Source: Armatimonadota bacterium (GTDB lineage: Bacteria > Armatimonadota > UBA5829 > DTLH01). Taken from it: a stretch of DNA of 64,000 nucleotides. The stretch spans positions 6,045 through 70,044 of the forward strand of contig JAKPFN010000089.1 of assembly GCA_029551395.1 (NCBI GenBank), written 5' to 3'. Shown in pieces: positions 1-64,000 of the stretch; positions within the stretch are counted from its first letter, which is position 1; the number at the start of each line of letters is the position of its first letter. The position numbers and the translations under genes are program-made. The notes under the pieces are model-generated. The model was not told where the DNA came from and ran no database searches. It saw nothing but the letters and a program-made list of their open reading frames with translations.

Positions 1-356
1 CCTACTTCTGGAAAGCTGCGGTCGATTACGCATGGTGGGGTGATGGAATGACCACGGCGCGGAGAGAAGGAGACTTTTCTTTCCCGTCTGAGCAGATGCT
101 GCTTTATGAGCACTCTGGCTGGCATTGGGGAGATGCCGGCAGAGGGCTTTCTGATGGCGTTACGCTTAACATGGTGTTTATAGACGGACATGCAGCCACC
201 AAGAGGCTTCGTGAAGCCTGTGGAGCAAAACCTCCCATGGCCAGTCCTCCAACAGGAGAGCCTGCTTGGTATAACTGCAATATGGAATCCGGCAGTCCAG
301 TCTACAACAAGGGCGCAAACTATGACCCGAACTTGTGGATGGACAATCTGCCGTAA
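1..356 (+). CDS. C-terminal fragment of a prepilin-type / DUF1559 ('H-X9-DG') protein, truncated at the window start
   Basis: ORF 48..356 is in frame with the window edge. 'GWHWGDAGRGLSDGVTLNMVFIDGHAATKRL...GEPAWYNCN...DNLP' is co-linear with the C-terminus of the full-length paralog at 13416..14240 ('[31 protein letters not shown]...GEPAWFNYN...DNLP'). Confidence 0.7.
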   Translation, partial: YFWKAAVDYAWWGDGMTTARREGDFSFPSEQMLLYEHSGWHWGDAGRGLSDGVTLNMVFIDGHAATKRLREACGAKPPMASPPTGEPAWYNCNMESGSPVYNKGANYDPNLWMDNLP

Positions 357-691
357 CGTAAATAGCGCCAATTAAGAAACGCGGGATACTGCAAAGATTG
401 GAGCACATTCATAAGGATGTAAGCCTGTCCACATCCAAACCTTGTGGTAATCCCGCATGCTCTCGGGGCGGAGGTTCATCCTCTGCCCTGAGAGTTGATA
501 TGTGTTGGCATCTTTTCTTTTTAAAAAACTGCCAGTTATAACTGCTTAACTCTTTTAATGTCTCCAATCTCATTCGTTGCTGCTTTTCTCGGAATTCTGC
601 CGCTGCCATCCTGAATGTCAATCTCTAATTGAAGGATTCTGTAGCATATTTATCCAAGTAGAAAATGGTTATCCTTGGGAGGTAATAACGA

Positions 692-1591
692 ATGAGATTG
701 GCTTTAGTAATTGCACTGATAGCAATATTCCTAACTTGTGTAGGTTGCAGCAAGCAGCAGGCCGAGCTTGGGACAAAAGAAAATCCTATCAAGATGGCTA
801 TGGTGCCGTCGCTCGATACGCAGAGATTATTGGTAAGCGGAAAACAGCTCGAGACGCTTCTTGAGAAAAGGACAGGCTACGAATTCGAGACTAGCGTACC
901 TACTACATACACTGCGGTTGTTGAAGCGATGTCTGTAGGTAAAGTGGATGTCGGTTGGCTTCCTCCGCTGTCTTACGTGCTTGCCCATGACAAATATGGC
1001 GTCGAGGCTATCCTTGTTGTGCAGCGGGATGGTTCTACAAACTACAATTCTGTTATCATCGCGCGCACAGATTCTAAAATCGACAAGCTGGAAGATTTGA
1101 AAGGAAAGAAATTTGCCTATGGCGATGTCCTTTCTACATCAGGTTATATCTATCCAAGACACCTTATCCGCACCAGTGGTTATAATCCCGATACTTTCTT
1201 CTCAAATGCGGTGCAACTTGGAAGACACGATGTGGTAATCGCTGCAGTCCTCAATGAACAGGTAGACGCAGGAGCAGTATACGGCGGGCCTGTCTCAGAC
1301 GCACGGGAGAATCTAGTCGAAGTTCAACCTGACATAATGAAGATAACCAAAATCATTGCCAGGTCAGAGGACATTCCCAATGACACAGTAAGCGTACGCA
1401 AAGGCCTCCCCAAGGAGATGGTGGATAAGATCCGAGATGCACTGATCGATATTGCAGAATCTGGTGAAGGAAAACGTATCATAACCGATCTTTATGGCAT
1501 AGATGGCCTCAAACCAGCAAAAGATTCCGACTATGACTGCGTCCGCCGGGTTGCTGAAGCAGAAAAAGTCGACTTGAGCAAACTGAAATAA
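692..1591 (+). CDS. phnD: Phosphonate/phosphite ABC transporter substrate-binding lipoprotein (PhnD-like)
   Basis: 299 aa with a lipoprotein signal ('LIAIFLTCVGCSKQQ'). PhnD-like periplasmic binding fold. Sits immediately upstream of the PhnC and PhnE homologs. Confidence 0.75.
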   Translation: MRLALVIALIAIFLTCVGCSKQQAELGTKENPIKMAMVPSLDTQRLLVSGKQLETLLEKRTGYEFETSVPTTYTAVVEAMSVGKVDVGWLPPLSYVLAHDKYGVEAILVVQRDGSTNYNSVIIARTDSKIDKLEDLKGKKFAYGDVLSTSGYIYPRHLIRTSGYNPDTFFSNAVQLGRHDVVIAAVLNEQVDAGAVYGGPVSDARENLVEVQPDIMKITKIIARSEDIPNDTVSVRKGLPKEMVDKIRDALIDIAESGEGKRIITDLYGIDGLKPAKDSDYDCVRRVAEAEKVDLSKLK

Positions 1592-1617
1592 AGGCACCGG
1601 AGCAATAAACTGATAGT

Positions 1618-2379
1618 ATGTCGTTAAAGATAGAGCACCTCACCAAGATTTACGACGATGGCACGGTTGCGCTCGATGACGTCTCCCTGGAAGTGCCTGA
1701 TGGGCAGTTTCTGGGGATTATCGGGCTTTCCGGGTCAGGTAAGAGCACGCTCATGCGGTGCATCAACAGGCTTATTGAACCTACTAGCGGCAGGATTTGG
1801 CTGGATGATGTCGAGGTTACTGCCGCTGACTCAAACGAACTTCGAAAAATCCGCCTGCACATAGGGATGATCTTCCAGCAGTTTAACCTGGTGAAGCGCG
1901 CATCCGTGCTTACAAATGTGTTAACAGGCAGGCTTGGATACCTTCCTGCTGGCACCGGGCTTTACCGCCGGTTTCCGAGCGAAGAAATCAAAAGGGCAGA
2001 GCGGAATCTCGCAAGAGTAGGTATTTCAGAGAAAGCTCTGCAAAGAGCAGATGCACTTTCTGGCGGTCAGCAGCAGCGAGTTGCAATAGCACGCGCATTG
2101 ATGCAGGAACCTGGAATCCTCCTTGCAGATGAACCTGTTGCAAGCCTTGATCCGGCTACTGCTCATTCTGTGCTCAAATACCTGGAGGAAATCAACCAAT
2201 CGGACGGCATAACAGTTATCTGCAATCTCCATTTTCTCAGCCTTACCAGAAGGTATGCTCACCGGGTAGTGGCGCTCAAGAGTGGGAAGATCGTTTTCGA
2301 TGGATCGCCGTCCGAAATCGATAACGCCAGGTTCCGTGAGATATACGGAGAGGATGCAGAGGAGGTAGAGGTGCGATGA
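1618..2379 (+). CDS. phnC: Phosphonate ABC transporter ATP-binding protein
   Basis: Walker A 'GLSGSGKST', ABC signature 'LSGGQQQRVAIARAL', Walker B 'ILLADEP'. 253 aa. Overlaps the downstream permease by 4 nt (translational coupling). Confidence 0.85.
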   Translation: MSLKIEHLTKIYDDGTVALDDVSLEVPDGQFLGIIGLSGSGKSTLMRCINRLIEPTSGRIWLDDVEVTAADSNELRKIRLHIGMIFQQFNLVKRASVLTNVLTGRLGYLPAGTGLYRRFPSEEIKRAERNLARVGISEKALQRADALSGGQQQRVAIARALMQEPGILLADEPVASLDPATAHSVLKYLEEINQSDGITVICNLHFLSLTRRYAHRVVALKSGKIVFDGSPSEIDNARFREIYGEDAEEVEVR

Positions 2380-3719
2380 CAATCATTCCGCAGCCCAAAA
2401 ACCGCCGCCGGGTGCTGATTGCATCGCTGCTTTCTATTATCCCTGGTCTTGGTCAGATATATCTAGGTGAAGTCCAGCGTGGACTGGTGCTACTGTTTGG
2501 GCTTCCGGCTCAGACTGCTATTTTTTGGGCCATAGGTGGACAATGGCTTGCTGCAACGACAGTGATAATCTGGGCATGGAACATTCTGGATGCCCGGAAG
2601 CTCGCTCGTGGAACAAAAGTGTCCCTTGCGGTTCCCATTCTCCTCTTAGTAGTCCTGAACCTTGCTGCAGGTTGGCATGTTACTAAAATCGATTTATATG
2701 AGTTAGCCACCGGAGTGCCTAACATGCGTAGAATCGGCGTTTCGCTGTTCCAACCTCAGTTTGTAGTAAGGGATGTAAGAGCATCGGCTGTTTACACTGT
2801 TCCAGGGCCGGATGTAACTAAACTCGGATACAGGTCTGAACCTGCTTCGGATGCTCCAAATATATCCGTTTCCCCTGATTCTGTTGTTAAGGGGCAGAAT
2901 GTTACAGTCTCAGGCAGGAAGTTTCCTTCAAACCAAAACGGTGTGCTTCGCATAAACGTAGGTTCAGACTGGCAGAAGATAAGCATCAAGACCGATTCCA
3001 ACGGCCGGTTCATATCTAAGTTCGTCAACCAGTCCACGGAGCCAGGGGATTATATAGTAGAAGCCATCATTGGGTTGCCGTTCAATCAGTGGCATCCATC
3101 TGAGACTCTTAAACTGACATCTAGATTGATGCTTGAGACGATCTTTCTGGCGCTTGTTGGAACAGCTATGTCTATTATAGTCACTGTCCCTTTGAGCTTT
3201 TTCGGCGCGAGAAATCTGATGAAAACAAGCCGCGCGGGAAGAATCGCTTATGCTGCTACAAGAGGATTGTTCAATGTGCTCAGGTCTATAGAGGTGCTTA
3301 TAATCGCCGTTATGCTTACGGCAGCGGTTGGGATAGGCCCATTTGCCGGAGTGCTTGCGCTTGCTATCCACGGCATAGGCGCTCTTGGCAAGCTGTATTC
3401 TGAGGCTATCGAAAGCATCGAGCAAGGCCCAATCGAAGCAATCACAGCAACAGGAGCATCAAAGCTGCAGGTCATAGCATTTGCCGTAGTTCCGCAGATT
3501 ATCCCACAGTTTATTTCATTTACGATGTACCGTTGGGATATAAATGTGAGAATGGCGACTGTCATAGGTTTGGTAGGCGGCGGCGGTATTGGTTATATTC
3601 TGATGCAGTATATCGGGCTTCTTCAGTGGAAAGAGGCTGCAACAGCAATATGGCTAATCGCAGCCGTAGTAATGTCTATGGACTACGCCAGCGCAGTAAT
3701 CCGCGAAAAGCTGCTGTAA
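2376..3719 (+). CDS. phnE: Phosphonate ABC transporter permease PhnE with an N-terminal ~250-aa extension (extra TM segments plus a predicted extracytoplasmic beta-rich domain)
   Basis: The C-terminal ~200 aa carry the PhnE signature ('EAIESIEQGPIEAITATGASKLQVIAFAVVPQIIPQFISFTMYRWDINVR'). N-terminus 'RRVLIASLLSIIPGLGQIYLGE' is TM2-like. Residues ~120-230 are hydrophilic and Ig-like ('NISVSPDSVVKGQNVTVSGRKF...'). Confidence 0.75.
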   Translation: MTIIPQPKNRRRVLIASLLSIIPGLGQIYLGEVQRGLVLLFGLPAQTAIFWAIGGQWLAATTVIIWAWNILDARKLARGTKVSLAVPILLLVVLNLAAGWHVTKIDLYELATGVPNMRRIGVSLFQPQFVVRDVRASAVYTVPGPDVTKLGYRSEPASDAPNISVSPDSVVKGQNVTVSGRKFPSNQNGVLRINVGSDWQKISIKTDSNGRFISKFVNQSTEPGDYIVEAIIGLPFNQWHPSETLKLTSRLMLETIFLALVGTAMSIIVTVPLSFFGARNLMKTSRAGRIAYAATRGLFNVLRSIEVLIIAVMLTAAVGIGPFAGVLALAIHGIGALGKLYSEAIESIEQGPIEAITATGASKLQVIAFAVVPQIIPQFISFTMYRWDINVRMATVIGLVGGGGIGYILMQYIGLLQWKEAATAIWLIAAVVMSMDYASAVIREKLL

Positions 3720-3854
3720 GCCAAGTCCAGTTGATGGGAAGGTATGAGTTGGGTTTACTCATCACTCATCACTCGTTACTTCCCCACTTTACACTCGCTT
3801 TGTTCAATTCTGTGTTACAATAGATAGGCAAAATAGCAATTAAGATACAGGCGG

Positions 3855-4277
3855 ATGCTTTGGGTAATGGCTGATTTTAATAAGATTGGGCTTCTTGTCG
3901 TTCGAGATAATAAGATTCTTCTGTGCCGCGAGCAGGACTTGGATGCGTTGATTCTACCAGGCGGAACGGTAGAAGGAAACGAAACATCCACAGAGTGTCT
4001 TGACAGGGAACTGCATGAAGAACTGGGCAGTGTGACGGTTGCAGACCTGACCTACATCGGCATTTATGATTTCGAAGCTGCATCCGACCCTCAGAAGACT
4101 GTCGAGATAAAGCTATACAAGGGAGAGCTTAAAGGCGAGCCTGTTCCAAACGGGGAAGTAGAGGAATTGGTCTGGTTTGGTCAGGATGCGGACTGGAACA
4201 GACTTTCTCCAATCCTCGTGCATAAAATCCTGCCTGATCTCATCAAACGGAAAATACTTGACTGGAGCCTTGTGTGA
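3855..4277 (+). CDS. NUDIX hydrolase
   Basis: Nudix box 'GGTVEGNETSTECLDRELHEELG' (GX5EX7REUXEEXGU pattern). 140 aa. The start may be the internal Met 'MADFNKIG'. Confidence 0.8.
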   Translation: MLWVMADFNKIGLLVVRDNKILLCREQDLDALILPGGTVEGNETSTECLDRELHEELGSVTVADLTYIGIYDFEAASDPQKTVEIKLYKGELKGEPVPNGEVEELVWFGQDADWNRLSPILVHKILPDLIKRKILDWSLV

Positions 4278-6151
4278 CTTCAGTAGAACTCCTCGCACCT
4301 GCAAAAGATCTGGAATGTGGAATTGCGGCGATAAACTGCGGCGCTGATGCAGTATACATAGGTGCTCCACGTTTCGGCGCAAGAGAGGCTGCAGGTAACA
4401 GTATGAGCGATATCGCAGCGCTCGCAGCCTACGCCCATAAATACTGGGCAAAGGTGTATGTCACCGTAAACACTCTGCTTCACGATGATGAAATCCCGGA
4501 AGCCCTCAGGTTGATTACCGACTTGTATGACATCGGCATCGATGGACTGATTATACAAGATACAGGGCTGCTGGAATGCGATCTTCCTCCGCTGCCGATA
4601 ATCGCAAGCACTCAAATGCACAACAACACTCCTGAGAAGGTGGAGTTTTTGGAGAAGGTAGGTCTGCATCGGGTTATCCTGGCGCGGGAACTAAGCCTTG
4701 ACCAGATCAGGGAGATACGCAAGCGGACCAACATAGAGCTTGAGGTCTTCGTTCACGGCGCGCTCTGCGTTTCTTACAGCGGGCAGTGCTATCTGAGTTA
4801 CGCTTTAGGCGGGCGAAGCGGCAACCGAGGCCAGTGCGCCCAGCCATGCCGGAAGCCATATGATCTGGCGGATAGCCAGGGCAATATCCTTGCGCGTAAC
4901 AAACACCTTCTATCGCTAAAAGACCTTAACCTATCCGAGCATTTGCGGGAACTGCTTGAAATCGGAGTCTCTTCTTTCAAAATCGAAGGTCGGTTGAAGG
5001 ATAAAACATATGTTGCCAATGTAGTTGCGTTCTATCGAGATAAGCTGGACCGAATTTTGGCTGACATGGGGAAGAAGCGGAGTTCATCAGGCACAAGCGT
5101 TATCGATTTCACCCCTGATCCTCAAAAAACATTCAACCGAGGTTACACTACATACTTCCTGCATGGCTGGAGCGAGCCTGTTGGGTCTATTGATACTCCC
5201 AAGATGGTAGGTGAAGCTGTTGGCAAGGTGACGACCATTGGTAAGCGGGATATAAAACTCGATCTGATTACCCAAATCCATCGTGGAGATGGGATTTGCT
5301 TCTTCGACCGAAACGGAGTCCTGGGAGGTTCTGTTGTCAACGATGTGCAGGGCAGTGTTATCATCCTTGACAAGCCGGATGGTATTGAAAAAGGATTGAT
5401 TCTTTACCGCAACCATGACCATGAGTTCTTAACCAGTCTTGCCAAGAGCAAGGCATATAGGCAAGTCAGAGTCAGCTTCACTCTTCGAGAATCTCCCGAC
5501 GGGCTGGTTCTTTCAGCAAAAGACGAAGATGGCAATAAGGCAGAGTTTTCGTATCAGTGCGAAAAAACAACGGCTGAGAAGCCGGACCAGGCAGTTGATA
5601 ACATCAAGAAACAATTGTCCAAGACCGGCGGGACTCACTTCACCTGCTCAGATGTCAAGATAGAGCTTTCTCAGGCATACTTTCTGCCTATTTGTGTGCT
5701 AAACACGCTGAGACGTGGAGTCTTAGAATCGCTCGAAGCAGTTCGGGAGCAAAACCGTCCGAAACCCATCGGGAAGATAGAAAAGAACGATTTTCCCTAT
5801 CCAGAAAAGCAATTGACCTACCTGGGGAATGTTCTAAACCACAAAGCCGAGGAGTTCTACAGACGGCATGGTGTGACAGCAATCGAACCAGCAGCGGAAT
5901 CTGGGCTTGACCTGACTGGCCGAAAGGTTATGACCACCCGGTACTGCATCAAGTATCAGCTTGGGATGTGTCCGCAGGATTCCGACGCCAATAAATGCTC
6001 TGAACCACTTTTTCTGATAGACTGCCAGGATGGACACCGGTTGCGGCTGCATTTCAACTGCCGGGAGTGTCAGATGGAGGTCTTCCTTGCCCCCACAACT
6101 TCTGCACAGGTTAAAAAGAAAGTTGCACAACACTCCCGGCGGCGAATATAA
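4274..6151 (+). CDS. U32 family peptidase (collagenase-like; RlhA/YdcP-type)
   Basis: N-terminal 'ELLAPAKDLECGIAAINCGADAVYIGAPRFGAR' is typical of peptidase U32. 625 aa with the U32 C-terminal domain and Cys-rich tail. Overlaps the NUDIX stop. Confidence 0.8.
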   Translation: MTSVELLAPAKDLECGIAAINCGADAVYIGAPRFGAREAAGNSMSDIAALAAYAHKYWAKVYVTVNTLLHDDEIPEALRLITDLYDIGIDGLIIQDTGLLECDLPPLPIIASTQMHNNTPEKVEFLEKVGLHRVILARELSLDQIREIRKRTNIELEVFVHGALCVSYSGQCYLSYALGGRSGNRGQCAQPCRKPYDLADSQGNILARNKHLLSLKDLNLSEHLRELLEIGVSSFKIEGRLKDKTYVANVVAFYRDKLDRILADMGKKRSSSGTSVIDFTPDPQKTFNRGYTTYFLHGWSEPVGSIDTPKMVGEAVGKVTTIGKRDIKLDLITQIHRGDGICFFDRNGVLGGSVVNDVQGSVIILDKPDGIEKGLILYRNHDHEFLTSLAKSKAYRQVRVSFTLRESPDGLVLSAKDEDGNKAEFSYQCEKTTAEKPDQAVDNIKKQLSKTGGTHFTCSDVKIELSQAYFLPICVLNTLRRGVLESLEAVREQNRPKPIGKIEKNDFPYPEKQLTYLGNVLNHKAEEFYRRHGVTAIEPAAESGLDLTGRKVMTTRYCIKYQLGMCPQDSDANKCSEPLFLIDCQDGHRLRLHFNCRECQMEVFLAPTTSAQVKKKVAQHSRRRI

Positions 6152-6184
6152 GAAAAGATCAAGTTACTCTTTTCAAGTTGCAGG

Positions 6185-7717
6185 CTAGTTTTCTTTGATC
6201 CTTGCCCTCACAGTCTCAAGGATCGCAAAGGCCATCCGGTCTACTTCACACCTGATCTCTTCAGCCCTGTCAATTAGCTTATCTCTTACTGCCTGGTCTG
6301 TTATGGATGAAACGTTTGCTTCAACGTTCAACATAGCGCCATCACAGGCAGCCTTGGCCATCAGCGCTCCGACTCCCGCATCCGATGTTGAATTGATATT
6401 GCCCTTCGCTGCTATAATCTGCAGTTGAGTCAAAAGCCCTTTTACCTCTTCCATTACAGACAAAGGCACCTCTGCTGCCTTTATGTAAGCCGATTGCAGC
6501 GCTGCCTCTCGTTTTTCAATCTCCTCAGGAGTCTCTGCAGGTGTTCTGATGGCCTTCATAACAGCATTAAATGCTTCAGCATCTGTTTGGATAGCGGCTG
6601 TCAGCCTGCCTCTGTATCTTTCTGTCTGGCTGAGCGCTTCTTTCAGCTCCTCAGACACGGCTAGATACTTCTTTCTACCTATAGTAAGCCTGCAGACCAT
6701 CGAACCTAATGCTGCAGCAAGCGCACCGGCAAGCGCAGCAACACTTCCGCCTCCAGGAGCAGGAGATTTAGACGCTACTTCGTCCAGAAACAGCGTCGGA
6801 ACGCTTTCAGCAGCCCCTCCTGCATACAGTTTATGTTCCAGTACCTGTTCTGGCTTGAAATCGTTCAACTGCAGGTGGAAAGCGGCTGTGTCAACTATCG
6901 CTTCAAACGGCACGAGACCGATTACCTCGCTGTCTGTTACAGAAACACCATACCGGGCTGCTTCCCGCTTTACAAAGTCGAATGCGTCGTGAATTGGAGT
7001 GCCTTTGTAGTTGGTCAGGTTCATCGAGACCTGAACACAGCCGCGCTCTCGGATGGCAAACCCGTTGGCTTTCACATAACGGAACCCACCGTCAAGGAAC
7101 CTCACTCTCCGGGCAATCTTTCTTGCCAGTTCCAGGTCATTGGTGTTCAGATATATGTTGTAAGCAATCAGGAAGTCCCGTACTCCGACTGCCGTAGCGC
7201 CTGCTGTTGGATGGATACGTGCTGGGCCAAAGTCCGGGCGGCGGGATGGATCAACGCCTATTACATCCCTCAAACCTTCAAACTGCCCTTCCCGGACATT
7301 AGCAAGGTTCTCTCTTTCCGGTCTCGTGGCGGCTTTTTCGTAAAGATAGATAGGTATTTCTAGCTTTTCAGCTATCTCCCGACCAACCTCTTTTGCCAGA
7401 TCGATACACTCTTCTACGCTCACACCTGATATCGGTATGAATGGTATAACATCTGTCGCCCCTATCCTTGGATGTTCTCCTGTGTGCTGGGTCAAGTCTA
7501 TCAGTTCCGCAGCTTTGGCACATCCTGCAAAGGCAGCCGATTTAACAGCTTCCGGTTCGCCTACAAAGGTCACGACAGCCCTGTTATGGTCTTTGTCCAT
7601 CTCCTTACCAAGGACTCGGATTCCCTCAACAGAAGCAATTGCCTCTACTATGGCATCGAGTACCTCAGGCCGCCTTCCTTCCGAGAAGTTAGGCACGCAT
7701 TCAACAATCCTTATCAT
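6185..7717 (-). CDS. Glutamate formimidoyltransferase / formimidoyltetrahydrofolate cyclodeaminase (bifunctional FTCD-like)
   Basis: N-terminus 'MIRIVECVPNFSEGRRPEVLDAIVEAI' is the formiminotransferase domain signature. C-terminal ~190 aa is cyclodeaminase-like and helical. 510 aa. Adjacent to hutI. Confidence 0.8.
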   Translation of the reverse strand: MIRIVECVPNFSEGRRPEVLDAIVEAIASVEGIRVLGKEMDKDHNRAVVTFVGEPEAVKSAAFAGCAKAAELIDLTQHTGEHPRIGATDVIPFIPISGVSVEECIDLAKEVGREIAEKLEIPIYLYEKAATRPERENLANVREGQFEGLRDVIGVDPSRRPDFGPARIHPTAGATAVGVRDFLIAYNIYLNTNDLELARKIARRVRFLDGGFRYVKANGFAIRERGCVQVSMNLTNYKGTPIHDAFDFVKREAARYGVSVTDSEVIGLVPFEAIVDTAAFHLQLNDFKPEQVLEHKLYAGGAAESVPTLFLDEVASKSPAPGGGSVAALAGALAAALGSMVCRLTIGRKKYLAVSEELKEALSQTERYRGRLTAAIQTDAEAFNAVMKAIRTPAETPEEIEKREAALQSAYIKAAEVPLSVMEEVKGLLTQLQIIAAKGNINSTSDAGVGALMAKAACDGAMLNVEANVSSITDQAVRDKLIDRAEEIRCEVDRMAFAILETVRARIKEN

Positions 7718-7753
7718 AAATCCTCCATTATGCAGCCATCAGCCGTGTCATAA

Positions 7754-8992
7754 TCAAGAGCTTAAGGCCACTTTCCCCTTCTTAACAACAGTATCAACCG
7801 GGTTTGTCCCAAAATGATAAGGGATTTCCCGATAATCAGGCACTTTAAGTATCAATATATCTGCTTGTTTTCCCGGCTCAAGCGTTCCTACCAGTTTATC
7901 TCTGCGAATAGCTTTTGCGGCATTTAAGGTGGCAGCAATCAGTGCTTCTTCCGGCGTCATCTTGAGCTTCAGGCAGGCCAGGCCGATTATAACCGGCATT
8001 CCCTCGATGGTACACGTTCCAGGATTGTGATCTGTAGCCAAAGCAACTGGCAGACCGTGTTCTATCATCTTCCTGGCAGGCGCATATTTTGAATCGAGGA
8101 AAAAGCTCGTTCCAGGAAGGAGAACGGGCACGACTCCGGTTTGCTTCATCGCTGCGATTCCCGAATCTGACACATACACCAGATGATCTGCCGATACCGC
8201 TCCCACTTCGGCTGCAAGTTCAGCGCCTCCGAGCGGAGTAATCTCGTCTGCATGGACTTTGGGAAGCATACCCATTTGCTTTGCTTTAAGCAAAATGCGG
8301 CGAGATTCCTCTATTGAGAACACTCCGGTCTCGGTGAAGACATCGCAGAACTCTGCAAGTGAAGTCTTGGCTGCTGCTGGGATCATTTTGTCCACTACCA
8401 GGTCCACATAGTCCTGATGGCGTTCCCGGTAATCTGGAGGCACTTCATGAGCGCCCATGAACGTAGGCACAAGCTCGACTGGTTGTGAATCTGCGGCCAA
8501 CCGGATAGCCTGGAGCATTTTCATCTCGCTCGATGTAGACAGTCCGTAGCCTGTTTTGACTTCCGCCGTAGTGGTACCCCAGCCAAGCATCCGGGCAAGC
8601 CGTTCCCTGGCAAATCCAGCAAGATCTTCGACTGATGCTTTCCGGGTAGCTTTGACAGTGGAATTAATGCCGCCGCCTCGTTTGGCGATCTCCATATATG
8701 GCATACCTTGCAGCCTGAGAGCGAATTCCTCTGCTCTGGAGCCTGCATAAACCAGGTGGGTGTGAGGGTCAACATACCCAGGGCAGACTACCTTGCCTGC
8801 AGCATCTATTACAGTCAGTCCGGTGGTTTTCTTCACGAGCGGCAGAACATCATCGGTCTTGCCAAGAGCAGCGATCTTCTCACCTTTTACAGCCACAGCA
8901 CCGTCTTTGATGACCTTCAGCTTCCATCCCTTACCCGGTGTAACGAGCTGGGCTGCATTCAGAATGAGCAGATCAGGTGTAAACATATCCAC
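7754..8992 (-). CDS. hutI: Imidazolonepropionase
   Basis: Amidohydrolase fold with HutI motifs ('VDPHTHLVYAGSRAEEF...MPYMEIAKRGGGINSTVKATR', 'HADEI', 'ATDHNPG'). 412 aa. Confidence 0.85.
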   Translation of the reverse strand: MDMFTPDLLILNAAQLVTPGKGWKLKVIKDGAVAVKGEKIAALGKTDDVLPLVKKTTGLTVIDAAGKVVCPGYVDPHTHLVYAGSRAEEFALRLQGMPYMEIAKRGGGINSTVKATRKASVEDLAGFARERLARMLGWGTTTAEVKTGYGLSTSSEMKMLQAIRLAADSQPVELVPTFMGAHEVPPDYRERHQDYVDLVVDKMIPAAAKTSLAEFCDVFTETGVFSIEESRRILLKAKQMGMLPKVHADEITPLGGAELAAEVGAVSADHLVYVSDSGIAAMKQTGVVPVLLPGTSFFLDSKYAPARKMIEHGLPVALATDHNPGTCTIEGMPVIIGLACLKLKMTPEEALIAATLNAAKAIRRDKLVGTLEPGKQADILILKVPDYREIPYHFGTNPVDTVVKKGKVALSS

Positions 8993-9199
8993 AGCTTATT
9001 CTCCATTGAACTCTGGGACAGGAAGGCTTGCAGCCAACCATTGACTTATTATAAAGCAAACCAGCCGGAGTATCAAAGAGATGGGAAGGGGACTGATCGC
9101 ACTACTTGATCGCCCTGGATAATTTTTGTTGATGTCTCCAGTGTAATTTGGTATACTCCATGTGGTAAGGGAAGCCTGTCAGGTTAGGTTTTTCCGATA

Positions 9200-9372
9200 T
9201 CACAATAAGGTAATATTGTTTTACAAAGGGGAGTAGCACCCGCCTTATGACGGGGGGCGAAATCAACATCCTGTTCTGCGGGAAGAAGCGCAGAGCTGGT
9301 TTCGTCCACAAACTCTAAGTTTGCAAGACCTTTGTCTTAAGCCATTTGCTTACGGACAAAGGTCTTTTTACT
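9200..9372 (+). promoter_or_regulatory. yybP-ykoY (Mn2+) riboswitch candidate in the TerC leader
   Basis: Near-invariant 'AAAGGGGAGUAGC' at ~9225..9237 and a second conserved-looking segment '...GUUUGCAAGACC' at ~9318..9330. Lies directly upstream of a TerC/Alx-family gene, which is the canonical genomic context for this riboswitch class. Followed by a terminator hairpin. Confidence 0.55.
9325..9372 (+). terminator. Intrinsic terminator-like hairpin (probable riboswitch expression platform)
   Basis: 'AAGACCTTTGTC' ... 'GACAAAGGTCTT' inverted repeat followed by 'TTTTA', ~40 nt upstream of the TerC start. Confidence 0.6.
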
Positions 9373-9409
9373 TATTTGGAGTGTCATAGGAGGAGCAAGC
9401 ACACTTAAG

Positions 9410-10372
9410 ATGGCAAACGAAATCTGCTGCTGGGTCGGGTTCAATATTTTTGTGCTGGCAATGCTGGCATTGGACCTCGGAGTATTTCACCGGAAGTCAC
9501 ACGAGGTATCTGTCAAAGAAGCGCTGATTTGGACGGGGGTATGGGTTGGACTCGCTTTACTGTTTAATGGCGGCCTTTTCTTCATACGCGGAAAGGAAGC
9601 AGCACTTACTTTCCTGACAGGTTATCTTATAGAAAAGTCTCTCAGCGTGGACAACGTATTTGTTTTCTACCTGATATTCACCTGCTGTGTGGTCCCAAAA
9701 GTTTACCAGCACAGAGTGTTATTCTGGGGTATTCTAGGTGCGCTCGTTATGCGTGCTATCCTGATTGCTACCGGAATAACGTTGATGAACACATTCCACT
9801 GGATTATCTATGTATTCGGCGCGTTTCTCATCATTACCGGTATAAAGATGGCTTTTTCCAAGGACAAAGAGATCGACCCGGGAAAGAATCCGGCGCTAAA
9901 ACTGTTCCGGCGATTGGTACCGACTACCAAAGAGTATCATAACGAAAAGTTTTTAACTCGTATAAACGGTAAATTATTCGCCACACCACTTCTTGCGGTT
10001 TTGGTGATGATAGAAACTACCGACCTGGTATTTGCTTTGGACTCCATCCCTGCGATTCTTGCCATTTCTACGGATTCGTTCATCGTGTATACATCCAATG
10101 TCTTTGCTATACTCGGTCTTCGGGCCTTGTTCTTTGCTTTAGCCGGTGTAGTGAATAAATTCGAGTATTTGCATTACGGCTTTTCTGTCATACTGGCTTT
10201 TGTCGGTGTAAAAATGGTGAGTGCGAATGTCATAAAAATCCCCATAGGCATATCGCTTGGAGTAATATCAAGCGTGCTTGTTGTGTCTATGGCAGCTTCG
10301 GTTATAGTTGCAAAGAGGAATCAACCTGTTATTGAACTGGATGAAAAGGTAGAAGTAGAATCTATTTTATAG
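9410..10372 (+). CDS. TerC/Alx family integral membrane protein (putative Mn2+/redox-linked exporter)
   Basis: 320 aa, multi-TM, TerC signature 'GYLIEKSLSVDNVFVFYLIF' and a second repeat 'ETTDLVFALDSIPAILAIS'. Confidence 0.85.
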   Translation: MANEICCWVGFNIFVLAMLALDLGVFHRKSHEVSVKEALIWTGVWVGLALLFNGGLFFIRGKEAALTFLTGYLIEKSLSVDNVFVFYLIFTCCVVPKVYQHRVLFWGILGALVMRAILIATGITLMNTFHWIIYVFGAFLIITGIKMAFSKDKEIDPGKNPALKLFRRLVPTTKEYHNEKFLTRINGKLFATPLLAVLVMIETTDLVFALDSIPAILAISTDSFIVYTSNVFAILGLRALFFALAGVVNKFEYLHYGFSVILAFVGVKMVSANVIKIPIGISLGVISSVLVVSMAASVIVAKRNQPVIELDEKVEVESIL

Positions 10373-10509
10373 AGCTGACATCCGTAGAATAATTTAGGGG
10401 ATTCCAGACATGCTGAAATTCCCTGGTAAACTGGTTTATTGCTTTCACTATAGGCTGTATGATTTCTATCAAGGCTCCTTTTTGGCAGGAGTCTAAATTG
10501 ATATACTGC

Positions 10510-11259
10510 CTACCATCGGTAATCGAACTGTACTGGCGAGTCTTTGGGCAGTGGGTAAGTATTTAACAGTTTTTCCTGCACAAATCTCGAGTGACCGTCG
10601 CAGAACAGCACATTAACGCCGCCCCTGTGCCGCTCACGAACCTGCTCTAATAAGAATTTATAGTTTCCGCCATAGAGGTCAGTCCAGGTACAGTCCATAA
10701 TGTATGCAACCCTAGAAGGCGTCCGGATCTCTGATTCTGTCGGTAATTTATCTGCCCACCAGTTCGGATTAGTAATATCCATTCCGGCCAAGGCAATGTT
10801 TATACCGTAATGGCACGGTATATAAGGGAAGCCATTTTTGCCGTTAGTATCATACCATACCCATCCACAGTCTCTGTCTGTTATTCTCTCCTCATTAGTT
10901 TGAATAGTACGTCGATCCTTGGGTACTTCTTCATATAAAATTCTAGGTGCAGATGGGCATCTATAAATGGCAAGGTTTTTCCCATACTTTTGAAGCAAAT
11001 ACGGCCAGGAATGCCATGTTCCATAAGGCCAACCTGCTGCCGGAAGGTAGCGGTCGTTCCAATCAGCATTGTAAGCTTTGAAAGCTAGACCCATCTGTCT
11101 TTGGTTAGATAAGCACTTAACGTCTCGTCCTTTTGATCGTGCCGCAGAAAATACCGGAAAGAGAATCGCTGCTAAAATTGCAATTATTGCGATTACGACA
11201 AGCAGCTCGATAAGTGTAAATCCGCGTTTGTTCATTTCTTCCCCTGTCCTTTTATTCAT
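10510..11259 (-). CDS. Prepilin-type N-terminal cleavage/methylation domain protein (DUF1559, H-X9-DG family)
   Basis: N-terminal '[30 protein letters not shown]' is the class III signal / pseudopilin helix. C-terminal '[11 protein letters not shown]' is the H-X9-DG-like motif. 249 aa. Confidence 0.8.
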
Positions 11260-11489
11260 ATATTATTGGTATGTCGAATGATGTATACGCGATCAGTTCA
11301 CAGCTTGCTTCCCAATTGTTCCATCAATCGCTTTATAACATGCCAATTATAGTTTGTCAACGTAAATAAGTGCGAAATACACGAACATGCTATACAAGAA
11401 CCACAAAGAGTTGACACAGTTGATGTAGGATACAACTTTAAAGTCAAGAATCAATGGTTAGTAAAAGGTTAATGAACACCAGACAGTCT

Positions 11490-12542
11490 TCATGGCCCAG
11501 TTTTTACTACCAGGCTATAGAGATTTTGCTGCAGGAGACCGCCCTGATCATCAGAAATCATGATGAGACTCCAGGTATTTCCTCCCAAATGAGGTCCTAG
11601 TGCCAGACCTTCGTAGTTGTCCAGCGGAAACCGTCTTTCCCAAAGCAACCGCTTGCCTACCGGTGTGTAGTCATTGCCTGAGAGGCCATTGTTGAGCTTT
11701 GATACATCTGCTGCGTTGTCAAATACAACTTCATAAAGCCTGATACGGAAGTCAGGGATACTCAGCGAGGCGAACTCTCTGATATCTGCTTCTCTCTCCA
11801 GAACGATAATCGTTCCATCAGGCAGCACAGCAAGGTCGGATACCCCGCTGCGTTCGCGGTTGTCAATTGGCGAGGTAGAGCGGATTGGATCCGTTATATA
11901 GGCCCACTGACCTACTGGTTCCAGGTTCTTGTTCAGCTTGATTAACCTTACTACTGTGCCCTGTTTAGTCGTGGAAGGCTCCCCATCTCCTTCCAGTGCT
12001 TCTTCATTCGCTGTCCAGAGTGCCCACTGTTTTGTCTCGAGTGCAAGCGATTCAAGTGAAAGGTTGTCTCGAACATTCTTCAGTACAGCAGGTAGGGGAT
12101 TTGAGATGCTCAACGTGCGGATTGAGTTAAGCGGCTCCGAACTTTTTGTTTTTAGACGATATTTCCTGATTACAGTCCCGGATTCATCGCTTGTATAGAT
12201 TGCTCCTTCAACTGCATCGTAAGCAATGCCTTCAAGGTCTCCGCCTTCGGCCAACTGCTGTTTGGAGGCGATTTTGGCCGATAGAATAGCGCCTGTAGAC
12301 ATGTTTAGCTCGACATGGATGCCATACAGTGTCCGTGACCTGTCTGAAACTGCGTAGTAAAGAAAAGTGTCCCGTTCTCCTGTTACCGGACCTGCGTATG
12401 TAAGGCCGCTCAATCCGATAACCTGCTCGCTGCCGGATATCTGAACGCTGCCAATGCCCTTGATTTCTGCTCCAAAGGCTGAGATTTGGCACAGTAAGAG
12501 TGTTATTGAAATAATACATACTATTATGCGTAGTCCTGGCAT
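11490..12542 (-). CDS. Secreted hypothetical protein (possible phytase-like/beta-propeller fold)
   Basis: 350 aa with an N-terminal signal peptide ('IVCIISITLLLCQISAFGA'). Beta-rich, no catalytic motif recognised with confidence. Confidence 0.35.
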   Translation of the reverse strand: MPGLRIIVCIISITLLLCQISAFGAEIKGIGSVQISGSEQVIGLSGLTYAGPVTGERDTFLYYAVSDRSRTLYGIHVELNMSTGAILSAKIASKQQLAEGGDLEGIAYDAVEGAIYTSDESGTVIRKYRLKTKSSEPLNSIRTLSISNPLPAVLKNVRDNLSLESLALETKQWALWTANEEALEGDGEPSTTKQGTVVRLIKLNKNLEPVGQWAYITDPIRSTSPIDNRERSGVSDLAVLPDGTIIVLEREADIREFASLSIPDFRIRLYEVVFDNAADVSKLNNGLSGNDYTPVGKRLLWERRFPLDNYEGLALGPHLGGNTWSLIMISDDQGGLLQQNLYSLVVKTGP

Positions 12543-12967
12543 TGCTCTACCTCCGGCAATCAGTATACAGTTAATATCAGGATATGTGGTAGCAGGTTTT
12601 TTCTTTTGTCATACCGAACATAACACTTCATGCACCTTAGGATGACGCTCAATACCTTTGAGGGTGATGGTTATACCGTCATGCTGAACTTGCTTCAGCA
12701 TCTCCTCACAAACATGGGACCTAGCATCAGGCTGCTCCATAAACATAAAATAATCGCTGCAAAATAGCTCCGTGTATCTGTTTTACTGCGGCTTTATGCC
12801 ACCGGTATAATTGCTGGGGTAATATTCCACACCCTCAATTTGTGAATTTCCCTTTATTTTTACCTAAACAGTGGAACATTCCCGACTTTTCATCAGTCAA
12901 TTAATCCGAGGGCCGTGTAGCTAACGTTCTTTAAAGTAAGAAATTTGCAAAACGGCTGAGTTGTCCG

Positions 12968-12997
12968 TTGACAGCGGTTTGGATTACGTGCTAGCAT
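12968..12997 (+). promoter_or_regulatory. Candidate sigma70-like promoter feeding a long (>400 nt) leader upstream of the DUF1559 gene
   Basis: 'TTGACA' followed after 17-18 nt by 'TAGCAT'. Speculative, as it lies in an ~870 bp ORF-free region. Confidence 0.2.
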
Positions 12998-13415
12998 ACA
13001 AATAGGGCTGGCGTCCGACCGCAGAGTCGGAGGCTGGTGTGCTCCGATTGCAAGCGGCATCTCATAAAAGGAGTACGTCGGCTAGGCCGGCAAAGGAGGT
13101 GAGGCCAGCGATTCGCGCAGGCAAGCTGACTCATTTATCCATAATTAATAGGCAAGATTTGCCTGACTTTTGCGCGACTACGTATAACCAGATCTGACCT
13201 CTCGGCAATTAGACAAGTTGTGGTATGGTATCTCCCTGGTGGCGGGGCTGAATAGACATCCGCGACTGTGTCCGACTGCTGTCTTTCTTTCAGAAAGAGT
13301 GAATTCCCTCGCTAGGATTTCAGAGCAGTGTCTGCGTACGTATCCACAGAAGTATTTCGATAAAATCAATCAAATCAACCGCACTGGTGTGCACATAAAT
13401 TAAGGAGGTAGTTCA

Positions 13416-14240
13416 ATGCTAGCTATCAACCGAAGGAAGAGCGGATTTACACTAATCGAGCTCCTGGTCGTCATTGCGATCATAGCTATCCTAGCAGCAA
13501 TCCTGTTCCCGGTTTTCGCAAGAGCTAGAGAGGCAGCAAGAAAATCTTCCTGCCAGAGCAATATGAAAGAGCTGGGTACGGCTGTAGCCCTGTATTTTGG
13601 TGACTATGATGCCATGCTCCCCAGTTCCATTCTTTATGGTGGTTCGGCAACTTGGAACACCAGCAACTTCATGAACTTTGCAATGGAAAGAGGCACATTG
13701 CCTCCAGATCCAAATGTTGGTTATGGTGTTAATGGAGTAGCGCAGTCTTGGCCGATGCTTCTTTACCCGCACATGAAGAACAAAGACATCGTGTGGTGCC
13801 CATCTGACCCTAACAAGAGTGAGGATCCAAGATCTAGAGTATCTTACTGGTATAAAGCTGCAATCGATGCTGCATGGTACGGCGGACCAGCTGGTAATGG
13901 CGCATTCTGCCGTAAGGAAGGCGATTTTGATTACCCTGCAGACCAGGTTATCTTCTATGAGGCCCGTGGTTGGCACTGGGGCGACACCAGCAAGGGATTC
14001 AAGAATGGTGTTACCTTGAATATGTGCTACATAGATGGACACGTGGCAGCCAAGAGAATCGCTGCCAGTGGTTATATGGGTATTTCCAATATTAACCAGC
14101 ATCTCGCATTGCCTGGCAGTTCAGCCGGTCAAGGTGAGCCTGCATGGTTCAACTACAACTATGAAGTTGCAAACACTTCTCAGCCTTACGTGGTTGGGCA
14201 GTTCTGGGATCCGCATATCTACGGAGACAACCTCCCGTAA
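13416..14240 (+). CDS. Prepilin-type N-terminal cleavage/methylation domain protein (DUF1559, H-X9-DG family)
   Basis: '[30 protein letters not shown]' N-terminus. 'GWHWGD...[13 protein letters not shown]' C-terminal motif. Strong RBS 'AAGGAGG' 7 nt upstream of the ATG. 274 aa. Confidence 0.85.
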
Positions 14241-14272
14241 AGCTATACTCGATATTCATAGTATAAGCTAAC

Positions 14273-14311
14273 AAGCGGACCTGCTTTACAAGCAGGTCCG
14301 CTTGTTTTTGT
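14273..14311 (+). terminator. Rho-independent terminator
   Basis: Perfect 14-bp stem 'AAGCGGACCTGCTT'-TAC-'AAGCAGGTCCGCTT' followed by 'GTTTTTGT', 30 nt after the DUF1559 stop. Confidence 0.8.
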
Positions 14312-14338
14312 ACCGCACTTGTTGCATAATGTGATGGT

Positions 14339-15697
14339 ATGATACACAATCATTATCACGGAACTTATGATGTAATAGTCGCAGGCGGAGGGATAGCCGG
14401 GCTTGCGGCTGCTGTTACTTCAGCCCGGCTTGGTAAGAAGACTCTGCTTATCGAGCGGTACGGCTTCCTCGGAGGTCTTGCGACTGCAGGTCTTGTCAAT
14501 CCGTTCATGACTCATCGGTCTTCCACTGGTCAGCCTCTTATTTCCGGGTTCTTTGACAACCTATGCTCCAGGCTAGAGGAATTCGGCGGCATTAAAGGTT
14601 CTACATTCGACTCTGAATCTATGAAATTTGCAGCGCAGGAGATGGCGCTGGATGCCGGAGTGCATCTTCTTCTTCATTCATGGGTGAAGGAAGCTGTTGT
14701 AGTAGACGGAGCCATCCGAGGGCTGCGTGTGGTAGACAAATCGGGTGAAGTCGAGTATTCAGCAGACAGAGTCATCGATGCCACAGGGGATGGGGACGTT
14801 GCAGTTTCGGCAGGCGCTTCTTATCAATCAGGCGGAGAGGATGGTTATCCGCAGGCAACTACGATGATGTTTGACGTTGGCGGTGTTGATCTTGCCGAAG
14901 CCCTTGCTTATGTCAAATCCAGACCCGACCAGTTCAGATTCCCGGTTCTATCACCTGATGTTGATCCTGTAAAACTATCCAAAGAAGTTATTTCTGTAGC
15001 TGGATATTATGACTTGGTTGCACGGGCTAGAGAGCGGGGCGAATACTCGCTTCCTGGCGATTTGATCTTCTACATCAGCCGCCCAAGGCCAGGGGAGGTT
15101 GTTTTTAACACTACGCATGTCGGTATGGTCGACGGCACTAAATCTCAAGACTTGACACGAGCTGAGATAGAAGGTCGAAGGCAAGCATCTGCACTTGTGA
15201 AGTTCGTTAGAAACTATATACCAGGTTTTAAGAATGCTTATCTGCTTAGGATGGCTGCTCAGATAGGTGTCAGAGAGACCAGGCGGATTATTGGTGAGTA
15301 TATCTTCAGTGCAGACGATGTAATAGAGGCTCGCAAACATCATGATGCAATCGCCAGACTTGCTTATCCGGTAGATGTCCATTCAGGTAAAGGTGAGGGA
15401 TATACAAGGGACGAAGAACAGTTGACCGGCCCGGTAGTTCCGCCTCCAGGCGATTGGTATGAGATTCCATATCGCTGCCTGGTTCCGCTTGAGATAGAAA
15501 ACCTGTTGGTAGCCGGCAGATGCGTGTCCAGCACTCAAGCAGGGCATGGGGCCATCAGGATAATGCCTTGTTGTGCTGCGATGGGCCAAGCTGCAGGCGC
15601 TGCGGCAGCCCTTTCTATCACCCAAAACGTTACCCCACGGAATCTTGATGTCAATCTCCTGCTAAAGGTATTGAGAGAACAAGGCGCTTTGGTATAA
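14339..15697 (+). CDS. FAD-dependent oxidoreductase
   Basis: Dinucleotide-binding motif 'DVIVAGGGIAGLAAAVTSARLG'. 452 aa. C-terminal 'GRCVSSTQAGHGAIRIM' is typical of the PF12831-type FAD oxidoreductases. Confidence 0.7.
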   Translation: MIHNHYHGTYDVIVAGGGIAGLAAAVTSARLGKKTLLIERYGFLGGLATAGLVNPFMTHRSSTGQPLISGFFDNLCSRLEEFGGIKGSTFDSESMKFAAQEMALDAGVHLLLHSWVKEAVVVDGAIRGLRVVDKSGEVEYSADRVIDATGDGDVAVSAGASYQSGGEDGYPQATTMMFDVGGVDLAEALAYVKSRPDQFRFPVLSPDVDPVKLSKEVISVAGYYDLVARARERGEYSLPGDLIFYISRPRPGEVVFNTTHVGMVDGTKSQDLTRAEIEGRRQASALVKFVRNYIPGFKNAYLLRMAAQIGVRETRRIIGEYIFSADDVIEARKHHDAIARLAYPVDVHSGKGEGYTRDEEQLTGPVVPPPGDWYEIPYRCLVPLEIENLLVAGRCVSSTQAGHGAIRIMPCCAAMGQAAGAAAALSITQNVTPRNLDVNLLLKVLREQGALV

Positions 15698-15748
15698 CCT
15701 TGGCTATGTCGAGTTGATTAGCAAGGTGTCTCAGGGTAGAATGGCAGT

Positions 15749-16957
15749 ATGAGACTGCTTACGGCCTTCTTGATTCCATTTCTGGTATTCCCGCTCGTTG
15801 GATGCAAGCCTGTTGGACAAATCCACGCATCACTTCAATATCACAACCTCGACTTTAGACTGGTAAAGAGCAAAATGACGATAACCGTCGGCGATGGCAG
15901 CATAGATGCTCGCAAGCTGATGGAGCAAGAGACTTATGTTGGCAGCATTACATGTGGGCGAGTAAAAGCCGAGTATCCTGAAGGATTGCAAGAAACAGCG
16001 CAGGAGCTTGCTCAGGAGTTCAACGAGTTTTACTCGGTAGTCGAACGACGATTTGGCATCAGTTGGGACTATAATCTGGTGATAAAGCTCATTAGAGTGC
16101 AGTCAGCGGGAAGAGGTTATCGCTATGCAGCCAAGTTTGGCAGAGACCGTTCGCTTACTTTCCCAGTACTAATCACGGAAAACGGCCAAGCACGATGGTG
16201 GACTCCCATTATCGCTCATGAACTGACCGAAGCAAGCCTGATTGCACCTGAAGACAGGTCTCAGTTGGTGCTTGCAGACCTGTATTCTGGCTCGTTCTGC
16301 ATTCCATCCGGGACAAGATGGTTTCGAGACGGCGTTTCCGACTACGTGCAGTATGCTTTCGATGACCGGCTGCCTCCGCCGTCAGTCTATGCCGAGTTGA
16401 ATATCGTTCGTAACAGGCTTCTTGACTGGTCGAACTGCCAAGGGCAGCCAAATTGGTATGATGCTTCTGCAGGGTTGATTTGTGAGATGGTAAACAGGTT
16501 CGGAGTGGATTCTGTTCGGAAAATGATGGAGGAGTTGTCCAAAGAGCCGGTTCCCGGCAGGAGAGGGATTGCCAGAGCGTTCAAAAGAGCTACAGGTGTT
16601 GATTTGGAGGAGTTTTTAACCGGTTATCAGACTCCGTGGGCTGGAATTGTGGTTAGAGATACTCGTCCGGTTGGCTCTGATGATAACCAGGTTCGTGTTC
16701 TGACGGTATATCCAGCGACTCCTGCCAGCAGGCGAGGTATTAGGGTAGGGGATGTTATCACGAACTTTGCAGGCGTACCTGTGCGTTCATCAGACGAGTT
16801 TGCAGATATTTTAGCCAAGCAAACAATCTGGCAGATGGTTCCTGTAGAGGTTAAACGCGATGATGAGAACATCCCGATGCGGCTAAAACTTATTCCAAGA
16901 CCGACAGATATCAATCAGTTTCTGATACTGTCAGGTGTGGAAAAGGCTGGACGTTGA
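15749..16957 (+). CDS. Lipoprotein with a C-terminal PDZ domain (putative peptidase-associated)
   Basis: Lipobox 'PLVGCKP'. C-terminal 'RRGIRVGDVITNFAGVPVRSSDEFADIL' is a PDZ fold. 'HELTE' is not a canonical HEXXH motif, so a protease role is unproven. Confidence 0.45.
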   Translation: MRLLTAFLIPFLVFPLVGCKPVGQIHASLQYHNLDFRLVKSKMTITVGDGSIDARKLMEQETYVGSITCGRVKAEYPEGLQETAQELAQEFNEFYSVVERRFGISWDYNLVIKLIRVQSAGRGYRYAAKFGRDRSLTFPVLITENGQARWWTPIIAHELTEASLIAPEDRSQLVLADLYSGSFCIPSGTRWFRDGVSDYVQYAFDDRLPPPSVYAELNIVRNRLLDWSNCQGQPNWYDASAGLICEMVNRFGVDSVRKMMEELSKEPVPGRRGIARAFKRATGVDLEEFLTGYQTPWAGIVVRDTRPVGSDDNQVRVLTVYPATPASRRGIRVGDVITNFAGVPVRSSDEFADILAKQTIWQMVPVEVKRDDENIPMRLKLIPRPTDINQFLILSGVEKAGR

Positions 16958-16977
16958 AGCCCAGCCTTGATATACGA

Positions 16978-17676
16978 TTATTCCTTCTTCAAAGCAGCCG
17001 ATACAACATATATCGCATCCTGGTTTTCACCCAGTTTGAGCGTAGACCTTAATTTGTCTGCATCGAATCCGCCCATTGGCACGCCAATCATTCCCAGAGC
17101 AACTTCTTCCAAAAGGACGTTCTGCGCAGAATGACCTGCCTCAACAAACGCCCATTCCTTTGCCTTGTCTTTACCGAACCTGCTTGCAGTGTTTGTGTAG
17201 TCAGCAACATAGACAAACAGCGCTGGTGCTGTCTGCATCTGAGGCTGTGAGCCAACATTAGTCCGCTGGTCGCCTTCCATCACAAGCTGCAGCTTATGCC
17301 CTTTGGGAATATATTCATACACACCTGCAGGAAGGTCTTTAACATTTCCTGCAAACAGATAAACACGCAGAGGGTAGGTTGCCACGGCTGATGGCGCTGT
17401 TCTTAAGCCCTTAGTCGGCTCGGTGATTCCCTGAGCAGCCCAGAGCAGTTGAGATACCTGCTGAAGAGTGACCGGCTCAGTTGAATAAGTCCGCACAGAC
17501 CGCCGCTTGGCAAGCGCTTCCTCAACCGAAACCTTGCCCTTGGTTTCCGGCGCAGGTAAAGAAGTAACTGACTGCTGTGCGGTAGCTTCCTTATCATCAG
17601 CCCGATTTATCTGAATCCCGACTAAAGAAAAGACCACAGTCATCAGGATCAGAATTAATGTTGAACGTATAACCAT
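16978..17676 (-). CDS. SagB/ThcOx-type nitroreductase-family dehydrogenase, membrane-anchored/secreted
   Basis: N-terminal TM/signal, then 'RRSVRTYSTEPVTLQQVSQLLWAAQG' and 'LRVYLFAGNVKDLPAGVYEYIP', typical of the SagB-type nitroreductase domain. 232 aa. Confidence 0.6.
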   Translation of the reverse strand: MVIRSTLILILMTVVFSLVGIQINRADDKEATAQQSVTSLPAPETKGKVSVEEALAKRRSVRTYSTEPVTLQQVSQLLWAAQGITEPTKGLRTAPSAVATYPLRVYLFAGNVKDLPAGVYEYIPKGHKLQLVMEGDQRTNVGSQPQMQTAPALFVYVADYTNTASRFGKDKAKEWAFVEAGHSAQNVLLEEVALGMIGVPMGGFDADKLRSTLKLGENQDAIYVVSAALKKE

Positions 17677-17700
17677 AATCCACCTCCGTTTTTGCTGTTC

Positions 17701-19476
17701 TTACTTGCATCGCCTGTAGTCAAGGCCGTCGGGTGTTGGTTTGACTATCCACCTTGTTCCTTTGACCATAAGCGACAGCGAACCGTCATCCAATACCCGT
17801 CCTGGGAACTCCCTTGGCTCATCCGGTTTCTGAATTATAAACAACACCAGGAACTCATATCTACCGGACTTGTCTGGAGTAATTGACAGTACCGGATGGG
17901 TATTTTCGTGGCGCGTTTTCCAGTCACTCAGCTTATATGCCCGCCGCTGAGTGTGCGACCAATCTTTCGGTTGGACGACGAATGCTTGTAAGGCTGCTTC
18001 GCTACATTTAATCGAAAATCCTCTGTCATGTGAGCCGGGATGGATTGTCAGAGCATCACTTCCGTGTAGTTGCCACTGTATTGGAAGCGGCCTGACCAGT
18101 TCCACTACGTCCCTTACAACAATCACATTCGGTTTAAGGAACAATATGGCACGCAGGACCTTGGTTGCATCATCATAGGCATTTGCACTGTCGCCTGCAG
18201 CGTAATCAGCATCACCAGATATGCGGGATTTCAACATCTTTCCGCTGGTTTCAGCGGTATGCCTATGCTGTCCTTTGCCGTTGATGAGAATCACGTTATG
18301 AGCCAGGCTGTCTCTATAGCGCTCGAAGTAATTTGGGTGTGCTCTCCAGCCGAGACCGGAATCGAGCGCCAATTCGCAGCCATGTCCGATGATCTCAAAG
18401 CTGTTTTGATCAAGATGATGGTAGCCCGGCCAGTAAGGTGAGCTTTTGAACGTAACCAGGTTGTCCGTCTCGCTCCATCCAGACCTCATTATCATCCAGC
18501 CGATCTTCCTGAAGTTCATACTTCCGATATTCTCTGCTTCAGGAGATGTAATCTCACCAGAATCTTCGTACCACAGCAAGTCCTGAGCCTGTATATAGCC
18601 TGTGCGAGGTGTGTTTGCCATTCCCCAACGGATAACAGGGTCCTGGAACCATCGAGCAAGCAGTTTGCTCAAAGGTCCGCGGGGGATATTCGATATAGAC
18701 AGAGGCAATGCCTGATCCATCTGCGTAATATGTGTTCCGCCGGGAGCAAGACAGTAGATGGCAAACCTGCGTGTCCGTTTTATTGCTTCGTGCTGCCTTA
18801 GGTCGCGTCCTGTGACTCTATAGAGTGCTTCAAAGAACGTGCAGACGTGAGTGAGCGCAAACTCCCATCTTGCAATGCCGCTTGGATGGCTGCCATCGGT
18901 TGGAAGGGCTTCTAGATAGGCTGTAATCCGCGAGATTGCCCGTTCCAGCCAGGATTCAGCCCTGTCATCTATGCCAAGCAGCACCATCGCAACCTGTCCT
19001 ATTGCGCTGTGCATGGTAGTAGACCAGTCGTCAAAGTCGTTTGCAGCCCAGCGGGTGGCTTTTGAAGCGCTTATCTCCGTCAGCCGTTGAGCCATATAAG
19101 CCAACCGCTTGCGGATGATTTTTGTCAGTTCTTCCGGTAAGGCTCCATCGAAGAAATCGAGCGCCCATGCGAATGCCCGTATACCGCTTGCAGTCTCAGG
19201 AGCAACATCATAGTAACCGTCGATGACCTCATGCCTGCCATCGGACCACCGAGGCCAGCTTAAAGCCTCCTCGAGCAGTCCGACAGCGTTATCGAGATAC
19301 GCATTGTCGCCAGTAAGATGCCATGCAACTCCAGCGGCAGGAATGACATTCTCAAGCCCTACTAACTTCCAGCCGATGTCAAAAAGCCGTGGGTCGACAT
19401 CGGCTGCTGCTGCAAGTGGAGAAGTGACGTCCTCCGGCCTGGACGCGGCAAGCTCCAGAACCGCATCATAGAGCAT
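17701..19476 (-). CDS. Heparinase II/III-like / alginate-lyase-superfamily protein
   Basis: 591 aa. N-terminal (alpha/alpha) toroid-like helical region plus a C-terminal beta-sandwich with His-rich segment 'GHGCELALDSGLGWRAHPNYFERYRDSLAHNVILINGKGQHRH'. The assignment is by architecture only. Confidence 0.45.
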   Translation of the reverse strand: MLYDAVLELAASRPEDVTSPLAAAADVDPRLFDIGWKLVGLENVIPAAGVAWHLTGDNAYLDNAVGLLEEALSWPRWSDGRHEVIDGYYDVAPETASGIRAFAWALDFFDGALPEELTKIIRKRLAYMAQRLTEISASKATRWAANDFDDWSTTMHSAIGQVAMVLLGIDDRAESWLERAISRITAYLEALPTDGSHPSGIARWEFALTHVCTFFEALYRVTGRDLRQHEAIKRTRRFAIYCLAPGGTHITQMDQALPLSISNIPRGPLSKLLARWFQDPVIRWGMANTPRTGYIQAQDLLWYEDSGEITSPEAENIGSMNFRKIGWMIMRSGWSETDNLVTFKSSPYWPGYHHLDQNSFEIIGHGCELALDSGLGWRAHPNYFERYRDSLAHNVILINGKGQHRHTAETSGKMLKSRISGDADYAAGDSANAYDDATKVLRAILFLKPNVIVVRDVVELVRPLPIQWQLHGSDALTIHPGSHDRGFSIKCSEAALQAFVVQPKDWSHTQRRAYKLSDWKTRHENTHPVLSITPDKSGRYEFLVLFIIQKPDEPREFPGRVLDDGSLSLMVKGTRWIVKPTPDGLDYRRCK

Positions 19477-19582
19477 CCGATACTGCGGATCAGAAAGCTG
19501 AGACTTTATTTTAGCCAGCTCTTCTCGGTTGGTCAGCAGTACAGGCCGGGATTGGGTATTTTGGACAGTCTGAGCGTTCAGC

Positions 19583-20308
19583 TTACCTCTCCAGGTCTAT
19601 TAGTTTGGTACGGCGGCCCCATACCAGGATGACGTCATTTTTCTCAATCACAGTAGACGGCTCAGGAGACATCATGAAGTTATCGCCTCTGTGCAGCCCT
19701 ATCAACCTCACACCTGCAGGAAGCTGTGACTGGAGTTTTAACACAGTCTGGTCAACCAGCCTCTCAGGTACCTTAATAGCCTCCACAGCATAGCCGTTCC
19801 CCATATCGACTTCGCCAACGACCTTTGGGTGAACGAGGTTTTCGGCCAACTGGTGGGCCATATCTATCTCCGGGAAGACAATCATGTCTGCTTCTATCTT
19901 CTCGAGGATTTTAGCGTGCTTGGATCGCATCGCTTTGGCTATGATGTAGTTTGCGCCGAGATCTTTCAGGTTCATGGTAACGGTGACGCTGTCTTCCATG
20001 TCTGAACCACGTCCGACGATGCATACATCGAAGTTCCGCACGCCAAGGGTTGCTAGTGCATCTTCGTCTGTCGCGTCCATTTCTATAGCCTGGGTCAGCT
20101 TATCGGCCAAATGTTGGATGATGACAGGGTCGGTGTCTACTCCAACAACTTCCTGTCCCAGTTCATAAAGCTTTGTTGCAACTGCTTCGCCGAAGTAACC
20201 GAGCCCGATGACCAGAAAGCTCTTCTTCGGCTTATCCAGCTTGTCCTTAACCAATGACAACATGTTCTTCCGCCAACCTTCTTCTAACGGGTTTCTCCCG
20301 TAAAGCAA
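19583..20308 (-). CDS. trkA: K+ uptake system NAD-binding regulatory subunit (TrkA/KtrA)
   Basis: Rossmann motif 'FLVIGLGYFGEAVATKL' (TrkA-N) and a C-terminal TrkA-C domain. The likely true start is the internal Met 'MLSLVKDK' (~20263), leaving a short overlap with trkH. Confidence 0.8.
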   Translation of the reverse strand: MLYGRNPLEEGWRKNMLSLVKDKLDKPKKSFLVIGLGYFGEAVATKLYELGQEVVGVDTDPVIIQHLADKLTQAIEMDATDEDALATLGVRNFDVCIVGRGSDMEDSVTVTMNLKDLGANYIIAKAMRSKHAKILEKIEADMIVFPEIDMAHQLAENLVHPKVVGEVDMGNGYAVEAIKVPERLVDQTVLKLQSQLPAGVRLIGLHRGDNFMMSPEPSTVIEKNDVILVWGRRTKLIDLER

Positions 20309-21674
20309 GCGCAGCGAACGCGGTAAGCGGTCCGATACGCCCTATATACATTACAAAAATTATTATCAACCTGCCCATAGTGCTGAGCGAGGGAGTTATA
20401 CCTGTTGTCAGCCCTACAGTGCCCCATGCTGAAATCGTTTCGAACTGTACATTCATAAAACTGGCCCGTCCGTTGGCATCAGCTACATCCACTTCTGTAA
20501 ATGTAAGTATAGTAGTTGCCGCAAGCACAAGAATCGCAGCCAGAATGGTGATTGTCAGCGCCCGGTAGACCTCTTCAGGCGGAATCCGTCTTCCAAATGC
20601 CTCCGTGTCGGTCTTACCTTTGGCAGCGCTGTATACTGCCAGCAGCATCAGCACGAAAGTCGTTGTTTTTATGCCTCCGCCGGTACCTCCAGGAGATGCT
20701 CCGATGAACATCAATATTCCCATTATAAACAGCGTAGTTGCATGTACCTGGCTGATGTTTATGGTGTTATAACCGGAAGTTCTTGCAGTTACTGACTGGA
20801 AGAACGATGCCAGAAGTTTGCCGCCTATAGGCATATTGCCTATCGTATCAGCATTGGTCCACTCGATTCCAAGTATAAGCACTGTTCCGACGACAAGCAG
20901 TGCGGCGGTAGTATACACTACGAGCTTTGCATGGGTCGTCAACCGGCGTTTTTTCTTCCTCTGTAACAATTCTTCGACTACCGGATAGCCCATACCTCCG
21001 ATGATAATTAACCCGGCGATAGTCAGGCTCACAACAGGGTCTTGGGCATAGTGAGTGATTCCTGAGAACTTGCCGTATATTACACCCATCAAATCGAATC
21101 CGGCGTTGCAGAATGCTGAAACAGCGTGGAAAATGCCGTAATAGATAGCCCGGACACCGTTTATGTTCGGGTCAAAGGCGAACCGAGTAATCAGTATCAG
21201 CGCGCCTATGGCTTCGATCATCAAAGCATAGATTGCAGTATTGCGGGTGAGCCGAATCATCCCTGACAGCCGATATTGCCCGTGTAATTCCTGCAGTTGT
21301 ATCCGCTGAGTGACTCCCAACTCTCTACCGAGAAGGATAGCCGCTGCTGTCGCTATAGTCATGTAACCCAATCCGCCCATCTGGATGAGCAGAAGTATTA
21401 CCATCTCTCCGAACATAGTAAATGCTGTCGATGTATCCACTACCACAAGCCCGGTCACGCATACGGCGCTTGTAGCTGTAAACAGGGCATCCAGCGGATG
21501 GACTCCACCGTCTACCCAGGCAATCGGCAGTGACAAAAGCAGCGTGCCGACGGCTATCAATATAGCAAAACTGAGCGCTATAATTGACGCCGGTCTAAGG
21601 GCCGATTTAGGTTTTCTATTGATGCTATCAAGTCTCACAGGTGGTATTTTACCAGAGTAACACAGTTGAGGCAA
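20247..21674 (-). CDS. trkH: TrkH/KtrB family potassium transporter
   Basis: 475 aa, about 10 TM segments, with repeated selectivity-filter-like 'GLGYMTIATA', 'NAGFDLMG', 'GGMGYPVV' and 'SGYNT' motifs characteristic of the TrkH/KtrB superfamily. Confidence 0.85.
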   Translation of the reverse strand: MPQLCYSGKIPPVRLDSINRKPKSALRPASIIALSFAILIAVGTLLLSLPIAWVDGGVHPLDALFTATSAVCVTGLVVVDTSTAFTMFGEMVILLLIQMGGLGYMTIATAAAILLGRELGVTQRIQLQELHGQYRLSGMIRLTRNTAIYALMIEAIGALILITRFAFDPNINGVRAIYYGIFHAVSAFCNAGFDLMGVIYGKFSGITHYAQDPVVSLTIAGLIIIGGMGYPVVEELLQRKKKRRLTTHAKLVVYTTAALLVVGTVLILGIEWTNADTIGNMPIGGKLLASFFQSVTARTSGYNTINISQVHATTLFIMGILMFIGASPGGTGGGIKTTTFVLMLLAVYSAAKGKTDTEAFGRRIPPEEVYRALTITILAAILVLAATTILTFTEVDVADANGRASFMNVQFETISAWGTVGLTTGITPSLSTMGRLIIIFVMYIGRIGPLTAFAALALREKPVRRRLAEEHVVIG

Positions 21675-22119
21675 ACGTTTTAATTAATGGAAGTGACGAG
21701 TTGCGAGTGATGAGTGATGAGGAGGGAAGTATCCCTGCAACAATTGCTGAATTTAATGGTTTTGGTAAAAACGAAATGGGCAGGAATTGAGCGTGATCTG
21801 AGCTTGGGATGGTGGCTTGTGAGCGTGGATTTCATTTCGTTTTGCATGTTTTTTATTGCACACCTTTCTTTTTGGCTCTTATTGTCTTCTGGGAGTCTGT
21901 TCCGGCCTGTTTTTATAGCCGTTTTCTGGAACGAACTCCCCAATTTGAGCACAAAAATGGCTGTTTGAGTTTGTTCCGACGTTTTTTTATTTATCGATTT
22001 TAGCCTGCGTTTCTGGATGTTTCAGAATTTACTGTTCATAATTATAATACAACAACTCGGCCAAAAAGTACAGAAAAAGTGGGGATATTTCTGGGATATT
22101 TATGGGAACGGATGTTTGC

Positions 22120-22250
22120 AAGAGGGTATGAGGTATGAGTGGGCTGTTACGTAGAGATTCTGCGTAATGCTGTTAGCTTGAGATATGGTAGTTGTTCGGG
22201 TTAGATTAATGCAGATTGAGGAATGCGGAATGAATATGAGGGATTGGGGA
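22120..22250 (-). repeat. Copy (reverse orientation) of the dispersed 'CTCATACCTCATACCC / ATTCCGCATTCC' intergenic repeat family
   Basis: The reverse complement of 'GGGTATGAGGTATGAGTGGGCTGTTACG' matches 'ACAGCCACTCATACCTCATACCC' at ~60571, and 'GAATGCGGAATG' matches the ATTCCGCATTC arm. Confidence 0.55.
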
Positions 22251-22300
22251 TAAGTATCCCTGAGATACCCGCCCCGGATGAATATCCGGGGCGATCAGAT
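22247..22300. repeat. Isolated copy of the palindromic 'GGATATCC..GAGATRC..CGCCCCGGATGAATATCCGGGGCGATC' repeat
   Basis: Same ~48-nt unit as the tandem array at 22926..23400. Contains an 8-bp GC-rich hairpin 'CCCCGGAT-GAAT-ATCCGGGG'. Confidence 0.7.
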
Positions 22301-22413
22301 GAAGGGATTCAACGATCTTGAAGGGAATAAATATCCGATGGTACCAATTAATGAAGCAGTAATTGATCAGACAAACTATCGGTTCTGGTCAGGATTCTTC
22401 GATCTGGTAGACA

Positions 22414-22917
22414 TTGAGAGTTGGATTCTGGGGAACATTTTCCGAAACGACGAGGCGCTATATGTTAACTCATAAGGACATTTTGCAGGCTGAGCAAATC
22501 CGCAATAGTCAAGTAAAGCGTATATATGAATCATCCGAGTTATGGTACAGTAACAAACAAAACCAGGAGGCATTGGATGAGTGGAGAAAAGCCTGCAACG
22601 ATTATCATAATACGACATTAGCGATCGATTACCTGTGGTCCGATGAGACTCGAATGAAGATCAAAAGCGGTGACAGAGAAACTATCGATGATGTTTTGCT
22701 GTTTCTTGAAGTCGATCCCTGGTTCTTTCGGTCGGGATATCTGAAAGAATGGCTGATCGATAACCTGATGCATGCACCGCTTACCGAAGAGGATAAAGTC
22801 AGGATACGACAGATTATCATCGCCGTTGCAGGTGGCCGGAACAGAAGGGAGTTCAGGCGGTTTTGTAAGCTGGCAACAAGAGTGACATCCTCCGAATTCG
22901 AAGCCACCATTGCGTAG
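22414..22917 (+). CDS. Hypothetical protein (the true start is probably the internal Met 'MLTHKD' near 22462), preceded by a small overlapping ORF (22299..22475)
   Basis: Only an ORF. No recognisable motifs. Flanked on both sides by copies of the palindromic repeat. Confidence 0.3.
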   Translation: MRVGFWGTFSETTRRYMLTHKDILQAEQIRNSQVKRIYESSELWYSNKQNQEALDEWRKACNDYHNTTLAIDYLWSDETRMKIKSGDRETIDDVLLFLEVDPWFFRSGYLKEWLIDNLMHAPLTEEDKVRIRQIIIAVAGGRNRREFRRFCKLATRVTSSEFEATIA

Positions 22918-22925
22918 TTGGCGGA

Positions 22926-23400
22926 GAAGCAAGACCCAGGCGGAAAGTTTTCATATCTGCTTCGATACCTGAAGGAGCATCCAACTCATTAAAGAGATTA
23001 GGATGGATATCCCTGAGATGTGCGCCCCGGATGAATATCCGGGCCGATCGGAGACAATTTTGTTGAATTACATTGCTTTCCACACGGGGACGGGTTGGAG
23101 GTTGGAGATTGGAGATGGATATCTCCGAGATGCCCGCCCCGGATGGATATCCGGGCCGATCGGGAAGCAAGACCCAGGCGGAAAGTTTTCATATCTGCTT
23201 CGATACCTGAAGGAGCATCCAACTCATTAAAGAGATTAGGATGGATATCCCTGAGATGTGCGCCCCGGATGGATATCCGGGCCGATCGGATTACATCGCT
23301 TTCCGCACGGAGAGGGGTTGGAGGTTGGGGATAGATATCCCCGAGATGCCCGCCCCGGATGGATATCCGGGCCGATCGGAAACCATTAGACACTGAAGCG
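22926..23400. repeat. Tandem array: a ~240-bp unit duplicated twice, with four copies of a ~48-nt palindromic repeat
   Basis: 'GAAGCAAGACCCAGGCGGAAAGTTTTCATATCTGCTTCGATACCTGAAGGAGCATCCAACTCATTAAAGAGATTAGGATGGATATCCCTGAGATGTGCGCCCCGGATG' occurs at 22926 and again at 23166. The core repeat '...GGATATCCNNGAGATGYSCGCCCCGGATGGATATCCGGGCCGATCGG' is present at ~23003, 23113, 23243 and 23340. Confidence 0.85.
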
Positions 23401-23710
23401 AAATTGCATCACACAGATGCGGTTAAACACGTTTCAACAAAGATGCCTGTGCAAATGATGTAACCAGTGTGACAACAGGCTCGTCATATTAACTGAAAGC
23501 ATCTGAATCGGGCCTGAAAGAGATGCTCATTGTGCGGGAAACCTTGATGCCGGTCCATAACTCGCAGACTCAACAGCGTCCGGTCTGCACACGATGATGG
23601 AACGTAATCACTGAATATAAACGGCCTGTTAATGGAACACTTGGCTGGCAGGCACGTCTTAGTAACCTAGAAGGGAATTACTGGCAGCCCGTGCAAAGGA
23701 GGCATCTGAA

Positions 23711-24712
23711 ATGAAACGAAGATCGACAATACTGATCGCAGCCGCCGCAGTGCTCACAATGGCAGTAATGCCGGCGAGTGCGGCATCTCTTGCAACAAAA
23801 GCTCTGAAAGGAGCGGCCATTGGTTATGCGGTCAACCAGTCGGCGGGCACGCTAAACAAGTTCATCAATACAATAACCTTGAATAACGGCGTATCTCACA
23901 AAATGGATACAAAAGTTGTTCCGATCCTGTCTGTTGGCGATAAAGGCTATGTGGGCGGCGCTCAGGTAGCGGGACCAGCCAGCCTGGTCAAGGAAGTCAA
24001 GGCCGTTTTTCAGTATGAACAGAACATCGATCGCGGGCGCTATCGGATCAAAGTGCTCGTACCAAGTTCCAGTATAAATCCACTGCAACTAAAGCGGGTA
24101 GAGAAGGTTGGTGTTACAGCCATAATCGATGTCTCGCTGGCAGGTGGGCTTAAGAAAGAGTATTACAGCGCGAAAGTGGGCGCTGGCGATGCGATTCGAG
24201 CCGGGGCGATAGCCGTCGGTGTAAAAGCAGCCGCAGGACCTATCAACAGTGCCATCAACGCTGTTACGATCAACAAAGGAGTATCCACGGCTGTTGTTCC
24301 GATGGCGAGTGTCGGCGAGAAGGCATATGTCGGCGGAGTCCAGATTTCAGGCTCTGCAAATACCGTCAAGAGTGTTCAGGTGGCATGGATATATGAAGAC
24401 CTGTTCTCCAGCGGTAAGTTCAGAGTGAAGGTAATCGTTCCTTCAAACTCTATAAACCCGCTCAAGATCAAGAGAGTCGATGGAGTTGGTATAACGGCGA
24501 TCATCGATACAAGCATCGCTGATCAGCAGGAATACAATTACGACAAAAAACGCGCCAGCAATACCTATAAACCAAAGGACAATCGTTACTATAACGACAA
24601 AGACCGTCACGACAACGGCAAGCATAAAGGCTGGTATATAGGCGAGCATAAGGGCTGGGACAAGCAGAAAGACAAAGATAAAGACAAGAACAAGAACAAG
24701 AAAAAGAAGTAA
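23711..24712 (+). CDS. Secreted protein with an internal ~150-aa tandem domain duplication and a Lys/Asp-rich low-complexity C-terminal tail
   Basis: Signal peptide 'ILIAAAAVLTMAVMPASAAS'. The two halves align ('GVSHKMDTKVVPILSVGDKGYVGGAQVAG...YRIKVLVPSSSINPLQLKRVEKVGVTAIIDVS' and 'GVSTAVVPMASVGEKAYVGGVQISG...FRVKVIVPSNSINPLKIKRVDGVGITAIIDTS'). Tail 'KDKDKDKNKNKKKK'. Confidence 0.55.
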   Translation: MKRRSTILIAAAAVLTMAVMPASAASLATKALKGAAIGYAVNQSAGTLNKFINTITLNNGVSHKMDTKVVPILSVGDKGYVGGAQVAGPASLVKEVKAVFQYEQNIDRGRYRIKVLVPSSSINPLQLKRVEKVGVTAIIDVSLAGGLKKEYYSAKVGAGDAIRAGAIAVGVKAAAGPINSAINAVTINKGVSTAVVPMASVGEKAYVGGVQISGSANTVKSVQVAWIYEDLFSSGKFRVKVIVPSNSINPLKIKRVDGVGITAIIDTSIADQQEYNYDKKRASNTYKPKDNRYYNDKDRHDNGKHKGWYIGEHKGWDKQKDKDKDKNKNKKKK

Positions 24713-24840
24713 CGGCAGAATGATCGGCTGCCTGCTCTATATAAGCGAAGACCGATGCTGATTGAATCACGCTGGAATGCCTCCGGCAGTTTACATACAG
24801 CTTCTCAAGGAAGAAGACTAGATAATCTAGTTGTCCACGG

Positions 24841-25242
24841 ATGGACATTAGAAAGGTAACTACTCGAATGAAAACTAAAAGAGCCGGTATTTTGATTATA
24901 CTTGGGCTTTTCGTGACTACTCTATTTGCTCCGATGGCTGCATTTGCCAGCAGCGAGGGCCGACGCAACACTGCTATTGCAGTCACCGCTGCTACTCTTT
25001 ACAGCCTCATAAAGGGCAAAGATACCCAGGGACTGGCGCTTGGCGCAGGCTCCTACTATGCGTGGAAAAGATACAATGATGCACGCCAGCAAGAGGCAAA
25101 GAAACAGTCCTATAAATATGGGTACAGACGAGATTCAAAAAACAACTATAAGCGGGATTATAAAGCCGGCAAGTACTCCAAGAAGTATTCTCCAAAGCAT
25201 TCCGGCAAGCACAGTAACTATCGCAGTTACTCGAAACGCTAA
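24841..25242 (+). CDS. Small secreted protein with a Gly-zipper-like segment and a Lys/Tyr/Arg-rich basic tail
   Basis: Probable start at 'MKTKRAGILIILGLFVTTLFAPMAAFA' (signal peptide). 'GLALGAGSYYAWKRY'. Tail 'YKYGYRRDSKNNYKRDYKAGKYSKKYSPKHSGKHSNYRSYSKR'. Confidence 0.45.
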   Translation: MDIRKVTTRMKTKRAGILIILGLFVTTLFAPMAAFASSEGRRNTAIAVTAATLYSLIKGKDTQGLALGAGSYYAWKRYNDARQQEAKKQSYKYGYRRDSKNNYKRDYKAGKYSKKYSPKHSGKHSNYRSYSKR

Positions 25243-25330
25243 TATAGACTAATTAAAACGGGGCGGTGAGAACTCTCACTGCCCCTTTATTATGTACGAA
25301 ATTAAGCAGAATCTCTCTACTTTCGTCGTG

Positions 25331-25795
25331 CTAGAGCGTTCCAGGCCGAGATACTTCGCCTAGAATAAAGAAAACCACGCCTATGATCAGCCAGAAAAGT
25401 ACCGAGATGATAACAATTTCAGCAGTGTAGGTATAAGACTGATCGTAATTGATGTCGCAGAAATAGTCGAGCGTAAACGTAACCACCAGCCAGAAAGCAA
25501 CTATGCCTCCAACCAACCCTATTATGCCGCTAATTATCCACATCGGAACTTGAAAAGCAAGGGATCCGACTACGGCTATAACTCCGGTGGCGTAGAGAGT
25601 CTTCTTGTTATCTGGCTTAGGGTCTACGAGCAGCTTCATTGAGATAAATGCTACCGGGGCTGCGATAATGATCTTCAGCAAAATACCCATCGACAGCCCT
25701 TCAAATATTGCTCCTAATATATTCCCCGGACTTAAAAGCATGATCATTCCCTCATGCCAGGATACTTCGTCAAGGACTACACAATTTTCCTGCAA
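25331..25795 (-). CDS. Hypothetical integral membrane protein (~4 TM)
   Basis: 154 aa, hydrophobic helices ('IIAAPVAFISMKLLV', 'VIAVVGSLAFQVPMWIISGIIGLVGGIVAFWLVV', 'IVIISVLFWLIIGVVFFILG'). Confidence 0.45.
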   Translation of the reverse strand: MQENCVVLDEVSWHEGMIMLLSPGNILGAIFEGLSMGILLKIIIAAPVAFISMKLLVDPKPDNKKTLYATGVIAVVGSLAFQVPMWIISGIIGLVGGIVAFWLVVTFTLDYFCDINYDQSYTYTAEIVIISVLFWLIIGVVFFILGEVSRPGTL

Positions 25796-26002
25796 GAAAT
25801 GATTGGCGGTTTATATAAAACACCATGTAGACAAATATATAGAAGGCTTAGGCTGAGAATAAGCAGTGTTTTATCTCGTCATTCATCACTCGCAACTCTC
25901 CATCAATTTGACTCAGCATCTTTCAGGGAGTATAATCCAATCAGTACAGGGAGTTATTCTCAGGATTATTGACTTGTTCAGCCGCCATACCCTCGGCGGC
26001 TG

Positions 26003-27430
26003 TTGGTTTTAATAGCCTTCGGATGTAGAAAGTGCAGCTCTGTGATGTTACGTAAGAAATGGATTTGGATCGCCGCTATCGGACTTGTAACAGCGGCGGC
26101 TGCCTATGCTCAAGGTGAACATGCTGAACATGCTTCAGCAGAGACTATGGTCCTTCCGGTTCTTACTGCACTTGCCGTTATTCTGGTAGCAGCTAAACTT
26201 GGGGCCGATATCTTCGCCCGGATAGGCCAGCCTCCTGTGCTGGGAGAATTGGTAGTTGGAGTCGTTCTCGGCAACCTGACCTTGGTTGGGTTAAATAACT
26301 TCAACTACATCGTAGAGAACCAGATTATCGAAATATTGGCTGAGATAGGTGTAATCCTGCTGCTTTTCCAGGTTGGGCTTGAGTCCAAGGTCGATGAGAT
26401 GCTTTCAGTAGGGCTTTCTTCTCTGTTGGTGGCGACGATTGGGGTAGTTGCACCGTTCACTCTCGGCTGGGGCATAGCACTGATTTTTCTGCCGGATGCT
26501 TCTATCTATGTTCACATGTTTATCGGTGCAACGCTGTGCGCTACCAGTGTCGGGATTACCGCGCGGGTGTTCAAAGACCTTGGCAAGGTTCATCTGAAGG
26601 AAGCGAAGATAGTCCTTGGCGCTGCAGTAATAGACGATGTCCAGGGGTTGATCATCCTGGCAGTGGTCAGCGGGATCATAGTTGCAGCGAACTCAGGATT
26701 GGAGTTGTCAGCACTTGGGATTTCTATGATACTGATCAAGGCTGTTGTATTCCTTGTAGGCAGTATTATTCTTGGACAGTTCCTGGCACCTCGCGTGTTT
26801 GGTATAGCCTCCGCACTCAGGGCTAGAGGAATTCTGCTGGCTGTTTCGCTGGCATTCTGCTTCCTTATGTCATGGATTGCTGGCCGGATAGAGCTTGCCC
26901 CGATTGTCGGCGCGTTTACTGCTGGCCTCTTGCTTGAAGAGGTCCATTACAAAGATTTGTTGAGACAAGGTGAGGCTAAGCTCAACGATCTTATAGAGCC
27001 GATTGCCGCGTTTCTTGTTCCAGTGTTCTTTGTCCACATGGGGATGAAAGTCCATCTTACAAGCTTTGCAAACGTTAAAGTGCTTGGATTTGCGGCTGCA
27101 CTGACTGCTGTAGCCATCATAGGCAAGCAGTTCTGCAGCTTTGGCGTCATCGGTCGGGGAATAGACAGGCTGACAGTAGGGCTGGGGATGATACCCAGAG
27201 GAGAAGTGGGCCTTATATTTGCTGGTATTGGCACGACTATGGTTATAAATAAGCTACCGGTAGTCTCTCCTGATACTTATTCTGCGATTGTCGTTATGGT
27301 TATCGTCACTACGCTCATCACACCGCCGCTTCTTCGCTGGTCACTGGGAAGAATCAGTGATGAAGGGCATCATGAGGTGTCCAAGCTGCGGAAAATCCGC
27401 ACAGAACGCCCTCGCAAGGTCATTTACTGA
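26003..27430 (+). CDS. Cation:proton antiporter (CPA2 / Na+-H+ exchanger family)
   Basis: Multi-TM protein with the Na_H_exchanger-type motif 'GQPPVLGELVVGVVLG' and a conserved 'RGEVGLIFAGIG' region. The likely start is the internal Met 'MLRKKWIWIAAIGL' (~26045). Confidence 0.75.
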   Translation: MVLIAFGCRKCSSVMLRKKWIWIAAIGLVTAAAAYAQGEHAEHASAETMVLPVLTALAVILVAAKLGADIFARIGQPPVLGELVVGVVLGNLTLVGLNNFNYIVENQIIEILAEIGVILLLFQVGLESKVDEMLSVGLSSLLVATIGVVAPFTLGWGIALIFLPDASIYVHMFIGATLCATSVGITARVFKDLGKVHLKEAKIVLGAAVIDDVQGLIILAVVSGIIVAANSGLELSALGISMILIKAVVFLVGSIILGQFLAPRVFGIASALRARGILLAVSLAFCFLMSWIAGRIELAPIVGAFTAGLLLEEVHYKDLLRQGEAKLNDLIEPIAAFLVPVFFVHMGMKVHLTSFANVKVLGFAAALTAVAIIGKQFCSFGVIGRGIDRLTVGLGMIPRGEVGLIFAGIGTTMVINKLPVVSPDTYSAIVVMVIVTTLITPPLLRWSLGRISDEGHHEVSKLRKIRTERPRKVIY

Positions 27431-27432
27431 CC

Positions 27433-28455
27433 TTAAAATACTTTGTTCCCGCAGAGTGATTTTACCTGCTGCATTACGGTTGCAAAAGTATCAAGTGTAA
27501 GCGCCTGCGGGCCGTCGCAAAGCGCCTTTGAAGGTTCCGGATGCACTTCCACCAATAGTCCGTCTGCTCCAGCCGCTGCTGCAGCACAGCAGAGCGACGG
27601 CACATAAGCCCTGTTTCCTGCTGCATGGCTTGGGTCGACCAATACAGGCAGATGGGAGATCGATTTTACTACCGGAATAGCCAGGATGTCGAGAGTATAC
27701 CGCGTGTAAGCCCGGTCAAGAGGATGAACCCCGCGCTCGCATAGGATAACCTTTGAGTTTCCCTGGCAAAGGATGTATTCCGCTGCCAGAAGCCATTCAT
27801 CTATTGTTGCCCCAGGGCCGCGCTTTAATAGCACAGGGACATCCATCCGTCCGACAGCACTTAAAAGCGAGTAGTTCTGCATATTGCGAGCGCCGATTTG
27901 CAGGATGTCCGCGTATTCTGCGATAAGTTCAGCATCGTGCTGGTCCATTATCTCGGTGACTGTCACCATGCCTGTGGCTTCTCCTGCTTCTTTGAGCAGC
28001 TTGAGTCCTTCTACACCCAATCCCTGGAAGGCGTATGGTGATGTTCTGGGCTTGAACGCGCCGCCTCTCAAGAGCTTCGCGCCGGACTTTTCCACAGATT
28101 CCGCAGTCTGCATCAACTGGTCGCGGTTTTCAATGGCACATGGCCCTGCTGCGACGGTAAAAGTGGGCGCTCCTATCTTCACACCCTTGATTTCCACAAC
28201 GCTATCCACAGGGTTGAATTCTCTGGAGGCAAGTTTATAAGCACGGCTGACCTGAGTGACGTGACCGACTCCGGCAAGGCTGTTTAACACTTCCGTAAGA
28301 GTATCCCGTACATCATGAGAGATAGAGCTTGTAATACCGATGGCAACACGCTCGCCTCCGGGGAGTGTCATCGCACGGAGTCCGTATTCAGCAATAGTCT
28401 CTACGACGCGCTCGATATCAGCCTGAGTCGCATCGCTTCGCATAGCAACAATCAT
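27433..28455 (-). CDS. 3-deoxy-7-phosphoheptulonate (DAHP) synthase, class I-beta, with an N-terminal ferredoxin-like regulatory domain
   Basis: N-terminus 'MIVAMRSDATQADIERVVETIAEYGLRAMTLPGGERVAIG' is the FL/ACT-like domain. 'GAFKPRTSPYAFQGLGVEGLKLLKE' and 'PVLVDPSHAAG' are typical of DAHPS/KDO8PS-fold enzymes. 340 aa. Confidence 0.8.
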   Translation of the reverse strand: MIVAMRSDATQADIERVVETIAEYGLRAMTLPGGERVAIGITSSISHDVRDTLTEVLNSLAGVGHVTQVSRAYKLASREFNPVDSVVEIKGVKIGAPTFTVAAGPCAIENRDQLMQTAESVEKSGAKLLRGGAFKPRTSPYAFQGLGVEGLKLLKEAGEATGMVTVTEIMDQHDAELIAEYADILQIGARNMQNYSLLSAVGRMDVPVLLKRGPGATIDEWLLAAEYILCQGNSKVILCERGVHPLDRAYTRYTLDILAIPVVKSISHLPVLVDPSHAAGNRAYVPSLCCAAAAAGADGLLVEVHPEPSKALCDGPQALTLDTFATVMQQVKSLCGNKVF

Positions 28456-28605
28456 CTTTTTTCAGTCCTCTTTCAGGTCGCCGGCAGCAGCCGAAGTTCA
28501 CACCCTTGTTGATAAGCCTGTGGATAACTCAGATTTCTGTTCTCCACAGTGCTTTTCACAGGTTTTTCCACAAAAACCGGCTCAGTTTCCACTATAGTAT
28601 ACAAT

Positions 28606-28966
28606 AAAAGGCCATTAAGTGCGGAACCTTTCAAGTGCGGAATCTTTCAAGTGCGGAATGCGGAATACGGAGTGCGGAATGAAGGGAGAGTTACGAGTGA
28701 TGAGGGATGAGCGGCTGTTAAGTAGCGGCTGGTTCGTAGATTTATCAGCTTGAGCTGTAGTGGTTGTTTGGGATCAAGAGATCCCTCGGTTGCTATTTCG
28801 GAGATGGATTGCAAATCCATCCCCAGTTAGACCCATCCTCATCTGGAGTTACTTGTCCGGGGGGAAATGTAAATTCCCCCGAGCTTGTTTCTCGACTCGT
28901 CACTTATCACTCGCGACTCATCACTTTCCCCTAATTCCGCACTCCGCACTCCACATTCCGCACTTG
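28606..28966. repeat. Composite intergenic element with ~90-bp imperfect terminal inverted repeats and a palindrome-rich centre
   Basis: Left arm: 4x 'AAGTGCGGAAT'-like units plus 'GTTACGAGTGATGAGGGATGAGC'. Right arm is the reverse complement: 'GCTCGTCACTTATCACTCGCGACTCATCAC...ATTCCGCACTCCGCACTCCACATTCCGCAC'. The centre carries 'GATGGATTGCAAATCCATC' and 'GGGGGAAATGTAAATTCCCCC' hairpins. Abuts the stop codon of the 28967..30472 gene. Confidence 0.8.
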
Positions 28967-30472
28967 CTACGGTCTCAGGTAGCGAAGGTAGGTGTAGGTT
29001 ATCGTGTGCTTTTGACCTGGTGGGACGTTTATCTGGCATCTCATAGAGCTTTTAGGGTTCAGGCCGTCTGAGCTTTGCGGCTGGGACTGCACTTCTGCGT
29101 TATCAGTGACTTCCGTTACCTTGCCCTGGACTGACCAGGTTACTTCTACCTCAGATGTCTCGTTTCTAAGGTTTTCCACAATCAGTTGCCCCTGGCTGAC
29201 TACAGGAATATACTCCCGGCTGGATATGACCTGAGTTGGCTGCCGCTCAAGTTCCATTTCTTTGACGGCTGTTCTGATATCTGTAGTGGTTGTCAGTTTG
29301 AGTCTGCCTTCAGCCTTGGGAGAGATATACTTCATATAATCCTGGCTTACCGGTTTACCGTTCTGGACTACCATCACAGGGCCTGTTGTAAGCGGGGCAT
29401 CCAGGGTGTTTTTGATGGCAACGTGCTGATATACCTCTTTGCCTGAGTCAACATCCCACGTGAAAACAACCCGATACGGCACAGTACCGGTCATAATAGT
29501 TGTCATGACAACATCTCCGATTGCCAGGTCCAGTTCCTGTTTGTCATAGAAGTAGAGCGACTGCAGTCCTTCCACTGGAATATTGCTGATGGGAGTTCCT
29601 GTTACGGCTGTTTCATCTTCTTTATACAGCATATCTGCAGACCTGCTGTTACTTATGGCCTGTGATGGTCCTGCTACTGATGGAGGCATTGCTGACAGTA
29701 CAGCCGCTCCTAGTGAGTGAGCAGTCAGAGGGTCCAACTGGTTCTTCAGTGCGAAATTTGGCACTCCAACTACAAAGAGAATATTGCAGTCATCTAAGTC
29801 CTCTACTGTGTTGGTTATGGTGGCTTTCAGAGTTATCCGAGCTTCCTTTGGACTGATAAGATCGAGTGTGTAGGTAGGTGTCCAGTTGATGCCCTGCTGG
29901 AGATACCCCATCCGCACGGTCACATCGTTAACAGGCTTGGAATTGTCTACCTGTATGAGCAGCGGTTGCCCCAGGATACGTGCTGTTTTGACATCTTTTA
30001 TCTGGACGACTTTGACATCCTTACCGGATTTTACTAGTATGAGATCGTTCATCACACCCAGCAGTTCGCCTTCAGTGACGACTTCAGGGGTTGTCAGGCT
30101 GATCTGCACTCCCGTATAGTCTCCAAGCGTCTGCACGAGTTCATTCGGAGACTCAAACTTGATCATGTTTTTGCTGGTAGAGCGGATAGTGTTGACAGCC
30201 GTACCGTTTTCGAGAGTGTAGAACCAGAAAGTACCTGCTGTGGCTCGTGGGATGTAGTCGGTCATGCACCAGCCATCTATCAGGTGCGCTCTACCTTCTC
30301 TGAGGAAGAAGCCGTAACCGTCTTTGAATATGGCTACAGTCTTCGTTTTTGTTTTGAACGTGTTTCCGGGCAAGGCAGCCGCAGACTTACCTTCAGCTCC
30401 GTAGCTTAATACAGCCAGTGTTGATAGAGCCAGAATTATTGCAGTACAGGTCAAAAACCAGAACTTTTTCAT
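28967..30472 (-). CDS. Secreted hypothetical protein
   Basis: 501 aa with signal peptide 'MKKFWFLTCTAIILALSTLAVLSYGAEG'. Beta-rich. No motif recognised with confidence. Confidence 0.4.
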   Translation of the reverse strand: MKKFWFLTCTAIILALSTLAVLSYGAEGKSAAALPGNTFKTKTKTVAIFKDGYGFFLREGRAHLIDGWCMTDYIPRATAGTFWFYTLENGTAVNTIRSTSKNMIKFESPNELVQTLGDYTGVQISLTTPEVVTEGELLGVMNDLILVKSGKDVKVVQIKDVKTARILGQPLLIQVDNSKPVNDVTVRMGYLQQGINWTPTYTLDLISPKEARITLKATITNTVEDLDDCNILFVVGVPNFALKNQLDPLTAHSLGAAVLSAMPPSVAGPSQAISNSRSADMLYKEDETAVTGTPISNIPVEGLQSLYFYDKQELDLAIGDVVMTTIMTGTVPYRVVFTWDVDSGKEVYQHVAIKNTLDAPLTTGPVMVVQNGKPVSQDYMKYISPKAEGRLKLTTTTDIRTAVKEMELERQPTQVISSREYIPVVSQGQLIVENLRNETSEVEVTWSVQGKVTEVTDNAEVQSQPQSSDGLNPKSSMRCQINVPPGQKHTITYTYLRYLRP

Positions 30473-30535
30473 CAGAGTCCTCCTCTAGTGTTTTGTCACT
30501 AGAGTTAGACCTGTTGAATAGCTGTTTCCTTCAAA

Positions 30536-33500
30536 TCAATCCGACGCTTGCCGGCATTTATAATTACAGTAAATGCAGTGAGGGCCTTTTTTCTCCGGGA
30601 ACTTTCCTTTGATCATATCTTGAGCGGTTTTGTTGATAAGATCATACACGTGTTGAGTCAACTCCGGTGTTACTTTCATTGAAGAGTCGCTCCCATTGCC
30701 AAGGTCGATCAACACTGCATCCGACAGCTTCACTCCCAGGCATTTTTCCACTGCCAGAGCATACAGTCCGACCTGCATCCGGTAGGTTTCCTTATCAACA
30801 CCTGCTCCAGTTTTGTAATCAGCCACAACCCAGCCTGAATCAGATTTGAACAACAGGTCTATCCGTCCCAATAGGTTGAATCCATCGAACCTTGCTGAAA
30901 ACGGCACCTCCTGCATCCTTTCCTGGGCTGATTTGATTTTCTCTAGCCAAGGAGAGGAAAGGAGTTTGTCACATGCGGATATAATAAGGCCGCGAAGCAC
31001 AGGATTTTGATGTTTTACTAGATCGTTAACCTGAGTTTTGATGTCTTGACTGAAGTCAACGGCTGCAAGCACGTCATGCACAGCCGTACCAAGGTCCAGG
31101 GCAGAATAACTCACAGTTTCATCAGGCAGTTCCTGCTCCTTTGTTGTCTGGTCTTCGACTCCAAGCACCCATTGGAGATAATACCTCCGTGGGCACTCCA
31201 GATATGCAAGCAATCGGCTGACTGTTAACCTCAGTGAGTCTTCTCCTGATGCACTACACTCAGCAATACACCGTTTGACGATATCCAGACAGTCAGTTTT
31301 CGATGGTATGCTCTTGCCAAACATCAGTTCATCACGATATAGTTCGAGCGCAGGGGGAAATCGTTTTACGGCCGTAATATCTGCAGACGACCCTGTATTG
31401 AGCAACACAGGAACATCTCCCGCTGCAAGGTTCCCTATACCATTCACAGGACTGGAGTCTATGTCAAATGCCTTTTCAACCCATCCTGCCCAACTGCTTA
31501 TTTCGCTGTAAGTCTTTTTCTCGATTTTTCTGCCCTTGTAGTCGCAGTAGCCGCTGATGATAAGAAGCTCCTCAGCCCTTGTTGCCGCAACATAAAGCAG
31601 CCGCTTCTCTTCTCTGATATCCTTGTTCTTGAGCGAGTCAGAGACTGATTTGTAAGCGTCTGTCTCTACCCATTCATCTGTAAGCGGGTTTTTGAGCCTG
31701 CATGCAATTCCAGTATTCTTGCCGACTTTAAATGGTGACCTGTCACTATCCCTTGGTTCCCTTGAACAGTCTGCAACTATCACAACAGGCGCTTGCAGCC
31801 CTTTTGCTTTATGGACGGTCATCAACCTGACTACGGAACTGTCTTCGGTCTCAGTGGCAGCCTCGCTTTCCCGCTCTCCAACAACCATCATGTTCTCTAT
31901 GTAGCGGATAAAATCAGCAAGCGAGAACAACCGGCTTGTTTCAAAGCCCTGTGCAATATCCAGAAGCTTCCCAATGTTGGCGAACTTTCTTTTGCCGCTT
32001 ACCGAAGCCAGTAATTTGAGGTCATACTGTGTATCAGATATTGCCTTGTCCAACAGGCGGGTAATCCTGCTGTCTGAACGTATGCTGTGGAGTTCCGCAA
32101 GAGTCTGCCAGAACTTAGCCAGCTTCTCCCGGTCTGTTTCATTGAGTTCTTTAATCTGTTCTAACTGAGATAGTCCTGAGTATAGCTTCCCGATGTTCCT
32201 GTTTCTTGCCGGAAGATAACTCTCGTCTTCCGAAATCTCATCGAATTCAACCTCATTGTGGCTGCGGGTAAGCCACCAGAGCGCGTCATCCGAGATTGAG
32301 ACCATCGGAGACCGCAGCACTCCGGCCATTGCCACATCATCCATAGGGTTTTCGACCACGCGAAGCAGGTTGAGAATATCCTGGACCTCATGAGTCGAAT
32401 AAAACCCTCTTCCGCTGACTACATAACAGTCTATTCCAGCTTCATTCAGCACTCTTTCATAAAGCGGGATAGATTTAGTCGCGCGGAACAGGAGCATTAT
32501 GTCGCCAGGTTTAAGGTCTCGCGGCTTGCCATTCTCGTCTTTCTTCTTTGTTACCTGGAACGGCTTGTCTCCGTTTATTCCAAGCAGTTGGTTTATCCTG
32601 TTGGCTATGGCCCTTGCTTCCTGAAGCCTGCACTCGTCGGTTGAACCGTTCTTTTGGATGAATAACAGTTCTACATCAGTCCCAGGTCTATCATGGAACA
32701 AGCCTTTTGCCTCTAGTTCTTCAAACTCGAAGTCCTGGTCTTCTTCCCAGAGACGAGCAAACAACCAGTTGACGAACCCGATTATGTCAGGCCGGCTGCG
32801 GAAGTTCTCCTGAAACGCAAGCCCGACTCCTTTGCCCTTTTTGATTGCATCATGGTGCTCTCTGAAGACATCGACATCGCTGTGAATGAACCCAAATATG
32901 CTCTGCTTAATGTCTCCTACAGTAAAGAATCTGTCAGGTTGAGTTACTGCCTGCACAATGCTCTTTTGCAGGGAGTTTGTGTCCTGAAACTCGTCCATTA
33001 CCACGAATTTGAACTTGTTCAGGTAGTCTTCTGCAATCTGGGTGCACGTGCCGTCCGGCTTGATTAGCAGATCCCTTGCAGTAAGAAGCAGGTCATCGAA
33101 ATCTAGCGCTCCGACTCTCTTTTTTGCCTCCCAGTAGGCGCATCTGAAGTCCTGAGTGACCTTCTTCAGGCAGTTTACATAGTAGTTTGCCATCGGTTGG
33201 ATCAGCGTATCCAGGAACTGCTTTGCCGTTTCCTTTGCAGGCTTCACGTAATTCTCTTTGACTTCCTTGCTTCCCACATTTCCCGGCACGAAGTTGGCTA
33301 TGTATGTCAGTTCGTTAAATACATCCCAGTCGAATGTCAGGAAGTATTTTTCAGGGTCAGAGATGAGGAGCCAGCAGGATGCTTCCATCATCTTGGACTT
33401 CAGAGGCTCGTATTTTTGTGCGAATTCTTTCAACCGCTCAGCAAACGCATCCGTCAGTTTTCCTGAATAGAGTTGAGCTAGAAGCTGTTCGATGATTTCA

Positions 33501-34132
33501 AAATACTGGTCTGCAAGAGCCTGAGGGTTAGCAGATACAAGTTGAGCATGGCCTATGTCCGATACCTCTTTGCCCAGGCTTGCCAGATGACTGTGCAGCT
33601 TCTTTACACCATGTTTGATGCTGTCTTTACCGAATGCGTAAGCCAGGTCGAGATACTCTTTGGTTCCTTTTTCGTATTCAATTGCAATCAGTTCTTCTAG
33701 AACGTTGTCTTTTATAGTCTCAGCTTCGGCATCTGCAAGCAGAGAGAACTTAGGGTCTACTCCTGCTTCAAAAGAGTTTTCTCTCAACAACCGTGAAGCA
33801 AACGAGTGAATTGTCCCTATGTAAGCTGATTCCACGCTCCGGCGGGCTTCTTCGAACCTCGGGTCTTTCGTGTCTTCGTAATGCTTTTCGAACCGCTGGA
33901 CTATCCGTTCCTTCATCTCTTTCGCTGCTTTTTCTGTGAAGGTAACGGTCAGGATTTCGTCCACTTTAGCCAGACGATTCTCTACAATCCGGCAGAACCG
34001 TTCAACGAGCACCGCTGTCTTGCCTGAGCCTGCTCCTGCAGAGACCGATACATTCCTGTCCAGCGTTTCGATTGCTTCCTGCTGACTTCTTGTGAACTTA
34101 AGCGTGCTCATTGGCGTCCTCCTCGGCATCAT
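30536..34132 (-). CDS. addA: ATP-dependent helicase/nuclease subunit A (AddA/UvrD-like helicase with a C-terminal RecB-family nuclease)
   Basis: 1198 aa. N-terminus 'FTRSQQEAIETLDRNVSVSAGAGSGKTAVLVERF' (UvrD helicase motif I). C-terminal PD-(D/E)XK nuclease 'GRIDLLFKSDSGWVVADYKTG', followed by a Cys cluster 'CIYCNYKC'. Confidence 0.85.
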   Translation of the reverse strand: MMPRRTPMSTLKFTRSQQEAIETLDRNVSVSAGAGSGKTAVLVERFCRIVENRLAKVDEILTVTFTEKAAKEMKERIVQRFEKHYEDTKDPRFEEARRSVESAYIGTIHSFASRLLRENSFEAGVDPKFSLLADAEAETIKDNVLEELIAIEYEKGTKEYLDLAYAFGKDSIKHGVKKLHSHLASLGKEVSDIGHAQLVSANPQALADQYFEIIEQLLAQLYSGKLTDAFAERLKEFAQKYEPLKSKMMEASCWLLISDPEKYFLTFDWDVFNELTYIANFVPGNVGSKEVKENYVKPAKETAKQFLDTLIQPMANYYVNCLKKVTQDFRCAYWEAKKRVGALDFDDLLLTARDLLIKPDGTCTQIAEDYLNKFKFVVMDEFQDTNSLQKSIVQAVTQPDRFFTVGDIKQSIFGFIHSDVDVFREHHDAIKKGKGVGLAFQENFRSRPDIIGFVNWLFARLWEEDQDFEFEELEAKGLFHDRPGTDVELLFIQKNGSTDECRLQEARAIANRINQLLGINGDKPFQVTKKKDENGKPRDLKPGDIMLLFRATKSIPLYERVLNEAGIDCYVVSGRGFYSTHEVQDILNLLRVVENPMDDVAMAGVLRSPMVSISDDALWWLTRSHNEVEFDEISEDESYLPARNRNIGKLYSGLSQLEQIKELNETDREKLAKFWQTLAELHSIRSDSRITRLLDKAISDTQYDLKLLASVSGKRKFANIGKLLDIAQGFETSRLFSLADFIRYIENMMVVGERESEAATETEDSSVVRLMTVHKAKGLQAPVVIVADCSREPRDSDRSPFKVGKNTGIACRLKNPLTDEWVETDAYKSVSDSLKNKDIREEKRLLYVAATRAEELLIISGYCDYKGRKIEKKTYSEISSWAGWVEKAFDIDSSPVNGIGNLAAGDVPVLLNTGSSADITAVKRFPPALELYRDELMFGKSIPSKTDCLDIVKRCIAECSASGEDSLRLTVSRLLAYLECPRRYYLQWVLGVEDQTTKEQELPDETVSYSALDLGTAVHDVLAAVDFSQDIKTQVNDLVKHQNPVLRGLIISACDKLLSSPWLEKIKSAQERMQEVPFSARFDGFNLLGRIDLLFKSDSGWVVADYKTGAGVDKETYRMQVGLYALAVEKCLGVKLSDAVLIDLGNGSDSSMKVTPELTQHVYDLINKTAQDMIKGKFPEKKGPHCIYCNYKCRQASD

Positions 34133-37100
34133 CTTTCACTAGCGCAGCCTTCTGTAGAATCTGGCTGTAATCATCAGTCCTGCAGACACATTTGAATGAG
34201 CAGTAGTCTTTGCAGTCTTTTGGAGCCACGGGGATTTTGCCTGCCCTTATATCCTCAGCAATGCTTATAATGAACTGTTTGCACTGCTTGAGCATAGCAT
34301 CGAAGTCCTGCTCCGACATAGTCCTGTTCTTCTTTTTAATGCCAGAGGCGTCAACGTAGTAGCCATCTGGTTCCCATTTACTAAGTAGACGATACTCTGC
34401 ACCAAGCGCATTGATGTCAAATAGTTGTTCCAGCGCCAGCGCATAAACCATCGCCTGAAGTGTCAACCCTTTTTCGAAGTCAGTGATTTTATTGGATTTC
34501 TTGAACTTATAATCGATAACCAGTCCACCGTCTGAGCAGACATCCACCCTGTCGATCTTCCCTCGTATCTTGACTTTGCAGCCGTTTTCGTTTGTTATCT
34601 CAAGCGGTTTGTCTGTTGAATGGGGATCCCGGTTTCTGTCAGGCATGGGCGGGCTTCCGAACTCTAGCTCGAAGTATGCTGGGATGAGCTGTTCTGGGCC
34701 ATGCTCGATTTCTCCTGTCAGATAGCGTTTCAAATACATCCTCAGAGTGTGACGCTGCAGTTCTAGTTCGTGGGCAGGCAGATGCAGCAGCTTTGAGTTC
34801 TTCTCGATTTCTTCCTGCAAAATCTCAAAAGCTGAATTTATAGTCTGAACGCGGTCGAGTATCCTCAGGTTGAAATCATTGCCATGTTTGGCCTGAAGCT
34901 CGGTCAGCAGCCGGTAGAGCACTTTATGGAGTATCCCGCCGATGTCCAGCGCACCTACTTTGTCTCGTATAGCCTCCAGCCCAAGTATCCTTTGGCAAAA
35001 ATGCATAAACGGGCAGGCTGCGTATGATTCAAGCTCAGTGCATTGGTAAGCCCGGTTGTCATTTGCAAGGTGGTTCAGTATCTTCCGGCAGGTAATGACA
35101 GCTTCTTTATCCCAGCAGTTCTGGAATACCGGGTTAAATCTGCTCGGTTGAGACTCAAGAAATGAGTTATAAGCAGCAAGCGCCGTATCAGCCTGCTCGC
35201 AAGGAATATGCGAAAGCCGATAGACAACAGACCGTTCCAGCCTCGCTATCGTTTCGACCTTCTCGACCGGCGGGATCATATCCGTCACGTCTCTTCCAAT
35301 CGTTACCACATTGCCGTTGAAGAGCTTTCGGACTTCATCCAGGTAGAACGACGGCAGGCTGTCTGTTGCAGTTTCATCAGCGGCGGGATAAGTCAGATAC
35401 AGCTTCTCTCTTGCTGCTGCGGCGGCTGAGAAAAACAGGTGCCGTTCTGTTCCCTGCTGAGGCAGCCGTTCTCTCAATGGGTGTAAAAGATAACGGTTCA
35501 ATACTCTCCGCTCTCGGTCTCTAAGGAAAGACTCCTCCTGAATCTGCCTTGGGAAGACTTTCTCCAGCATTCCAACTACAAACACTGCCCGGAACTTCTG
35601 CCCGCCAAGCCCTGTGACGGAAAGCATCTTTACAGCATCTTGAGTCTTTCCCCGCAGCCTGTAGGTGTCTCTTGATATAGAGCTTTTCAGCAGCCCGAGG
35701 AACTGTGTGGGATTGAGCTTTCTTCTCAGGAGTCTTTCCGTTTGCAGCAGGTCTTGCAGGATGCCTTCAACAGCCCGCGCAGCCGATGAAAACTGCGCCT
35801 GGCTCTCATCATCAGATTTCTGCCTGAACACAGCCGTCAGCTTTTTAACGGCGTTGATGCATTCTTCCACACCCTTGGCTTTTTGTAATTCCTTTTCGAA
35901 CTCAGCAACAGGTCCCAGCACCTTCTTTCTCAGTGCCAGCATAGTATCGGATTCTTCCCACTGTTTGAACCAGTTGTCTCTGCCTTGTAGTATCCCGGCT
36001 TGCTTTGCATCTACTTCCATCTTGCAGGCTGCTGCGAGGTCAGAGTCCATCAGTTCTGATTTGAGTATACGGAAGACATCTGCGCGTCTCCATCCGCCTG
36101 TTATCAGGTCTATGCAGGTTACAAGAAGTTTTGCATAAGCTGTTTCGGCCAAATTCTGTCTGCCAGGTTCCACTGGAATGCCTGAATAGATAAACTCCCG
36201 CTCTATCCGCGCTCTGTAAGTCTCAATTTGCCGCGCAACGATGGCAATATCTCCATATTTAAGCCTCTGATCTCTGGTCAGCCGGCGGATTTCATCCCCA
36301 ATAAGCTCGATTTCTATACCTGGAGTGCCGCCTTCGATGATAGTGACGCTTGCATCCGACGAGATTCTGGCAGGTTCGCGGGAAAAGATATTTGACCTCA
36401 GGTGTTCGATCGCTGTCTGTGGCTGTTCTTGCTGCTTTAGCACAGTCTCGGAAGTCTCGTTAAGCTCAAGAACGAACTTTCGGGTGTCCTCGACCGGCTT
36501 AAAAACTTCCGGTCTGCCTTCAGAGTATGTAAGAGTGACTAAGATTTCACTTACATCCTTTGATGCTTTTTGGAGAAACTCTCGCTGCACGGGCTGAAGG
36601 TCGTTGAAGCCGTCAAACACTATACATTTCAGCTCGCTGAGGTAGTTTTCGTTTTCGAGGACTTCCAGAGCACGCCACATAAGTCCTTCCCGGTCATGCA
36701 GCGCGTTAGCCTCCAGGATTTCTTTCTGATACTGCCAGTAAAGCCGGGAAAGCTCCTGCAGCTTGCGAGAAGATGCCGGAGTGAGTTCACGCGATGCTCT
36801 TTTTATCGCTTCATCAAGCTCATCAGGCTTAACCAGTGATATTTTCAGCTCTCCGATAATTTCACCAAGCGCATCTACAAACCCTGGGAACTCACTGGCT
36901 CTCTTGAAATAGTCAAGATTTGCCTGCTCTACCAGGTTCTGGAGCATAACAGACTTTTGGATGTCTGAGATAAGCTGGCTTGCGAACCCAGCGCGTGAGA
37001 TGAACTCCCTTGTCAAATTGTAAAAGGTAGTGACGACATTCCCGAGGATTCCTGAAATGCCTGCCTGGTCCATAATGCAGTTTTCGACCTGCCGGGCCAT

Positions 37101-37250
37101 CTCTACAGTAGGGACAACGTATCTGACTTCGCGGTTCCACCTGATTGGATCGTATCTGAGGATTCTTTGCACGGCATAGGTGGTCTTTCCACTTCCAACA
37201 TCTCCGGTTACAAGCTCAACAGCCAACTCCCTGCCTCCCATCCAAAGCAT
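34098..37250 (-). CDS. addB: Helicase-nuclease subunit B (AddB; inactive helicase-like N-terminus, RecB-type nuclease with an Fe-S staple)
   Basis: 1050 aa. Walker A 'GDVGSGKTTYAV'. C-terminal nuclease 'GKIDRVDVCSDGGLVIDYKFK' with Cys residues 'CPFMHFC' ... 'CKDYCSFKCVC' that fit the AddB iron-staple pattern. Overlaps addA by ~35 nt. Confidence 0.8.
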   Translation of the reverse strand: MLWMGGRELAVELVTGDVGSGKTTYAVQRILRYDPIRWNREVRYVVPTVEMARQVENCIMDQAGISGILGNVVTTFYNLTREFISRAGFASQLISDIQKSVMLQNLVEQANLDYFKRASEFPGFVDALGEIIGELKISLVKPDELDEAIKRASRELTPASSRKLQELSRLYWQYQKEILEANALHDREGLMWRALEVLENENYLSELKCIVFDGFNDLQPVQREFLQKASKDVSEILVTLTYSEGRPEVFKPVEDTRKFVLELNETSETVLKQQEQPQTAIEHLRSNIFSREPARISSDASVTIIEGGTPGIEIELIGDEIRRLTRDQRLKYGDIAIVARQIETYRARIEREFIYSGIPVEPGRQNLAETAYAKLLVTCIDLITGGWRRADVFRILKSELMDSDLAAACKMEVDAKQAGILQGRDNWFKQWEESDTMLALRKKVLGPVAEFEKELQKAKGVEECINAVKKLTAVFRQKSDDESQAQFSSAARAVEGILQDLLQTERLLRRKLNPTQFLGLLKSSISRDTYRLRGKTQDAVKMLSVTGLGGQKFRAVFVVGMLEKVFPRQIQEESFLRDRERRVLNRYLLHPLRERLPQQGTERHLFFSAAAAAREKLYLTYPAADETATDSLPSFYLDEVRKLFNGNVVTIGRDVTDMIPPVEKVETIARLERSVVYRLSHIPCEQADTALAAYNSFLESQPSRFNPVFQNCWDKEAVITCRKILNHLANDNRAYQCTELESYAACPFMHFCQRILGLEAIRDKVGALDIGGILHKVLYRLLTELQAKHGNDFNLRILDRVQTINSAFEILQEEIEKNSKLLHLPAHELELQRHTLRMYLKRYLTGEIEHGPEQLIPAYFELEFGSPPMPDRNRDPHSTDKPLEITNENGCKVKIRGKIDRVDVCSDGGLVIDYKFKKSNKITDFEKGLTLQAMVYALALEQLFDINALGAEYRLLSKWEPDGYYVDASGIKKKNRTMSEQDFDAMLKQCKQFIISIAEDIRAGKIPVAPKDCKDYCSFKCVCRTDDYSQILQKAALVKDDAEEDANEHA

Positions 37251-37386
37251 GTAGATGCATATTTCTTCTATAAAAGGTTGCTTGCTTCCTTGTTAATAAG
37301 GATATAATCTAAATGGTTGACTGCCAAGTTCAATGGTCAACCTGGTCAAATGGTTTTGCAAAGATTGAAGTATTTGGAGGATTGTA

Positions 37387-38148
37387 ATGGCACGAAGGTT
37401 CGAAGGTAAGGTAGCACTTGTAACCGGCGGCGCGGCTGGATTAGGTTTGGCAACAGCGCTTGCGTTTGCCAGAGAAGGAGCATCTGTAGTTATTGCTGAT
37501 GTGAAGGAAGAAGCAGGTCAGGCTGCTGTTCAGAAGATAACAGACACTGGGGGTAAAGCGATTTTCGTCAAAACAGATGTTTCTCGGGCTGAGGAAGTTA
37601 AAATGCTCATAGACAAGACTGTTGAGACATTCGGACGGCTCGATTGCGCTTTCAATAACGCAGGAATCGAAGGCAAGTCTGCATCAACAGCCGATTGCAC
37701 GGAAGAAAACTGGGACCGAGTGATAAACATCAACTTGAAAGGTCTGTGGCTGTGCATGAAATACGAAATCCCTCAGATGCTCAAACAGGGCGGCGGTGCT
37801 ATTGTGAACATGTCTTCCGTTGCAGGTCTTGTTGGATTTGAAGGTATGCCTGCCTATTGTGCTTCCAAAGGCGGAGTCATACAACTTACCAAAACTGCTG
37901 CCCTGGAATATGCTCGCAATGGAATCAGAGTCAACGCAGTGTGTCCGGGAGGCATCGAGACTGAGATGATAGAGCGCGTCGCTACCACAAGCCCGGAGAT
38001 GAAGCAGAACTTGATTAATATGCATCCTGTTGGCCGGTTGGGAAGGCCGGAAGAAGTGGCTGACGTTGTTCTGTGGCTGTGCTCTGATGAGTCGTCGTTT
38101 GTTACAGGTTATCCCGTTGCTATCGACGGCGGATTTGTTGCGCGGTAG
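37387..38148 (+). CDS. SDR family NAD(P)-dependent oxidoreductase
   Basis: 'KVALVTGGAAGLGLATALAFAREGASVV' (TGxxxGxG) and the catalytic 'YCASKGGVIQLTK' (YxxxK). 253 aa. Confidence 0.85.
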   Translation: MARRFEGKVALVTGGAAGLGLATALAFAREGASVVIADVKEEAGQAAVQKITDTGGKAIFVKTDVSRAEEVKMLIDKTVETFGRLDCAFNNAGIEGKSASTADCTEENWDRVININLKGLWLCMKYEIPQMLKQGGGAIVNMSSVAGLVGFEGMPAYCASKGGVIQLTKTAALEYARNGIRVNAVCPGGIETEMIERVATTSPEMKQNLINMHPVGRLGRPEEVADVVLWLCSDESSFVTGYPVAIDGGFVAR

Positions 38149-38216
38149 TTGTCCGTACTTCCCCGTATTGTCCATCCTGGCTGATTCTGCTATCCTGCCA
38201 GCGGAGGATTGAGCTT

Positions 38217-40295
38217 ATGCCGAAAGTCGATGTCAGAGAGAAACAGATTTACGTTGACGATACACCTGTTCCGATTATCTCCGGAGAGGTCCATTACTGG
38301 AGGCTGTCCCCGGACAGGTGGAGAGAGATACTTGAGCGGGTTCGGGAGATGGGGCTTCAGACCGTGGCAACCTATGTCTGTTGGGAATACCACGAGTATG
38401 AGCGCGGGAAGTTCGATTTTACAGGTGAAACAGAGCCTCAGCGGAACCTTGTAGCGTTTCTGGATCTGTTACAGGAAATGGGATTCTGGATAATCATCCG
38501 TCCCGGGCCTTATATCTACTCGGAATGGAAGAACGGAGGAGTGCCGGACTATATCGCACCGTTCCACAGGCTGTCAAACGAGTATCAGTCCGCTGCAAAG
38601 GTGTGGATGGAAGCAGTATCGCAGGTGCTGAAACCTTATCTTGTAACGAATGGCGGAAGAATCTTCCTGTTTCAGCCTGATAACGAGATAGACCTGTTTA
38701 CCCACTGGTTTGAAGATGAAATGGGCTTCAGGGGCAAGCCAGGTTTGTTCCAGCAGTTCCTCAAGGAGCGGTATGACACGGTTGATAAGCTGAACAAGGC
38801 TTGGGATAAGAATTACGAGTCGATAGACCAGGCAGAACCGGTCTCACGGGCGCACTTTATCCTAGATAGAGGCCACAGGGTAGCATTGCTCGACTACTGG
38901 AGGTTCGAACATTATCTGGTAGCTAAAGCTGTCAAATGGCATGTCGATACCTACCGCAAGTTTGGCATTGATGTCCCTATGTATCACAACTACTACTACG
39001 GCGGCGACGTGCAGAACCATCGTGAGATTGCCAAAGTGGTGGACTTCGTCGGAATAGATGTCTATCCCGGCAATGAGTTCGAACTGGAAGGCTATCCAAA
39101 GTCCCACAGCCTTTATATGAATATGCTCCGTTATCAGAGATCGATCTCGCCTATTCCATATATCGCAGAATTCGAGGCTGGTGTCTGGCATGGGCTTCAT
39201 GAAATGGCCGGAATCATTACTCCTAACCATTACAGGATAATGTGCATATCTGCTCTGGCTGCTGGTATGGCAGGCTGGAACTGGTACATGCTGGTCAACC
39301 GGGATAACTGGTACTTCTGCCCGATACAGGAGTGGGGAAGGATCAGGGGAGAGCTTTTCGAAGTCTTCCAGCGCATTACAAGCAACTATAATGAGATGAA
39401 CCCGCCGAAGCTAGATAAAATGACAGACACAACAGTGCTTATGGATCCGCTGCATATAGCTTCAATGCGGCATCTGCATACTGACCTTGTCCTTAAAGCG
39501 CTTTACGAAGCTGACATCGAGCATGAGACCTGGGACCCTGAGACAATGCGGTTCGAAAGGCCTCTTATGTTCTATTCAGGAGACCAGTGGCTTGCCAAAG
39601 CTGACCAGGAGAAGCTGCTGAAGTATGTCGAAAATGGCGGCAATCTCGTCTGCTTCAAGAACTATCCCAGGCTGGACGAGAATCAGCAGCCGTTGAATAT
39701 GCTTGGTATACTCGAACCAGCCCGTGTGCTTTCTCCGCTTGGTAAGCAATTGATAGTGACTCTTGGCGAGGAAACAGCACAGGCCGATGGAGCGGTTTTT
39801 GAATATGATGCAGTCAACCAGCAGGGGATTGAGTGGATTACTGCTGAACAGACTCTTGGCCCGCTTCAGGCAGTCGAAAACAGCGATATTCTGGCAATCA
39901 ACTACCAGGGGAAGAAGTTCACAGTTGGCTATGTGGAGCAGCGAGGAAAGGGGAAAATAGTCGTAATCGGGCTTGATCCCAATCCTGAACTGGTGCTGGC
40001 CGTCCACAGGTTCCTCGATGTTCCAACTTATGCCTGCGCAGATGCATCAGGAGTCCATACGTCGCTGCTCCGGGGTGATGATGCGTGGTATTTGGCAGCA
40101 TCGAACCTGGCTAAAGAGGAGAGAAAATCTCTGGTTGCTCTGGAAGGGCCTGGTACGCCTATAGGAGCCTGCCTTGTTACGGATATGTGGACAGGCGAGG
40201 TCGATGAGGTTGACATCGATGGCAGTATCCTCATTTCCCTCAATGGAAAAAGCGGAAATGTGTGGAAAATCGAGGTGAAAAACAGCGAAACATAA
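38217..40295 (+). CDS. Beta-galactosidase, glycoside hydrolase family 35-like
   Basis: N-terminal TIM-barrel region 'PIISGEVHYWRLSPDRWREILERVREMGLQTVATYVCWEYHEYERGKFDFTG...IIIRPGPYIYSEWKNGGVPDY' matches the GH35 consensus (HY.R...W...GLN...TYV.WN.HE...G.YDF.G...RPGPYICAEW..GG.P). 692 aa. No signal peptide. Confidence 0.7.
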   Translation: MPKVDVREKQIYVDDTPVPIISGEVHYWRLSPDRWREILERVREMGLQTVATYVCWEYHEYERGKFDFTGETEPQRNLVAFLDLLQEMGFWIIIRPGPYIYSEWKNGGVPDYIAPFHRLSNEYQSAAKVWMEAVSQVLKPYLVTNGGRIFLFQPDNEIDLFTHWFEDEMGFRGKPGLFQQFLKERYDTVDKLNKAWDKNYESIDQAEPVSRAHFILDRGHRVALLDYWRFEHYLVAKAVKWHVDTYRKFGIDVPMYHNYYYGGDVQNHREIAKVVDFVGIDVYPGNEFELEGYPKSHSLYMNMLRYQRSISPIPYIAEFEAGVWHGLHEMAGIITPNHYRIMCISALAAGMAGWNWYMLVNRDNWYFCPIQEWGRIRGELFEVFQRITSNYNEMNPPKLDKMTDTTVLMDPLHIASMRHLHTDLVLKALYEADIEHETWDPETMRFERPLMFYSGDQWLAKADQEKLLKYVENGGNLVCFKNYPRLDENQQPLNMLGILEPARVLSPLGKQLIVTLGEETAQADGAVFEYDAVNQQGIEWITAEQTLGPLQAVENSDILAINYQGKKFTVGYVEQRGKGKIVVIGLDPNPELVLAVHRFLDVPTYACADASGVHTSLLRGDDAWYLAASNLAKEERKSLVALEGPGTPIGACLVTDMWTGEVDEVDIDGSILISLNGKSGNVWKIEVKNSET

Positions 40296-40395
40296 AAAAC
40301 TTGAGACAGCGTGACACCTGAGGTCATACAAGGCCGATGCGTTTTAGCCATATTTAAGCTAGGGAAAGAGTAATATGGCATAGTATTCCGGTGCA

Positions 40396-40644
40396 ATGTA
40401 CCGGGTAAAGGAGGCATTGGTGATGACCTTTCAGGATATGACAATCACAGCTAAGGTCAAAGCGGCGTTAGCGCAGGCCGAAGATGTGAGCGCTATGGAT
40501 ATAGATGTAAATGTTAAGAATGGTGTTGTTACGCTCAAGGGCAATGTCAGCCGTGATGCCCATGACCGGGCAATTCAGGTAGCCAGGGGTGTAGACGGTG
40601 TAGTATCCGTCGAGGACAATCTCAACATAACATCATCAGCTTAA
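40396..40644 (+). CDS. BON domain-containing protein
   Basis: 'ITAKVKAALAQAEDVSAMDIDVNVKNGVVTLKGNVSRDAHDRAIQVARGVDGVVSVEDNL' is a classical BON domain. About 75 aa from Met 'MTFQDM'. Confidence 0.8.
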   Translation: MYRVKEALVMTFQDMTITAKVKAALAQAEDVSAMDIDVNVKNGVVTLKGNVSRDAHDRAIQVARGVDGVVSVEDNLNITSSA

Positions 40645-40653
40645 CGTGATAGA

Positions 40654-40700
40654 CAGGCCGCCCGATTGCAGCACAATCTGGCGGCCTTAATTGTTTTCTC
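40654..40700 (+). terminator. Rho-independent terminator after the BON gene
   Basis: 'AGGCCGCC'...'GGCGGCCT' stem followed by 'TAATTGTTTTCTC'. Confidence 0.6.
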
Positions 40701-40749
40701 TAACTCTTAGATTGCCTGGGATGTGTATCCCAGGTGCAGGTTTGGCGGT

Positions 40750-40945
40750 TATTCATCCGCCTATCTCTCGGGAGGGATTTGCCGTCTCTCGGGAGGAATT
40801 TGCCGTCTCTCGGGAGGAATTTGCAATTCCTCCCGGACATATTGCTGAGGGATCTGTGATCCCGGATGATTAACAAAAATACCAAGGAACGGGATTGCAA
40901 ATCCCTCTTTTGCTCTTCCGGGCTAAATTGCAAATTTAGCCCGAG
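40750..40945. repeat. Left arm of a ~200-bp imperfect inverted repeat bounding the 41-47.8 kb operon
   Basis: 'CCTCCCGGACATATTGCTGAGGGATCTGTGATCCCGGATGATTAAC(A)AAAATACCAAGGAACGGGATTGCAAATCCCT...CCGGGCTAAATTGCAAATTTAGCCCGAG' is the reverse complement of 47849..~48000. Contains 3 tandem 'TCTCGGGAGG(G/A)ATTTGC' units and the palindromes 'GGGATTGCAAATCCC' and 'CCGGGCTAAATTGCAAATTTAGCCCGG'. Confidence 0.85.
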
Positions 40946-41018
40946 TGTGAGTCGGCGCCACCATTATCGATCTTAGTCAGCTAAATTTTTCGGTTTTTGT
41001 CCATGCGGGTAGAATCGA

Positions 41019-41047
41019 GTTGACATCTGCTGCCGATAATAATATAT
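41019..41047 (+). promoter_or_regulatory. Candidate sigma70-type promoter for the NuoE/NuoF-GltD operon (followed by a ~315 nt leader)
   Basis: 'TTGACA'-17 nt-'TATATT' ('ttgacatctgctgccgataataatatatt'). Confidence 0.4.
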
Positions 41048-41232
41048 TGAAAGTACTAAGGAGCCGTCTTGTGAGGCAGGTTGACCTGTTCAACCTTCTC
41101 ATAAGATGACAAAACTGACCAAGAAGGAATAGGCAAAGGCAGCCTATAGCCGAGTGGCTGGTTGTTCTTGCAGTGTTGCACGGGACATAAAACCAATATC
41201 TTGGACCAATACCGCCTGCAGTAATCTCAGCA

Positions 41233-42261
41233 ATGGGGCTGAGCCGGATGGCAGACTCAGGTCTTAGACCTCAAACAACCTGCAAAGACACCGCAAAGCA
41301 TTTGTTTTGCACCAACCAGCCATATTCGACATTCCTGGCAGCGCAGCAAGGAGTAGAAGAAATGGTCTTAAATGTAGAGCCTTCGTGCAAGACATGCACC
41401 TGCCACGAGGAAGTGGATTTATCGCATGTCGAGAAGATTCTGGCCAAATACAACAATGACCGAGCCGAATTACTCTCGATTCTTGAGGAGGTTCAGGCCG
41501 ATTATGGCTATCTCCCGCAGAATGCACTTCGAATGGTGGCTGAAAGAACAGGCTCCTCGATGGTCGACGTTTTCGGCGTCGCCACTTTCTACCGCGCATT
41601 CAACCTCAAACCCCGAGGCAAACACTGCATCTCTGTGTGCATGGGAACAGCCTGTCATGTTAAAGGTGCGCCGAATGTAGTAAAAGAGTTCGAGCGTCAG
41701 CTTGGAATCTCTGTTGGCGAAACTACCCCAGACAACGAATTTACGCTTGAAACAGTCAATTGCCTTGGAGCAAGCGCACTGGGGCCAATCGTAATGGTTG
41801 ACGGGCATTATTTCTCCCATGTCACTCCCGCAAAAGTAAAGTGGCTCCTGTCAATGGTTCGTGCAGGACTTGATAAGGTCGATGTAAAGACTGATAGCCG
41901 GATAATCCACCTGGATGTGCTGTGTCCTCACTGCAATCAAAGTCTGATGGATTCTGTGCATCCAATAGACGGCTGCCCATCCATCCATACGACCATAACC
42001 TTTAACGGGGTTAGCGGTCATGCAAGATTGTCATCTCTTTATGGAAGTTACTCCATTCAATCAGAGCCTGATGCACCTGTGGGAACTACAGTTGACTTTT
42101 TCTGCCCATCGTGCAATAAAAAACTTACGACGACATCCAGATGTCCCGAATGTGGTGAGTTGATGGCATTGATGAGAGTAAGTGGGGGCGGTGTAGTACA
42201 AATCTGCACGCAGCGTGGATGTAAAGGGCATATACTAGACCTGAGTGAAATCGATATCTAA
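41233..42261 (+). CDS. NuoE/HoxE/HydC-like thioredoxin-fold [2Fe-2S] subunit with a C-terminal zinc-ribbon-like extension
   Basis: 'LSILEEVQADYGYLPQNALRMVAERTGSSMVDVFGVATFYRAFNLKPRGKHCISVCMGTACHVKGA...VNCLGASALGPIVMVDG' is the NuoE-family 2Fe-2S module. The C-terminal ~130 aa carry CxxC pairs ('CPHCNQ', 'CPSCNK', 'CPECGE'). The likely true start is ATG ~41363, with RBS 'AAGGAG' and Met 'MVLNVEPS'. Confidence 0.75.
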   Translation: MGLSRMADSGLRPQTTCKDTAKHLFCTNQPYSTFLAAQQGVEEMVLNVEPSCKTCTCHEEVDLSHVEKILAKYNNDRAELLSILEEVQADYGYLPQNALRMVAERTGSSMVDVFGVATFYRAFNLKPRGKHCISVCMGTACHVKGAPNVVKEFERQLGISVGETTPDNEFTLETVNCLGASALGPIVMVDGHYFSHVTPAKVKWLLSMVRAGLDKVDVKTDSRIIHLDVLCPHCNQSLMDSVHPIDGCPSIHTTITFNGVSGHARLSSLYGSYSIQSEPDAPVGTTVDFFCPSCNKKLTTTSRCPECGELMALMRVSGGGVVQICTQRGCKGHILDLSEIDI

Positions 42262-42314
42262 CAGCCACGGTGAAATAGTCAAGCTTTATTGGGCATAAGA
42301 AGGAATGGATAAGA

Positions 42315-45300
42315 TTGATGGAAAGACTGACTTCCGTTGAGGAGTTTCGGACACTGCAGAGTCGCGTCATTGCAGCTTTAGACCCTACAGTTCCTACCAT
42401 AGTTATCCCGGCCGGCACTTGCGGACAGGCTAGCGGTGCGAGTGATCTGATCAGAGTCGCAAAACGTTATCTCTTGGAAAAACGTTTAACTGATAAGGTT
42501 CGCTTGCGCATCACTGGATGTCATGGGTTCTGCGAAATGGAACCTTCCGTGCTTATCGAACCGCAAAAAACATTCTACCCTCGGGTAAGCATGAGAGATG
42601 TCTCCCGGATCATAGATGCCGCTGTAGAGGGAAAGGTGATCGAAGAACTCCTTTTTGTAGATCCAACGACCGGGGAACGGATTCGCAAGCAAAGTGATAT
42701 CCCATTTTTCAAAAAACAGTTCCGTTTGTTGATGGAAAGAAATGAGCGGGTAGACCCAAGACGGATTTTGGACTATATAGAGTCTGGTGGATATACAGCG
42801 CTGGCAGAGGTACTTGCAGAACGTGATCCTGAATGGGTTGTGTCCGAGGTCAAAGCGTCTGGACTGAGAGGCCGCGGCGGAGCTGGATTTCCTACGGGGA
42901 TTAAATGGGAAATGCTGGCAAAGCAGCCGAGCGATAAAGGCAAATTCATCGTGTGTAATGCTGATGAAGGCGACCCAGGAGCCTACATGGACCGCAGTAT
43001 CCTCGAAGGCAACCCACACAGCATCATTGAAGGGATGATCATTGGAGCTTTTGCGACTGGTGCGACTGATGGGATCATATATGTGTGCTGCGAGTTTCCT
43101 CTGGCTATTAAACATATTGGTATGGCATTGGAACAGGCGTATGAACTCGGGCTGCTGGGTGAAAACATTTTAGGCGCCGGTTTCTCCTTTAATATGACTA
43201 TGGTTAAAGGCGCTGGGGCATTCGTCTGCGGCGAAGAAACCGCCATGATCCACTCTATCGAAGGTTATACCGGCGAGCCAAGGCAAAGACCTCCATTTCC
43301 CATCCAAAAAGGAATAAACGGCAAGCCTACTGCCATTAATAATGTCGAGACATGGGCCAATATCCCGATTATCATCAGGGATGGCGCAAAAGCTTATGCC
43401 AGTATCGGCACTCCAAACAATTCCGGTACAAAAATCTTTAGCTTGGTCGGCAAGGTCAAACACACCGGGCTTGTTGAGATGCCTATGGGTACCACAATCG
43501 GAGAGATTGTATATAACGTAGGCGGTGGAGCTGTTGGCAACAGCGAAATCAAGGCTGTGCAGACTGGCGGGCCTTCAGGTGGATGTATTCCAGCAAGCAG
43601 CTTCGATCTTCCTGTAGATTATGATACGCTGGCTAAGTTCGGTTCGATTATGGGGTCTGGCGGCATGATCGTCATGGATGAAGATACGTGTATGGTCGAT
43701 GTTGCCAAATACTTCATGAACTTCCTGAAGAATGAGTCCTGCGGCAAGTGCTTTACCTGCCGTAAAGGCACTCAGCGGATGTATGAACTGCTGGAAGATA
43801 TTACTCTGGGAGCAGGTACTCCTGAAAGTATAGCTCTTTTGGAAGAACTTGCGTATGTAGTCAAAGACACGACGATGTGCGGTCTAGGGCAGTCGGCATC
43901 GAATTCCGTTTTGAGTTCGCTTAGGCATTTCCGCAATGAATATGAACAGCATGTAGTTGAAGGAAAATGCCCCTCTTATGTATGCAAGGATTTGGTAGGG
44001 GTGCCTTGTCAGACTGCCTGTCCGGTAGGGACTGAAATCTGGCGGTATATTGCGCAGATAGAGCACAAAAATTATGTAGATGCGTATAAAACAATACGTG
44101 AGTCTAACCCATTTCCATCGGTATGTGCTCGAGTGTGCAATCATCCGTGTGAAGACAGATGCAAATCCGGCACAAGCGGCGGGCAGCCAATCAATATCAG
44201 GGCTTTGACGAGGTTCGTTACCGATAATGTCGACCCAGGCGTTTATAAACCGGTAATTGAGCCACAGTTTGGAGATAAACATCCTCAGGTTGCTGTTGTT
44301 GGCGGAGGGCCAGCCGGACTGACAGCCGCGCATTATCTTTCTTTGAAAGGCTGCAAGGTTACTATCTTCGAGCAGGAATCTGAGCTTGGAGGAATGCTTC
44401 TTTCCGTAATACCGGAATACAAGCTGCCAGGAGAGGTTCTAAAATCGGAGATTGCCTCTTTGCTTAACGATAACATCACGCTCAAATACGGCACAGTGCT
44501 TGGGCGAGACATCACTGTTGATGGCTTGTTGAAAGACAACTTCGATGCTGTGTTCCTGAGTTTCGGTGCTCATAATAGTTCTGGGCTGCAATCGGACATT
44601 AAGGATATTCAAGGCGTTTATCCATTGCTGGATTATGTTAAGTCGGTAAATCTGAGAGGCGAAAACCTTGCTATTGGTAAGGTTGGCATCATTGGAGGAA
44701 GCGTTTCTGCTATTGATGCTGCCCGGACAGCCATCAGGTCGGCTAAAGCTGAGAGCGTAACGGTCTTTTATCAAGGGACGCGCGAAGATATGCTGGCAGC
44801 GAAAGATGAAATCGATGCTGCCATCGAAGAAGGTGTCAGTATTGAAACTCTGGTGTCTGTTGAAGAGATCCTCTCTCAAGACGGCAAGTTGGCAGGGGCC
44901 AGGATAGTTAAAAGCAGACTTGGAGACTTCGATTCGGATGGCCGAAGAAGACTTAAGCCGATTGCAGGGAGTGAACAAAAGGTAGATTTGGACACTCTCA
45001 TCATAACCGCATCGGAATCTCCAGATGTGGAATGTTTGCTGAGTAATAGTCATCTAAGCATCGATCTCAATGCTGACGGGACTATAAAAGTGGATGTTGG
45101 AACACTTGCTGCCAGTATTCCCGGTGTCTTTGCTGGAGGTGATATAACCGGCCAGGTTAGCGTCATCGATGCAATCGCAGCAGGAAAAAGAGCTGCTGAG
45201 TCTATTAGCTGTTACCTGCAAGGTAAAGTATATAAACCATCAACTGGTATCCAACTGCCGCAGGTTTTTATAGAACCAAACAGATCTGAAGAAGATGCAA

Positions 45301-45467
45301 GCGGACAAAGCGCCCGGGTCAAGCTTCCAAAGATCGATGTCAGTGAGCGACGTGGAAACTTCAAGGAAGTCGAGATTTCGCTTACACCGGAAAACGCTCT
45401 AAAAGAAGCCGGAAGATGCCTGAGGTGTGATCTGGACTTCTTCAAGTGCAAAGAGTGCCAGGAGTAA
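42315..45467 (+). CDS. Fusion protein: NuoF-like NADH-binding FMN/[4Fe-4S] flavoprotein module + GltD/NfnB-like [4Fe-4S]x2 FAD/NAD(P)H oxidoreductase module
   Basis: N-terminal half: 'GLRGRGGAGFPTGIKWE' (NuoF NADH/FMN site), 'ESCGKCFTCRKGTQRM' (NuoF 4Fe-4S), SLBB-like region. C-terminal half: 'CPSYVCKDLVGVPCQTACPVGTEIWRY...VCARVCNHPCEDRCK' (GltD/DPD-type N-terminal Fe-S domain), 'VAVVGGGPAGLTAAHYL' (FAD), 'VGIIGGSVSAIDAARTA' (NAD(P)H), 'GVFAGGDI'. 1050 aa. The start is more likely ATG 42318. Confidence 0.8.
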   Translation: MMERLTSVEEFRTLQSRVIAALDPTVPTIVIPAGTCGQASGASDLIRVAKRYLLEKRLTDKVRLRITGCHGFCEMEPSVLIEPQKTFYPRVSMRDVSRIIDAAVEGKVIEELLFVDPTTGERIRKQSDIPFFKKQFRLLMERNERVDPRRILDYIESGGYTALAEVLAERDPEWVVSEVKASGLRGRGGAGFPTGIKWEMLAKQPSDKGKFIVCNADEGDPGAYMDRSILEGNPHSIIEGMIIGAFATGATDGIIYVCCEFPLAIKHIGMALEQAYELGLLGENILGAGFSFNMTMVKGAGAFVCGEETAMIHSIEGYTGEPRQRPPFPIQKGINGKPTAINNVETWANIPIIIRDGAKAYASIGTPNNSGTKIFSLVGKVKHTGLVEMPMGTTIGEIVYNVGGGAVGNSEIKAVQTGGPSGGCIPASSFDLPVDYDTLAKFGSIMGSGGMIVMDEDTCMVDVAKYFMNFLKNESCGKCFTCRKGTQRMYELLEDITLGAGTPESIALLEELAYVVKDTTMCGLGQSASNSVLSSLRHFRNEYEQHVVEGKCPSYVCKDLVGVPCQTACPVGTEIWRYIAQIEHKNYVDAYKTIRESNPFPSVCARVCNHPCEDRCKSGTSGGQPINIRALTRFVTDNVDPGVYKPVIEPQFGDKHPQVAVVGGGPAGLTAAHYLSLKGCKVTIFEQESELGGMLLSVIPEYKLPGEVLKSEIASLLNDNITLKYGTVLGRDITVDGLLKDNFDAVFLSFGAHNSSGLQSDIKDIQGVYPLLDYVKSVNLRGENLAIGKVGIIGGSVSAIDAARTAIRSAKAESVTVFYQGTREDMLAAKDEIDAAIEEGVSIETLVSVEEILSQDGKLAGARIVKSRLGDFDSDGRRRLKPIAGSEQKVDLDTLIITASESPDVECLLSNSHLSIDLNADGTIKVDVGTLAASIPGVFAGGDITGQVSVIDAIAAGKRAAESISCYLQGKVYKPSTGIQLPQVFIEPNRSEEDASGQSARVKLPKIDVSERRGNFKEVEISLTPENALKEAGRCLRCDLDFFKCKECQE

Positions 45468-46153
45468 TGAGTATGGTCAACTTTGTTTTAAACGGTTTGC
45501 CTGTTAGTGTTGAGAAAGGATCGACAATACTGGAAGCCGCGCAGTTTTATGGTTTTCCTATTCCAACGTTATGTCACATGGAAGGACTTTCGCCGTACGG
45601 TGCGTGCCGTCTTTGCGTAGTAGAGATAGGCGAAGGACCAAGGGCCAAGCTTGTTACATCCTGTACTTATCCGGTTGAGGAAGGCCTGAAGGTGCGAACT
45701 GCCTCAGAGAGAGTGATTAAAGCACGGAGGATGGTCATAGAGCTTCTTTTGGCTTCGTGCCCGCAGTCTAAAACAATACAAGACCTTGCCTCCGCGCATG
45801 GAGTGAGACAGCAGCGCTTCAGGCAGGAATATGAAGACTGCATACTGTGCGGACGCTGCATACGGATGTGCAAAGAACAGATGATGGCAAAAGCTATAGG
45901 TTTCAGGGGCCGTGGCGAAGGAAGGTCCATCGGTACTCCCTTTGATATGAAGAGTGAACAGTGCAGGCAGTGTGGCGGCTGCATCTATGTATGCCCTGCC
46001 TGCCAGTTGAGATGCACTTACACCGAGCCGGAGAAAGCGGTGTGCGGTGGATGCGCGAATCTGACACCTCCTTGTGTCGAGAAAGATTCGTTTGATGATA
46101 TGATGTGTTATATGAACCCATGTGTAGCTTGTGAAATCAAGAAGGACCTGTAA
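45446..46153 (+). CDS. Ferredoxin subunit: 2Fe-2S (NuoG/HydA N-terminal type) + two [4Fe-4S] motifs
   Basis: 'VNFVLNGLPVSVEKGSTILEAAQFYGFPIPTLCH...GACRLCVVEI' (Fer2_4-like 2Fe-2S), 'CILCGRCIRMC' and 'CRQCGGCIYVCPAC' (4Fe-4S). The start is probably the internal Met 'MSMVNF' overlapping the upstream stop. Confidence 0.75.
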   Translation: MQRVPGVMSMVNFVLNGLPVSVEKGSTILEAAQFYGFPIPTLCHMEGLSPYGACRLCVVEIGEGPRAKLVTSCTYPVEEGLKVRTASERVIKARRMVIELLLASCPQSKTIQDLASAHGVRQQRFRQEYEDCILCGRCIRMCKEQMMAKAIGFRGRGEGRSIGTPFDMKSEQCRQCGGCIYVCPACQLRCTYTEPEKAVCGGCANLTPPCVEKDSFDDMMCYMNPCVACEIKKDL

Positions 46154-47756
46154 GGAGTCAAATGATATGGCGACAGCTTTCTCGAGGGTGAATGCTTCAG
46201 CAGCGACCCTTACCAAGAATCGAACTGAAGGATCAGTATCTTCCATCTCAGGTATGTGCGTGACCTGCGTAGATGGCTGCATCGGTATGTGCGAGATTGG
46301 AAAGTCCGCATACAGGGGCCATGAGGTTATTTATCCGCAGCCGTTTGGTGTTATTACGACTGCTGCTGAAAAGACCTACCCTGTTGACTACTCGCATTTT
46401 AACATAATGGGCACCGCAGTCGGGGCTGTTGGTATTGAGGCCGATAGTGACAAGGCTATATTCCCGAACGTTGACCTTTCGGTCCGATTCGGTCATGACG
46501 GCGGCATTAAGTTCAAACTGCCAATGATTATCCCTGGAATTGGCTCAACGAATATCGCCAAGAATAACTGGGAAGGATTAGCGATCGGTTCGGCGCTTGC
46601 AGGAACAGGTCTGACTATCGGTGAGAATGTTGTAGGTATGGATCCGCAGTCCGTAATCAAAAACGGACGTGTGGTTGATACCGTAGACCTGAAGCGCAGG
46701 GTCAAACTCTTCAAAGACTACCAGCGGGATGGCTGGGGAGAGATAGTTGTTCAGGCTAATGTAGAGGATACAAGGCTTGGAGGCCAGGAATACGCTATAC
46801 AGGAGCTCGGCGTTAGAGTTGTTGAGATGAAATGGGGCCAGGGCGCAAAGGACATCGGCGGCGAGGTCAAAATAAACGACCTGAAGAAGGCCCAACTGCT
46901 TTACGAGCGCGGTTATGTAGTCATACCGAATCCGACTGACCCGAATGTGATTAAAGCATTCGAGCAAGGCGCTTTCAAGGAGTTCGAGCGGCACTCGAGA
47001 GTCGGAATGATCTCTGAAGAGAGCTTTGCAAAGAGGGTGGAGGAACTGCGTAAGGCTGGTGCGAAGTATATCTTCCTGAAGACCGGTGCTTACAGACCTG
47101 CAGACCTTGCCAGAGCTATTGCATGGGCATCCAAATATAAGCTTGACCTGCTGACAGTTGATGGCGCAGGCGGTGGAACCGGTATGAGTCCGTGGAGGAT
47201 GATGAACGAGTGGGGAGTCCCGCCGGTTGAGCTTCATTCATTGCTTTATCAGTTTGCCAAGCGGCTTGCGGACAAGGGGAGGTATCTCCCGGCTTTTGCT
47301 GTTGCAGGTGGATTCACCTTCGAAGACCAGATATTCAAAGGTCTGGCAATGGGCGCTCCATTCGTGAAGCTGGTTGGAATGGCCCGAGGTCCTATTGCCT
47401 CTGCAATGGTAGGAAAGACCATCGGCAGAAGTATGGATGACGGTCAGCTTCCGGTGTATGTGGAGCGATTCGGCACGACCAGGGATGAGATTTTCGTCAC
47501 GGCAGCACATCTCAGGCAGGAACTTGGAGATGATGAGTTCGAAAAGCTGCCTACTGGTGCTCTTGGGCTTTACACCTATTATGAAAGGCTTGCCCAGGGA
47601 CTCCGCCAGTTGATGTGTGGAAGCCGGAAGTTCGCACTGGAGCACATCAGCCGAAACGATATTGCTGCTCTCACCCCGGAGGCATCAAAGGTCAGTGGTA
47701 TCCAGTACATAATGCACGTTGACGAGGACGAGGTAGACCAAATCCTCGACGCGTAG
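46131..47756 (+). CDS. Glutamate synthase large-subunit FMN-binding central domain ('GltB domain 2', PF01645-like) as a stand-alone subunit
   Basis: 541 aa. N-terminal Cys cluster 'CVTCVDGCIGMCE'. TIM-barrel FMN region 'KFKLPMIIPGIGSTN...GENVVGMDPQ', 'LLTVDGAGGGTGMSPWRMMNEWGVP', 'FAVAGGFTFEDQIFKGLAMGAPFVKLVGMARG'. No glutamine amidotransferase domain in the cluster. Confidence 0.7.
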   Translation: MKSRRTCKESNDMATAFSRVNASAATLTKNRTEGSVSSISGMCVTCVDGCIGMCEIGKSAYRGHEVIYPQPFGVITTAAEKTYPVDYSHFNIMGTAVGAVGIEADSDKAIFPNVDLSVRFGHDGGIKFKLPMIIPGIGSTNIAKNNWEGLAIGSALAGTGLTIGENVVGMDPQSVIKNGRVVDTVDLKRRVKLFKDYQRDGWGEIVVQANVEDTRLGGQEYAIQELGVRVVEMKWGQGAKDIGGEVKINDLKKAQLLYERGYVVIPNPTDPNVIKAFEQGAFKEFERHSRVGMISEESFAKRVEELRKAGAKYIFLKTGAYRPADLARAIAWASKYKLDLLTVDGAGGGTGMSPWRMMNEWGVPPVELHSLLYQFAKRLADKGRYLPAFAVAGGFTFEDQIFKGLAMGAPFVKLVGMARGPIASAMVGKTIGRSMDDGQLPVYVERFGTTRDEIFVTAAHLRQELGDDEFEKLPTGALGLYTYYERLAQGLRQLMCGSRKFALEHISRNDIAALTPEASKVSGIQYIMHVDEDEVDQILDA

Positions 47757-47783
47757 TGCGATTCGTAGGGGTAAATAAAGAAG

Positions 47784-47816
47784 GGAGGCAGTTCAAAAAG
47801 GATTGCCTCCCTTTTA
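47784..47816 (+). terminator. Rho-independent terminator of the four-gene operon
   Basis: 'GGGAGGCAG'-TTCAAAAAGGAT-'TGCCTCCC' followed by 'TTTTAATTA', ~30 nt after the stop. Confidence 0.7.
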
Positions 47817-47848
47817 ATTATCAATGTGCAGTAATTTGAAGAATAACC

Positions 47849-48060
47849 TCGGGCTAAATTTGCAAATTTAGCCCGGAATAGTGGATTAGGGATTTGCAAT
47901 CCCGTTCCTTGGTATTTTAGTTAATCATCCGGGATCACAGATCCCTCAGCAATATGTCCGGGAGGGATTGCAAATCCCTCCCGAGAGATGAATCCCTCCC
48001 GAGAGTGTCCCTCCCGAGATAAGGTTCGTCTGGGAGGCTAGGAATCCCCTCACGAGATAG
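47849..48060. repeat. Right arm of the ~200-bp inverted repeat (reverse complement of 40750..40945)
   Basis: 'CTCGGGCTAAATTTGCAAATTTAGCCCGG...GGGATTTGCAATCCCGTTCCTTGGTATTTTAGTTAATCATCCGGGATCACAGATCCCTCAGCAATATGTCCGGGAGG' plus degenerate 'CCCTCCCGAGAG' tandem units. Confidence 0.85.
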
Positions 48061-48099
48061 GAGTGAGGATTCATTCCGAGTGAGTAGAGAGTATTCTGT

Positions 48100-48390
48100 C
48101 TACCACTGTTCCGGCAGCATCATCAGTATAAACAATCCGACCAAACCACCTACCAGCCCCAATATTCCTCCCAACACGCCATCGTAACCTTTACTTCGCG
48201 CATAGTAAATGCAACCTCGAATAAAGATAATATCTACAGCAATCAGTAGTGCAACCACAATGGGTATTAGTGTATCGACATCGATTATCTCGCTTAGAAA
48301 AGCAAAGAGGATTAACACCCCAAGCCACATTAGAAGCGCCAGTTTAATGTTCGAGTTTGCGGTTTTTTTGTCTTCGTTCATGGAAGTCAC
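48100..48390 (-). CDS. Small hypothetical membrane protein (2 TM)
   Basis: 96 aa: 'LALLMWLGVLILFAFLSEII' and 'LGGILGLVGGLVGLFILMMLP'. Confidence 0.4.
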   Translation of the reverse strand: MTSMNEDKKTANSNIKLALLMWLGVLILFAFLSEIIDVDTLIPIVVALLIAVDIIFIRGCIYYARSKGYDGVLGGILGLVGGLVGLFILMMLPEQW

Positions 48391-48568
48391 CTCGCGAGGT
48401 ACTGTATCACAATGCTTGCCTGTAGTTTGGATTATTTTAGAATAATGCTAAATTAATGTCTACGTTTTCTTCTCCAAATGCTGAGGGTAACACATTACGG
48501 TGCGATTCCTGTTTTGGAATAGTTGTGTAGTGCACAACAATGTCAATTTGACCGGGAGGGATGAATAA

Positions 48569-48961
48569 TTGGAGAAGAAAACTAGCTACCTGATTATTGG
48601 AATGGCAGCTGGTGCAGCAGTTGGAGCCGGTACAGCAATGTTATTAACACCAATGAGTGGTAAAGAGGCAAGGGAAAAAGCCAGACAAAAAGCCCAGGGA
48701 GCTTATAGCTCTGCCAGGCAGCAGGTCTCGTCTGCAACTCAGATGATTGGCCGAAAAGGCGGCTCTATGAGAGCAGTCGATTTGAATAAGGCCGGAAAAG
48801 AGGAATTGATGCAGATAGAGGGCATTGGACCGGATATGGCTGAAAGTATCATTGCTTACCGCAGTCAGCATGGCGGGTTCGGATCGCTGGATGAACTGGA
48901 GAATGCTGTTGGCGCAAGTGTCGTATCGACTTTTAACCTCAAAGGCAAGTTCCATATATAA
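48569..48961 (+). CDS. ComEA-like helix-hairpin-helix DNA-binding protein with a YtxH-like N-terminus
   Basis: 'LNKAGKEELMQIEGIGPDMAESIIAYRSQHGGFGSLDELENAVG' is a tandem HhH (ComEA-type). The N-terminal 'LIIGMAAGAAVGAGTAMLLTP' is an amphipathic/TM segment. Confidence 0.65.
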   Translation: MEKKTSYLIIGMAAGAAVGAGTAMLLTPMSGKEAREKARQKAQGAYSSARQQVSSATQMIGRKGGSMRAVDLNKAGKEELMQIEGIGPDMAESIIAYRSQHGGFGSLDELENAVGASVVSTFNLKGKFHI

Positions 48962-49117
48962 AATCTCCGTATGCTAATGCCCGAGTTGCACAACTCGGGC
49001 TATTTTAGTTTGCCTTCTGGAATATATTATCAGTTAAAGCATTTTATTACTCATTATTCGTTACTTTCCCTTGGCTTTCCCCTCAGGTTATGCGGTATAA
49101 TACAGGCAGGAGAATTA

Positions 49118-50302
49118 ATGTTTATGCGTAGAATCCAACCACTATTCGTTTTCTTACTACTCTTTGTATTCACTGCAATCGCCTGTGCTGCTCCCAAGAA
49201 TGTAATCCTGTTTATCGGTGATGGGATGGGTCATGCTCATATTGCTGCTGCAAGGATAAGCACACTCGGCCAGGGAGGCCGGCTTACAATAGAGAAAATG
49301 CCGGTTACAGGGATGCATACAACACATTCAGCAAATGCTCTGGTGACAGATTCTGCTGCCGGAGCTACAGCGCTTGCTTGTGGAGTCAAGACAAACAACT
49401 ATACAGTAAGCAAATCTCCTGACGGCAGACGCGTAAGATCGATACTTGAAGCTTCAAGAACCATTGGAAAAGCTACAGGCGTTGTGACTACGACTTCAGT
49501 TACTGATGCCACACCCGCGGCCTTTACCTCTCATGTCGATGAAAGAGGAATGCAGCCGGAAATAGCCGGTCAGCAACTCGATGTAAATATCGATGTATTG
49601 ATGGGCGGCGGTAGAGCCTATTTTCTGCCTGAAGGCGACGATGGCTACCGTTCAGATTCAAGAAATCTGCTCTCTGAAGCAGCTGCAAAAGGTTATATCG
49701 TTGTTACAACAGCCGAAGAACTGAACAAAGTAAATAGTGGGAGAGTTTTAGGCTTATTTGCAATGGAGAAGCTGACTACACAGTCCCCTGAGCCTTCGCT
49801 TTCCGAGATGACCAAAAAAGCAATCCAGATACTCTCTCAGGACACGGACGGATTCTTTCTGATGGTTGAAGGTGGGCAAATAGACTCATACGCACACCGC
49901 AATGATCTTGATGGAATGGTCCGGCAGCTTATCGAGTTCGATAAAGCCGTTGCTGAAGGATTGAGCTTTGCACAGCAGAATGGCGATACGCTGGTTGTTG
50001 TTACTGCAGACCATGAAACAGGCGGGCTGACGCTGCTTTCTGACGATGAAGGTAATTTAGGACCATCCTGGTCCACAGGCGGACACAGCGGAATTATGGT
50101 TCCGGTTTTTGCATTCGGCCCAGAGTCCCAGCGCTTTACCGGGCTTATGGATAATACTGATATTAGTAAAAAGATTGGCGCTGTCTGGGGAGTAAAAGTT
50201 GGGTTGTTTGATGTGTCCGATGATGATAAAACAGCCGACTCGGTCCGTATAAAACACGAATACTCCAAGTCGGCTGCAGTAGCTGCTTCATCTACACGCT
50301 AA
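49118..50302 (+). CDS. Alkaline phosphatase (PhoA family), secreted
   Basis: Start chosen at 'MFMRRIQPLFVFLLLFVFTAIACA' (signal peptide) with RBS 'AGGAGAA'. The track ORF starts further upstream at 48971. Motifs: 'ILFIGDGMGH', 'DSAAGATALACGVKT', 'VVTADHETGG', 'GGHSG'. Confidence 0.85.
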   Translation: MFMRRIQPLFVFLLLFVFTAIACAAPKNVILFIGDGMGHAHIAAARISTLGQGGRLTIEKMPVTGMHTTHSANALVTDSAAGATALACGVKTNNYTVSKSPDGRRVRSILEASRTIGKATGVVTTTSVTDATPAAFTSHVDERGMQPEIAGQQLDVNIDVLMGGGRAYFLPEGDDGYRSDSRNLLSEAAAKGYIVVTTAEELNKVNSGRVLGLFAMEKLTTQSPEPSLSEMTKKAIQILSQDTDGFFLMVEGGQIDSYAHRNDLDGMVRQLIEFDKAVAEGLSFAQQNGDTLVVVTADHETGGLTLLSDDEGNLGPSWSTGGHSGIMVPVFAFGPESQRFTGLMDNTDISKKIGAVWGVKVGLFDVSDDDKTADSVRIKHEYSKSAAVAASSTR

Positions 50303-50304
50303 AT

Positions 50305-53300
50305 CTAGTTCTCAGCAGATGTTTCTGCCGTTTCTTTTTTTTCGACGGTATTCTGCTTTGGAGCAGTCTTTCGTCTGGATGTATAACGTCGCCGTGGTTT
50401 TTTGCCGTTTCCGTTGTCTGAGTCAGGTGCTATCTGTTGAACAGGTTCAACAACTGGCTCAGCAACGGGTTCAGACACAACGACCGGCTCAGGTGTTTCT
50501 GCCGGTTCTTTGGATGTCTTTGACGCACGCCGTCCGCGCCGCTTCTGTTTGACTTCCGGTTCCGCAGTAGAAACTGTATCTTCAACAACTACCGGTGCAG
50601 GTTCTACGGCTGCGGTAGCAGTCTCTTCGACAACTGGCGATGCCTTTCTGCTGCGCCGCTTCGGCTTCTTCTCTTCCATTACCGGCTCTTCTGCTTTTAC
50701 AGGTGGTTCTTCGGCAGGAGTCGGCTCAGCAGCAATTGCCTGTTCCTGTGCTGTTTCCACTACATCGGGAGCCTGCTTCACACTACGCCTTTGATGCCGT
50801 CTGGAAGTCCGCTTCCGCTCAGCCGATGGTTCATCCGACACGGCCTCCGCTTTTGGTGAAGCTGCAATCTCAGCCTCTACTTCTTCAGGTTTTACAGGCT
50901 GCTCCTCAGGAATATTCGCACCTTTGGACTTTGTCCGATGCCTGCGCTGCTTTTTAGACGATGATGCTGCAGATGTCTCAGTCTCATTGGCTGCAGTTGT
51001 TGGAGAAGCTTCAATTGTCTCTACTGCTTCACCTTCAGCCGGTTGAGATTTCTGCGCCTCCTGAGTTTCAGCAGCTTCAGTGTGAGAGCGCTTGGACCGT
51101 CTGCCGCGCTTCCGCTTCTTCTCTGCCTGTTGAGCCAACTTTTCCAGTTCTTCCTTTGCAGCACGTTCTGCGAACTCATGCTCCAGTTCAGCCAGGATTT
51201 TTATCATCTGCTCGACAGTTTCGATGTCGCCGCGTCCAGGCGGTATCGGAAGCGGTTCAGGTTGTGTTGATTCCTTATTAGCCTTTCTGCGCTGCGGTTT
51301 ACATGCAGCACCCAAAATGAGCTGTATCGTATGCTTGCCTCCACCAAGTTCGATGTTCGAGTCATAACGGTCTCTGCCATCGACAAGGACTCTGCAGGGT
51401 GCTGGCCCTTTTGGCGGAATGAACTCAGCAATGACACCGGACGGAACTGAGATAAGCAGTGTAAGCCCTCGCCTGACAGTCTGCCATTCTACCGAAACAG
51501 GGCCTGAAGCAGTCTGAACGGTGCCTTTGGCCCATTCAAGCCCTGATGGATGCGGTTCTATCCGCACTCTTTTCGGTTCACCTGTCGGTTTTATGCCCAG
51601 CACGTGTGCAGGAAGCTGATACGCAGGCCCGCTGGACGCTGCATAGCATCGGCAGTCCCCATTTTCAGGATTAAAATGCTCCCAGAACGTCGTAGCGCCC
51701 TCGGAGAGCATTTTACCCCATTTTTCTTTGATTACATCTACTGCTTGTGCAGCAAATCCACTTCTGGACAATGCTTCTACAAGGTAGGATGTAAAATATG
51801 GTGTCGATATCGGCGGCAGACCTTTCTCATCCAGCATCTGCCTGAAGATAGACGACTTCTGGTAGTGGTCTGCGACATCAAACAGTGCAGCAAGTATGTT
51901 TGTCTGCCTTGAATAATGCTCCTGAAGCTTGCCATCTACTCTTGCATCCGCGAAAAGCCCACGGTCACGTGACCAGAAGAACTTGGATATGGCCATTCTC
52001 AGCGCAGAAGCCATTCCGGCCCATTCTTCAGCCTCATTTCTCTTGTGCAGCGCTTCAGCAATCCAGCAGGCTGCACGCAGCGCGCCTAAATACAGGCAGT
52101 TCAGCGCTGCGACTTCACCTCGGCGGTCAATCTCAGCCCAGTCGATAAACAAATCACCTCGGACACGAGACAACAGCCCGTCTGAGTCCGTAAACTGACC
52201 AATCCACTTCAGCCATTTGACAACATTCGGGTAAAGTTCTGCCAGAAGACTCAGGTCTTCGCTCTGCGCATAATATTCCCACAGGCTCATGACCCATAGA
52301 GCAGCAAAGTCAGGGAAAAGCTCTCTTGTGGCGCTGGGGAACATTGCAAAGATAGCGCCGTCACCTTCCTGCGATGCTGCTATATGCCTGAGTCCCTGTT
52401 TCATGAGTTTTGTGTCGCCGAACGCATAGTAAGCGGCACGTGAAGCCACCGAAGCATTGTCCCACCATTGGGTGCGTTCTCTCCAAGGGCTGTCGGTGTA
52501 AGTGTCCTGCATAGACAACCGGGCGGTTTCAGCAGCAGTCCGCCAGATACGGTTCAGTTCTTCATCGCTGCATTCAAAGTTACCCTGCCACTCGACCGGA
52601 TATGATGTCTCATGAACGCGAACATGGCTTATCGAAACTGGTTTCGGACAATTTCTAAGGTCTAATTGAACATAGCGGAAAGCTCGCTGTTCGAAGCTGG
52701 TCCATGTCTGTTTGCCATTACGCAGGATTAATCGGTCGGTGTAGCGTATATCTCCGCGGTTTGGTATTACCTTGCCATCCTGAAGCACTTCGCTGTAGCC
52801 GATGTCCACTATTCCGCCGTTAGACCGGGTGAACTCTAGTTCGATGCTTCCAAATACCTCGCGTCCAAAGTCCAGCACTAGGGATATACCTTCGGGATTA
52901 GGCACAGTTATAGCTGCAGCATCATCATTAGCGCTAATCAGCCTCTCAGGCTTAAACACTCGTCCTTTTTTGAGTGGCTTGAGGTCTTCTTCAGCCATGA
53001 ATGCTGGCATATCTGGAGGTTGAATACCTTCCGGCAGCGGCGGGCAGTTATAGATGGAATACACAGAGTCAGGGTAGACAAGTTGTTCGCGAAGATGCGG
53101 AATTTCACGGGGAACAAGCTTGTAGAAAGGCCGCATCTGGGATTTGCCGAGCACTATAGCCTGCGGCCACTTGGCGTCTTTGAACTTCACCTTGGTCCAA
53201 TTCTGCGGCTCCAAATTTGCATCATAAACTTCTTGCCAACCAAGGCGGCGGCTCATACGGGTTCCGGCTGCTGTCCATTCTGATGCAGGCAGAACACGCC

Positions 53301-53724
53301 AAGTCTCATCTGTTATAATTTTCTCGCTTGCGCCTTCCCATTCGATATCCGCTTCGCAAATCAGTCCGGGCCTGCCGGGGATATAGCTGTAGGTACCTTG
53401 TCCTATATGATGGACAAGGACGGCGATTACATTCTGGCCTTTGACCAGGAAATCTGCAATGTTGTATATATCGTAGCTCTGCCGGTGCGGATCCGACCTT
53501 ACCGGACCGCGCCCCACGAAAACGCCATTTATAAAAAGCTTGTATCGGCTGTCTGCAGAAATCCGTAGTTTAGCATCTACGGGCCTGGCAGGCAACTTGA
53601 AGGCTTTTCTTGCATGGAGGTAGAAGTTGCGGGGACGGCTGTCGCCCTCACACCATACCCAATTGGCGGTCCAGTCGTCTTTTCTTACGAACCGGCTGCG
53701 TCTAGCAACCACTGATTTATCCAT
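50305..53724 (-). CDS. GH78 alpha-L-rhamnosidase-like protein (six-hairpin glycosidase core) fused to a ~330-aa Arg/Lys/Glu/Pro-rich intrinsically disordered C-terminal tail
   Basis: 1139 aa with no signal peptide. Rhamnosidase N-terminal domain ('RISADSRYKLFINGVFVGRGP'), six-hairpin motif 'QDTYTDSPWRERTQWWDNASVASRAAYYAFGD'. The tail has clusters 'KRKRGRRSKRS', 'KKQRRHRTKSK', 'RKRTSRRHQRRS', 'KKPKRRSRK', 'KQKRRGRRASK', 'KKPRRRYTSRRK' interspersed with acidic/PVxEPV stretches. Confidence 0.65.
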   Translation of the reverse strand: MDKSVVARRSRFVRKDDWTANWVWCEGDSRPRNFYLHARKAFKLPARPVDAKLRISADSRYKLFINGVFVGRGPVRSDPHRQSYDIYNIADFLVKGQNVIAVLVHHIGQGTYSYIPGRPGLICEADIEWEGASEKIITDETWRVLPASEWTAAGTRMSRRLGWQEVYDANLEPQNWTKVKFKDAKWPQAIVLGKSQMRPFYKLVPREIPHLREQLVYPDSVYSIYNCPPLPEGIQPPDMPAFMAEEDLKPLKKGRVFKPERLISANDDAAAITVPNPEGISLVLDFGREVFGSIELEFTRSNGGIVDIGYSEVLQDGKVIPNRGDIRYTDRLILRNGKQTWTSFEQRAFRYVQLDLRNCPKPVSISHVRVHETSYPVEWQGNFECSDEELNRIWRTAAETARLSMQDTYTDSPWRERTQWWDNASVASRAAYYAFGDTKLMKQGLRHIAASQEGDGAIFAMFPSATRELFPDFAALWVMSLWEYYAQSEDLSLLAELYPNVVKWLKWIGQFTDSDGLLSRVRGDLFIDWAEIDRRGEVAALNCLYLGALRAACWIAEALHKRNEAEEWAGMASALRMAISKFFWSRDRGLFADARVDGKLQEHYSRQTNILAALFDVADHYQKSSIFRQMLDEKGLPPISTPYFTSYLVEALSRSGFAAQAVDVIKEKWGKMLSEGATTFWEHFNPENGDCRCYAASSGPAYQLPAHVLGIKPTGEPKRVRIEPHPSGLEWAKGTVQTASGPVSVEWQTVRRGLTLLISVPSGVIAEFIPPKGPAPCRVLVDGRDRYDSNIELGGGKHTIQLILGAACKPQRRKANKESTQPEPLPIPPGRGDIETVEQMIKILAELEHEFAERAAKEELEKLAQQAEKKRKRGRRSKRSHTEAAETQEAQKSQPAEGEAVETIEASPTTAANETETSAASSSKKQRRHRTKSKGANIPEEQPVKPEEVEAEIAASPKAEAVSDEPSAERKRTSRRHQRRSVKQAPDVVETAQEQAIAAEPTPAEEPPVKAEEPVMEEKKPKRRSRKASPVVEETATAAVEPAPVVVEDTVSTAEPEVKQKRRGRRASKTSKEPAETPEPVVVSEPVAEPVVEPVQQIAPDSDNGNGKKPRRRYTSRRKTAPKQNTVEKKETAETSAEN

Positions 53725-53845
53725 TGAACCTCATAATCTCGCTCGGCCCAGTTATGATTATGTCACAAATCCCTGCAGAACGCAAGAGAGCTTACGCGTT
53801 TTTCAACGGTTTTCCAGCCTAATCTGCCTTGAGCTATAAGGAATT

Positions 53846-55228
53846 ATGACCGTAATATTCCGCACGTCAACTGGTTTTAATGATATGATACTAACAGCTA
53901 TTCTCCAGTTTGAAAGGAAGCACTGTATGGGTCGTAAGCGGGTGGATATGTTAATCATCGCAGTAGTATTTATTGCAGTACTTGCTGTCATTGGTGCAAT
54001 CTGGTTTATAAATTCGAACCGGATGCCTGAAATCAAACTGCCTACACCAGTAATGCCTTCTCCAAATGCTTATGATTACTACACCAGTGCAGGAAACCTG
54101 ATTGTAGACAGCAAGAAAATCGATGAAATAGTTTATGAGCAAACATTTTCAAGAACAAGAACTTCCCCTAAAGTCTACAGTCTGGCGGAAAAGGAAGCTT
54201 TACTTGCCAATAATGAACCGGCATTGCAGATGATGCGCGATGGCTTTGATTATGAGTGCATGGCACCAGTAAGAAGGTCTTTTGATGCTCTGTTTCCGGA
54301 ATTCCGGCATTTTCAGAACTTGGGCAGACTTTTGTATATTGAGTCGCAGATAAAGTCTGCAAAGGGAGACTATGCTGGTGCAATGGATAGCTGTCTCGAC
54401 GGCATATACTTTGGAGTCAATGCCCCTAGCGGAGGGTCACGTATTCACAGGCTCGTTGGTATATCAAACCAGAAAATTGTACGTGAAGATGCCTGGAAAC
54501 TACTGGAGCAGATGGATGCTGGAGAGTGCAGGGCAGCAGCCGGAAGATTGGAGCATATAGTCTCCAAACAACGACCATTCGCTGAAGTATTAGAAGAAGA
54601 GAAATGGTTTGGAATTGGGGCTTTTCAGGAAGCTGTGCAGAAAGAAACAATGGGAGATTTCATCAGTAGTGCTATATATGATGATAATTCGCTCAGGTCA
54701 CGCATTGTGTGGAACATTAGAGCGCTCAAAACCAGCAAGCAGAAGGTTATCCGAAACTACTCAGACTATATGGACCAATTGATCGAGAACGCAAAGAAAC
54801 CTTACGCGCTGCACCTTCCCGACCCACCAACTCCTGATGACCCGGTAAACTCTGTTCTAGCTCCAGTTCTTAACAGGGCCAGATTTTCGGATGAGTTAAA
54901 CCAGCTTCAGAATGAGTTGCTCCTTCTTAAGCTTGCGATTCGGGCTTACAAACTTGATAATGGAAGGTATCCTGCATCACTTTCTGACCTTACGCCTGAT
55001 TATATCAAGTCCATCCCCAGGGACAGGTTTGTTCTGAAGGGGCCAATCAGATACAAACAGCAAGGCAGCAGTTATGTGCTCTACAGTGTTGGCCCTGATG
55101 GAAAAGACGATGGCGGCAAGCCCATAGATAACATAAAAAGCCCGTCAAGACCTAACGCTGATGAACTAAGGTATCATGTCGAAGATAAAAGCAAAGGCGA
55201 TATAGTAGCAGGTATTAATTTAAAGTAA
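53846..55228 (+). CDS. Membrane-anchored hypothetical protein with a C-terminal T2SS GspG-like (pseudopilin globular) domain
   Basis: Likely start 'MGRKRVDMLIIAVVFIAVLAVIGAIWFI' (single N-terminal TM). C-terminal 'LAIRAYKLDNGRYPASLSDL...DRFVLKGPIRYKQQGSSYVLYSVGPDGKDDGG' resembles the GspG C-terminal consensus (nGrYP...DPWG.PY.Y...Y.L.S.G.DG..GG). Confidence 0.5.
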   Translation: MTVIFRTSTGFNDMILTAILQFERKHCMGRKRVDMLIIAVVFIAVLAVIGAIWFINSNRMPEIKLPTPVMPSPNAYDYYTSAGNLIVDSKKIDEIVYEQTFSRTRTSPKVYSLAEKEALLANNEPALQMMRDGFDYECMAPVRRSFDALFPEFRHFQNLGRLLYIESQIKSAKGDYAGAMDSCLDGIYFGVNAPSGGSRIHRLVGISNQKIVREDAWKLLEQMDAGECRAAAGRLEHIVSKQRPFAEVLEEEKWFGIGAFQEAVQKETMGDFISSAIYDDNSLRSRIVWNIRALKTSKQKVIRNYSDYMDQLIENAKKPYALHLPDPPTPDDPVNSVLAPVLNRARFSDELNQLQNELLLLKLAIRAYKLDNGRYPASLSDLTPDYIKSIPRDRFVLKGPIRYKQQGSSYVLYSVGPDGKDDGGKPIDNIKSPSRPNADELRYHVEDKSKGDIVAGINLK

Positions 55229-55229
55229 A

Positions 55230-55262
55230 AGTTACGAGTGGCGAGTGATGAGTAACGAGAAA
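55230..55262 (+). repeat. Copy of the 'GTTACGAGTG(G/A)CGAGTGATGAGTAACGAG' dispersed repeat
   Basis: 'AGTTACGAGTGGCGAGTGATGAGTAACGAG' matches copies at ~21691, 28690 and 60503, and in reverse at 3758 and 25875. Confidence 0.7.
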
Positions 55263-55935
55263 AGCTCAATGTTAAAGTGATTATAAATCCCTCTTGTCTG
55301 GTTTGAGCTAAAAGGAACTATGACAAGTAATATTCGTCAAAAACACTGTAGGTGAGTAAACCTCAGTGTATCAACTTCGTTATTACTGGTGAAGGTGAAA
55401 GCGGAATCGCCCTGCCGCAGACCTTGCTGGGTTTCCCAGCACATCTCTCAATACCGATACTGTTTTGGATGCGGAAGAAACTATGTGGAAGGGCATGGAT
55501 ATGACATATCCCCGTAGTTCTTCCAGCAGCCCCATTCACAAGTCAGAGTAAATGCCTGCCTGGTGCTTAGTACTGCAAACTAAGCGGGTACAATTTAATG
55601 GTCTTTGGTTGTAGTGTAACAATCAATCTGAGGTCGATGTTACGCTGCAATAACAAATACCAAGCTGGACTCTCAAGTAACGAATCTGAGTCTTTTTACT
55701 GCATAATTGCAGCATCATTGCACGAAAGTCTATGGATAAGCATTTTTAAGTTGTGACTGGCAAGCGTGTTGATGTGCTGTTTTGCTCGATAATTTGACAG
55801 GTTTCGTTTCAATATCTATGAAGAACGCAACTTGACACTGAATAGGCCTTCCTATATACTTGAGCCAGTATTATTACCTGGTTTGGAAGGCCTGGAAGAG
55901 GCGCTTTGTGTTCTCTGACGGGAGGTTTATTTATC

Positions 55936-57222
55936 TTGGACAAGTTATTCATAACAGGCGGCGTCCAGATGAGGGGCACCATCAGGGCAAGCGGCAGTAA
56001 AAACGGCACACTGGCTATTCTCGCTGCCACTCTGCTTGCAAAGGGACAAACTATTCTAAAGAATGTCCCAAGAATTGGCGATATCTATACTATGGTTGAC
56101 ATGCTCCGCGCTCTGGGCGCGGACTGTTATATAAACGGTGAGAACGTAATTACTATTGATGCCACTGAGCTTAGATCCTCAGAGGCTCCTTATGACCTGG
56201 TGAAGAAGATGAGAGCATCTTTCACGGTGCTTGGGCCGCTTCTTGCCAGAATGGGCTACGCTAAAGTAGCCATGCCAGGCGGGTGCGATATCGGTGCGCG
56301 TCCGATTGACTTCCATGTAAAAGGTATCCAGGCGCTTGGCGCACATGTAGAGACCGGCCACGGATATGTTGAAGCTGAAGCTGACAAGTTGACAGGTTCA
56401 GAAATATATCTGGACTTCCCAAGTGCAGGTGCAACCCAGCATATAATGACTGCTGCATGCCTTGCAGAAGGTGTTACTGTAATCCAGAATGCGGCTATGG
56501 AACCTGAGATAGTCGATCTGGCTGACTACCTGACTGCAATGGGCGCTAAAATCGAAGGCGCTGGGACGACCACTGTCCGAGTTGAAGGCGTCAAGGAACT
56601 CATTGCGGTAGAACATTCGGTGATCCCTGACAGAATGGAAGCCGGAACCTATGCGGTTGCAGCAGCTATGACTCAGGGTGATGTTAGAATAGAAAGTGCG
56701 GCGCCAAAGCATATGGAACCGTTCCTCTTGAAGCTTAGAGAGACCGGCGCTGTCGTCACAACGGGAGAAGACTGGGTCAGAGTCCGGGCTAATTCCAGAC
56801 CTCTGGCAACGGATGTCGTTACTATGCCTCATCCAGGATTCCCGACAGACATGCAGCAGCCGTTTGTAGCATTGCTTTCTCTTGCTCAGGGAACTTCTAT
56901 CGTGACAGAGAATGTCTACGAGCGCAGGTTCAGGTATGTAAGCGAACTTCAGAGAATGGGCGCAGACATCAAGCAGGATGGCCGCACGGCTGTTGTCAAA
57001 GGTGTTGAAAAGCTTTCCGGAGCTCCTGTTACTGCCACAGATTTAAGAGCCGGAGCCGCTTTGGTAGTTGCCGCATTGGCTGCAGAAGGGGACTCTGAAA
57101 TCTCAGGTATCGAGCATATAGACCGTGGCTATGAAGGCCTGGTAGACAAACTGATAACTCTCGGTGCGCAGGTAATTCGCGCCGATTCTGAAAGAAAGGG
57201 AAGTGCTCTGTGTTCAGTCTAG
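55936..57222 (+). CDS. murA: UDP-N-acetylglucosamine 1-carboxyvinyltransferase
   Basis: TTG start after RBS 'GGAGG'. '[35 protein letters not shown]', active-site region '[16 protein letters not shown]'. About 428 aa. Confidence 0.85.
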
Positions 57223-58229
57223 TCCCGGAACTTGGGATTGATCTGGGAACTGCTAATATTGTCGTTTTTCTTAAAGGCAAAGGAATAGTCCTCCGCGAAC
57301 CGAGTGTGGTTGCCATGTCCACGGTAACCAAAAAAGTCCTCGCTGTTGGTGAGGAAGCTCGCTTGATGATAGGCCGTACCCCAGGTAACATCATTGCTAT
57401 CCGCCCAATGAGTGAGGGCGTAATCGCCGATTACACCACTACGCAGAAGATGCTCGAATACCTTATTGGCAAAGTATGCGGTCGGAAGCGCATGTTCAAG
57501 CCTAAGGTGCTTGTGTGCGTACCGTCCGGGGTGACGAGTGTCGAAAAGCGCGCAGTCATTCAAGCCGCCAGAAGCGCCGGGGCAGGGGAGGCTTATCCCA
57601 TAGAAGAACCTATGGCTGCAGCCATCGGGGCAGGACTCCCTATATCGACTCCTGGCGGGAATATGGTAGTTGATATCGGTGGAGGAACGACGGATATTGC
57701 CGTTATTTCACTTGGTGGAATAGTCGTTTCGCGGTCAATCAGGCTTGGCAGCAACAAGATGGACGAAGTCATCGCCAGACATGTTAAGAATAAGTATAAC
57801 CTGATGATAGGTGAGCGGACGGCAGAGGAAATCAAAGTCAAAATAGGTTCAGCCTATCCGCTGCAGACGGAGATGACGCTTGAGGTCAGAGGCCGGGATA
57901 TGGTTGCCGGACTGCCTAAGACCGTTGAAGTAACATCAGAAGAAATCAGGGTCGCGCTCTCTGAGCCAGTGAGCATGATTATTGACCGGGTGAAGCATGT
58001 ACTGGAGTTGACCCCACCGGAGTTGTCATCGGACATAATAGAACGGGGCATGATGCTTACAGGTGGCGGAGCGCTGCTGCGCGGTCTGGACAGACTGCTT
58101 GCGATAGAGACCAATATACCAATACATATAGCTGAGGACCCGCTTTCATGCGTGGCGCTTGGCACGGGCAAGGGACTCGATGGGTATGATGAGATACGTG
58201 ATAACTTCACGTTGACCGGAGTCGAGTAA
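57210..58229 (+). CDS. mreB: Rod shape-determining protein MreB
   Basis: '[27 protein letters not shown]', '[21 protein letters not shown]', '[15 protein letters not shown]' are actin-like ATPase motifs. 339 aa. Overlaps the murA 3' end. Confidence 0.9.
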
Positions 58230-58237
58230 CCTTTGGT

Positions 58238-58735
58238 ATGAAATATCTGCTGTTGGTGGTTGGAATAATCGGGATTGGCGCGTTGTGTTTCGCTGCAGGC
58301 GAAAAAGTTGGCATCGCGCGATTTTCTGATGTACCTGCTGACCATTGGGCAGCCGATGCAGTTACCGAACTTGCTGATCAGGGCGTTCTTCAAGGCTATC
58401 CAGATGGAACATTCAATGGAGAACGGGCTGTAACCCGGTATGAACTTGCGGTAACGCTTGCGCGGTTTGCAGAGTTTATGAATGCGGGTAGAAATCCATT
58501 AGTTCAGCCTGATAGCACAAAGTCCGGATCGATTATACCGGAGGAGTGTCCATCTTGGGCACAGGACTCCGTCTTATTTTTATCGGAGAACTCAATATTG
58601 CCAGTGGATTCTCCGATAATAACGGACGGTAAGAAGTTTGCGACTGGTGAGGACGTCGCTCAGTCGCTTTCATCATTGGCAGCACGGTTCATAGAGCTGG
58701 AAGTTGCCGATCCCGGGCCTGAGGATATTGAATAG
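58238..58735 (+). CDS. S-layer homology (SLH) domain protein
   Basis: 'FSDVPADHWAADAVTELADQGVLQGYPDGTFNGERAVTRYELAVTLARF' is a canonical SLH motif. N-terminal signal/TM. 165 aa. Confidence 0.7.
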   Translation: MKYLLLVVGIIGIGALCFAAGEKVGIARFSDVPADHWAADAVTELADQGVLQGYPDGTFNGERAVTRYELAVTLARFAEFMNAGRNPLVQPDSTKSGSIIPEECPSWAQDSVLFLSENSILPVDSPIITDGKKFATGEDVAQSLSSLAARFIELEVADPGPEDIE

Positions 58736-59091
58736 TGTTTCCTGGCCTGACTGAAGGAATCGGGAAGATGGCAATTACAACATCTCAGACAACTGAAGAG
58801 GTTGTGGTCAAGGTTATAGGGGATCTGGACCTTACGACTGTTGGTGAATTTCAAGCAGTTGTTGATAAGGCGTTGGATGCCAAAGATAACCGACGGCTGG
58901 TTATTGACCTGAGAGAGACGGATTACATCGATTCGGCAGGTTTGGAACAGCTTTTGGTCGTGAACCGGAAGTTGATACCAAAAGGCGACCGCATTCTTGT
59001 GCGAGTTGAGCCTGGTAAACAGCCGCAGTCGGTGCTTTCCATAACCGGATTTGGCGCCGTAATGGATATCGAACCTCTGCCGGGAACTTAG
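58735..59091 (+). CDS. STAS domain anti-sigma factor antagonist (SpoIIAA-like)
   Basis: 'VVKVIGDLDLTTVGEFQAVVDKAL...RLVIDLRETDYIDSAGLEQLLVVNRKL' is the STAS fold with the conserved phospho-acceptor region 'DSAGL'. The likely start is Met 'MAITTSQ'. Confidence 0.75.
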   Translation: MFPGLTEGIGKMAITTSQTTEEVVVKVIGDLDLTTVGEFQAVVDKALDAKDNRRLVIDLRETDYIDSAGLEQLLVVNRKLIPKGDRILVRVEPGKQPQSVLSITGFGAVMDIEPLPGT

Positions 59092-59126
59092 TGATAACTA
59101 AAACTCGATTTATGTTTATATAATAA

Positions 59127-59156
59127 GAAGACCGACCATATAAAGGCCGGTCTTTT
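59127..59156. terminator. Bidirectional terminator hairpin between the convergent STAS gene (+) and hemL (-)
   Basis: 'AAGACCGACC-ATATAAA-GGCCGGTCTT' flanked by A/T runs on both sides ('TTTTAGTTTATTT'). Confidence 0.55.
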
Positions 59157-59159
59157 AGT

Positions 59160-60464
59160 TTATTTCATCTCAGCAAATACTTCTTTTGCCGCTGCCAGCG
59201 TAGAGTCTGTATCATCGGCGCTGTGAGCAGTTGATACAAATGCTGCCTCAAACTGCGATGGTGCAAAGTAGAACCCCCGTTCCAGCATCCCGTTGAAAAA
59301 TGCTGCATAGCGCGATGTATTCGATTTCTTAGCTGATGCGTAGTCCGTTACATCAGAAGATGTAAAGAAAATGGTAGACATCGAACCTATCTGATTGCCA
59401 TGCGTCTGGACACCAGCAGATGCTGCTGCATCGAGCAGTCCAAGAGCCAGTCTTTTGCCTTTTTCCTCAAGCTGTTCATAGACGCCAGGTTCCTTCAGCA
59501 TTTTGAGTGTTTCAATGCCTGCTGCAACGGCAAGAGGATTGCCGGAGAGCGTTCCGGCCTGATACACAGGTCCTGACGGGGCTACAAACTCCATAATATC
59601 TTTTCTGCCGCCGTAAGCGCCCATCGGAAGCCCACCGCCTATGATTTTACCCATCGTAGTCAGGTCTGGAATAACTCCCAGCCGTTCCTGCGCTCCACCA
59701 TAAGCGAGCCTGAAGCCTGTAATGACTTCATCGAAGATAAGCACGATGCCGTTGTCATCCGCAATCTGCCGTAGAGCTTCCAAAAACCCCTGTTTCGGCA
59801 ATACTACGCCCATATTTCCTGCTACAGGCTCTACTATGATGCACGCTGTATTTTTACTATGAAGTGCAACGGCTGCACGGACTGCTTCTATGTTGTTATA
59901 GGGGACTGTTATGGTATCTATGGTCAGATTAGGAGGCACACCAGCGCTGTCCGGCATACCGAGAGTGGCAATACCTGATCCGGCTTTTGCTAAGAGGCTG
60001 TCGCTGTGACCGTGATAGCAGCCTTCGAATTTGATGATCTTATCGCGCCTGGTAAACCCTCGCGCAAGTCTGATGGCGCTCATTACGGCTTCTGTGCCGG
60101 AACTGACCAGCCTGACCATCTCGACTGACGGGACAGCATCTACAATCATTTCTGCTAGCGTCACCTCAGCGGCAGTTGCGGCTCCAAACGTGGTCCCGGT
60201 CTCTGCAGCAGCTTTGATTGCGGTGACAATCCGGGGATGAGCGTGCCCGAAGATGAGCGGCCCCCATGAACAAACATAATCAACATACGAATTGCCGTCT
60301 TCGTCGACGATCCTCGAGCCATGACCTTCTTTTATAAAAGCAGGTTGGCTGCCAACGGACTTAAACGCGCGAACCGGGCTGTTAACCCCACCCGGAATGA
60401 GTTTCTCTGCTTTCTCGAATAGTATTTTTGAGTTTGATATATCCAATTGTTTCACCAGGGGCAA
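59160..60464 (-). CDS. hemL: Glutamate-1-semialdehyde 2,1-aminomutase
   Basis: 434 aa class-III aminotransferase with 'FDEVITGFR' and 'YGGRKDIMEFVAPSGPVYQAGTLSGNPLAVAAG', typical of HemL. Confidence 0.9.
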   Translation of the reverse strand: MPLVKQLDISNSKILFEKAEKLIPGGVNSPVRAFKSVGSQPAFIKEGHGSRIVDEDGNSYVDYVCSWGPLIFGHAHPRIVTAIKAAAETGTTFGAATAAEVTLAEMIVDAVPSVEMVRLVSSGTEAVMSAIRLARGFTRRDKIIKFEGCYHGHSDSLLAKAGSGIATLGMPDSAGVPPNLTIDTITVPYNNIEAVRAAVALHSKNTACIIVEPVAGNMGVVLPKQGFLEALRQIADDNGIVLIFDEVITGFRLAYGGAQERLGVIPDLTTMGKIIGGGLPMGAYGGRKDIMEFVAPSGPVYQAGTLSGNPLAVAAGIETLKMLKEPGVYEQLEEKGKRLALGLLDAAASAGVQTHGNQIGSMSTIFFTSSDVTDYASAKKSNTSRYAAFFNGMLERGFYFAPSQFEAAFVSTAHSADDTDSTLAAAKEVFAEMK

Positions 60465-60502
60465 GTATAACAGCGCCCCGAAACCAGTGTCAAACGCAGG
60501 GA

Positions 60503-60640
60503 AGTTACGAGTGATGAGTGATGAGTAACGAGTAGGGGACTTGGCTCAAAATAACAAAGTAACGAACCGTTTCTACTTAACAGCCACTCATACCTCATAC
60601 CCAAGATTCCGCATTCCGCACTCCGAACTCCGCATTTAAA
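60503..60640 (+). repeat. Copy of the dispersed intergenic repeat element (GTTACGAGTGATGAGTGATGAGTAACGAG ... CCACTCATACCTCATACCC ... ATTCCGCATTCCGCACTCCGAACTCCGC)
   Basis: Direct sequence match to arms of the 28606..28966 element and to the reverse-oriented copy at 22120..22250. Confidence 0.75.
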
Positions 60641-60704
60641 CGCTCTAAGTGGGGTATAATAGACTCATCTTTTAAAAGCTTTTGATTCTACCTGGAGGCA
60701 TAAA

Positions 60705-60923
60705 TTGATTGATTTGGATCAGGAGTTCTTCGAAATACAGCGTGCTGTGGCGCATCTTGACCTTGGGCTGAAGGCTTATCGGGCTGCAACGCAGGATCAG
60801 ATAGATGCATCCCGGCTTCTTGAATCCATCAAAACCGAACTCGATAAGCTGGTTGAGAGCGCTCAAGCTGCACGAGATAAGGTCCATTCCAGCCTGAGCG
60901 AACCGATAAAGGCTGAAGGATAA
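60705..60923 (+). CDS. Small hypothetical helical protein (72 aa)
   Basis: ORF with a plausible RBS context ('GGAGGCATAAATTG'). Predicted all-helical. No motif. Confidence 0.3.
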   Translation: MIDLDQEFFEIQRAVAHLDLGLKAYRAATQDQIDASRLLESIKTELDKLVESAQAARDKVHSSLSEPIKAEG

Positions 60924-60933
60924 ACAGACTGCG

Positions 60934-61581
60934 ATGCAAATAATCGCTGTGAGCGATATGCACGGCGATCTCAGAACCGTCAAAGAACTGGTATCGAAAT
61001 TCAACCCGGATATGCTGCTTTGCTGTGGCGACTGGGGTAATCCAGGTGAAGTCCACAGTGATGATATCTCGTGGCTTGTCCAGCAGACTCATGTGCTGAC
61101 GGTATTCGGCAATCATGATGACATCTCTCTGCTTTCCAGCCTTCATAACCGGGATGGTTCGCCGATTCTGCTCCAAAACGGCGAGGTCAGGCAGGCAGGT
61201 CAGATAACGATTACCGGGATCAACGGTATATGGGCCAAATCTCATCGCCAGCCCTGGTATATAACTGATGAGGAAGTTGTGGATGCTGCCGAAAAAGCGG
61301 GACATACAGATATTTTCATCACCCACGGATGTGCCATAGGGCTTGCAGACCTGTTCCCCTGGGGCAGACGCGGCGGACAGAGGTGTTTTCTGGATGCTTT
61401 CAAGTTAATCCAGCCAAATGTGTACATCTGTGGACACCTGCACGTCCAGCAAATCAAACAACTAAAGGATGGCCGCACGGCAGCAAATGTTGGCAATACT
61501 GCTCAAGGTGAATACCTGTCAATCGAGACCAATTCCGGGCATTGGACAGTTAAGGTAAGGAAGTTGGGGGAAGAAGAGTGA
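60934..61581 (+). CDS. Metallophosphoesterase (calcineurin-like phosphoesterase)
   Basis: 'IIAVSDMHGDL', 'CCGDWGN', 'GNHD', 'ITHGCAIG', 'CGHLH' are the five metallophosphatase motifs. 215 aa. Confidence 0.8.
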   Translation: MQIIAVSDMHGDLRTVKELVSKFNPDMLLCCGDWGNPGEVHSDDISWLVQQTHVLTVFGNHDDISLLSSLHNRDGSPILLQNGEVRQAGQITITGINGIWAKSHRQPWYITDEEVVDAAEKAGHTDIFITHGCAIGLADLFPWGRRGGQRCFLDAFKLIQPNVYICGHLHVQQIKQLKDGRTAANVGNTAQGEYLSIETNSGHWTVKVRKLGEEE

Positions 61582-61611
61582 AAAACACTCATCTCCCCTT
61601 ATTATTCGGAG

Positions 61612-62259
61612 TTAAAACATTCTTGGAGACCAACTAAGGTTAAACATATAACCGTCTCTGCTAGCTCCAGAGTTGTTGCGTATGTAGCCAGCTGCTAATT
61701 CCAAGTTGTTCCTAAGGTGTATTACTAATCCGATGCTGGCAGCGTTTTCATCTCCTGCTGTGTAATCAGCTTGTAGAGTCAAGTGTTTGCTGAGGCTTCT
61801 ATCGTAGCCTAACATCGGCCTGATATGGTCTTCTGTGTCGATAAATCCCGCATGGAGTCTTCCGAGTCCCATTGGAATACAACCAACGATATACGGTTGA
61901 GAATCTTCTCCGCTTCGGATGTTTTGTATGCCCAATGCAACAATTGGTGTACCTTCATGCCATGCTATAGCCGATTTTATATTCCACACACCAATAGAGG
62001 TCCCATTGTCCATTACATCGTAACCTATCTCGATTCCGCTTAACAACCCAAACTGCAGTTGAAAAGCAGTCTCTGTATTATCTGCATCGGGTTTGGAACA
62101 TGCTATACACTTAGATGCTATGCCCCGATCGAGCACATCAGCAGTCGGGATAATCAGAAGTCCCGAAGGAGCCGCACATACTGATGCAACTGTAAGCAGA
62201 AACACGATCAAATTGATTTTGATGTACAACACAATTATCCCCCTTAGTGTTATATTCAC
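61612..62259 (-). CDS. Secreted hypothetical protein (possible small outer-membrane beta-barrel)
   Basis: Signal peptide 'IVFLLTVASVCAAPSG'. 215 aa. Alternating beta-strand pattern. C-terminal aromatic residue 'F'. Confidence 0.35.
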   Translation of the reverse strand: MNITLRGIIVLYIKINLIVFLLTVASVCAAPSGLLIIPTADVLDRGIASKCIACSKPDADNTETAFQLQFGLLSGIEIGYDVMDNGTSIGVWNIKSAIAWHEGTPIVALGIQNIRSGEDSQPYIVGCIPMGLGRLHAGFIDTEDHIRPMLGYDRSLSKHLTLQADYTAGDENAASIGLVIHLRNNLELAAGYIRNNSGASRDGYMFNLSWSPRMF

Positions 62260-62423
62260 ATTGCATGACAGTAAGTATCAGTATCAGACCTTAGGGACTA
62301 CATATATCTATGATTCCCTTCAATGAGATACCATATACCTACCATGCATAATGTTAGATCGTGGTACTAATTCTACACTTCGTGCTACTAATCCTGCTTT
62401 ATTTAAGGAAAATATTAGTGTAG

Positions 62424-62466
62424 GCAAAAAATAAAAACGCACCGACAGAGTAATCCATCGGTGCGT
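62424..62466 (-). terminator. Rho-independent terminator downstream of prfA (minus strand)
   Basis: Stem 'ACGCACCG'/'CGGTGCGT' with a 14-nt loop. On the minus strand it is followed by 'TTTTTATTTTTT'. Confidence 0.65.
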
Positions 62467-62489
62467 TGTGGAATCGGTCTTAAGAAGTC

Positions 62490-63572
62490 TTATTCGCCGT
62501 TGTCGCTGCCTGCAGCCTGGAGCCGGTCGGCCTGGTCTGCGCTTATCAGGTGATCTATCATCTCCTGTATGTCGCCATCCATGTAAGTGTCCAACCGGTA
62601 GAGGCTGAAGTTGACCCGGTGGTCGGTGACTCGGCCCTGCGGGAAGTTATATGTCCTGCTTTTGTCGCTTCTATCACCGGAGCGGACCATAAGCCTTCTG
62701 GCAGAGGTTTCCTTTTCCTGCTGAAGCTGCCGTTCACGCTCAAGCAGGTGAGAGCGGAGCATCATCATCGCCCGTTCTTTGTTCTGCAGTTGAGAACGCT
62801 CATCCTGGCACTGCACCACAATACCTGTAGGCTTGTGAGTGATTCTGACAGCGGTTTCGTTCTTCTGAACGTTCTGACCGCCTGCACTCGATGACCTGTA
62901 GGTGTCTATCTCAAGGTCATCCGGATTGATTTGAACGTCTATCTCTTCTGCTTCAGGCATAACAGCGACCGTAGCAGCAGATGTGTGTATGCGCCCGCTG
63001 GATTCTGTCGCAGGCACTCGCTGGACTCGATGCACGCCCGATTCAAACTTGAGTGCGCTGTAAGCGCCGCGGCCTTTGATTAGGAGCACTGCCTCTTTGT
63101 AACCGCCTATACCGTTAGTTGTGGCAGACAGCAGTTCAGCCGACCAACCGCGCCGTTCTGCATAACGCTCATACATTCTCAAAAGGTCGCCTGCAAAGAG
63201 TGCGGCTTCGTCACCGCCTGTTCCGGCTCGGATCTCCATAATAACATTCTTCTCGTCATTCGGGTCCTTCGGCAGGAGCATGACTTTCAACTCCTGCTCT
63301 AGTCCGGGCAGTTGCTCTTTGAGGTCATCCAGCTCAGATTGCGCCAGACGCCGCATTTCGTCATCGAGCGGCTCGCCCAGCAGTTCTTCCGTATCGCGGA
63401 TTTGCTTTCGAATATTTTTATATTCTCTATATTTAGCTACTATCTCGGACAAGTCGGAATGCGCCTTGGCAATGCGTTGATATTCACGAGGGTCGGATGT
63501 AACATCCGGCTCGCTCAACTTAACGCCAAGGTCATCGTACCTGTCTTCAACTTCCTGTAGTTTCTCAAACAT
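62490..63572 (-). CDS. prfA: Peptide chain release factor 1
   Basis: '[22 protein letters not shown]' (PxT anticodon-like tripeptide of RF1), '[45 protein letters not shown]' (GGQ motif). 360 aa. Confidence 0.9.
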
Positions 63573-63620
63573 TTTAACCTATGAATAACGAGCTGCGAGC
63601 GGATATGAATCTGTCGGACA

Positions 63621-64000
63621 TCAGGTTGTTTCCACCTGCTGTTCGCTGCTCGTTTCAGCCTCCTCCTCTGCCTGACGCACGCTTTGGAACGATACAAGAG
63701 CCACCTCTACCATCTCATCCGTTGGTTCCTGCGTTGTGACCCGCTGCAAGAGAAGCCCAGGAGTGAGGATAAGCCTCATTAACGTCGAGTTCTTCCTGCT
63801 GCCTGCGAATTTGATTACTTCATAAGCTATGGCAGCCACAACCGGCAAAAGCGGGAGTTTGTAGGCAAACCTCTGCCATGTTCCTTCCCAGGGCAATGCT
63901 GAGAACACAACAATGCTTACCAGGATGACAACAAGCAGAAAACTTGTTCCGCATCTCACATGGACCGTCGTGTGTTTTTGAATATTCTCGACGGTCATCT
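63621..64000 (-). CDS. Hypothetical membrane protein, C-terminal part (gene start lies beyond the window end)
   Basis: The ORF runs to the window edge. Hydrophobic segments 'SFLLVVILVSIVVFSAL' and 'LLPVVAAIAYEVIKFA'. Possibly a DUF1385-type protein as often found next to prfA, but unverified. Confidence 0.3.
   Translation of the reverse strand, partial: MTVENIQKHTTVHVRCGTSFLLVVILVSIVVFSALPWEGTWQRFAYKLPLLPVVAAIAYEVIKFAGSRKNSTLMRLILTPGLLLQRVTTQEPTDEMVEVALVSFQSVRQAEEEAETSSEQQVETT

Follow-up and report, generated by a model that had tools for sequence, protein, structure and literature searches.

The window, a 64-kb stretch of DNA from an Armatimonadota bacterium, contains a two-hairpin unit of ~55 nt that is present in five same-strand (+) copies at 22244-23379, around a broken small gene (Table 1). 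All five copies lie inside a single 1.15-kb spacer. The core of the unit, CGCCCCGGATGRATATCCGGGSCGATC, matches exactly (0 mismatches) at 22270, 23023, 23135, 23261, and 23351, compared with 0.00 matches expected in shuffled sequence, confirming the five copies reported in a preliminary description of this DNA; the unit length of ~48 nt given there is corrected to ~55 nt. A repeat search gives copy-to-copy spacings of 753, 112, 126, and 90 nt for the five-copy family. With exact-match cores, neither the rest of the window nor a further 9.3 kb from the contig of a 98.8%-identical relative yields another unit.

Table 1 Features of the array and its surroundings, with positions in the window.
Feature	Positions	Strand	Description
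Upstream intergenic DNA	21691-22243	+	Pieces of a second, dispersed repeat; runs straight into U1
Unit 1 (U1)	22244-22298	+	Hairpin A TTGGGGAT-aagt-ATCCCTGA (22244-22263), spacer, hairpin B CGCCCCGGAT-gaat-ATCCGGGGCG (22270-22293, perfect 10-bp stem), tail ATCAG
58-aa orphan ORF	22299-22475	+	No family: among 1.84 billion representatives only the self-match, plus weak hits to an Ig-like repeat
Truncated 176-aa family member	22462-22992	+	151 codons, in-frame TAG (22915-22917), then 24 codons (LAEKQDPGGKFSYLLRYLKEHPTH) aligning with the family C-terminus
Higher-order repeat copy 1	22926-23163 (238 nt)	+	Gene tail, U2, 57-nt spacer, U3
Unit 2 (U2)	22998-23051	+	Degenerate hairpin A TTAGGAT-ggat-ATCCCTGA; hairpin B with C.C mismatch; tail ATCGG
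Unit 3 (U3)	23109-23163	+	Hairpin A TTGGAGAT-ggat-ATCTCCGA; hairpin B with C.C mismatch
Higher-order repeat copy 2	23164-23386 (223 nt)	+	Second gene tail (23164-23230), U4, 35-nt spacer, U5
Unit 4 (U4)	23236-23289	+	Copy of U2; sole difference, the loop of hairpin B (GGAT vs GAAT)
Unit 5 (U5)	23325-23379	+	Hairpin A TTGGGGAT-agat-ATCCCCGA; hairpin B with C.C mismatch

The array had been described as bracketing a small hypothetical gene. The bracketing holds, and the gene proves to be a shortened member of a 176-aa family, with its ancestral stop codon (TAA) at 22990-22992. U2 starts 5 nt past this stop codon, and U1 ends 1 nt ahead of the ATG of the 58-aa orphan ORF, which, judged from the sequence, is probably not a real gene, or a fragment of one. 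The AlphaFold model of the 176-aa family is confident and all-helical, and as a query it finds no structural match in the PDB; the bracketed genes have no Pfam or PADLOC match from which a function could be assigned. The idea that the unit is an inherited 3' element of the 176-aa gene is rejected, since intact homologues occur in four contexts without the unit. The spacer with the array extends from ktrAB to a gene for a secreted protein at 23711, downstream of the array. A Pfam search of essentially all ORFs of at least 130 aa in the window gives no Cas protein, integrase, transposase, or reverse transcriptase nearby.

The intergenic DNA upstream of U1 carries GAGTGAT heptamers (21691-21721) and GGTATGA heptamers with a 'GCTGTTACGTAG...AGCTTGAG...' block (22125-22243). 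This second repeat recurs at 28617-28770, 28880-28966(-), and 60499-60640(-). GGTTGGA-type heptamers lie ahead of U3, and heptamer runs adjoin units not only in the window, but also in loci L052, L047, and L055. Further multi-hairpin and heptamer intergenic repeats are present in the same genome.

Each unit is composed of a variable hairpin A, a spacer of ~10 nt, a nearly invariant hairpin B (consensus CGCCCCGGAT-GRAT-ATCCGGGSCG), and an ATC tail, so that two adjacent stem-loops are followed on the 3' side by a conserved NATC. The 8-bp CCCGGAT/ATCCGGG hairpin noted earlier is present, but the stem of hairpin B actually comprises 10 bp and is perfect in U1 only, with a C.C mismatch in U2-U5; the GGATATCC palindrome is present as well, but belongs to the second hairpin, A. 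When each unit is folded as DNA with 25-nt flanks, both strands give two independent short hairpins with unpaired flanks. As RNA, U1 folds with -31.2 kcal/mol (z -4.1), whereas U2-U5 as whole units fold no better than shuffled sequence (z -0.2 to -1.4). Both hairpins contain a GGAT-N4-ATCC core, with a centre-to-centre distance of 28 bp that is constant in the window units.

Both stems retain pairing via compensatory changes across five genomes. In hairpin B, three of the nine pairs have changed on both sides among the 15 units compared. In hairpin A, seven distinct inner stems are found across genomes, 97% paired compared with 73% in shuffles, a value that only 1 of 2000 shuffles reaches. Double-sided changes are seen even within single arrays (GGGGAT/ATCCCC vs GGAGAT/ATCTCC; in L039, GGAT/ATCC vs GGAC/GTCC), and, compared with U1 and U5, the hairpin A of U3 has a compensated G>A / C>T change. 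The T.G wobbles of the stems are on the unit-sense strand. In addition, a 27-nt core of hairpin B is identical between genomes of clearly different composition, which suggests constraint stronger, or mobility more recent, than would be expected of a decaying junk repeat.

The ~240-bp higher-order duplication of the preliminary description is borne out, with periods of 238 and 223 nt. Its first part, the pair 22926-23052 / 23164-23290, is 99% identical over 127 nt, and the single differing position lies in a hairpin loop. Its second part, the spacer, is 88% identical (a 43-nt pair), with a 15-nt indel located exactly at the 3' edge of the unit and a 7-nt heptamer indel. The duplication also copied the last 22 codons of the bracketed gene. 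The indel and duplication junctions of the array fall exactly at the unit 3' edge, after GATCGG, whereas the left end of the 238-nt duplication is inside the gene, away from any unit. U2-U5 have in common a derived C.C mismatch and a GATCGG tail, both absent from U1. Because the derived mismatch is common to U2-U5 and the duplication copied the gene tail, the array grew via local duplication, without repeated insertion.

The duplication is not an assembly artefact, the doubt raised in the preliminary description, because the JGI contig L041, from a different sample and differing from the window in SNPs and a 16-nt VNTR, carries an identical five-unit array. In L053, the array has four units; U5 and the preceding 90 nt are missing, leaving a clean unit-to-unit junction.

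Relatives of the unit occur in other MAGs, always in low copy; some sit alone in housekeeping spacers, and others form small arrays that surround toxin-antitoxin pairs. The hosts are Armatimonadota and a few unclassified MAGs. The solitary units of L002 and L052 are in housekeeping spacers without a conserved neighbouring gene, and L003, L039, and L040 contain small same-strand arrays. In L039, a BrnT/BrnA pair is positioned between units a and b of one subtype, and a PIN/RHH pair is positioned between 113-nt direct repeats that are 96% identical. L054, from another sample, encodes an 87%-identical PIN toxin with a diverged unit at the same position, and the flanks beyond the unit differ. No units accompany the PIN homologues that are ~60% identical or the homologues of the 176-aa gene. 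The orientation relative to flanking genes is mixed: antisense in L002, L052, L039 c/d, and L054; sense for the window units and L039 a/b. Several units are 5-15 nt from stop codons (U2 of the window, L039 b and c, L002, and L054), and 16 of the 16 units examined are intergenic. In a Planctomycetota MAG (JAFLCO01), true inverted doublets are found on the same stem sequence.

A scan of metagenome DNA for the core gives two loci only, the array contig and one other contig; the scan is not exhaustive, as it relied on exact-match cores and incomplete collections and missed the existing contig L041. A six-frame synthetic peptide query, designed to reach arrays via spurious ORFs, scored nothing. With one locus in the window, one other contig in the metagenome scan, and 1-6 units in each of the other MAGs, the unit does not behave as the ubiquitous generic REP considered in the preliminary description. 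Literature searches on the core sequence and on Armatimonadetes together with REP returned nothing; no Armatimonadota repeat family was found described in the literature searched, and the phylum is genetically almost unstudied.

Classical REPs are high-copy, often arranged in inverted pairs, and linked to the RAYT transposase. The unit is a new low-copy relative of such REP-like intergenic palindromes, a distinct family, and on balance we slightly favour the reading in which a bipartite extragenic palindromic element, restricted to certain lineages, has been amplified locally into a cluster and acts as a recombination-prone hotspot. Like the REP/BIME elements of Proteobacteria (also PU; RAYT is a Y1/HUH enzyme), the units are short extragenic imperfect palindromes that form stem-loops, have a conserved single-stranded flank by the foot of the stem, cluster with other small intergenic repeats, often just past stop codons, and readily recombine and vary in copy number. 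Unlike REPs, the unit is bipartite, with two different hairpins; there is one locus in ~73 kb here, and 1-6 units per MAG, whereas REPs number hundreds; every array is in a single orientation, without the inverted pairs of BIMEs or REPINs; the conserved flank is a 3' NATC instead of a 5' GTAG; and no RAYT is seen in the window DNA or the other loci examined. The low copy number, the same-direction units within arrays, and the lack of a RAYT in the DNA examined are points against the REP-like reading. No terminal inverted repeats or target-site duplications of the unit are identified. Pneumococcal BOX elements and the small dispersed repeats and STRR heptamers of cyanobacteria are clusters of modular small repeats or MITEs. 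They resemble the array in mixing modular hairpin units with short repeats in nested, higher-order intergenic arrangements, but no sequence relationship to them is known, and the units of the array do not join head to tail as parts of a single element.

On this reading, an ancestral unit beside a small accessory gene underwent successive local duplications, by unequal crossing-over or by replication slippage at the hairpins, that carried a piece of the gene along; unit-to-unit recombination would still alter the unit number today. The selected feature would be the hairpins, formed on single-stranded DNA or as RNA, and a trans-acting hairpin-recognising enzyme encoded elsewhere may spread the units now or may have done so once. 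The main consequence would be a recombination-prone spacer that gathers accessory genes, toxin-antitoxin pairs, and gene fragments. Among the roles proposed in the preliminary description, the recombination hotspot is one of the best supported, with unit numbers of 5 vs 4 between assemblies and nested local duplications. The suggested REP-like mRNA stabilisers survive as far as the extragenic stem-loops are REP-like, but not as stabilisers, and the suggested sRNA locus is unsupported; the mixed orientation across genomes, the lack of a T-run terminator, and the lack of an Rfam match count against both.

The junctions exactly at the unit 3' edge, together with the unit kept beside the PIN gene of L054 while the outer flanks differ, would also fit site-specific cleavage or a cassette boundary. 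The units could then be the points at which an uncharacterised system specific for hairpins (integron-like, or HUH/Y1 acting on folded single strands) recombines or cleaves DNA, with the enzyme encoded elsewhere and the inter-unit segments being cassettes that are captured, duplicated, and lost. We regard this as unlikely. It would account for the same-strand arrays around small accessory modules (BrnT/BrnA and PIN/RHH in L039), for the 87%-identical PIN module that keeps its unit next to different sequence, for divergence, the 15-nt indel, and the duplication junction all beginning right after the GATCGG tail, and for the clean loss of one unit period in L053. HUH nucleases recognise a hairpin with a conserved 3' tail, and the layout of the unit, a hairpin then a conserved 3' tail, may by analogy represent such a site. 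However, no integrase, Y1 transposase, or other recombinase is found in the 64-kb window, nor in 8-kb loci surrounding the arrays elsewhere, the derived mutation common to U2-U5 indicates local duplication and therefore not independent captures, one 'cassette' is merely a 65-nt gene tail and the others are non-coding spacers of 35-57 nt, the left end of the 238-nt duplication is not at a unit, units occur alone in housekeeping spacers (L002 and L052), and homologues of both the PIN and the 176-aa genes do without them. A fuller proposal is decidedly unlikely, namely that Armatimonadota and neighbouring lineages have an undescribed hairpin-specific recombination system, with integron-like logic but a different site architecture and possibly an HUH/Y1 or other enzyme encoded elsewhere, which recognises and cleaves the unit and builds up and reshuffles small cassettes (toxin-antitoxin pairs, orphan genes, and MITE-like rods) at hotspots in the chromosome; if an enzyme does act on the hairpins, it would constitute a new single-strand-specific recombination system. 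CRISPR arrays are composed of regular 23-50-nt direct repeats whose spacers are unique and similarly long, and have cas genes or a leader close by, although orphan arrays may lack these. A CRISPR array that is degenerate or an orphan would share with the array the hairpin-bearing direct repeats split by non-repeat segments, but the repeat is bipartite and ~55 nt long, its spacing is irregular, a gene, a gene tail, and duplicated filler take the place of spacers, Pfam detects no cas gene among essentially all ORFs of at least 130 aa in the 64 kb, and a viral-contig scan for the units has no matches; anatomy and the absence of cas genes effectively refute this reading, which has next to no chance of being correct, and the resemblance was rightly called superficial before. 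A diversity-generating retroelement, considered for the duplicated gene 3' end, is dropped on anatomy, as there is no reverse transcriptase in the window and the copies differ at 1/127 positions, in a hairpin loop. An att duplication of the gene 3' end by an integrative element is at best a remnant, with only 111 nt between the gene-tail copies. For a CALIN, at least two attC sites must share a strand and lie no more than 4 kb apart (PMC4889954), and the five + strand units are within 1.15 kb. As in attC arrays and CALINs, including the toxin-antitoxin cassettes of sedentary chromosomal integrons (PMC4889954, PMC13108822), same-strand repeats <4 kb apart enclose small ORFs that are often orphans, as well as toxin-antitoxin pairs of either orientation (here L039), structure is conserved over sequence, and an adjacent integrase is unneeded. 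In contrast to attC sites, the units lack a single long imperfect hairpin, L boxes, extrahelical bases, and an unpaired central spacer. What lies between the units of the window is a pseudogene, a 65-nt gene tail, and filler of 35-57 nt, in an array that grew via local duplication. R''/R' boxes with AAC...GTT (RYYYAAC ... GTTRRRY) happen to bracket U2 only (22979 / 23062), and not U1, U3, U4, or U5; the box counts are modest, with 3 to 4 found in the 1.3-kb region, compared with ~1.3 of each box expected by chance. No IntI (PF00589-type) is encoded in the window, nor close to the arrays of L002, L003, L039, and L040, which is not decisive alone since CALINs lack an adjacent integrase by definition. 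On the box patterns and the DNA folding, an integron attC is rejected.

Two further readings assign the units a role as RNA or as duplex DNA. As RNA, they might be stabilising or processing stem-loops, U-tract-independent terminators, translational occluders (U1 ends 1 nt short of an ATG), or an sRNA locus. The stable fold of U1, the compensatory changes with G.U-type wobbles on the sense strand, and the several units close to stop codons are all consistent with this, but the mixed orientation relative to flanking genes is not, the folds of the whole units U2-U5 do not exceed those of shuffles, and five copies behind a pseudogene are hard to explain as regulation, making an RNA role rather improbable. 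In particular, no unit is called in an intrinsic terminator scan; the tails are GATCGG or GATCAG with no T-run after them, whereas the same genome has canonical terminators, e.g., at 47787-47820. An intrinsic terminator is therefore rejected on the missing T-run and the mixed orientation relative to upstream genes. Rfam gives no match at the gathering threshold in the window, and none relevant at E<=5 in 21600-23750 or at E<=1 in L002, L003, L039, L040, and L052. A hammerhead or other small ribozyme core is dropped, as the spacer CUGAGAU misfits CUGANGA. As duplex DNA, each unit could be bound by a dimeric protein with an affinity for GGAT-N4-ATCC palindromes, at two sites separated by 28 bp. 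Such a protein might regulate the downstream secreted-protein gene, be of the nucleoid or partition type, or be a serine recombinase acting at a res-like site. The shared core, its constant spacing in the window units, and the position of the array upstream of the gene at 23711 are in line with such sites. However, the stems change on both sides at once within arrays and hairpin A has seven different stems, as would be expected of constraint on structure and not of the sequence specificity of a single protein; T.G wobbles would be mismatched half-sites, and solitary units are in unrelated spacers without a conserved neighbour gene. Binding of this kind is very unlikely.

The conserved, clearly covarying two-hairpin module offers a handle on the gain and loss of accessory genes in Armatimonadota: the spacers that it marks contain toxin-antitoxin pairs, orphan genes, and pieces of genes, and they visibly differ in copy number between strains; if the unit is merely a decaying palindromic repeat, the finding is ordinary. 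The units also have practical effects. They give rise to spurious ORF calls, e.g., a 75-aa 'gene' in L041 and a 131-aa minus-strand ORF, and they disrupt short-read assembly, with three other assemblies or contigs ending exactly at the array edge.

The array is a real, reproducible and polymorphic cluster of a two-hairpin extragenic element that is previously undescribed and common to a few Armatimonadota-like genomes, a phylum that is poorly studied. The core CGCCCCGGATGRATATCCGGGSCGATC has five matches in the 64-kb window, all on the plus strand (22270, 23023, 23135, 23261 and 23351), and no others (0.00 predicted by shuffles), in agreement with the five repeats of the preliminary description. 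A repeat search of the window returns one five-copy family with spacings of 753, 112, 126 and 90 nt. The unit is palindromic as described, but its full length is ~55 nt, with two hairpins, rather than ~48 nt. A 127-nt pair (22926–23052 and 23164–23290, 99% identity) and a 43-nt pair (23067–23109 and 23290–23332, 88% identity) form one higher-order duplication with periods of 238 and 223 nt, matching the ~240 bp first proposed. Two ORFs crossing the units, 22998–23393 (minus strand, 131 aa) and 23003–23230 (plus strand, 75 aa), are artefacts of repeated DNA; the latter is annotated as a gene in the public record of L041, a closely related contig.

Two-hairpin units (U1–U5) of the window and ~170-nt rod elements of related loci
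Feature	Locus	Position	Strand	Type
U1	window	22244–22298	+	two-hairpin unit
U2	window	22998–23051	+	two-hairpin unit
U3	window	23109–23163	+	two-hairpin unit
U4	window	23236–23289	+	two-hairpin unit
U5	window	23325–23379	+	two-hairpin unit
Rod	L040	60–232	-	~170-nt rod element
Rod	L039	134–300		~170-nt rod element
Rod	L039	1503–1690		~170-nt rod element
Rod	L003	185–335	-	~170-nt rod element

Each unit is composed of hairpin A (for example TTGGGGAT-aagt-ATCCCTGA), a spacer of ~10 nt (GAGATRYSCG), hairpin B (CGCCCCGGAT-GRAT-ATCCGGGSCG) and a tail, ATC(R)G, in that order. The RNA folding check suggested earlier gives a divided answer: U1 is stable (-31.2 kcal/mol, z = -4.1), but U2–U5 as whole units are no more stable than shuffled sequence. 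Hairpin A is degenerate in U2 and U4. DNA folds of the units with their flanks, on both strands, yield two independent stem-loops every time and never a single long hairpin.

Among 15 units compared, three of the nine pairs of hairpin B carry double-sided changes that preserve pairing. Hairpin A has seven distinct inner stems, which are 97% paired versus 73% with shuffled 3' arms, a value attained in 1 of 2000 shuffles. Together with T.G wobbles on the unit-sense strand, these compensated pairs make selection for a folded single strand, of DNA or RNA, likelier than recognition of a duplex sequence.

L041, which is a JGI contig of a separate sample, matches the window at 99.85% identity over 15 kb. 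SNPs and one 16-nt VNTR (28617) distinguish the two; the five-unit array is identical in both. This rules out an assembly artefact as the source of the duplication, a concern raised in the preliminary description. L053, from another assembly (99.9% identity), has four units: 90 nt from between U4 and U5 are lacking and the unit-to-unit junction is clean. This allele rests on low-coverage data, which leaves a small chance of a collapsed assembly. Three more assemblies terminate exactly at the array edge.

U2–U5 share a GATCGG tail and a C.C mismatch in hairpin B, whereas U1 has a GATCAG tail and a perfect stem; two subtypes can be told apart, U2 with U4 and U3 with U5. Judged from these shared features, the array arose by nested local duplications, not serial independent insertions. 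The left end of the 238-nt duplication lies inside the gene at a CGG microhomology, and the right end coincides exactly with the 3' boundary of U3. The two spacer copies also differ by a 15-nt indel that starts exactly past GATCGG. The unequal divergence of the duplication halves (99% versus 88% identity) implies at least two events, or else gene conversion.

The small hypothetical gene reported between the repeats is in place, but its reading changes. ORF 22462–22917 stops at TAG, and the next 24 in-frame codons, LAEKQDPGGKFSYLLRYLKEHPTH*, can be aligned to the conserved C-terminal end of a protein family of ~176 aa, so the window copy is a nonsense-truncated gene. The second copy of the higher-order repeat opens with a perfect duplicate of the final 22 codons of this gene (23164–23230). 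The family, found in Armatimonadota and metagenomes, has an invariant motif, FLEVDPWFFRSGYLKE (window 22462–22992 and homologues P0002–P0072), and a confident all-helical AlphaFold model (pLDDT 95.8) that matches no PDB structure significantly; Pfam and PADLOC give no match. Homologues occur as single genes in four unrelated chromosomal contexts, tight against differing neighbours, twice adjoining sigma-70/ECF sigma factor genes (L045 and L047), and the unit is absent beside them in all four. For the 58-aa ORF at 22299, a search of 1.84 billion representatives gave no relatives, only weak matches to an Ig-like repeat, and it is probably not a gene.

A scan with the 19-nt hairpin B core, one genome per species, returned 40 stretches against a chance expectation that we estimate at the order of ten. 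The majority are stem-loops of no relation to the unit, often genuine terminators that have a T-run. When hairpin A, the spacer, hairpin B and NATC are all required, L003 has three units. L039 and L040, from one MAG, have four and two. Solitary antisense units lie 14 nt past an isocitrate/isopropylmalate dehydrogenase gene in L002, an Armatimonadota MAG, and between two minus-strand genes in L052. The units are not a ubiquitous repeat, as had been considered: they are absent from the rest of the window and from 9.3 kb more of L059, a 98.8% identical contig, and a metagenome scan, of an incomplete collection that missed L041, matched only the array contig and L052.

In L039, units flank both a BrnT/BrnA pair and a PIN/RHH pair. 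The latter lies between 113-nt direct repeats (96% identity), an extended three-hairpin unit at 1774–1886 and 2691–2803; three tandem 68-nt repeats (100%, 100% and 90% identity) adjoin this extended unit at 345–548 of L040. The closest PIN homologue (87% identity), in L054, has a diverged unit after its stop codon, in the same position and relative orientation, with compensated substitutions in hairpin B (CGCCCCTGA...TCAGGGGCG); past the unit, the two loci diverge. More distant PIN homologues (~60% identity) lack units. In L003, L039 and L040, units alternate with a conserved ~170-nt rod, a long imperfect hairpin of 49 pairs (17 compensated among four copies) ending in a T-run. The rod has no Rfam match, is absent from the window, and represents a MITE or, alternatively, a structured RNA not described before. 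In a different phylum, at least eight contigs of the Planctomycetota MAG JAFLCO01 (among them L014, L019, L020, L026, L028, L033 and L036) carry a 20-nt stem-loop, CCCCGGATGAATATCCGGGG, with a conserved 5' flank, GTTCAATAG, often in an inverted pair with a second hairpin, GCCCCAGGTGAATACCTGGGGC, a REPIN-like doublet.

The best-supported account, which we hold slightly more likely than not, is a REP/BIME-like palindromic repeat amplified locally. The unit-number polymorphism and local duplications accord with the REP-like element and recombination hotspot suggested at the outset. Amplification would proceed by unequal recombination or slippage, and the units may mark a recombination-prone spacer containing a decaying accessory gene. 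Like REP/BIME sequences, the units are extragenic and palindromic; unlike them, they have low copy number and one shared orientation. No RAYT gene is present in the DNA examined. The most interesting alternative, a hairpin-specific cassette or recombination system, is rather unlikely: the sharp 3' unit boundary, the units around toxin–antitoxin pairs and the unit kept beside the L054 PIN homologue hint at it, but no supporting enzyme was found. The 64-kb window contains no integrase, transposase, reverse transcriptase or Cas protein, and no recombinase lies near the unit arrays of the other loci examined. By the criteria for attC sites and CALINs (PMC4889954), the array shows same-strand clustering, but neither AAC...GTT boxes nor a single imperfect hairpin with unpaired spacer and extrahelical bases.

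Roles at the RNA level, an sRNA among those first suggested, are similarly doubtful. Duplex protein-binding sites are quite improbable, as covariation favours a folded single strand. An intrinsic terminator is ruled out by the absent T-run and mixed orientation of units. The likeness to a CRISPR array is superficial, as first supposed, and that identity is rejected on repeat size, spacing, spacer content and absent cas genes.

The window derives from an Armatimonadota MAG (HPP75202.1, on an 83-kb contig), and the surroundings are ordinary chromosome (ktrAB-like genes, Na/H exchanger, DAHP synthase, AddAB, MreB, EPSP synthase, RF-1 and others), with no tRNA and no Rfam match in the 64-kb window. 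Its spacers hold further small repeats: heptamer runs, a MITE-like inverted pair and inverted multi-hairpin blocks. Inverted repeats of 124 nt (40806–40929 and 47865–47988, 93% complementary) surround a ~6.9-kb operon (41233–47756) for a NuoE/NuoF-GltD-like oxidoreductase. Each consists of small stem-loops linked in series (GGGAGGAATTTGCAATTCCTCCC, GGGATCTGTGATCCC, GGGATTGCAAATCCC and GGGCTAAATTGCAAATTTAGCCC), with 21-nt and 18-nt tandem repeats at the outer edges (40764–40824 and 47973–48019); the pair could allow the operon to invert, or could stem from a single multi-hairpin element that inserted twice. The MITE-like element (28617–28966), located between the DAHP synthase gene and the gene that follows, has 64-nt inverted arms (28648–28711 and 28903–28966), built of TGCGGAA and GAGTGAT heptamers, that enclose three hairpins. 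Its 16-nt tandem repeat (28617–28659) is one copy shorter in L041, an independent assembly, and is thus a VNTR. U1 abuts the 3' side of a dispersed-repeat copy. A dispersed intergenic repeat of AAGTTACGAGTGATGAGTGATGAG heptamers occurs at 21691–21721, 28684–28718 and 55229–55259, and on the minus strand at 3755–3785, 25875–25898 and 60499–60640, with a GCTGTTAAGTAG...AGCTTGAG block in some copies. Comparable heptamer runs lie beside hairpins in other genomes (L047, L052, L055 and L024), and all these runs resemble cyanobacterial STRR-type repeats.

Follow-up and report, generated by a model that had tools for sequence, protein, structure and literature searches.

The function of heptamer repeats has been an open question ever since the STRRs of cyanobacteria, the short tandemly repeated repetitive heptamers of Calothrix and Nostoc, were described. 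For these repeats and for the TAACTGA repeats, roles at the RNA level have been proposed. REP/BIME elements shield the mRNA that precedes them against 3'-5' exonucleases, and they attenuate read-through. These enterobacterial elements and the REPINs of Pseudomonas are built from short imperfect palindromes in alternating orientation and reside in 3' untranslated or intercistronic regions. MITEs such as Nezha of cyanobacteria and Correia of Neisseria measure 100-400 bp, carry terminal inverted repeats, and are located between genes near gene ends. Intergenic heptameric simple-sequence repeats are on record for Xanthomonas (GGGAATC and GGGANTN) and for Nostoc (GGGGAYT) (Rehm et al. 2015, PMC4692102). 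For the Xanthomonas GGGAATC heptamers, convergent pairing, anchoring at stop codons, and an absence from the space between divergent genes were reported together with evidence of transcription (PMC4692102). TAACTGA repeats occur in Beggiatoaceae, Cyanobacteria, and Bacteroidetes (MacGregor 2015, PMC4679880). Nearly all sets are direct repeats located shortly before start codons, and 1 of 170 is inverted (PMC4679880). Both papers, citing Mrazek et al. 2007, put the over-representation of heptamers down to polymerase slippage (PMC4692102, PMC4679880). A literature search for a description of such heptamer repeats in Armatimonadota did not find one.

Here we analyzed a 360-bp element at 28.6 kb of the window (i.e. 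the whole 64-kb stretch of DNA, from an uncultured Armatimonadota bacterium, introduced above) that separates a DAHP synthase gene from the gene upstream of it. The preliminary description of this DNA was partly supported: its anatomy was correct, and its interpretation of the element as mobile was not supported. We replace the flag of a possible mobile element with another reading, to which we assign a probability of roughly 0.55. The element is a resident, non-mobile, slippage-built inverted mosaic of heptamer repeats at a young gene-order junction, which would probably serve as an RNA hairpin or insulator at an mRNA 3' end. The inverted repeat is put together from 7-base tandem repeats and small palindromes native to the genome and is therefore probably a fairly ordinary intergenic mosaic, not a jumping element. 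Intergenic heptamer repeats with convergent pairing and stop-codon anchoring are thereby extended to Armatimonadota, and a very long, clean example beside the well-understood DAHP synthase would offer a handy test case for whether such repeats terminate, stabilize, or insulate transcripts.

Arms, terminal repeat, and spacer of the element

As returned by an inverted-repeat search of the 64-kb window, the longest inverted repeat with arms no more than 400 nt apart is formed by positions 28648-28711 and 28903-28966. The mirror-image arms noted earlier upstream of the DAHP synthase gene are thus a real inverted repeat. Each arm has 64 nt, the two are 80% complementary, and 191 nt lie between them. 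Among the 64 arm positions, 51 form Watson-Crick pairs, 4 are plain mismatches, and the others are compatible with G-U pairing, 6 in RNA of the minus (sense) strand and 3 in RNA of the plus (antisense) strand, an asymmetry that is not significant. In sense RNA, 57 of the 64 positions are consequently pairable, even though the inner units have clearly diverged. The arms had been described as terminal inverted repeats of ~90 bp. Their inverted arrangement was confirmed, but the length was overstated, the strictly matched arms being 64 nt long. The left arm looks longer because its terminal 16 nt, AAGTGCGGAATCTTTC, are tandemly repeated 2.7 times at 28617-28659 (TRF period 16, 96% matches) and extend it outward. 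Each AAGTGCGGAATCTTTC unit is able to pair with the final 12 nt of the right arm.

Each arm is a single in-phase array of nine degenerate heptamers, in which the GCGGAAT type turns into the GAGTGAT type. The left arm reads GCGGAAT, GCGGAAT, ACGGAGT, GCGGAAT, GAAGGGA, GAGTTAC, GAGTGAT, GAGGGAT, GAGCGGC, and the right arm, read on the minus strand, GCGGAAT, GTGGAGT, GCGGAGT, GCGGAAT, TAGGGGA, AAGTGAT, GAGTCGC, GAGTGAT, AAGTGAC. TRF detected period 7 in both arms, with 4.3 and 4.1 copies. The outer five units correspond one-to-one, and this correspondence includes the junction unit GAAGGGA/TAGGGGA, which does not belong to the repeat. Where the left arm meets the spacer, a repeat search found a 14-nt direct repeat, AGCGGCTGTTAAGT/AGCGGCTGGTTCGT (28710-28737), and an alignment with 60470-60660 showed that the segment CTACTTAACAGCCGCTCAT (minus strand) within it is common to the element and to a locus at 60.5 kb.

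The right arm ends at 28966 and abuts the TAG stop codon (28967-28969, minus strand) of the upstream gene, exactly as had been stated earlier. This gene (28967-30472, minus strand) encodes a weakly DUF4139-like protein of 501 aa and follows addB and addA. On the other side, the DAHP synthase gene (27433-28455, minus strand; DAHP_synth_1 with a ferredoxin-like N-terminal domain, Pfam E = 3e-77) starts at 28455, 150 nt past the left end of the element. The resemblance to the Xanthomonas/Nostoc type is evident from the dispersal of heterogeneous tandem heptamers between genes and from the frequent 'convergent' arrangement of pairs on opposite strands, which yields potential stem-loops. As published for that type (PMC4692102), the polarity runs from purine-rich to pyrimidine-rich. 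The right arm follows TAG without an intervening base. Differences are that the heptamers found here are of the GCGGAAT and GAGTGAT types and not G4-prone, that a single arm combines two heptamer families in phase, that long arms (nine units) enclose a spacer of unusual length (191 nt) occupied by a second repeat class, and that the host phylum is Armatimonadota. With the STRR and TAACTGA repeats the arrays share their heptanucleotide tandem structure, their genome-wide and nearly exclusively intergenic location near gene ends, and the presence of stop codons in all three frames of one strand, as in (GAGTGAT)n. Unlike in the TAACTGA repeats, the defining trait here is a long inverted pair starting at a stop codon.

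The central palindromes of the preliminary description were found again in the spacer, with cores GATGGATTGCAAATCCATC at 28803-28821 and GGGGGAAATGTAAATTCCCCC at 28860-28880. The former lies in a palindromic unit with a ATTGCAAAT centre (28797-28827), and the latter in a second unit, TGTCCGGGGGGAAATGTAAATTCCCCCGAG (28853-28883), which is terminator-like on the plus strand only. A further palindrome, GGGATCAAGAGATCCC, occupies 28770-28785, and the same unit type is present at 40849-40863 and 47931-47945. The echo of the repeats at 40.7/47.9 kb proved genuine: the window has 7 occurrences of ATTGCAAAT where 1.0 would be expected, 6 of them in the three loci at 28.8, 40.8, and 47.9 kb, and GGGATC-N-GATCCC occurs 3 times in the window against 0.01 expected. 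Positions 28769-28826 align with 47931-47986 over 57 nt at ~75% identity (score 45 versus a maximum of 28 in 300 shuffles), and the unit at 28853-28883 aligns with the reverse complement of 40809-40839 over 31 nt at ~87% identity (score 40 versus a maximum of 24 in 300 shuffles). The palindromic units of the spacer also compose a 124-nt inverted repeat at 40.8/47.9 kb. Thus, units of the CTCGGG..ATTGCAAAT..CCCGAG and GGGATC..GATCCC types recur at three loci (28.8, 40.8, and 47.9 kb) of the window. They are similar to REP/BIME units and REPINs in being short imperfect palindromes. They differ in that a RAYT (REP-associated tyrosine transposase) was not seen in the window and in that the units are embedded in a far larger heptamer-array hairpin.

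Related arrays in the window and in strains

Period 7 is the sole enriched tandem period of the 64-kb window, with 8 segments as compared with 0-1 for lags 4-12. If up to 3 mismatches are allowed, the window has 15 copies of GTTACGAGTGATGAG (1.3 expected), and if up to 1 mismatch is allowed, 28 copies of GTGCGGAAT (14 expected). The two motifs on which the arms had been said to be built are therefore indeed reused across the window; they are, however, degenerate heptanucleotide tandem arrays and not modules of terminal inverted repeats. The heptamers of the arms recur at six or more further sites between genes, and all arrays of the GAGTGAT and GCGGAAT types in the window sit between ORFs. GAGTGAT/ATCACTC-family arrays are located at 3755-3781, 21697-21721, 25870-25900, and 55231-55260 (3.76, 21.7, 25.9, and 55.2 kb). 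The array at 25.9 kb is followed at a distance of 7 nt by a promoter-like site (25908-25936) that scores 11 of 12; a promoter read by hand at 3.79 kb was dropped, as its spacer is 22 nt. At 60502-60636 (60.5 kb), a related, shorter composite consists of a GAGTGAT-type array, a 50-nt spacer, CTACTTAACAGCCACTCATACCTCAT, and an ATTCCGC-type array. The non-heptamer junction CTACTTAACAGCCRCTCATMCCTCAT along with an ATTCCGC array is common to this locus and to the 28.6-kb element. The composite is located between divergent genes and abuts a promoter-like site on the minus strand (60493-60464) that scores 11 of 12.

The 28.6-kb element is present in 10 of 10 independently assembled metagenome strain contigs, and no empty site was seen. 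Its identity in ten independent assemblies indicates that it is not an assembly artefact. In a 19.2-kb strain alignment (99.9% identity) the sole indel concerns the element: contig L001 lacks one of its 16-nt tandem units, which points to slippage as the probable cause. In the Xanthomonas/Nostoc type, length varies between relatives; here, the terminal 16-nt unit varies, and heptamer copy numbers are constant among strains that are at least 99.3% identical. These strains are too alike to reveal covariation. The copy number of the 60.5-kb composite is also constant across the ten contigs. As a separate observation, metagenome assemblies break at such repeats, and several of the strain contigs terminate at repeats in the region.

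The element is composed of two kinds of small repeats that are scattered through the intergenic DNA of this Armatimonadota genome. Its arms are a 'convergent' pair of heptamer arrays, purine-rich at the 5' side and pyrimidine-rich at the 3' side on either strand. Most likely, an array of ~35-60 nt was duplicated locally in inverted orientation and then underwent replication slippage; the terminal 16-nt unit is still polymorphic among strains. The 191-nt spacer contains the REP-like palindromic units, of types GGGATC..GATCCC and ..ATTGCAAAT...

Folding and a possible role at the mRNA 3' end

RNA folding of 28600-28975 yielded -163.9 kcal/mol for the minus (sense) strand (z = -10.8, a value that not one of 100 shuffles reached) and -160.5 kcal/mol for the plus (antisense) strand (z = -8.0). 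A terminator scan did not find a canonical intrinsic terminator (GC-rich hairpin plus U-tract) on the sense strand of the element. Terminator-like sites at the element were detected on the plus (antisense) strand only (28858-28881), and the nearest T-run on the minus strand lies ~45 nt beyond the stem. Canonical terminators are present elsewhere in the window, e.g. at 25260-25285.

Since the right arm begins at the stop codon of the addB-addA-DUF4139 string, we infer from this anatomy that the element is transcribed as the 3' end of that mRNA and folds in vivo. The arms would then pair into a stem of ~64 bp (57 of 64 positions in sense RNA) that carries three or four small hairpins at its top. 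This stem would block 3'-5' exonucleases and would hinder or terminate read-through. The DAHP synthase promoter/operator region (28456-28616), which is probably regulated separately, would thereby be shielded from upstream transcription. As judged from position and folding, a terminator or insulator, as already considered in the preliminary description, would be the most plausible function. In favour of this reading, a relative, the Armatimonadota MAG L011, has a non-homologous pair of heptamer arrays that starts 8 nt past the stop codon of the homologous gene, with a modest fold (z = -2.4).

Other explanations of the element

A neutral origin is possible, though in our estimation rather improbable. 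In this case, a lineage-specific junction would have been filled by slippage-prone arrays and palindromes, and the inverted layout would be an accident of local inverted duplication. In relatives whose DAHP synthase is 79-86% identical, another gene (STAS/amino-acid permease) lies upstream, and the spacers, 99-327 bp long, contain no heptamer arrays, which suggests that the gene-order junction is young and dispensable in kind. Relatives found via the 501-aa protein (56-60% identity) or via DAHP synthase have other neighbours, so that they do not possess an orthologous intergenic region. The arrays of the window fill the stretch from stop codons to promoter-like sites, as would be expected of unconstrained DNA, and the polymorphism observed among strains is slippage, the process to which the two papers on heptamers ascribe their over-representation (PMC4692102, PMC4679880). 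The 60.5-kb composite lacks a significant hairpin (fold z = -0.98). Together with its location between divergent genes, this indicates that heptamer arrays in this genome are not always hairpin-forming and may just fill unconstrained spacer.

A metagenome scan with (GAGTGAT)2.4 retrieved at least 120 loci; none of those listed is from the source organism, and the scan informs solely about the behaviour of the class. Among the matches listed, GC content spanned 26-71%, and an inverted partner was present downstream of the array in 32 of 91 cases and upstream in none of 91. All 32 of these listed pairs are purine-rich first and pyrimidine-rich thereafter, a polarity that the 28.6-kb element shares. 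Paired arrays among the matches listed were flanked by convergent genes in 7 cases, by co-directional genes in 8, and by divergent genes in none, and for 25 of 35 single arrays listed the stop codon of the upstream gene lay between -20 and +4 nt relative to the first base of the array. The scan shows that the (GAGTGAT)n version of the paired-array grammar is widespread. Both the 32:0 polarity and the absence of pairs between divergent genes among the matches listed are hard to obtain from slippage alone, and it also speaks against a neutral by-product that 57 of 64 arm positions are still pairable in sense RNA although the inner units have diverged. A more speculative explanation, to which we attach a small probability, is that polar, stop-anchored pairs of heptamer arrays form a distinct, phylum-spanning class of gene punctuation that is generated or maintained by a dedicated mechanism and not by simple slippage. 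A single-strand DNA enzyme specific for hairpins, or selection for stops in all three frames plus a hairpin, might be candidates. The 28.6-kb element would then be an unusually large composite member with captured REP-like units.

Returning to the resident hairpin mosaic as the preferred reading, we consider it decidedly unlikely that the arrays instead act at the DNA level as iterated sites for a DNA-binding or single-strand-binding protein (a regulator, a nucleoid protein, or an OB-fold protein of the cold-shock type) that would set local topology or modulate the DAHP synthase promoter. Pyrimidine-rich arrays do stop 7-8 nt short of the -35 hexamer in the strong promoter-like sites at 25.9 and 60.5 kb, the left arm with its 16-nt repeats lies directly upstream of the DAHP synthase leader, and binding of cold-shock proteins to TAACTGA heptamer repeats has been discussed (PMC4679880). 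A sequence-specific binder is argued against by heptamers that are highly degenerate within one array and differ among loci, and a consensus promoter adjoining the element was not found. Cruciform extrusion kinetics disfavour inverted repeats with a spacer of 191 nt. Extrusion of a cruciform from duplex DNA is thus improbable for the element.

That the element is a MITE or another non-autonomous element, whose arms would be the substrate of a transposase encoded at another genomic site, is highly unlikely. Its long terminal inverted repeats and its position between genes near gene ends do resemble those of MITEs, its spacer modules are dispersed, the second locus at 60.5 kb has the CTACTTAACAGCCRCTCATMCCTCAT junction and the ATTCCGC array too, and paired arrays keep a fixed, inward-reading polarity, just as terminal inverted repeats would. 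In contrast to MITEs, a target-site duplication is lacking: the flanks (GGCCATT followed by AAGTGCGG, and CCGCACTTG followed by CTACGGT) contain no direct repeat at either plausible boundary. Other full-length copies with two arms or the same centre were found neither in the window nor in 10 kb beyond it nor in ~100 kb of relatives' loci; the 60.5-kb composite of the window is the only partial relative. No transposase, integrase, or RAYT domain was found in the ~48 ORFs of the window, and blastn against plasmids and phages gave no match to the element. In a collection of species-representative genomes that does not include the source genome, the junction CTACTTAACAGCCNCTCAT had two chance matches, in Rheinheimera and Muribaculaceae. 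Presence/absence polymorphism was not seen in the ten contigs; polymorphism is confined to slippage of the tandem unit. Moreover, the arms are degenerate simple repeats whose sequence family varies by locus and by genome. An integron attC site was likewise rejected, because the ends CAAGTGCGGAAT and ATTCCGCACTTG lack RYYYAAC and GTTRRRY core sites; neighbours such as addAB and DAHP synthase and the absence of an integrase also disfavour it.

Least probable of all is a structured regulatory RNA, either a DAHP synthase 5' leader or riboswitch or an independent small RNA gene: the very strong fold, the site upstream of an amino-acid biosynthesis gene, and the terminator-like hairpin on the plus strand (28858-28881) would fit, but the arms are simple repeats and not a conserved fold, the element is absent upstream of the relatives' DAHP synthase genes, and Rfam gave no match at gathering score in the whole window and only two chance snoRNA-level matches (E 1.2 and 3.3) at relaxed thresholds (E up to 5). 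In the absence of an Rfam family match the riboswitch was rejected, and so was a small protein, since ORFs within the element are short, overlapping, and unsupported. A conserved aromatic-pathway operator was sought upstream of the EPSP synthase gene (55.9 kb) and was not found there. What the relatives do share lies nearer to the DAHP synthase gene. The promoter/leader region outside the element (28456-28616, minus strand) contains an inverted repeat, CTGTGGATAAC/GTTCTCCACAG, at 28518-28549 and further TGTGGA boxes, and TGTGGA/TCCACAGG boxes are also found upstream of DAHP synthase in three relatives (L138, L140, and L141). The DAHP synthase leader thus has conserved boxes of its own outside the element, which favours the reading as a hairpin or insulator.

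Anatomy and repeat composition of the element

A repeat search placed the arms of the inverted-repeat element (28606-28966) at 28648-28711 and 28903-28966. Each arm is 64 nt long, the two are 80% complementary, and 191 nt lie between them, making this the longest inverted repeat with arms at most 400 nt apart in the whole 64-kb window. The preliminary description had given terminal inverted repeats of ~90 bp; inverted arms were indeed found, at the shorter measured length, and the left side seems longer than 64 nt because its terminal 16 nt are tandemly repeated 2.7 times. The element is located, as first described, between the stop of a 501-aa gene with weak DUF4139 likeness (28967-30472, minus strand), which comes after addB and addA, and the start of the DAHP synthase gene (27433-28455, minus strand). 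The TAG stop codon (28967-28969) directly follows the last base of the right arm, 28966, and 150 nt separate the left end from the start of the DAHP synthase gene. The sense (minus) strand RNA of 28600-28975 folded at -163.9 kcal/mol (z = -10.8) and the plus-strand RNA at -160.5 kcal/mol (z = -8.0); no shuffled sequence equaled either value. The element's sequence was present in 10 independently assembled metagenome contigs, so the element is not an assembly artifact.

Tandem Repeats Finder detected period-7 arrays in both arms. The left arm reads GCGGAAT, GCGGAAT, ACGGAGT, GCGGAAT, GAAGGGA, GAGTTAC, GAGTGAT, GAGGGAT, and GAGCGGC; the right arm, on the minus strand, reads GCGGAAT, GTGGAGT, GCGGAGT, GCGGAAT, TAGGGGA, AAGTGAT, GAGTCGC, GAGTGAT, and AAGTGAC. 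The two motifs initially described were reused as proposed and thus proved to be two degenerate heptanucleotide tandem-repeat families joined in phase. The outer five units of both arms match one for one, the non-repeat junction unit included, which suggests that an array was duplicated in inverted orientation and that the inner units then diverged.

The 191-nt spacer holds GGGATCAAGAGATCCC and two palindromic units with ATTGCAAAT-like centers; the central palindromes listed earlier were all found. These unit types also compose a 124-nt, 93% inverted repeat (40806-40929 and 47865-47988), whose arms are clusters of the palindromic units CTCGGG..ATTGCAAAT..CCCGAG and GGGATC..GATCCC, bordered by tandem repeats (21-nt and 18-nt, at 40764-40824 and 47973-48019). 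No transposase lies between these arms, which bracket a 7-kb four-gene oxidoreductase operon (NuoE-like protein, NuoF/pyridine-nucleotide oxidoreductase fusion, ferredoxin, and GltB-like protein). ATTGCAAAT occurred 7 times versus 1.0 expected and GGGATC-N-GATCCC 3 times versus 0.01 expected, and local alignments of 57 nt (~75%) and 31 nt (~87% identity) between the element center and this repeat beat all 300 shuffles. The echo noted between them was therefore upheld. The shared unit types together with the heptamer arrays indicate, at the sequence level, that two resident classes of repeat make up the element as a mosaic.

Strains, relatives, and the gene junction

The host species was found in several digester-type metagenomes and in the NCBI MAG GCA_035406205.1, and the closest named homologues of both flanking proteins belong to Armatimonadota MAGs. 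Strain contigs were 99.3-99.97% identical to the window. Within the element they differed by one SNP and by a slippage polymorphism: strain contig L001 lacks one terminal unit of 16 nt, the sole indel across the 19.2-kb primary alignment. A shorter related array pair at about 60.5 kb was constant in copy number in the 10 contigs.

Homologues of the 501-aa gene in more distant relatives have different downstream neighbors. Ahead of DAHP synthase genes of 79-86% protein identity (relatives' loci L138-L141) lie STAS or permease genes, and the spacers between them, 99-327 bp long, contain no heptamer arrays. Compared with these loci, which carry amino-acid permease and STAS genes, the DUF4139-like/DAHP synthase junction (27433-30472) is species-specific. 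Because the closest DAHP synthase relatives have other upstream genes, the element is placed at a recent gene-order breakpoint. TGTGGA/TCCACAGG boxes at 28456-28600, which include the inverted repeat CTGTGGATAAC-N10-GTTCTCCACAG (28518-28549), are common to the relatives' spacers (L138, 5770-6016; L140, 9880-10016; L141, 6960-7320), which puts the control region of DAHP synthase outside the element. The boxes are candidates for a conserved operator in the control of aromatic amino acids; the DNA upstream of the EPSP synthase gene (55.9 kb) has none. The 677-nt spacer ahead of that gene contains one of two similar stretches, TTGAGCTAWAAGGAAYTATGAC..GTAATATTC (53815-53865 and 55295-55340), which look as if a ribosome-binding site and start region had been duplicated; the copy in the spacer is possibly a truncated paralogue of the 460-aa gene (53846).

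Proposed function and rival explanations

The element most likely acts as a 3' RNA hairpin that limits exonucleases and read-through. With its right arm starting at the stop codon, it would be transcribed by RNA polymerase exiting the addB-addA-DUF4139 string. Of the 64 arm positions, 57 are able to pair in the sense RNA (51 Watson-Crick and 6 G-U); the arms would form a stem, with the small hairpins in its loop. REP/BIME elements and other 3' hairpins are an established basis for mRNA protection and lowered read-through. By this analogy, the stem would keep 3'-5' exonucleases from degrading the upstream mRNA and let less transcription run on into the control region of DAHP synthase, and the terminator or insulator role first suggested is plausible. 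A canonical intrinsic terminator was rejected because the sense strand has no U-tract after the stem. Canonical terminators are present elsewhere in the window. Directly past a gene ending at 14240, a perfect 17-bp palindrome (AACAAGCGGACCTGCTT AAG AAGCAGGTCCGCTTGTT, 14270-14306) followed by TTTTG is conventionally terminator-like, unlike the element. With 191 nt between the arms, duplex DNA is unlikely to extrude a cruciform.

The main rival explanation treats the structure as neutral filler in a young spacer; the breakpoint and the unit loss fit it, and the pairing at the stop codon fits the hairpin reading. Protein-binding-array and regulatory-RNA readings rank lower, and no Rfam family matched the element. 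The MITE reading ranks lower as well and was not upheld, the inverted repeat being the sole mobility hallmark seen: no target-site duplication was present at the element ends, no transposase, integrase, or RAYT domain in ~48 window ORFs, and no match to plasmids or phages. No second copy with two arms or the same center occurred in the window, the 10 kb beyond, or the relatives' loci. The 60.5-kb composite shares just one arm-side junction with the element (CTACTTAACAGCCRCTCATMCCTCAT plus an ATTCCGC array), has no fold (z = -0.98), and sits between divergent genes.

Heptamer arrays beyond the element

Heptamer arrays likewise abound in a related Armatimonadota MAG (GCA_030650495.1; L011; 10560-10794 and 12410-12700; units GAGTTAG/CTCTAAA, GAGCGAT, and GTTTAAT/CTTAAAC). 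One array pair, non-homologous to the element, begins 8 nt past the stop of the 501-aa homologue and folds modestly (z = -2.4). In a second region, 2 kb off, arrays lie beside a palindrome; the strong fold there (z = -8.6) comes mostly from this long non-heptamer palindrome. No period-7 arrays were detected in relatives L012, L014, L015, and L138-L141 (about 100 kb in total), and array richness is thus patchy within the phylum.

(GAGTGAT)n arrays are widespread: a metagenome scan with (GAGTGAT)2.4 returned at least 120 loci (L018-L137) on contigs of 26-71% GC. Among the matches listed, an inverted ACTC-type array lay downstream in 32 of the 91 with enough flank (across a gap of 26.5 nt at the median and 146 nt at most) and upstream in none of the 91, the paired arrays always reading GAGTGAT..loop..ATCACTC (32 versus 0); where both neighbors were called, these were convergent in 7 pairs, co-directional in 8, and divergent in 0. 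For 25 of the 35 single arrays among these matches, the upstream co-oriented ORF ended in or at the array (median -6 nt), and arrays often provided the stop codon of the upstream ORF because the unit has TGA in all three frames. It is improbable that such heptamer hairpins, polar and anchored at stops, form a dedicated system of punctuation rather than slippage debris.

The same properties have been published for GGGAATC-type heptamer repeats of Xanthomonas (PMC4692102), which differ in the heptamer, and cyanobacterial STRRs and TAACTGA repeats are related systems (PMC4679880). Thus, inverted intergenic heptamer-repeat arrays, here joined with REP-like palindromes, are of a kind already known; this case contributes its phylum, its heptamers, and a composite architecture in which arms and spacer are both long.

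Period 7 is the sole enriched tandem period in the 64-kb window (8 segments versus 0-1 for lags 4-12). GAGTGAT-type arrays also occur at 3.76, 21.7, 25.9, 55.2, and 60.5 kb; those of the GCGGAAT type occur again at 60.6 kb, and all of these arrays are intergenic. A tandem duplication of ~230 bp (22922-23379, two copies of ~88% identity) holds a GGTTGGA-type heptamer run (23091-23119); strain contigs L002, L003, and L004 stop within it, at about 23316-23334, which suggests that the repeat breaks assemblies. At two strong promoter-like sites, TTGACT-17-TATAAT (25908-25936, plus strand; region 25870-25936) and TTGACA-18-TATACT (60493-60464, minus strand; region 60464-60535), a pyrimidine-rich heptamer array stops 7-8 nt upstream of the -35 hexamer. 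With the start codon called at 60455, an aminotransferase mRNA made from the latter site would be almost leaderless.

Follow-up and report, generated by a model that had tools for sequence, protein, structure and literature searches.

The 7-kb locus is an ordinary operon in the chromosome of an Armatimonadota bacterium and is present in one copy in the window, that is, in the whole 64-kb stretch of DNA that was analysed. Four co-directional genes lie between two inverted arms, together with a sigma-70-type promoter-like site and a strong terminator. The open reading frames extend over 41233-42261, 42315-45467 (a single 1050-aa ORF), 45446-46153 and 46131-47756, and their refined starts are ATG 41362 (or 41233), ATG 42318, ATG 45467 or 45473, and ATG 46167. 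The layout is as follows.

40763-40945, no strand: left repeat block, three tandem 21-nt units (40764-40826) and then hairpins; core arm 40806-40929.
41020-41048, plus strand: promoter-like element of sigma-70 type, TTGACA-17-TATATT, the region's best, with 11 of 12 consensus matches.
41055-41361, plus strand: long 5' leader of about 180-300 nt, the length varying with the start codon chosen, with a block in common with the relative locus L059.
41362-42261, plus strand: BfuC/NuoE-like [2Fe-2S] subunit (PF01257, E 1e-49; NCBIfam NuoE/HoxE matches; longest ORF from 41233).
42318-45467, plus strand: BfuB::GltD fusion of about 1050 aa, numbered from TTG 42315.
Fusion, aa 1-140: N-terminal thioredoxin-like domain.
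Fusion, aa 141-550 (42735-43964): NuoF FMN/NADH domain and [4Fe-4S].
Fusion, H546/C552/C557: hinge motif.
Fusion, aa 551-650: GltD Fe-S domain.
Fusion, aa 651-980: FAD/NAD(P)H domain, followed by a Cys-containing tail.
44688-44798, plus strand: degenerate NADPH-binding signature in the GltD half, IIGGSVSAIDAAR and FYQGTREDMLA.
45467-46153, plus strand: small BfuA-like polyferredoxin (PF13510 and a 4Fe-4S dicluster (Fer4) domain).
46167-47756, plus strand: FMN TIM-barrel protein of 529 aa, the catalytic candidate by its motifs and PF01645 match.
47780-47818, plus strand: intrinsic terminator, a 15-16 bp GC-rich hairpin (47780-47814) and then UUUU; z = -5.15.
47848-48020, no strand: right repeat block, the reverse complement of the left; core arm 47865-47988, tandem units 47973-48020.

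An earlier, sequence-only reading had given the operon its own promoter-like element and terminator, and both sites were borne out. The -35 element of the promoter-like site, GTTGACAT, is kept in the leader of L059, to which the 5' leader aligns (L059:6621-6856; nhmmer E 1.8e-8). The leader fold has a z of -2.25, and an Rfam scan of the leader gave no match. The NuoE-like gene has a ribosome-binding site, AAGGAG, 8 nt 5' of ATG 41362, and gene calls in other assemblies are of 299 aa. The start of the BfuA-like gene overlaps the upstream stop (TAATG).

The arms, at 40806-40929 and 47865-47988, are 124 nt long and 93% complementary, can be extended to 161 nt at 90.7%, and form the longest of only four inverted pairs of at least 30 nt in the window. 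They are imperfect repeats bracketing the operon, built of palindromes and short tandem units and not of a transposase gene, just as had been read from the sequence. The tandem 21-nt unit of the left block is TCTCTCGGGAGGRATTTGCCG, the hairpins of the arms have TTGCAA/TTTGCAAA loops, and the unit CTCGGGAGGRATT occurs in five copies confined to the two arms (0.13 expected). The left block, which lies 3' of a BON-domain gene (40396-40644) and 5' of the operon promoter, folds as stacked hairpins (z = -5.08) and contains a terminator-like hairpin with a T-run at 40891-40905. In the right block, a minus-strand hairpin at 47875-47850 is terminator-like for a convergent 93-aa ORF. A related hairpin unit with a compensatory change is found at 28794-28826, and the window holds further hairpin-repeat families.

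These arms look like REP-like hairpin arrays, a local feature of this Armatimonadota genome. They share several features with REP/BIME repeats: short imperfect palindromes and tandem units are strung together in intergenic DNA close to the ends of genes, the hairpins resemble terminators and are preserved by compensatory changes, and the genome has related units at other sites. They differ in that only two full copies are seen in 64 kb, as a long inverted pair around one operon. Lying just outside the promoter and terminator, they are probably terminators or insulators as well as substrates for recombination. We judge it quite unlikely that the operon arrived in the genome on a mobile or invertible cassette corresponding to the 7-kb segment they bound. 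The proposal has its attractions: the arms are long, nearly identical and exactly outside promoter and terminator; their central part has been homogenised within this genome; most relatives have a sigma-54 two-component system ahead of the operon, and it is missing here; and in strain L087, which is 98% identical downstream, the right arm's inner edge is exactly where homology stops, a MacB/FtsX-type permease gene being found there instead. However, no transposase, recombinase, integrase or invertase lies inside or beside the segment, the GC content and skew of which match the flanks. Every contig crossing an arm has the same orientation, a search for an empty site, with the YtxH gene directly after BON, did not find one, the centre of the repeat was confined to this locus in a metagenome scan, by-eye inspection of the arms' outer edges revealed no target-site duplication, and the related hairpin units at other places in the window point to a REP-like family. 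Since none of 52 other homologous loci searched has a comparable flanking repeat while the four genes are tightly co-conserved, the 'cassette' of the sequence-only reading is unsupported in the mobile sense; the repeats lie outside the enzyme system and do not define it.

The domain order put forward earlier agrees with Pfam and PDB searches across all four ORFs. The NuoE-like subunit has a Cys-rich C-terminal extension of ~130 aa, zinc-ribbon or rubredoxin-like, that is kept in most loci; the fourth [2Fe-2S] ligand in this copy is Ser181, a Cys-to-Ser change (C181S; codon 41773-41775). The fusion ORF matches PF01512, SLBB, PF10589, PF14691 and PF07992. The best PDB matches of its NuoF half (7t2r_B, 9n5u_B, 7q4v_B) place the NuoEF module, already ascribed to a bifurcating family, with the Bfu/HydBC type, and its GltD half matches 9bov_A and 9n5u_A (NfnA) with E of 1e-81 to 1e-91. 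The claimed NuoF::GltD fusion is genuine: it is a single ORF here and is also in one frame in about 55 loci of other phyla. Where the family consensus at the NADPH signature is GGGNSAxDAAR and YRRTRQEMPA, this copy is degenerate. Given the Ser as C1 ligand and this degenerate signature, the window copy may work differently from the family norm.

Some 14 loci have no GltD and carry a canonical BfuB. In seven of the eight that were translated, CX2CX2CX3CP ferredoxin motifs come directly after the common H..CPxxVC motif; the exception is L059, in which BfuB stops just after that motif and has neither B3/B4 nor GltD. In most genomes, this one among them, a GltD module with two Fe-S clusters, FAD and a NAD(P)H fold takes the place of BfuB's usual C-terminal 2x[4Fe-4S] ferredoxin (B3/B4) domain. 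The BfuA-like protein, taken earlier for a HydA/NuoG-N-terminal-type Fe-S ferredoxin and found to have the expected PF13510 and dicluster domains, contains [2Fe-2S], 2x[4Fe-4S] and 8-9 further conserved C-terminal cysteines, with 21 Cys kept at 99-100%. In the PDB it matches 9mqx_A best, with E 3e-40; that protein is 'chain G-like' and has 247 aa.

Far from being peculiar to the window, the operon belongs to a very widespread, highly conserved family. Among 80 loci or genomes, essentially all of those with enough flank have the order NuoE(+extension), NuoF(::GltD), BfuA-like, GltB-like; they come from Planctomycetota, Zixibacteria, Ignavibacteria/Bacteroidota, Acidobacteriota, Latescibacterota, Desulfobacterota and others. 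Literature searches, in line with the earlier failure to recognise the composition, found no paper describing the complex or a characterised enzyme with these subunits. The four genes are predicted to encode one member of a family of soluble iron-sulfur flavoprotein complexes that is widespread, strongly conserved and yet to be characterised. Median pairwise identity is 82% for the FMN subunit, 81% for the BfuA-like protein and 62% for GltD, which points to the GltS-like and BfuA-like proteins, the most conserved parts, as the functional core. This hierarchy tells against the operon being essentially a Stn/Nfn-type NADH/NADPH/ferredoxin transhydrogenase with the GltS-like protein as an accessory sink or regulatory subunit, as does the retention of the GltS-like gene in the ~14 loci without GltD. 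All the Stn/NfnABC domain types (NuoE, NuoF, GltD, NuoG N-terminus) are present, and glutamate dehydrogenase (GDH), an NADPH source, is a frequent neighbour; yet the Stn/Nfn GltD module sits on BfuA and not on BfuB, the NADPH signature of the window copy is degenerate, and we regard the transhydrogenase as very improbable. The conserved two-component system of the relatives is generic and gives no nitrogen-control signal.

The FMN subunit has an N-terminal Cys4 motif, CxxCxxxCxxxC (46257-46292), a GltS-like motif, E.K..QGAK...G...R (46821-46910), and DGAGGGTGMSP (47160-47192). PF01645 is its sole Pfam family, with a weak match (E 3.4e-13) over residues 293-414 only, and GltS structures gave the highest query TM-scores (0.48-0.50) in Foldseek. 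Residues E220/K222/Q225/K228/G232/R248, near-invariant in the family alignment (A1), are in gapless register with E964/K966/Q969/K972/G976/R992 of Synechocystis Fd-GltS, the sequence of which was verified. GltS Q978 and the 3Fe-4S motif are not conserved in the family. Of the GltB FMN/3Fe-4S protein proposed earlier, the PF01645-related FMN protein stands, and a Cys4 motif is found instead of the 3Fe-4S one. Motifs, profile and fold together indicate distant kinship with the FMN (synthase) domain of glutamate synthase.

As the sequence-only reading had it, no glutamine amidotransferase is encoded here: the scanned large ORFs of the 64-kb window include no amidotransferase, GXGXG domain, GS or GDH, and neither an amidotransferase nor a GXGXG domain was found with the operon. 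In 12 loci, against an expectation of ~0.2 by chance, ELFV-family dehydrogenase genes are located no more than about 6 kb from the operon; eight of them are GdhA-type, from several phyla and at differing positions, and three are directly adjacent and co-directional. It is possible, though we do not favour it, that the FMN subunit acts on a different substrate, such as a 2-hydroxy or 2-oxo acid (lactate, 2-hydroxyglutarate), another imine or a non-carboxylate acceptor, and that its resemblance to GltS reflects shared FMN TIM-barrel ancestry only. The single Pfam family detected, the K972/R992-type register, the enrichment of GDH genes and the recruitment into the operon of GltD, the natural partner of GltS, all tell against this alternative.

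The best explanation, to which we give a probability of roughly 55%, is a widespread NuoEF/BfuA/GltS-like complex acting on a 2-oxo-acid-derived substrate, with the inverted repeats as local REP-like elements. NADH would be oxidised at the NuoF FMN, and the BfuA clusters would relay electrons to the GltS-like subunit, to its Cys4 cluster and its FMN. This subunit would reduce the substrate, most likely 2-iminoglutarate from 2-oxoglutarate and free ammonia, which we infer from a short motif, remote homology and gene neighbourhood; glutamate oxidation, the opposite reaction, may also operate. Exergonic reduction may be coupled, Bfu-style, to a low-potential branch. In the relatives that keep B3/B4 this branch would be ferredoxin, and in the fused proteins it would be the GltD/FAD/NADP(H) site. 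Electron bifurcation is not readable from sequence, and we infer it here. The usual Bfu scheme has a third substrate with a potential between NAD and ferredoxin, and the glutamate/2-oxoglutarate couple, being far more positive than NAD, falls outside it.

The same complex could be non-bifurcating, an NADH-dependent, ammonia-using analogue of glutamate synthase or dehydrogenase with no ferredoxin coupling, in which NuoEF (and GltD where functional) is a plain NADH/NADPH entry and all electrons go to the GltS-like subunit. NADH alone is thermodynamically enough for reductive amination, and the window copy has the Ser ligand at C1. L059, in which BfuB ends after the hinge motif, shows that at least one lineage can do without a low-potential exit branch. 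How B1-FMN-C1 and B3/B4 act in ferredoxin reduction has been described (PMC12018979, PMC9304861), and architecturally similar NuoEF complexes, including enzymes with BfuABC-like subunits, are known that do not bifurcate (PMC9304861). Such a plain dehydrogenase is nevertheless doubtful: the NuoF half has its nearest structurally solved relatives exclusively among subunits of bifurcating enzymes, it keeps the Bfu-specific N-terminal thioredoxin-like domain and hinge motif, and the translated GltD-less relatives except L059 keep B3/B4, which would be without a role in a simple NADH dehydrogenase module.

Among known systems, the NuoEF/BfuA/GltS-like complex is nearest to the 'Type 2' members of the Bfu family (HydABC, NiFe-HydABCSL, WOR-Bfu; Schut et al. 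2022, PMC9304861), which have a small BfuA and a separate catalytic subunit. The small BfuA with [2Fe-2S] and 2x[4Fe-4S], the canonical BfuB of the GltD-less relatives, and the PDB matches, which also include 9mqx_B, are held in common. In contrast, the third-substrate module here is a GltS-like FMN/Fe-S protein, a module not described in PMC9304861 ('glutamate' occurs 0 times in text and supplement); the window form has GltD instead of the ferredoxin-type B3/B4, and NuoE and BfuA have the extra Cys-rich domain and the extra cysteines. StnABC/NfnABC, a Bfu-type NADH-dependent ferredoxin:NADP+ oxidoreductase (PMC7483475, PMC10482914, PMC12018979), has an equal domain inventory, with GltD as its NfnL-like FAD module, but there GltD is joined to BfuA and feeds the mid-potential path, whereas here it is on the BfuB C-terminus and a fourth, GltS-like subunit is added.

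Bacterial NADPH-GltS (GltB alpha/GltD beta) and the split archaeal GltS have in common with the operon a GltD-type module, the PF01645 FMN TIM barrel with its K972 and R992 register, and the DGxGGTGxSP FMN-phosphate motif. The putative methanogen F420-dependent enzyme, FGltS (PMC3448663, PMC3087415), differs in that its input is an F420-reactive FrhB and not NuoEF/GltD, and in being predicted to use glutamine with a separate amidotransferase. It resembles the operon in combining a GltS-type FMN subunit with an alternative electron-input flavoprotein, and one family protein, P0250, in which the same catalytic domain is fused to Fer4 and FrhB/FdhB, parallels FGltS (PMC3448663).

Between the two inverted-repeat arms (left ~40763–40945, right ~47848–48020) lie four co-directional ORFs, as the sequence-only reading had proposed, and their domain content according to Pfam is exactly what had been listed there. 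With start codons refined by ribosome-binding-site positions and by the gene calls of other assemblies, the operon (41362–47756) is laid out as follows.

Genes of the operon (start, strand, product, Pfam matches)
41362 (ATG), +, NuoE-like protein, 299 aa (342-aa form from 41233); PF01257, E 1e-49
42318, +, BfuB::GltD fusion, 1050 aa; PF01512, SLBB (PF10531), PF10589, PF14691, PF07992
45467 or 45473, +, BfuA-like polyferredoxin, ~227 aa, TAATG overlap; PF13510 and a 4Fe-4S dicluster domain
46167, +, GltB-like FMN subunit; PF01645, weak and partial match

Sequences matching both of the claimed transcription signals are present. The promoter-like site, TTGACA-17-TATATT at 41020, has 11/12 matches and is the best of the region, and the terminator, at 47780–47818, is a 15–16-bp hairpin followed by UUUU (z = −5.15).

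A scan with one genome per species returned at least 597 loci, of which 80 were taken with their flanks. TBLASTN, run module by module, finds the same gene order in essentially every one of the 80 loci with enough flank: NuoE core, NuoE C-terminal extension, BfuB N-terminal domain, NuoF, GltD, BfuA-like, and GltB-like. The conserved order indicates that the NuoF::GltD fusion is genuine and that the four genes form a unit. A frameshift artefact is ruled out as the source of the 1050-aa ORF, since the fusion is in frame in ~55 loci. The operon occurs in Planctomycetota, Zixibacteria, Ignavibacteria/Bacteroidota, Acidobacteriota, Latescibacterota, KSB1, Marinimicrobia, and others, as well as in syntrophic Desulfobacterota and one anammox genome.

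NuoEF-based (Bfu) enzymes are a main means by which anaerobes balance NADH, NADPH, and ferredoxin. Two components of the family, the NuoF FMN/NADH module with SLBB and cluster B1 and the NuoG/HydA-type clusters of BfuA, are found in the window operon. In the PDB, the NuoF half best matches the BfuB subunits of bifurcating enzymes of known structure, namely 7t2r_B (E 1.5e-195), 9n5u_B (NfnB), 7q4v_B and 8a6t_B (HydB), and 9mqx_B; for the BfuA-like protein, the best match is 9mqx_A (E 3e-40), a “chain G-like” BfuA of 247 aa. The core features of BfuB are present (PF01512, PF10531, PF10589, and GRGGAGFPTG), and the B1 ligands C476, C479, C482, and C522 are 98–100% conserved. The B5 site, in the thioredoxin-like domain of BfuB, holds a [2Fe-2S] cluster or Zn. 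This N-terminal domain is present in the window protein, aligning with HydB and NfnB from residue ~27–30 and matching NF041613; only C69 and C73 of its cysteines are conserved, with C36 at 52%.

Cysteine conservation predicts one [2Fe-2S] cluster in NuoE; the B1 cluster, a His/Cys hinge site, and six to eight GltD Fe-S cysteines in the fusion protein; a [2Fe-2S] cluster, 2×[4Fe-4S], and 8–9 more invariant cysteines in the BfuA-like protein, where cysteines are 99–100% conserved; and a Cys4 motif in the FMN subunit. The NuoE protein has, in addition, a C-terminal extension of ~130 aa (42103–42231) with eight Cys and one His, ~96% conserved, that form two CxxC...CxxC (CPxC...CPxCG) knuckle pairs. 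The extension is specific to the operon family and is missing in two of its loci, L039 and L059.

Canonical BfuB ends in a ferredoxin domain with two CX2CX2CX3CP motifs, B3/B4 (PMC9304861, PMC12018979), which is the route of low-potential electrons to ferredoxin (PMC12018979). This domain is absent from the window BfuB, which after H546/C552/C557 runs into the Fer4_20 domain of GltD. The GltD half is itself absent from 14 related loci, and 7 of the 8 translated encode a ~620-aa NuoF protein ending in two CX2CX2CX3CP motifs, placed directly after the same H..CPxxVC motif as is found ahead of GltD in the window protein. These seven are thus canonical BfuBs, and GltD takes the place of B3/B4 in the common fused form. 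A third form of BfuB, that of L059, ends after the hinge. The GltD half of the window protein comprises PF14691 and PF07992, has an intact FAD GxGxxG, and matches 9bov_A and 9n5u_A (NfnA) in the PDB at E 1e-81 to 1e-91. With such a module in a Bfu-type complex, the enzyme might be a Stn-like transhydrogenase. In Stn/Nfn-Bfu enzymes, however, the GltD/NfnL-like module is carried on BfuA, whereas here it sits on the C-terminus of NuoF/BfuB and BfuA is a separate protein, and we consider this identity very improbable.

The fourth subunit is, from its sequence, a remote relative of glutamate synthase (GltS). It had been described as a PF01645-type GltB protein with FMN and 3Fe-4S sites. PF01645 is matched weakly and in part; Glu_synthase is the sole Pfam family matched, both in the window protein and in distant members. 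The 3Fe-4S motif is lacking: no Cys occurs in residues ~314–470, which align with GltS 1008–1115. An exhaustive search of 1.84 billion representatives with the FMN subunit gave only 1067 matches at E ≤ 1e-3; the closest of the full-length relatives are 31–54% identical, so that canonical GltB proteins are not reached. Against the PDB, phmmer found no chain with the whole subunit, a 199-aa core fragment gave designed TIM barrels only, and the profile of the family alignment reaches GltS only at E ~0.08.

Similarity to GltS is seen at two places. The segment DGAGGGTGMSP resembles the FMN-phosphate loop, and window residues 219-VEMKWGQGAKDIGGEVKINDLKKAQLLYER-248 align gaplessly with residues 963–992 of Synechocystis Fd-GltS (PDB-derived sequence). 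Residues E220, K222, Q225, K228, G232, and R248 correspond to E964, K966, Q969, K972, G976, and R992 and are invariant or near-invariant in the family alignment. We take K972 and R992 to be the residues holding 2-oxoglutarate in GltS. GltS residue Q978 is not conserved and corresponds to V234/E233. Retention of the K972 and R992 equivalents would suit a 2-oxoglutarate-type substrate; that the subunit acts on a different one is quite possible, though the chances are clearly below even. A near-invariant CxxCxxxCxxxC at residues 31–42, near the N-terminus, presumably supplies the entry cluster in place of the 3Fe-4S cluster of GltS.

GltS also has an Ntn-type glutamine amidotransferase and a GXGXG domain. 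Neither is present in the large ORFs of the window, which encode no GS or GDH either, and neither they nor GS recur in the flanks of the 80 loci; the reported lack of an amidotransferase is thereby borne out. An ordinary split archaeal-type GltS is ruled out by the absence of such genes from the window and from the recurrent neighbours, together with the weak, partial PF01645 match. Among the distant GltB-like relatives, P0250 (800 aa) is a natural fusion of a 2×[4Fe-4S] ferredoxin, an FrhB/FdhB F420-reactive flavoprotein, and the same GltB-like domain with the Cys4 motif, and it resembles a putative methanogen enzyme, the F420-dependent glutamate synthase, which is itself unproven (PMC3448663, PMC3087415). 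The paralogues P0122 and P0123 are stand-alone, with no informative partners in their gene context. The fusion and the stand-alone paralogues suggest that the catalytic domain is a module joined to different electron-input systems.

The FMN protein has >8000 database relatives, and the best 120 are all 81–87% identical to it; these 120 carry the labels Planctomycetota, Phycisphaerae, KSB1, Latescibacterota, Calditrichota, WOR-3, Bacteroidetes, Ignavibacteriae, and Zixibacteria. At ~80% identity between phyla, the subunit is among the most conserved proteins of these genomes. The modules of the operon differ in conservation, as follows.

Median pairwise identity by module, for loci picked by similarity of the GltB-like gene
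GltB-like, 82% (minimum 73%)
BfuA-like, 81%
NuoF, 74%
NuoE, 64%
GltD, 62%
BfuB N-terminal domain, 47%

Since partner genes of the same operons go down to 50–60%, recent transfer alone is insufficient to account for ~80% in the FMN and BfuA-like subunits. Judged by these identities, the two subunits are under unusually strong constraint, and they are probably the functional core. Conservation this strong in proteins of no known function exposes a gap in the understanding of central redox or nitrogen metabolism in anaerobes.

We propose the following mechanism. NADH would reduce the NuoF FMN, from which B1 and the clusters of BfuA would relay electrons to the GltS-like subunit with its Cys4 cluster and FMN. 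The substrate reduced at this point would derive from a 2-oxo acid and would most plausibly be 2-iminoglutarate, made from 2-oxoglutarate and free ammonia; glutamate oxidation, the reverse reaction, would also be possible. The glutamate/2-oxoglutarate couple is ~180 mV more positive than NAD, and NADH could therefore act as the bifurcating donor. The second electron would move uphill, via C1 to ferredoxin in the canonical form or via the GltD clusters and FAD to NADP+ in the fused form. The complex could then be an energy-conserving, ammonia-dependent glutamate synthase in which, through Bfu bifurcation, the strongly exergonic NADH-driven reductive amination of 2-oxoglutarate drives a second electron pair uphill, to ferredoxin or, by way of GltD, to NADP+. 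We advance this reading tentatively, at a probability of roughly 0.18. In the usual Bfu scheme, the potential of the third substrate lies between those of NAD and ferredoxin, an order that the proposed mechanism inverts. A simple non-bifurcating NADH-dependent enzyme is conceivable, if somewhat unlikely. A bifurcating mechanism, we infer, would fit the cofactor layout and the natural GltD-for-B3/B4 swap.

If the operon does encode an energy-conserving glutamate synthase, a new class of enzymes that form glutamate would be spread over a large fraction of the uncultured anaerobic phyla, and among Bfu enzymes it would be the first with a high-potential organic acceptor as its third substrate; run in reverse, it would allow fermenters to oxidise glutamate. 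If glutamate/2-oxoglutarate is linked to ferredoxin or NADPH, revised metabolic models would be required for many uncultured lineages, because the genes are now annotated “NADH dehydrogenase” or “glutamate synthase family protein”. The naturally occurring canonical, GltD-fused, and truncated forms of BfuB are a ready-made experiment on the low-potential branch of Bfu enzymes. A 2022 survey of the Bfu family left 17–18 of its 57 clades without an assigned function and mentions neither glutamate nor GltB in its text or supplement (PMC9304861). No NuoEF/Bfu complex with a GltB-like subunit is described in the full-text literature searched, subscription-only work lying outside it. New here are two undescribed features of a Bfu-type complex, its catalytic partner and the replacement of B3/B4 by GltD.

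Clustering of the flanking ORFs of the 80 loci revealed two recurrent neighbours. Upstream of the operon, 48/80 loci have an NtrC-type sigma-54 response regulator and a histidine kinase whose N-terminus is often GAF-like, and TGGCAY-N5-TTGCW elements are found 230–600 nt upstream in 19 of 56. On nitrogen control this generic two-component system is uninformative: kinase and regulator score alike against AtoSC, NtrBC, and ZraSR, below every NCBIfam equivalog cut-off. The second neighbour is a gene of the Glu/Leu/Phe/Val-dehydrogenase family, near the operon in 12 loci. It is GdhA-type in 8 of the 12, which belong to different phyla and have it at different positions, and directly adjacent and co-directional in three (L029, L035, and L036). 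Chance would give ~0.2.

The window operon is without the sigma-54 system of its relatives and has instead the sigma-70 promoter and a leader of ~300 nt (41055–41361). At the DNA level, this leader matches only that of L059 (L059:6621–6856; nhmmer E 1.8e-8), and the block common to the two holds the hairpins TAGGC-N7-GCCTA and TGCA-N4-TGCA. The shared leader may act as a cis-regulatory RNA, standing in for the sigma-54 control of most relatives. A riboswitch or other known RNA was rejected for the leader and the repeat arms, there being no Rfam match at the gathering threshold in the window or at E ≤ 1 in 40600–41450.

The window copy of the operon has peculiarities of its own. Of the NuoE [2Fe-2S] ligands, C136, C141, and C177 are kept and the fourth is Ser181 (AGC, 41773–41775); position 181 is Cys in 62/62 homologues, and the Ser recurs in two independent assemblies (L091, L092). 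The C1 cluster of NuoE/BfuC is part of the proposed bifurcation site in Bfu enzymes. The GltD NADPH signature (44688–44798) reads IIGGSVSAIDAAR ... FYQGTREDMLA versus GGGNSAxDAAR ... YRRTRQEMPA in the family, the degenerate motifs being GGSVSA and YQG..EDMLA for GGGNSA and YRR..EMPA.

Deviations from the family at columns ≥90% conserved (window; median of other loci)
GltD FAD/NADPH domain, 22/107; 3
NuoF, 13/229; 4
NuoE core, 8/59; 2
GltB-like, 9/349; 8
BfuA-like, 1/147; 2

From these substitutions, the electron-input side has evidently shifted in specificity or been relaxed in the window lineage, with the catalytic side held.

The inverted repeats themselves are as had been noted. The arms pair over 124 nt (40806–40929/47865–47988) at 93% complementarity, or over 161 nt at 90.7% by BLASTN, and are the longest of just four inverted pairs ≥30 nt in the 64-kb window. 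Their make-up of palindromes and tandem units also holds, with three tandem 21-nt units TCTCTCGGGAGGRATTTGCCG followed by four hairpins with loops TTGCAA/TTTGCAAA. The unit CTCGGGAGGRATT occurs in 5 copies (0.13 expected), all confined to the two arms, and the left repeat block folds with z = −5.1. Terminator-like hairpins in both arms face the neighbouring genes.

That the repeats bound a cassette is a different matter, as comparable repeats flank 0 of the 52 loci that could be tested in other genomes. By this comparison, the repeats belong to the window's lineage and not to the operon. The GC content and skew of the bounded segment match those of its flanks. A mobile or invertible cassette, which terminal inverted repeats of 124 nt at 93% might suggest, is unlikely: no transposase or recombinase lies in or beside the segment, the repeat centre was found only at the window locus in a metagenome scan, and a search via the exact flanking proteins recovered no empty site (BON–YtxH junction). 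A dispersed MITE likewise finds no support in that scan, in which the 26-nt non-palindromic centre occurred at that locus only, although the breaking of assemblies at the repeat limits what the scan could recover. In near-identical strains (98–99.6%; L081–L096), most short-read contigs stop exactly at the arms, at 40803–40814 and 47958–47965. Such breaks are typical of assembly at a true repeat, which evidently fragments assemblies of the organism. The contigs that do cross an arm (L084, L091, L092, and L097) are all in the window orientation.

One strain contig (L087, 98% identical, sample DRR438537; L087:1–945) keeps the right arm and downstream sequence and has a MacB/FtsX-type ABC permease gene in the operon's place. 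Its homology to the window begins exactly at the inner edge of the right arm, 47848, which makes the arm a rearrangement breakpoint. The centre of the arms is identical within the window and diverged in the orthologous arm of L087, including a compensatory hairpin change, GGGATCACAGATCCC to GGAATCACAGGTTCC; this pattern points to conversion of one arm by the other and to selection that maintains the hairpins. A 64-nt inverted pair (80%) at 28648–28966 surrounds a hairpin, 28794–28826, that is related to the arm unit and differs from it by a compensatory change (GATGGATTGCAAATCCATC versus GAGGGATTGCAAATCCCTC in the arm), which suggests a genome-wide family of such hairpins. On these sequence features, we read the arms as REP-like intergenic elements that may insulate or terminate transcription and promote recombination.

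Outside the operon, the large ORFs represent ordinary chromosomal genes, encoding AddAB, an SDR, a GH35/42 beta-galactosidase, a BON protein, a YtxH/HhH protein, alkaline phosphatase, a rhamnosidase, EPSP and DAHP synthases, MreB, and RF-1. At 6185–8992 (−), ~32 kb from the operon and with no link to it shown, a formiminotransferase-cyclodeaminase gene adjoins an amidohydrolase gene, a pair resembling the end of histidine degradation to glutamate. Divergent paralogous DUF1559/prepilin-type genes, 10510–11259 (−) and 13416–14240 (+), flank a phytase-like gene, and the 76-nt inverted repeat 11150–11225/13441–13516 is their coding sequence, not a repeat element.

Other hairpin and tandem families are present in the window. 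A dense intergenic array of ~70-nt repeats at 22235–23385, overlapping two ORFs without a Pfam match, has five copies, among them a 127-nt pair with 99% identity, and palindromes such as CCCGGATGRATATCCGGG and GGGATAAGTATCCC. A second, dispersed intergenic family, AAGTTACGAGTGATGAGTGATGAGTAACGAG, with heptamer-like GAGTGAT units, is present in five copies in the 64 kb, in both orientations, as follows.

Copies of AAGTTACGAGTGATGAGTGATGAGTAACGAG
3755–3784
21691–21721
28688–28718
55229–55259
60502–60532
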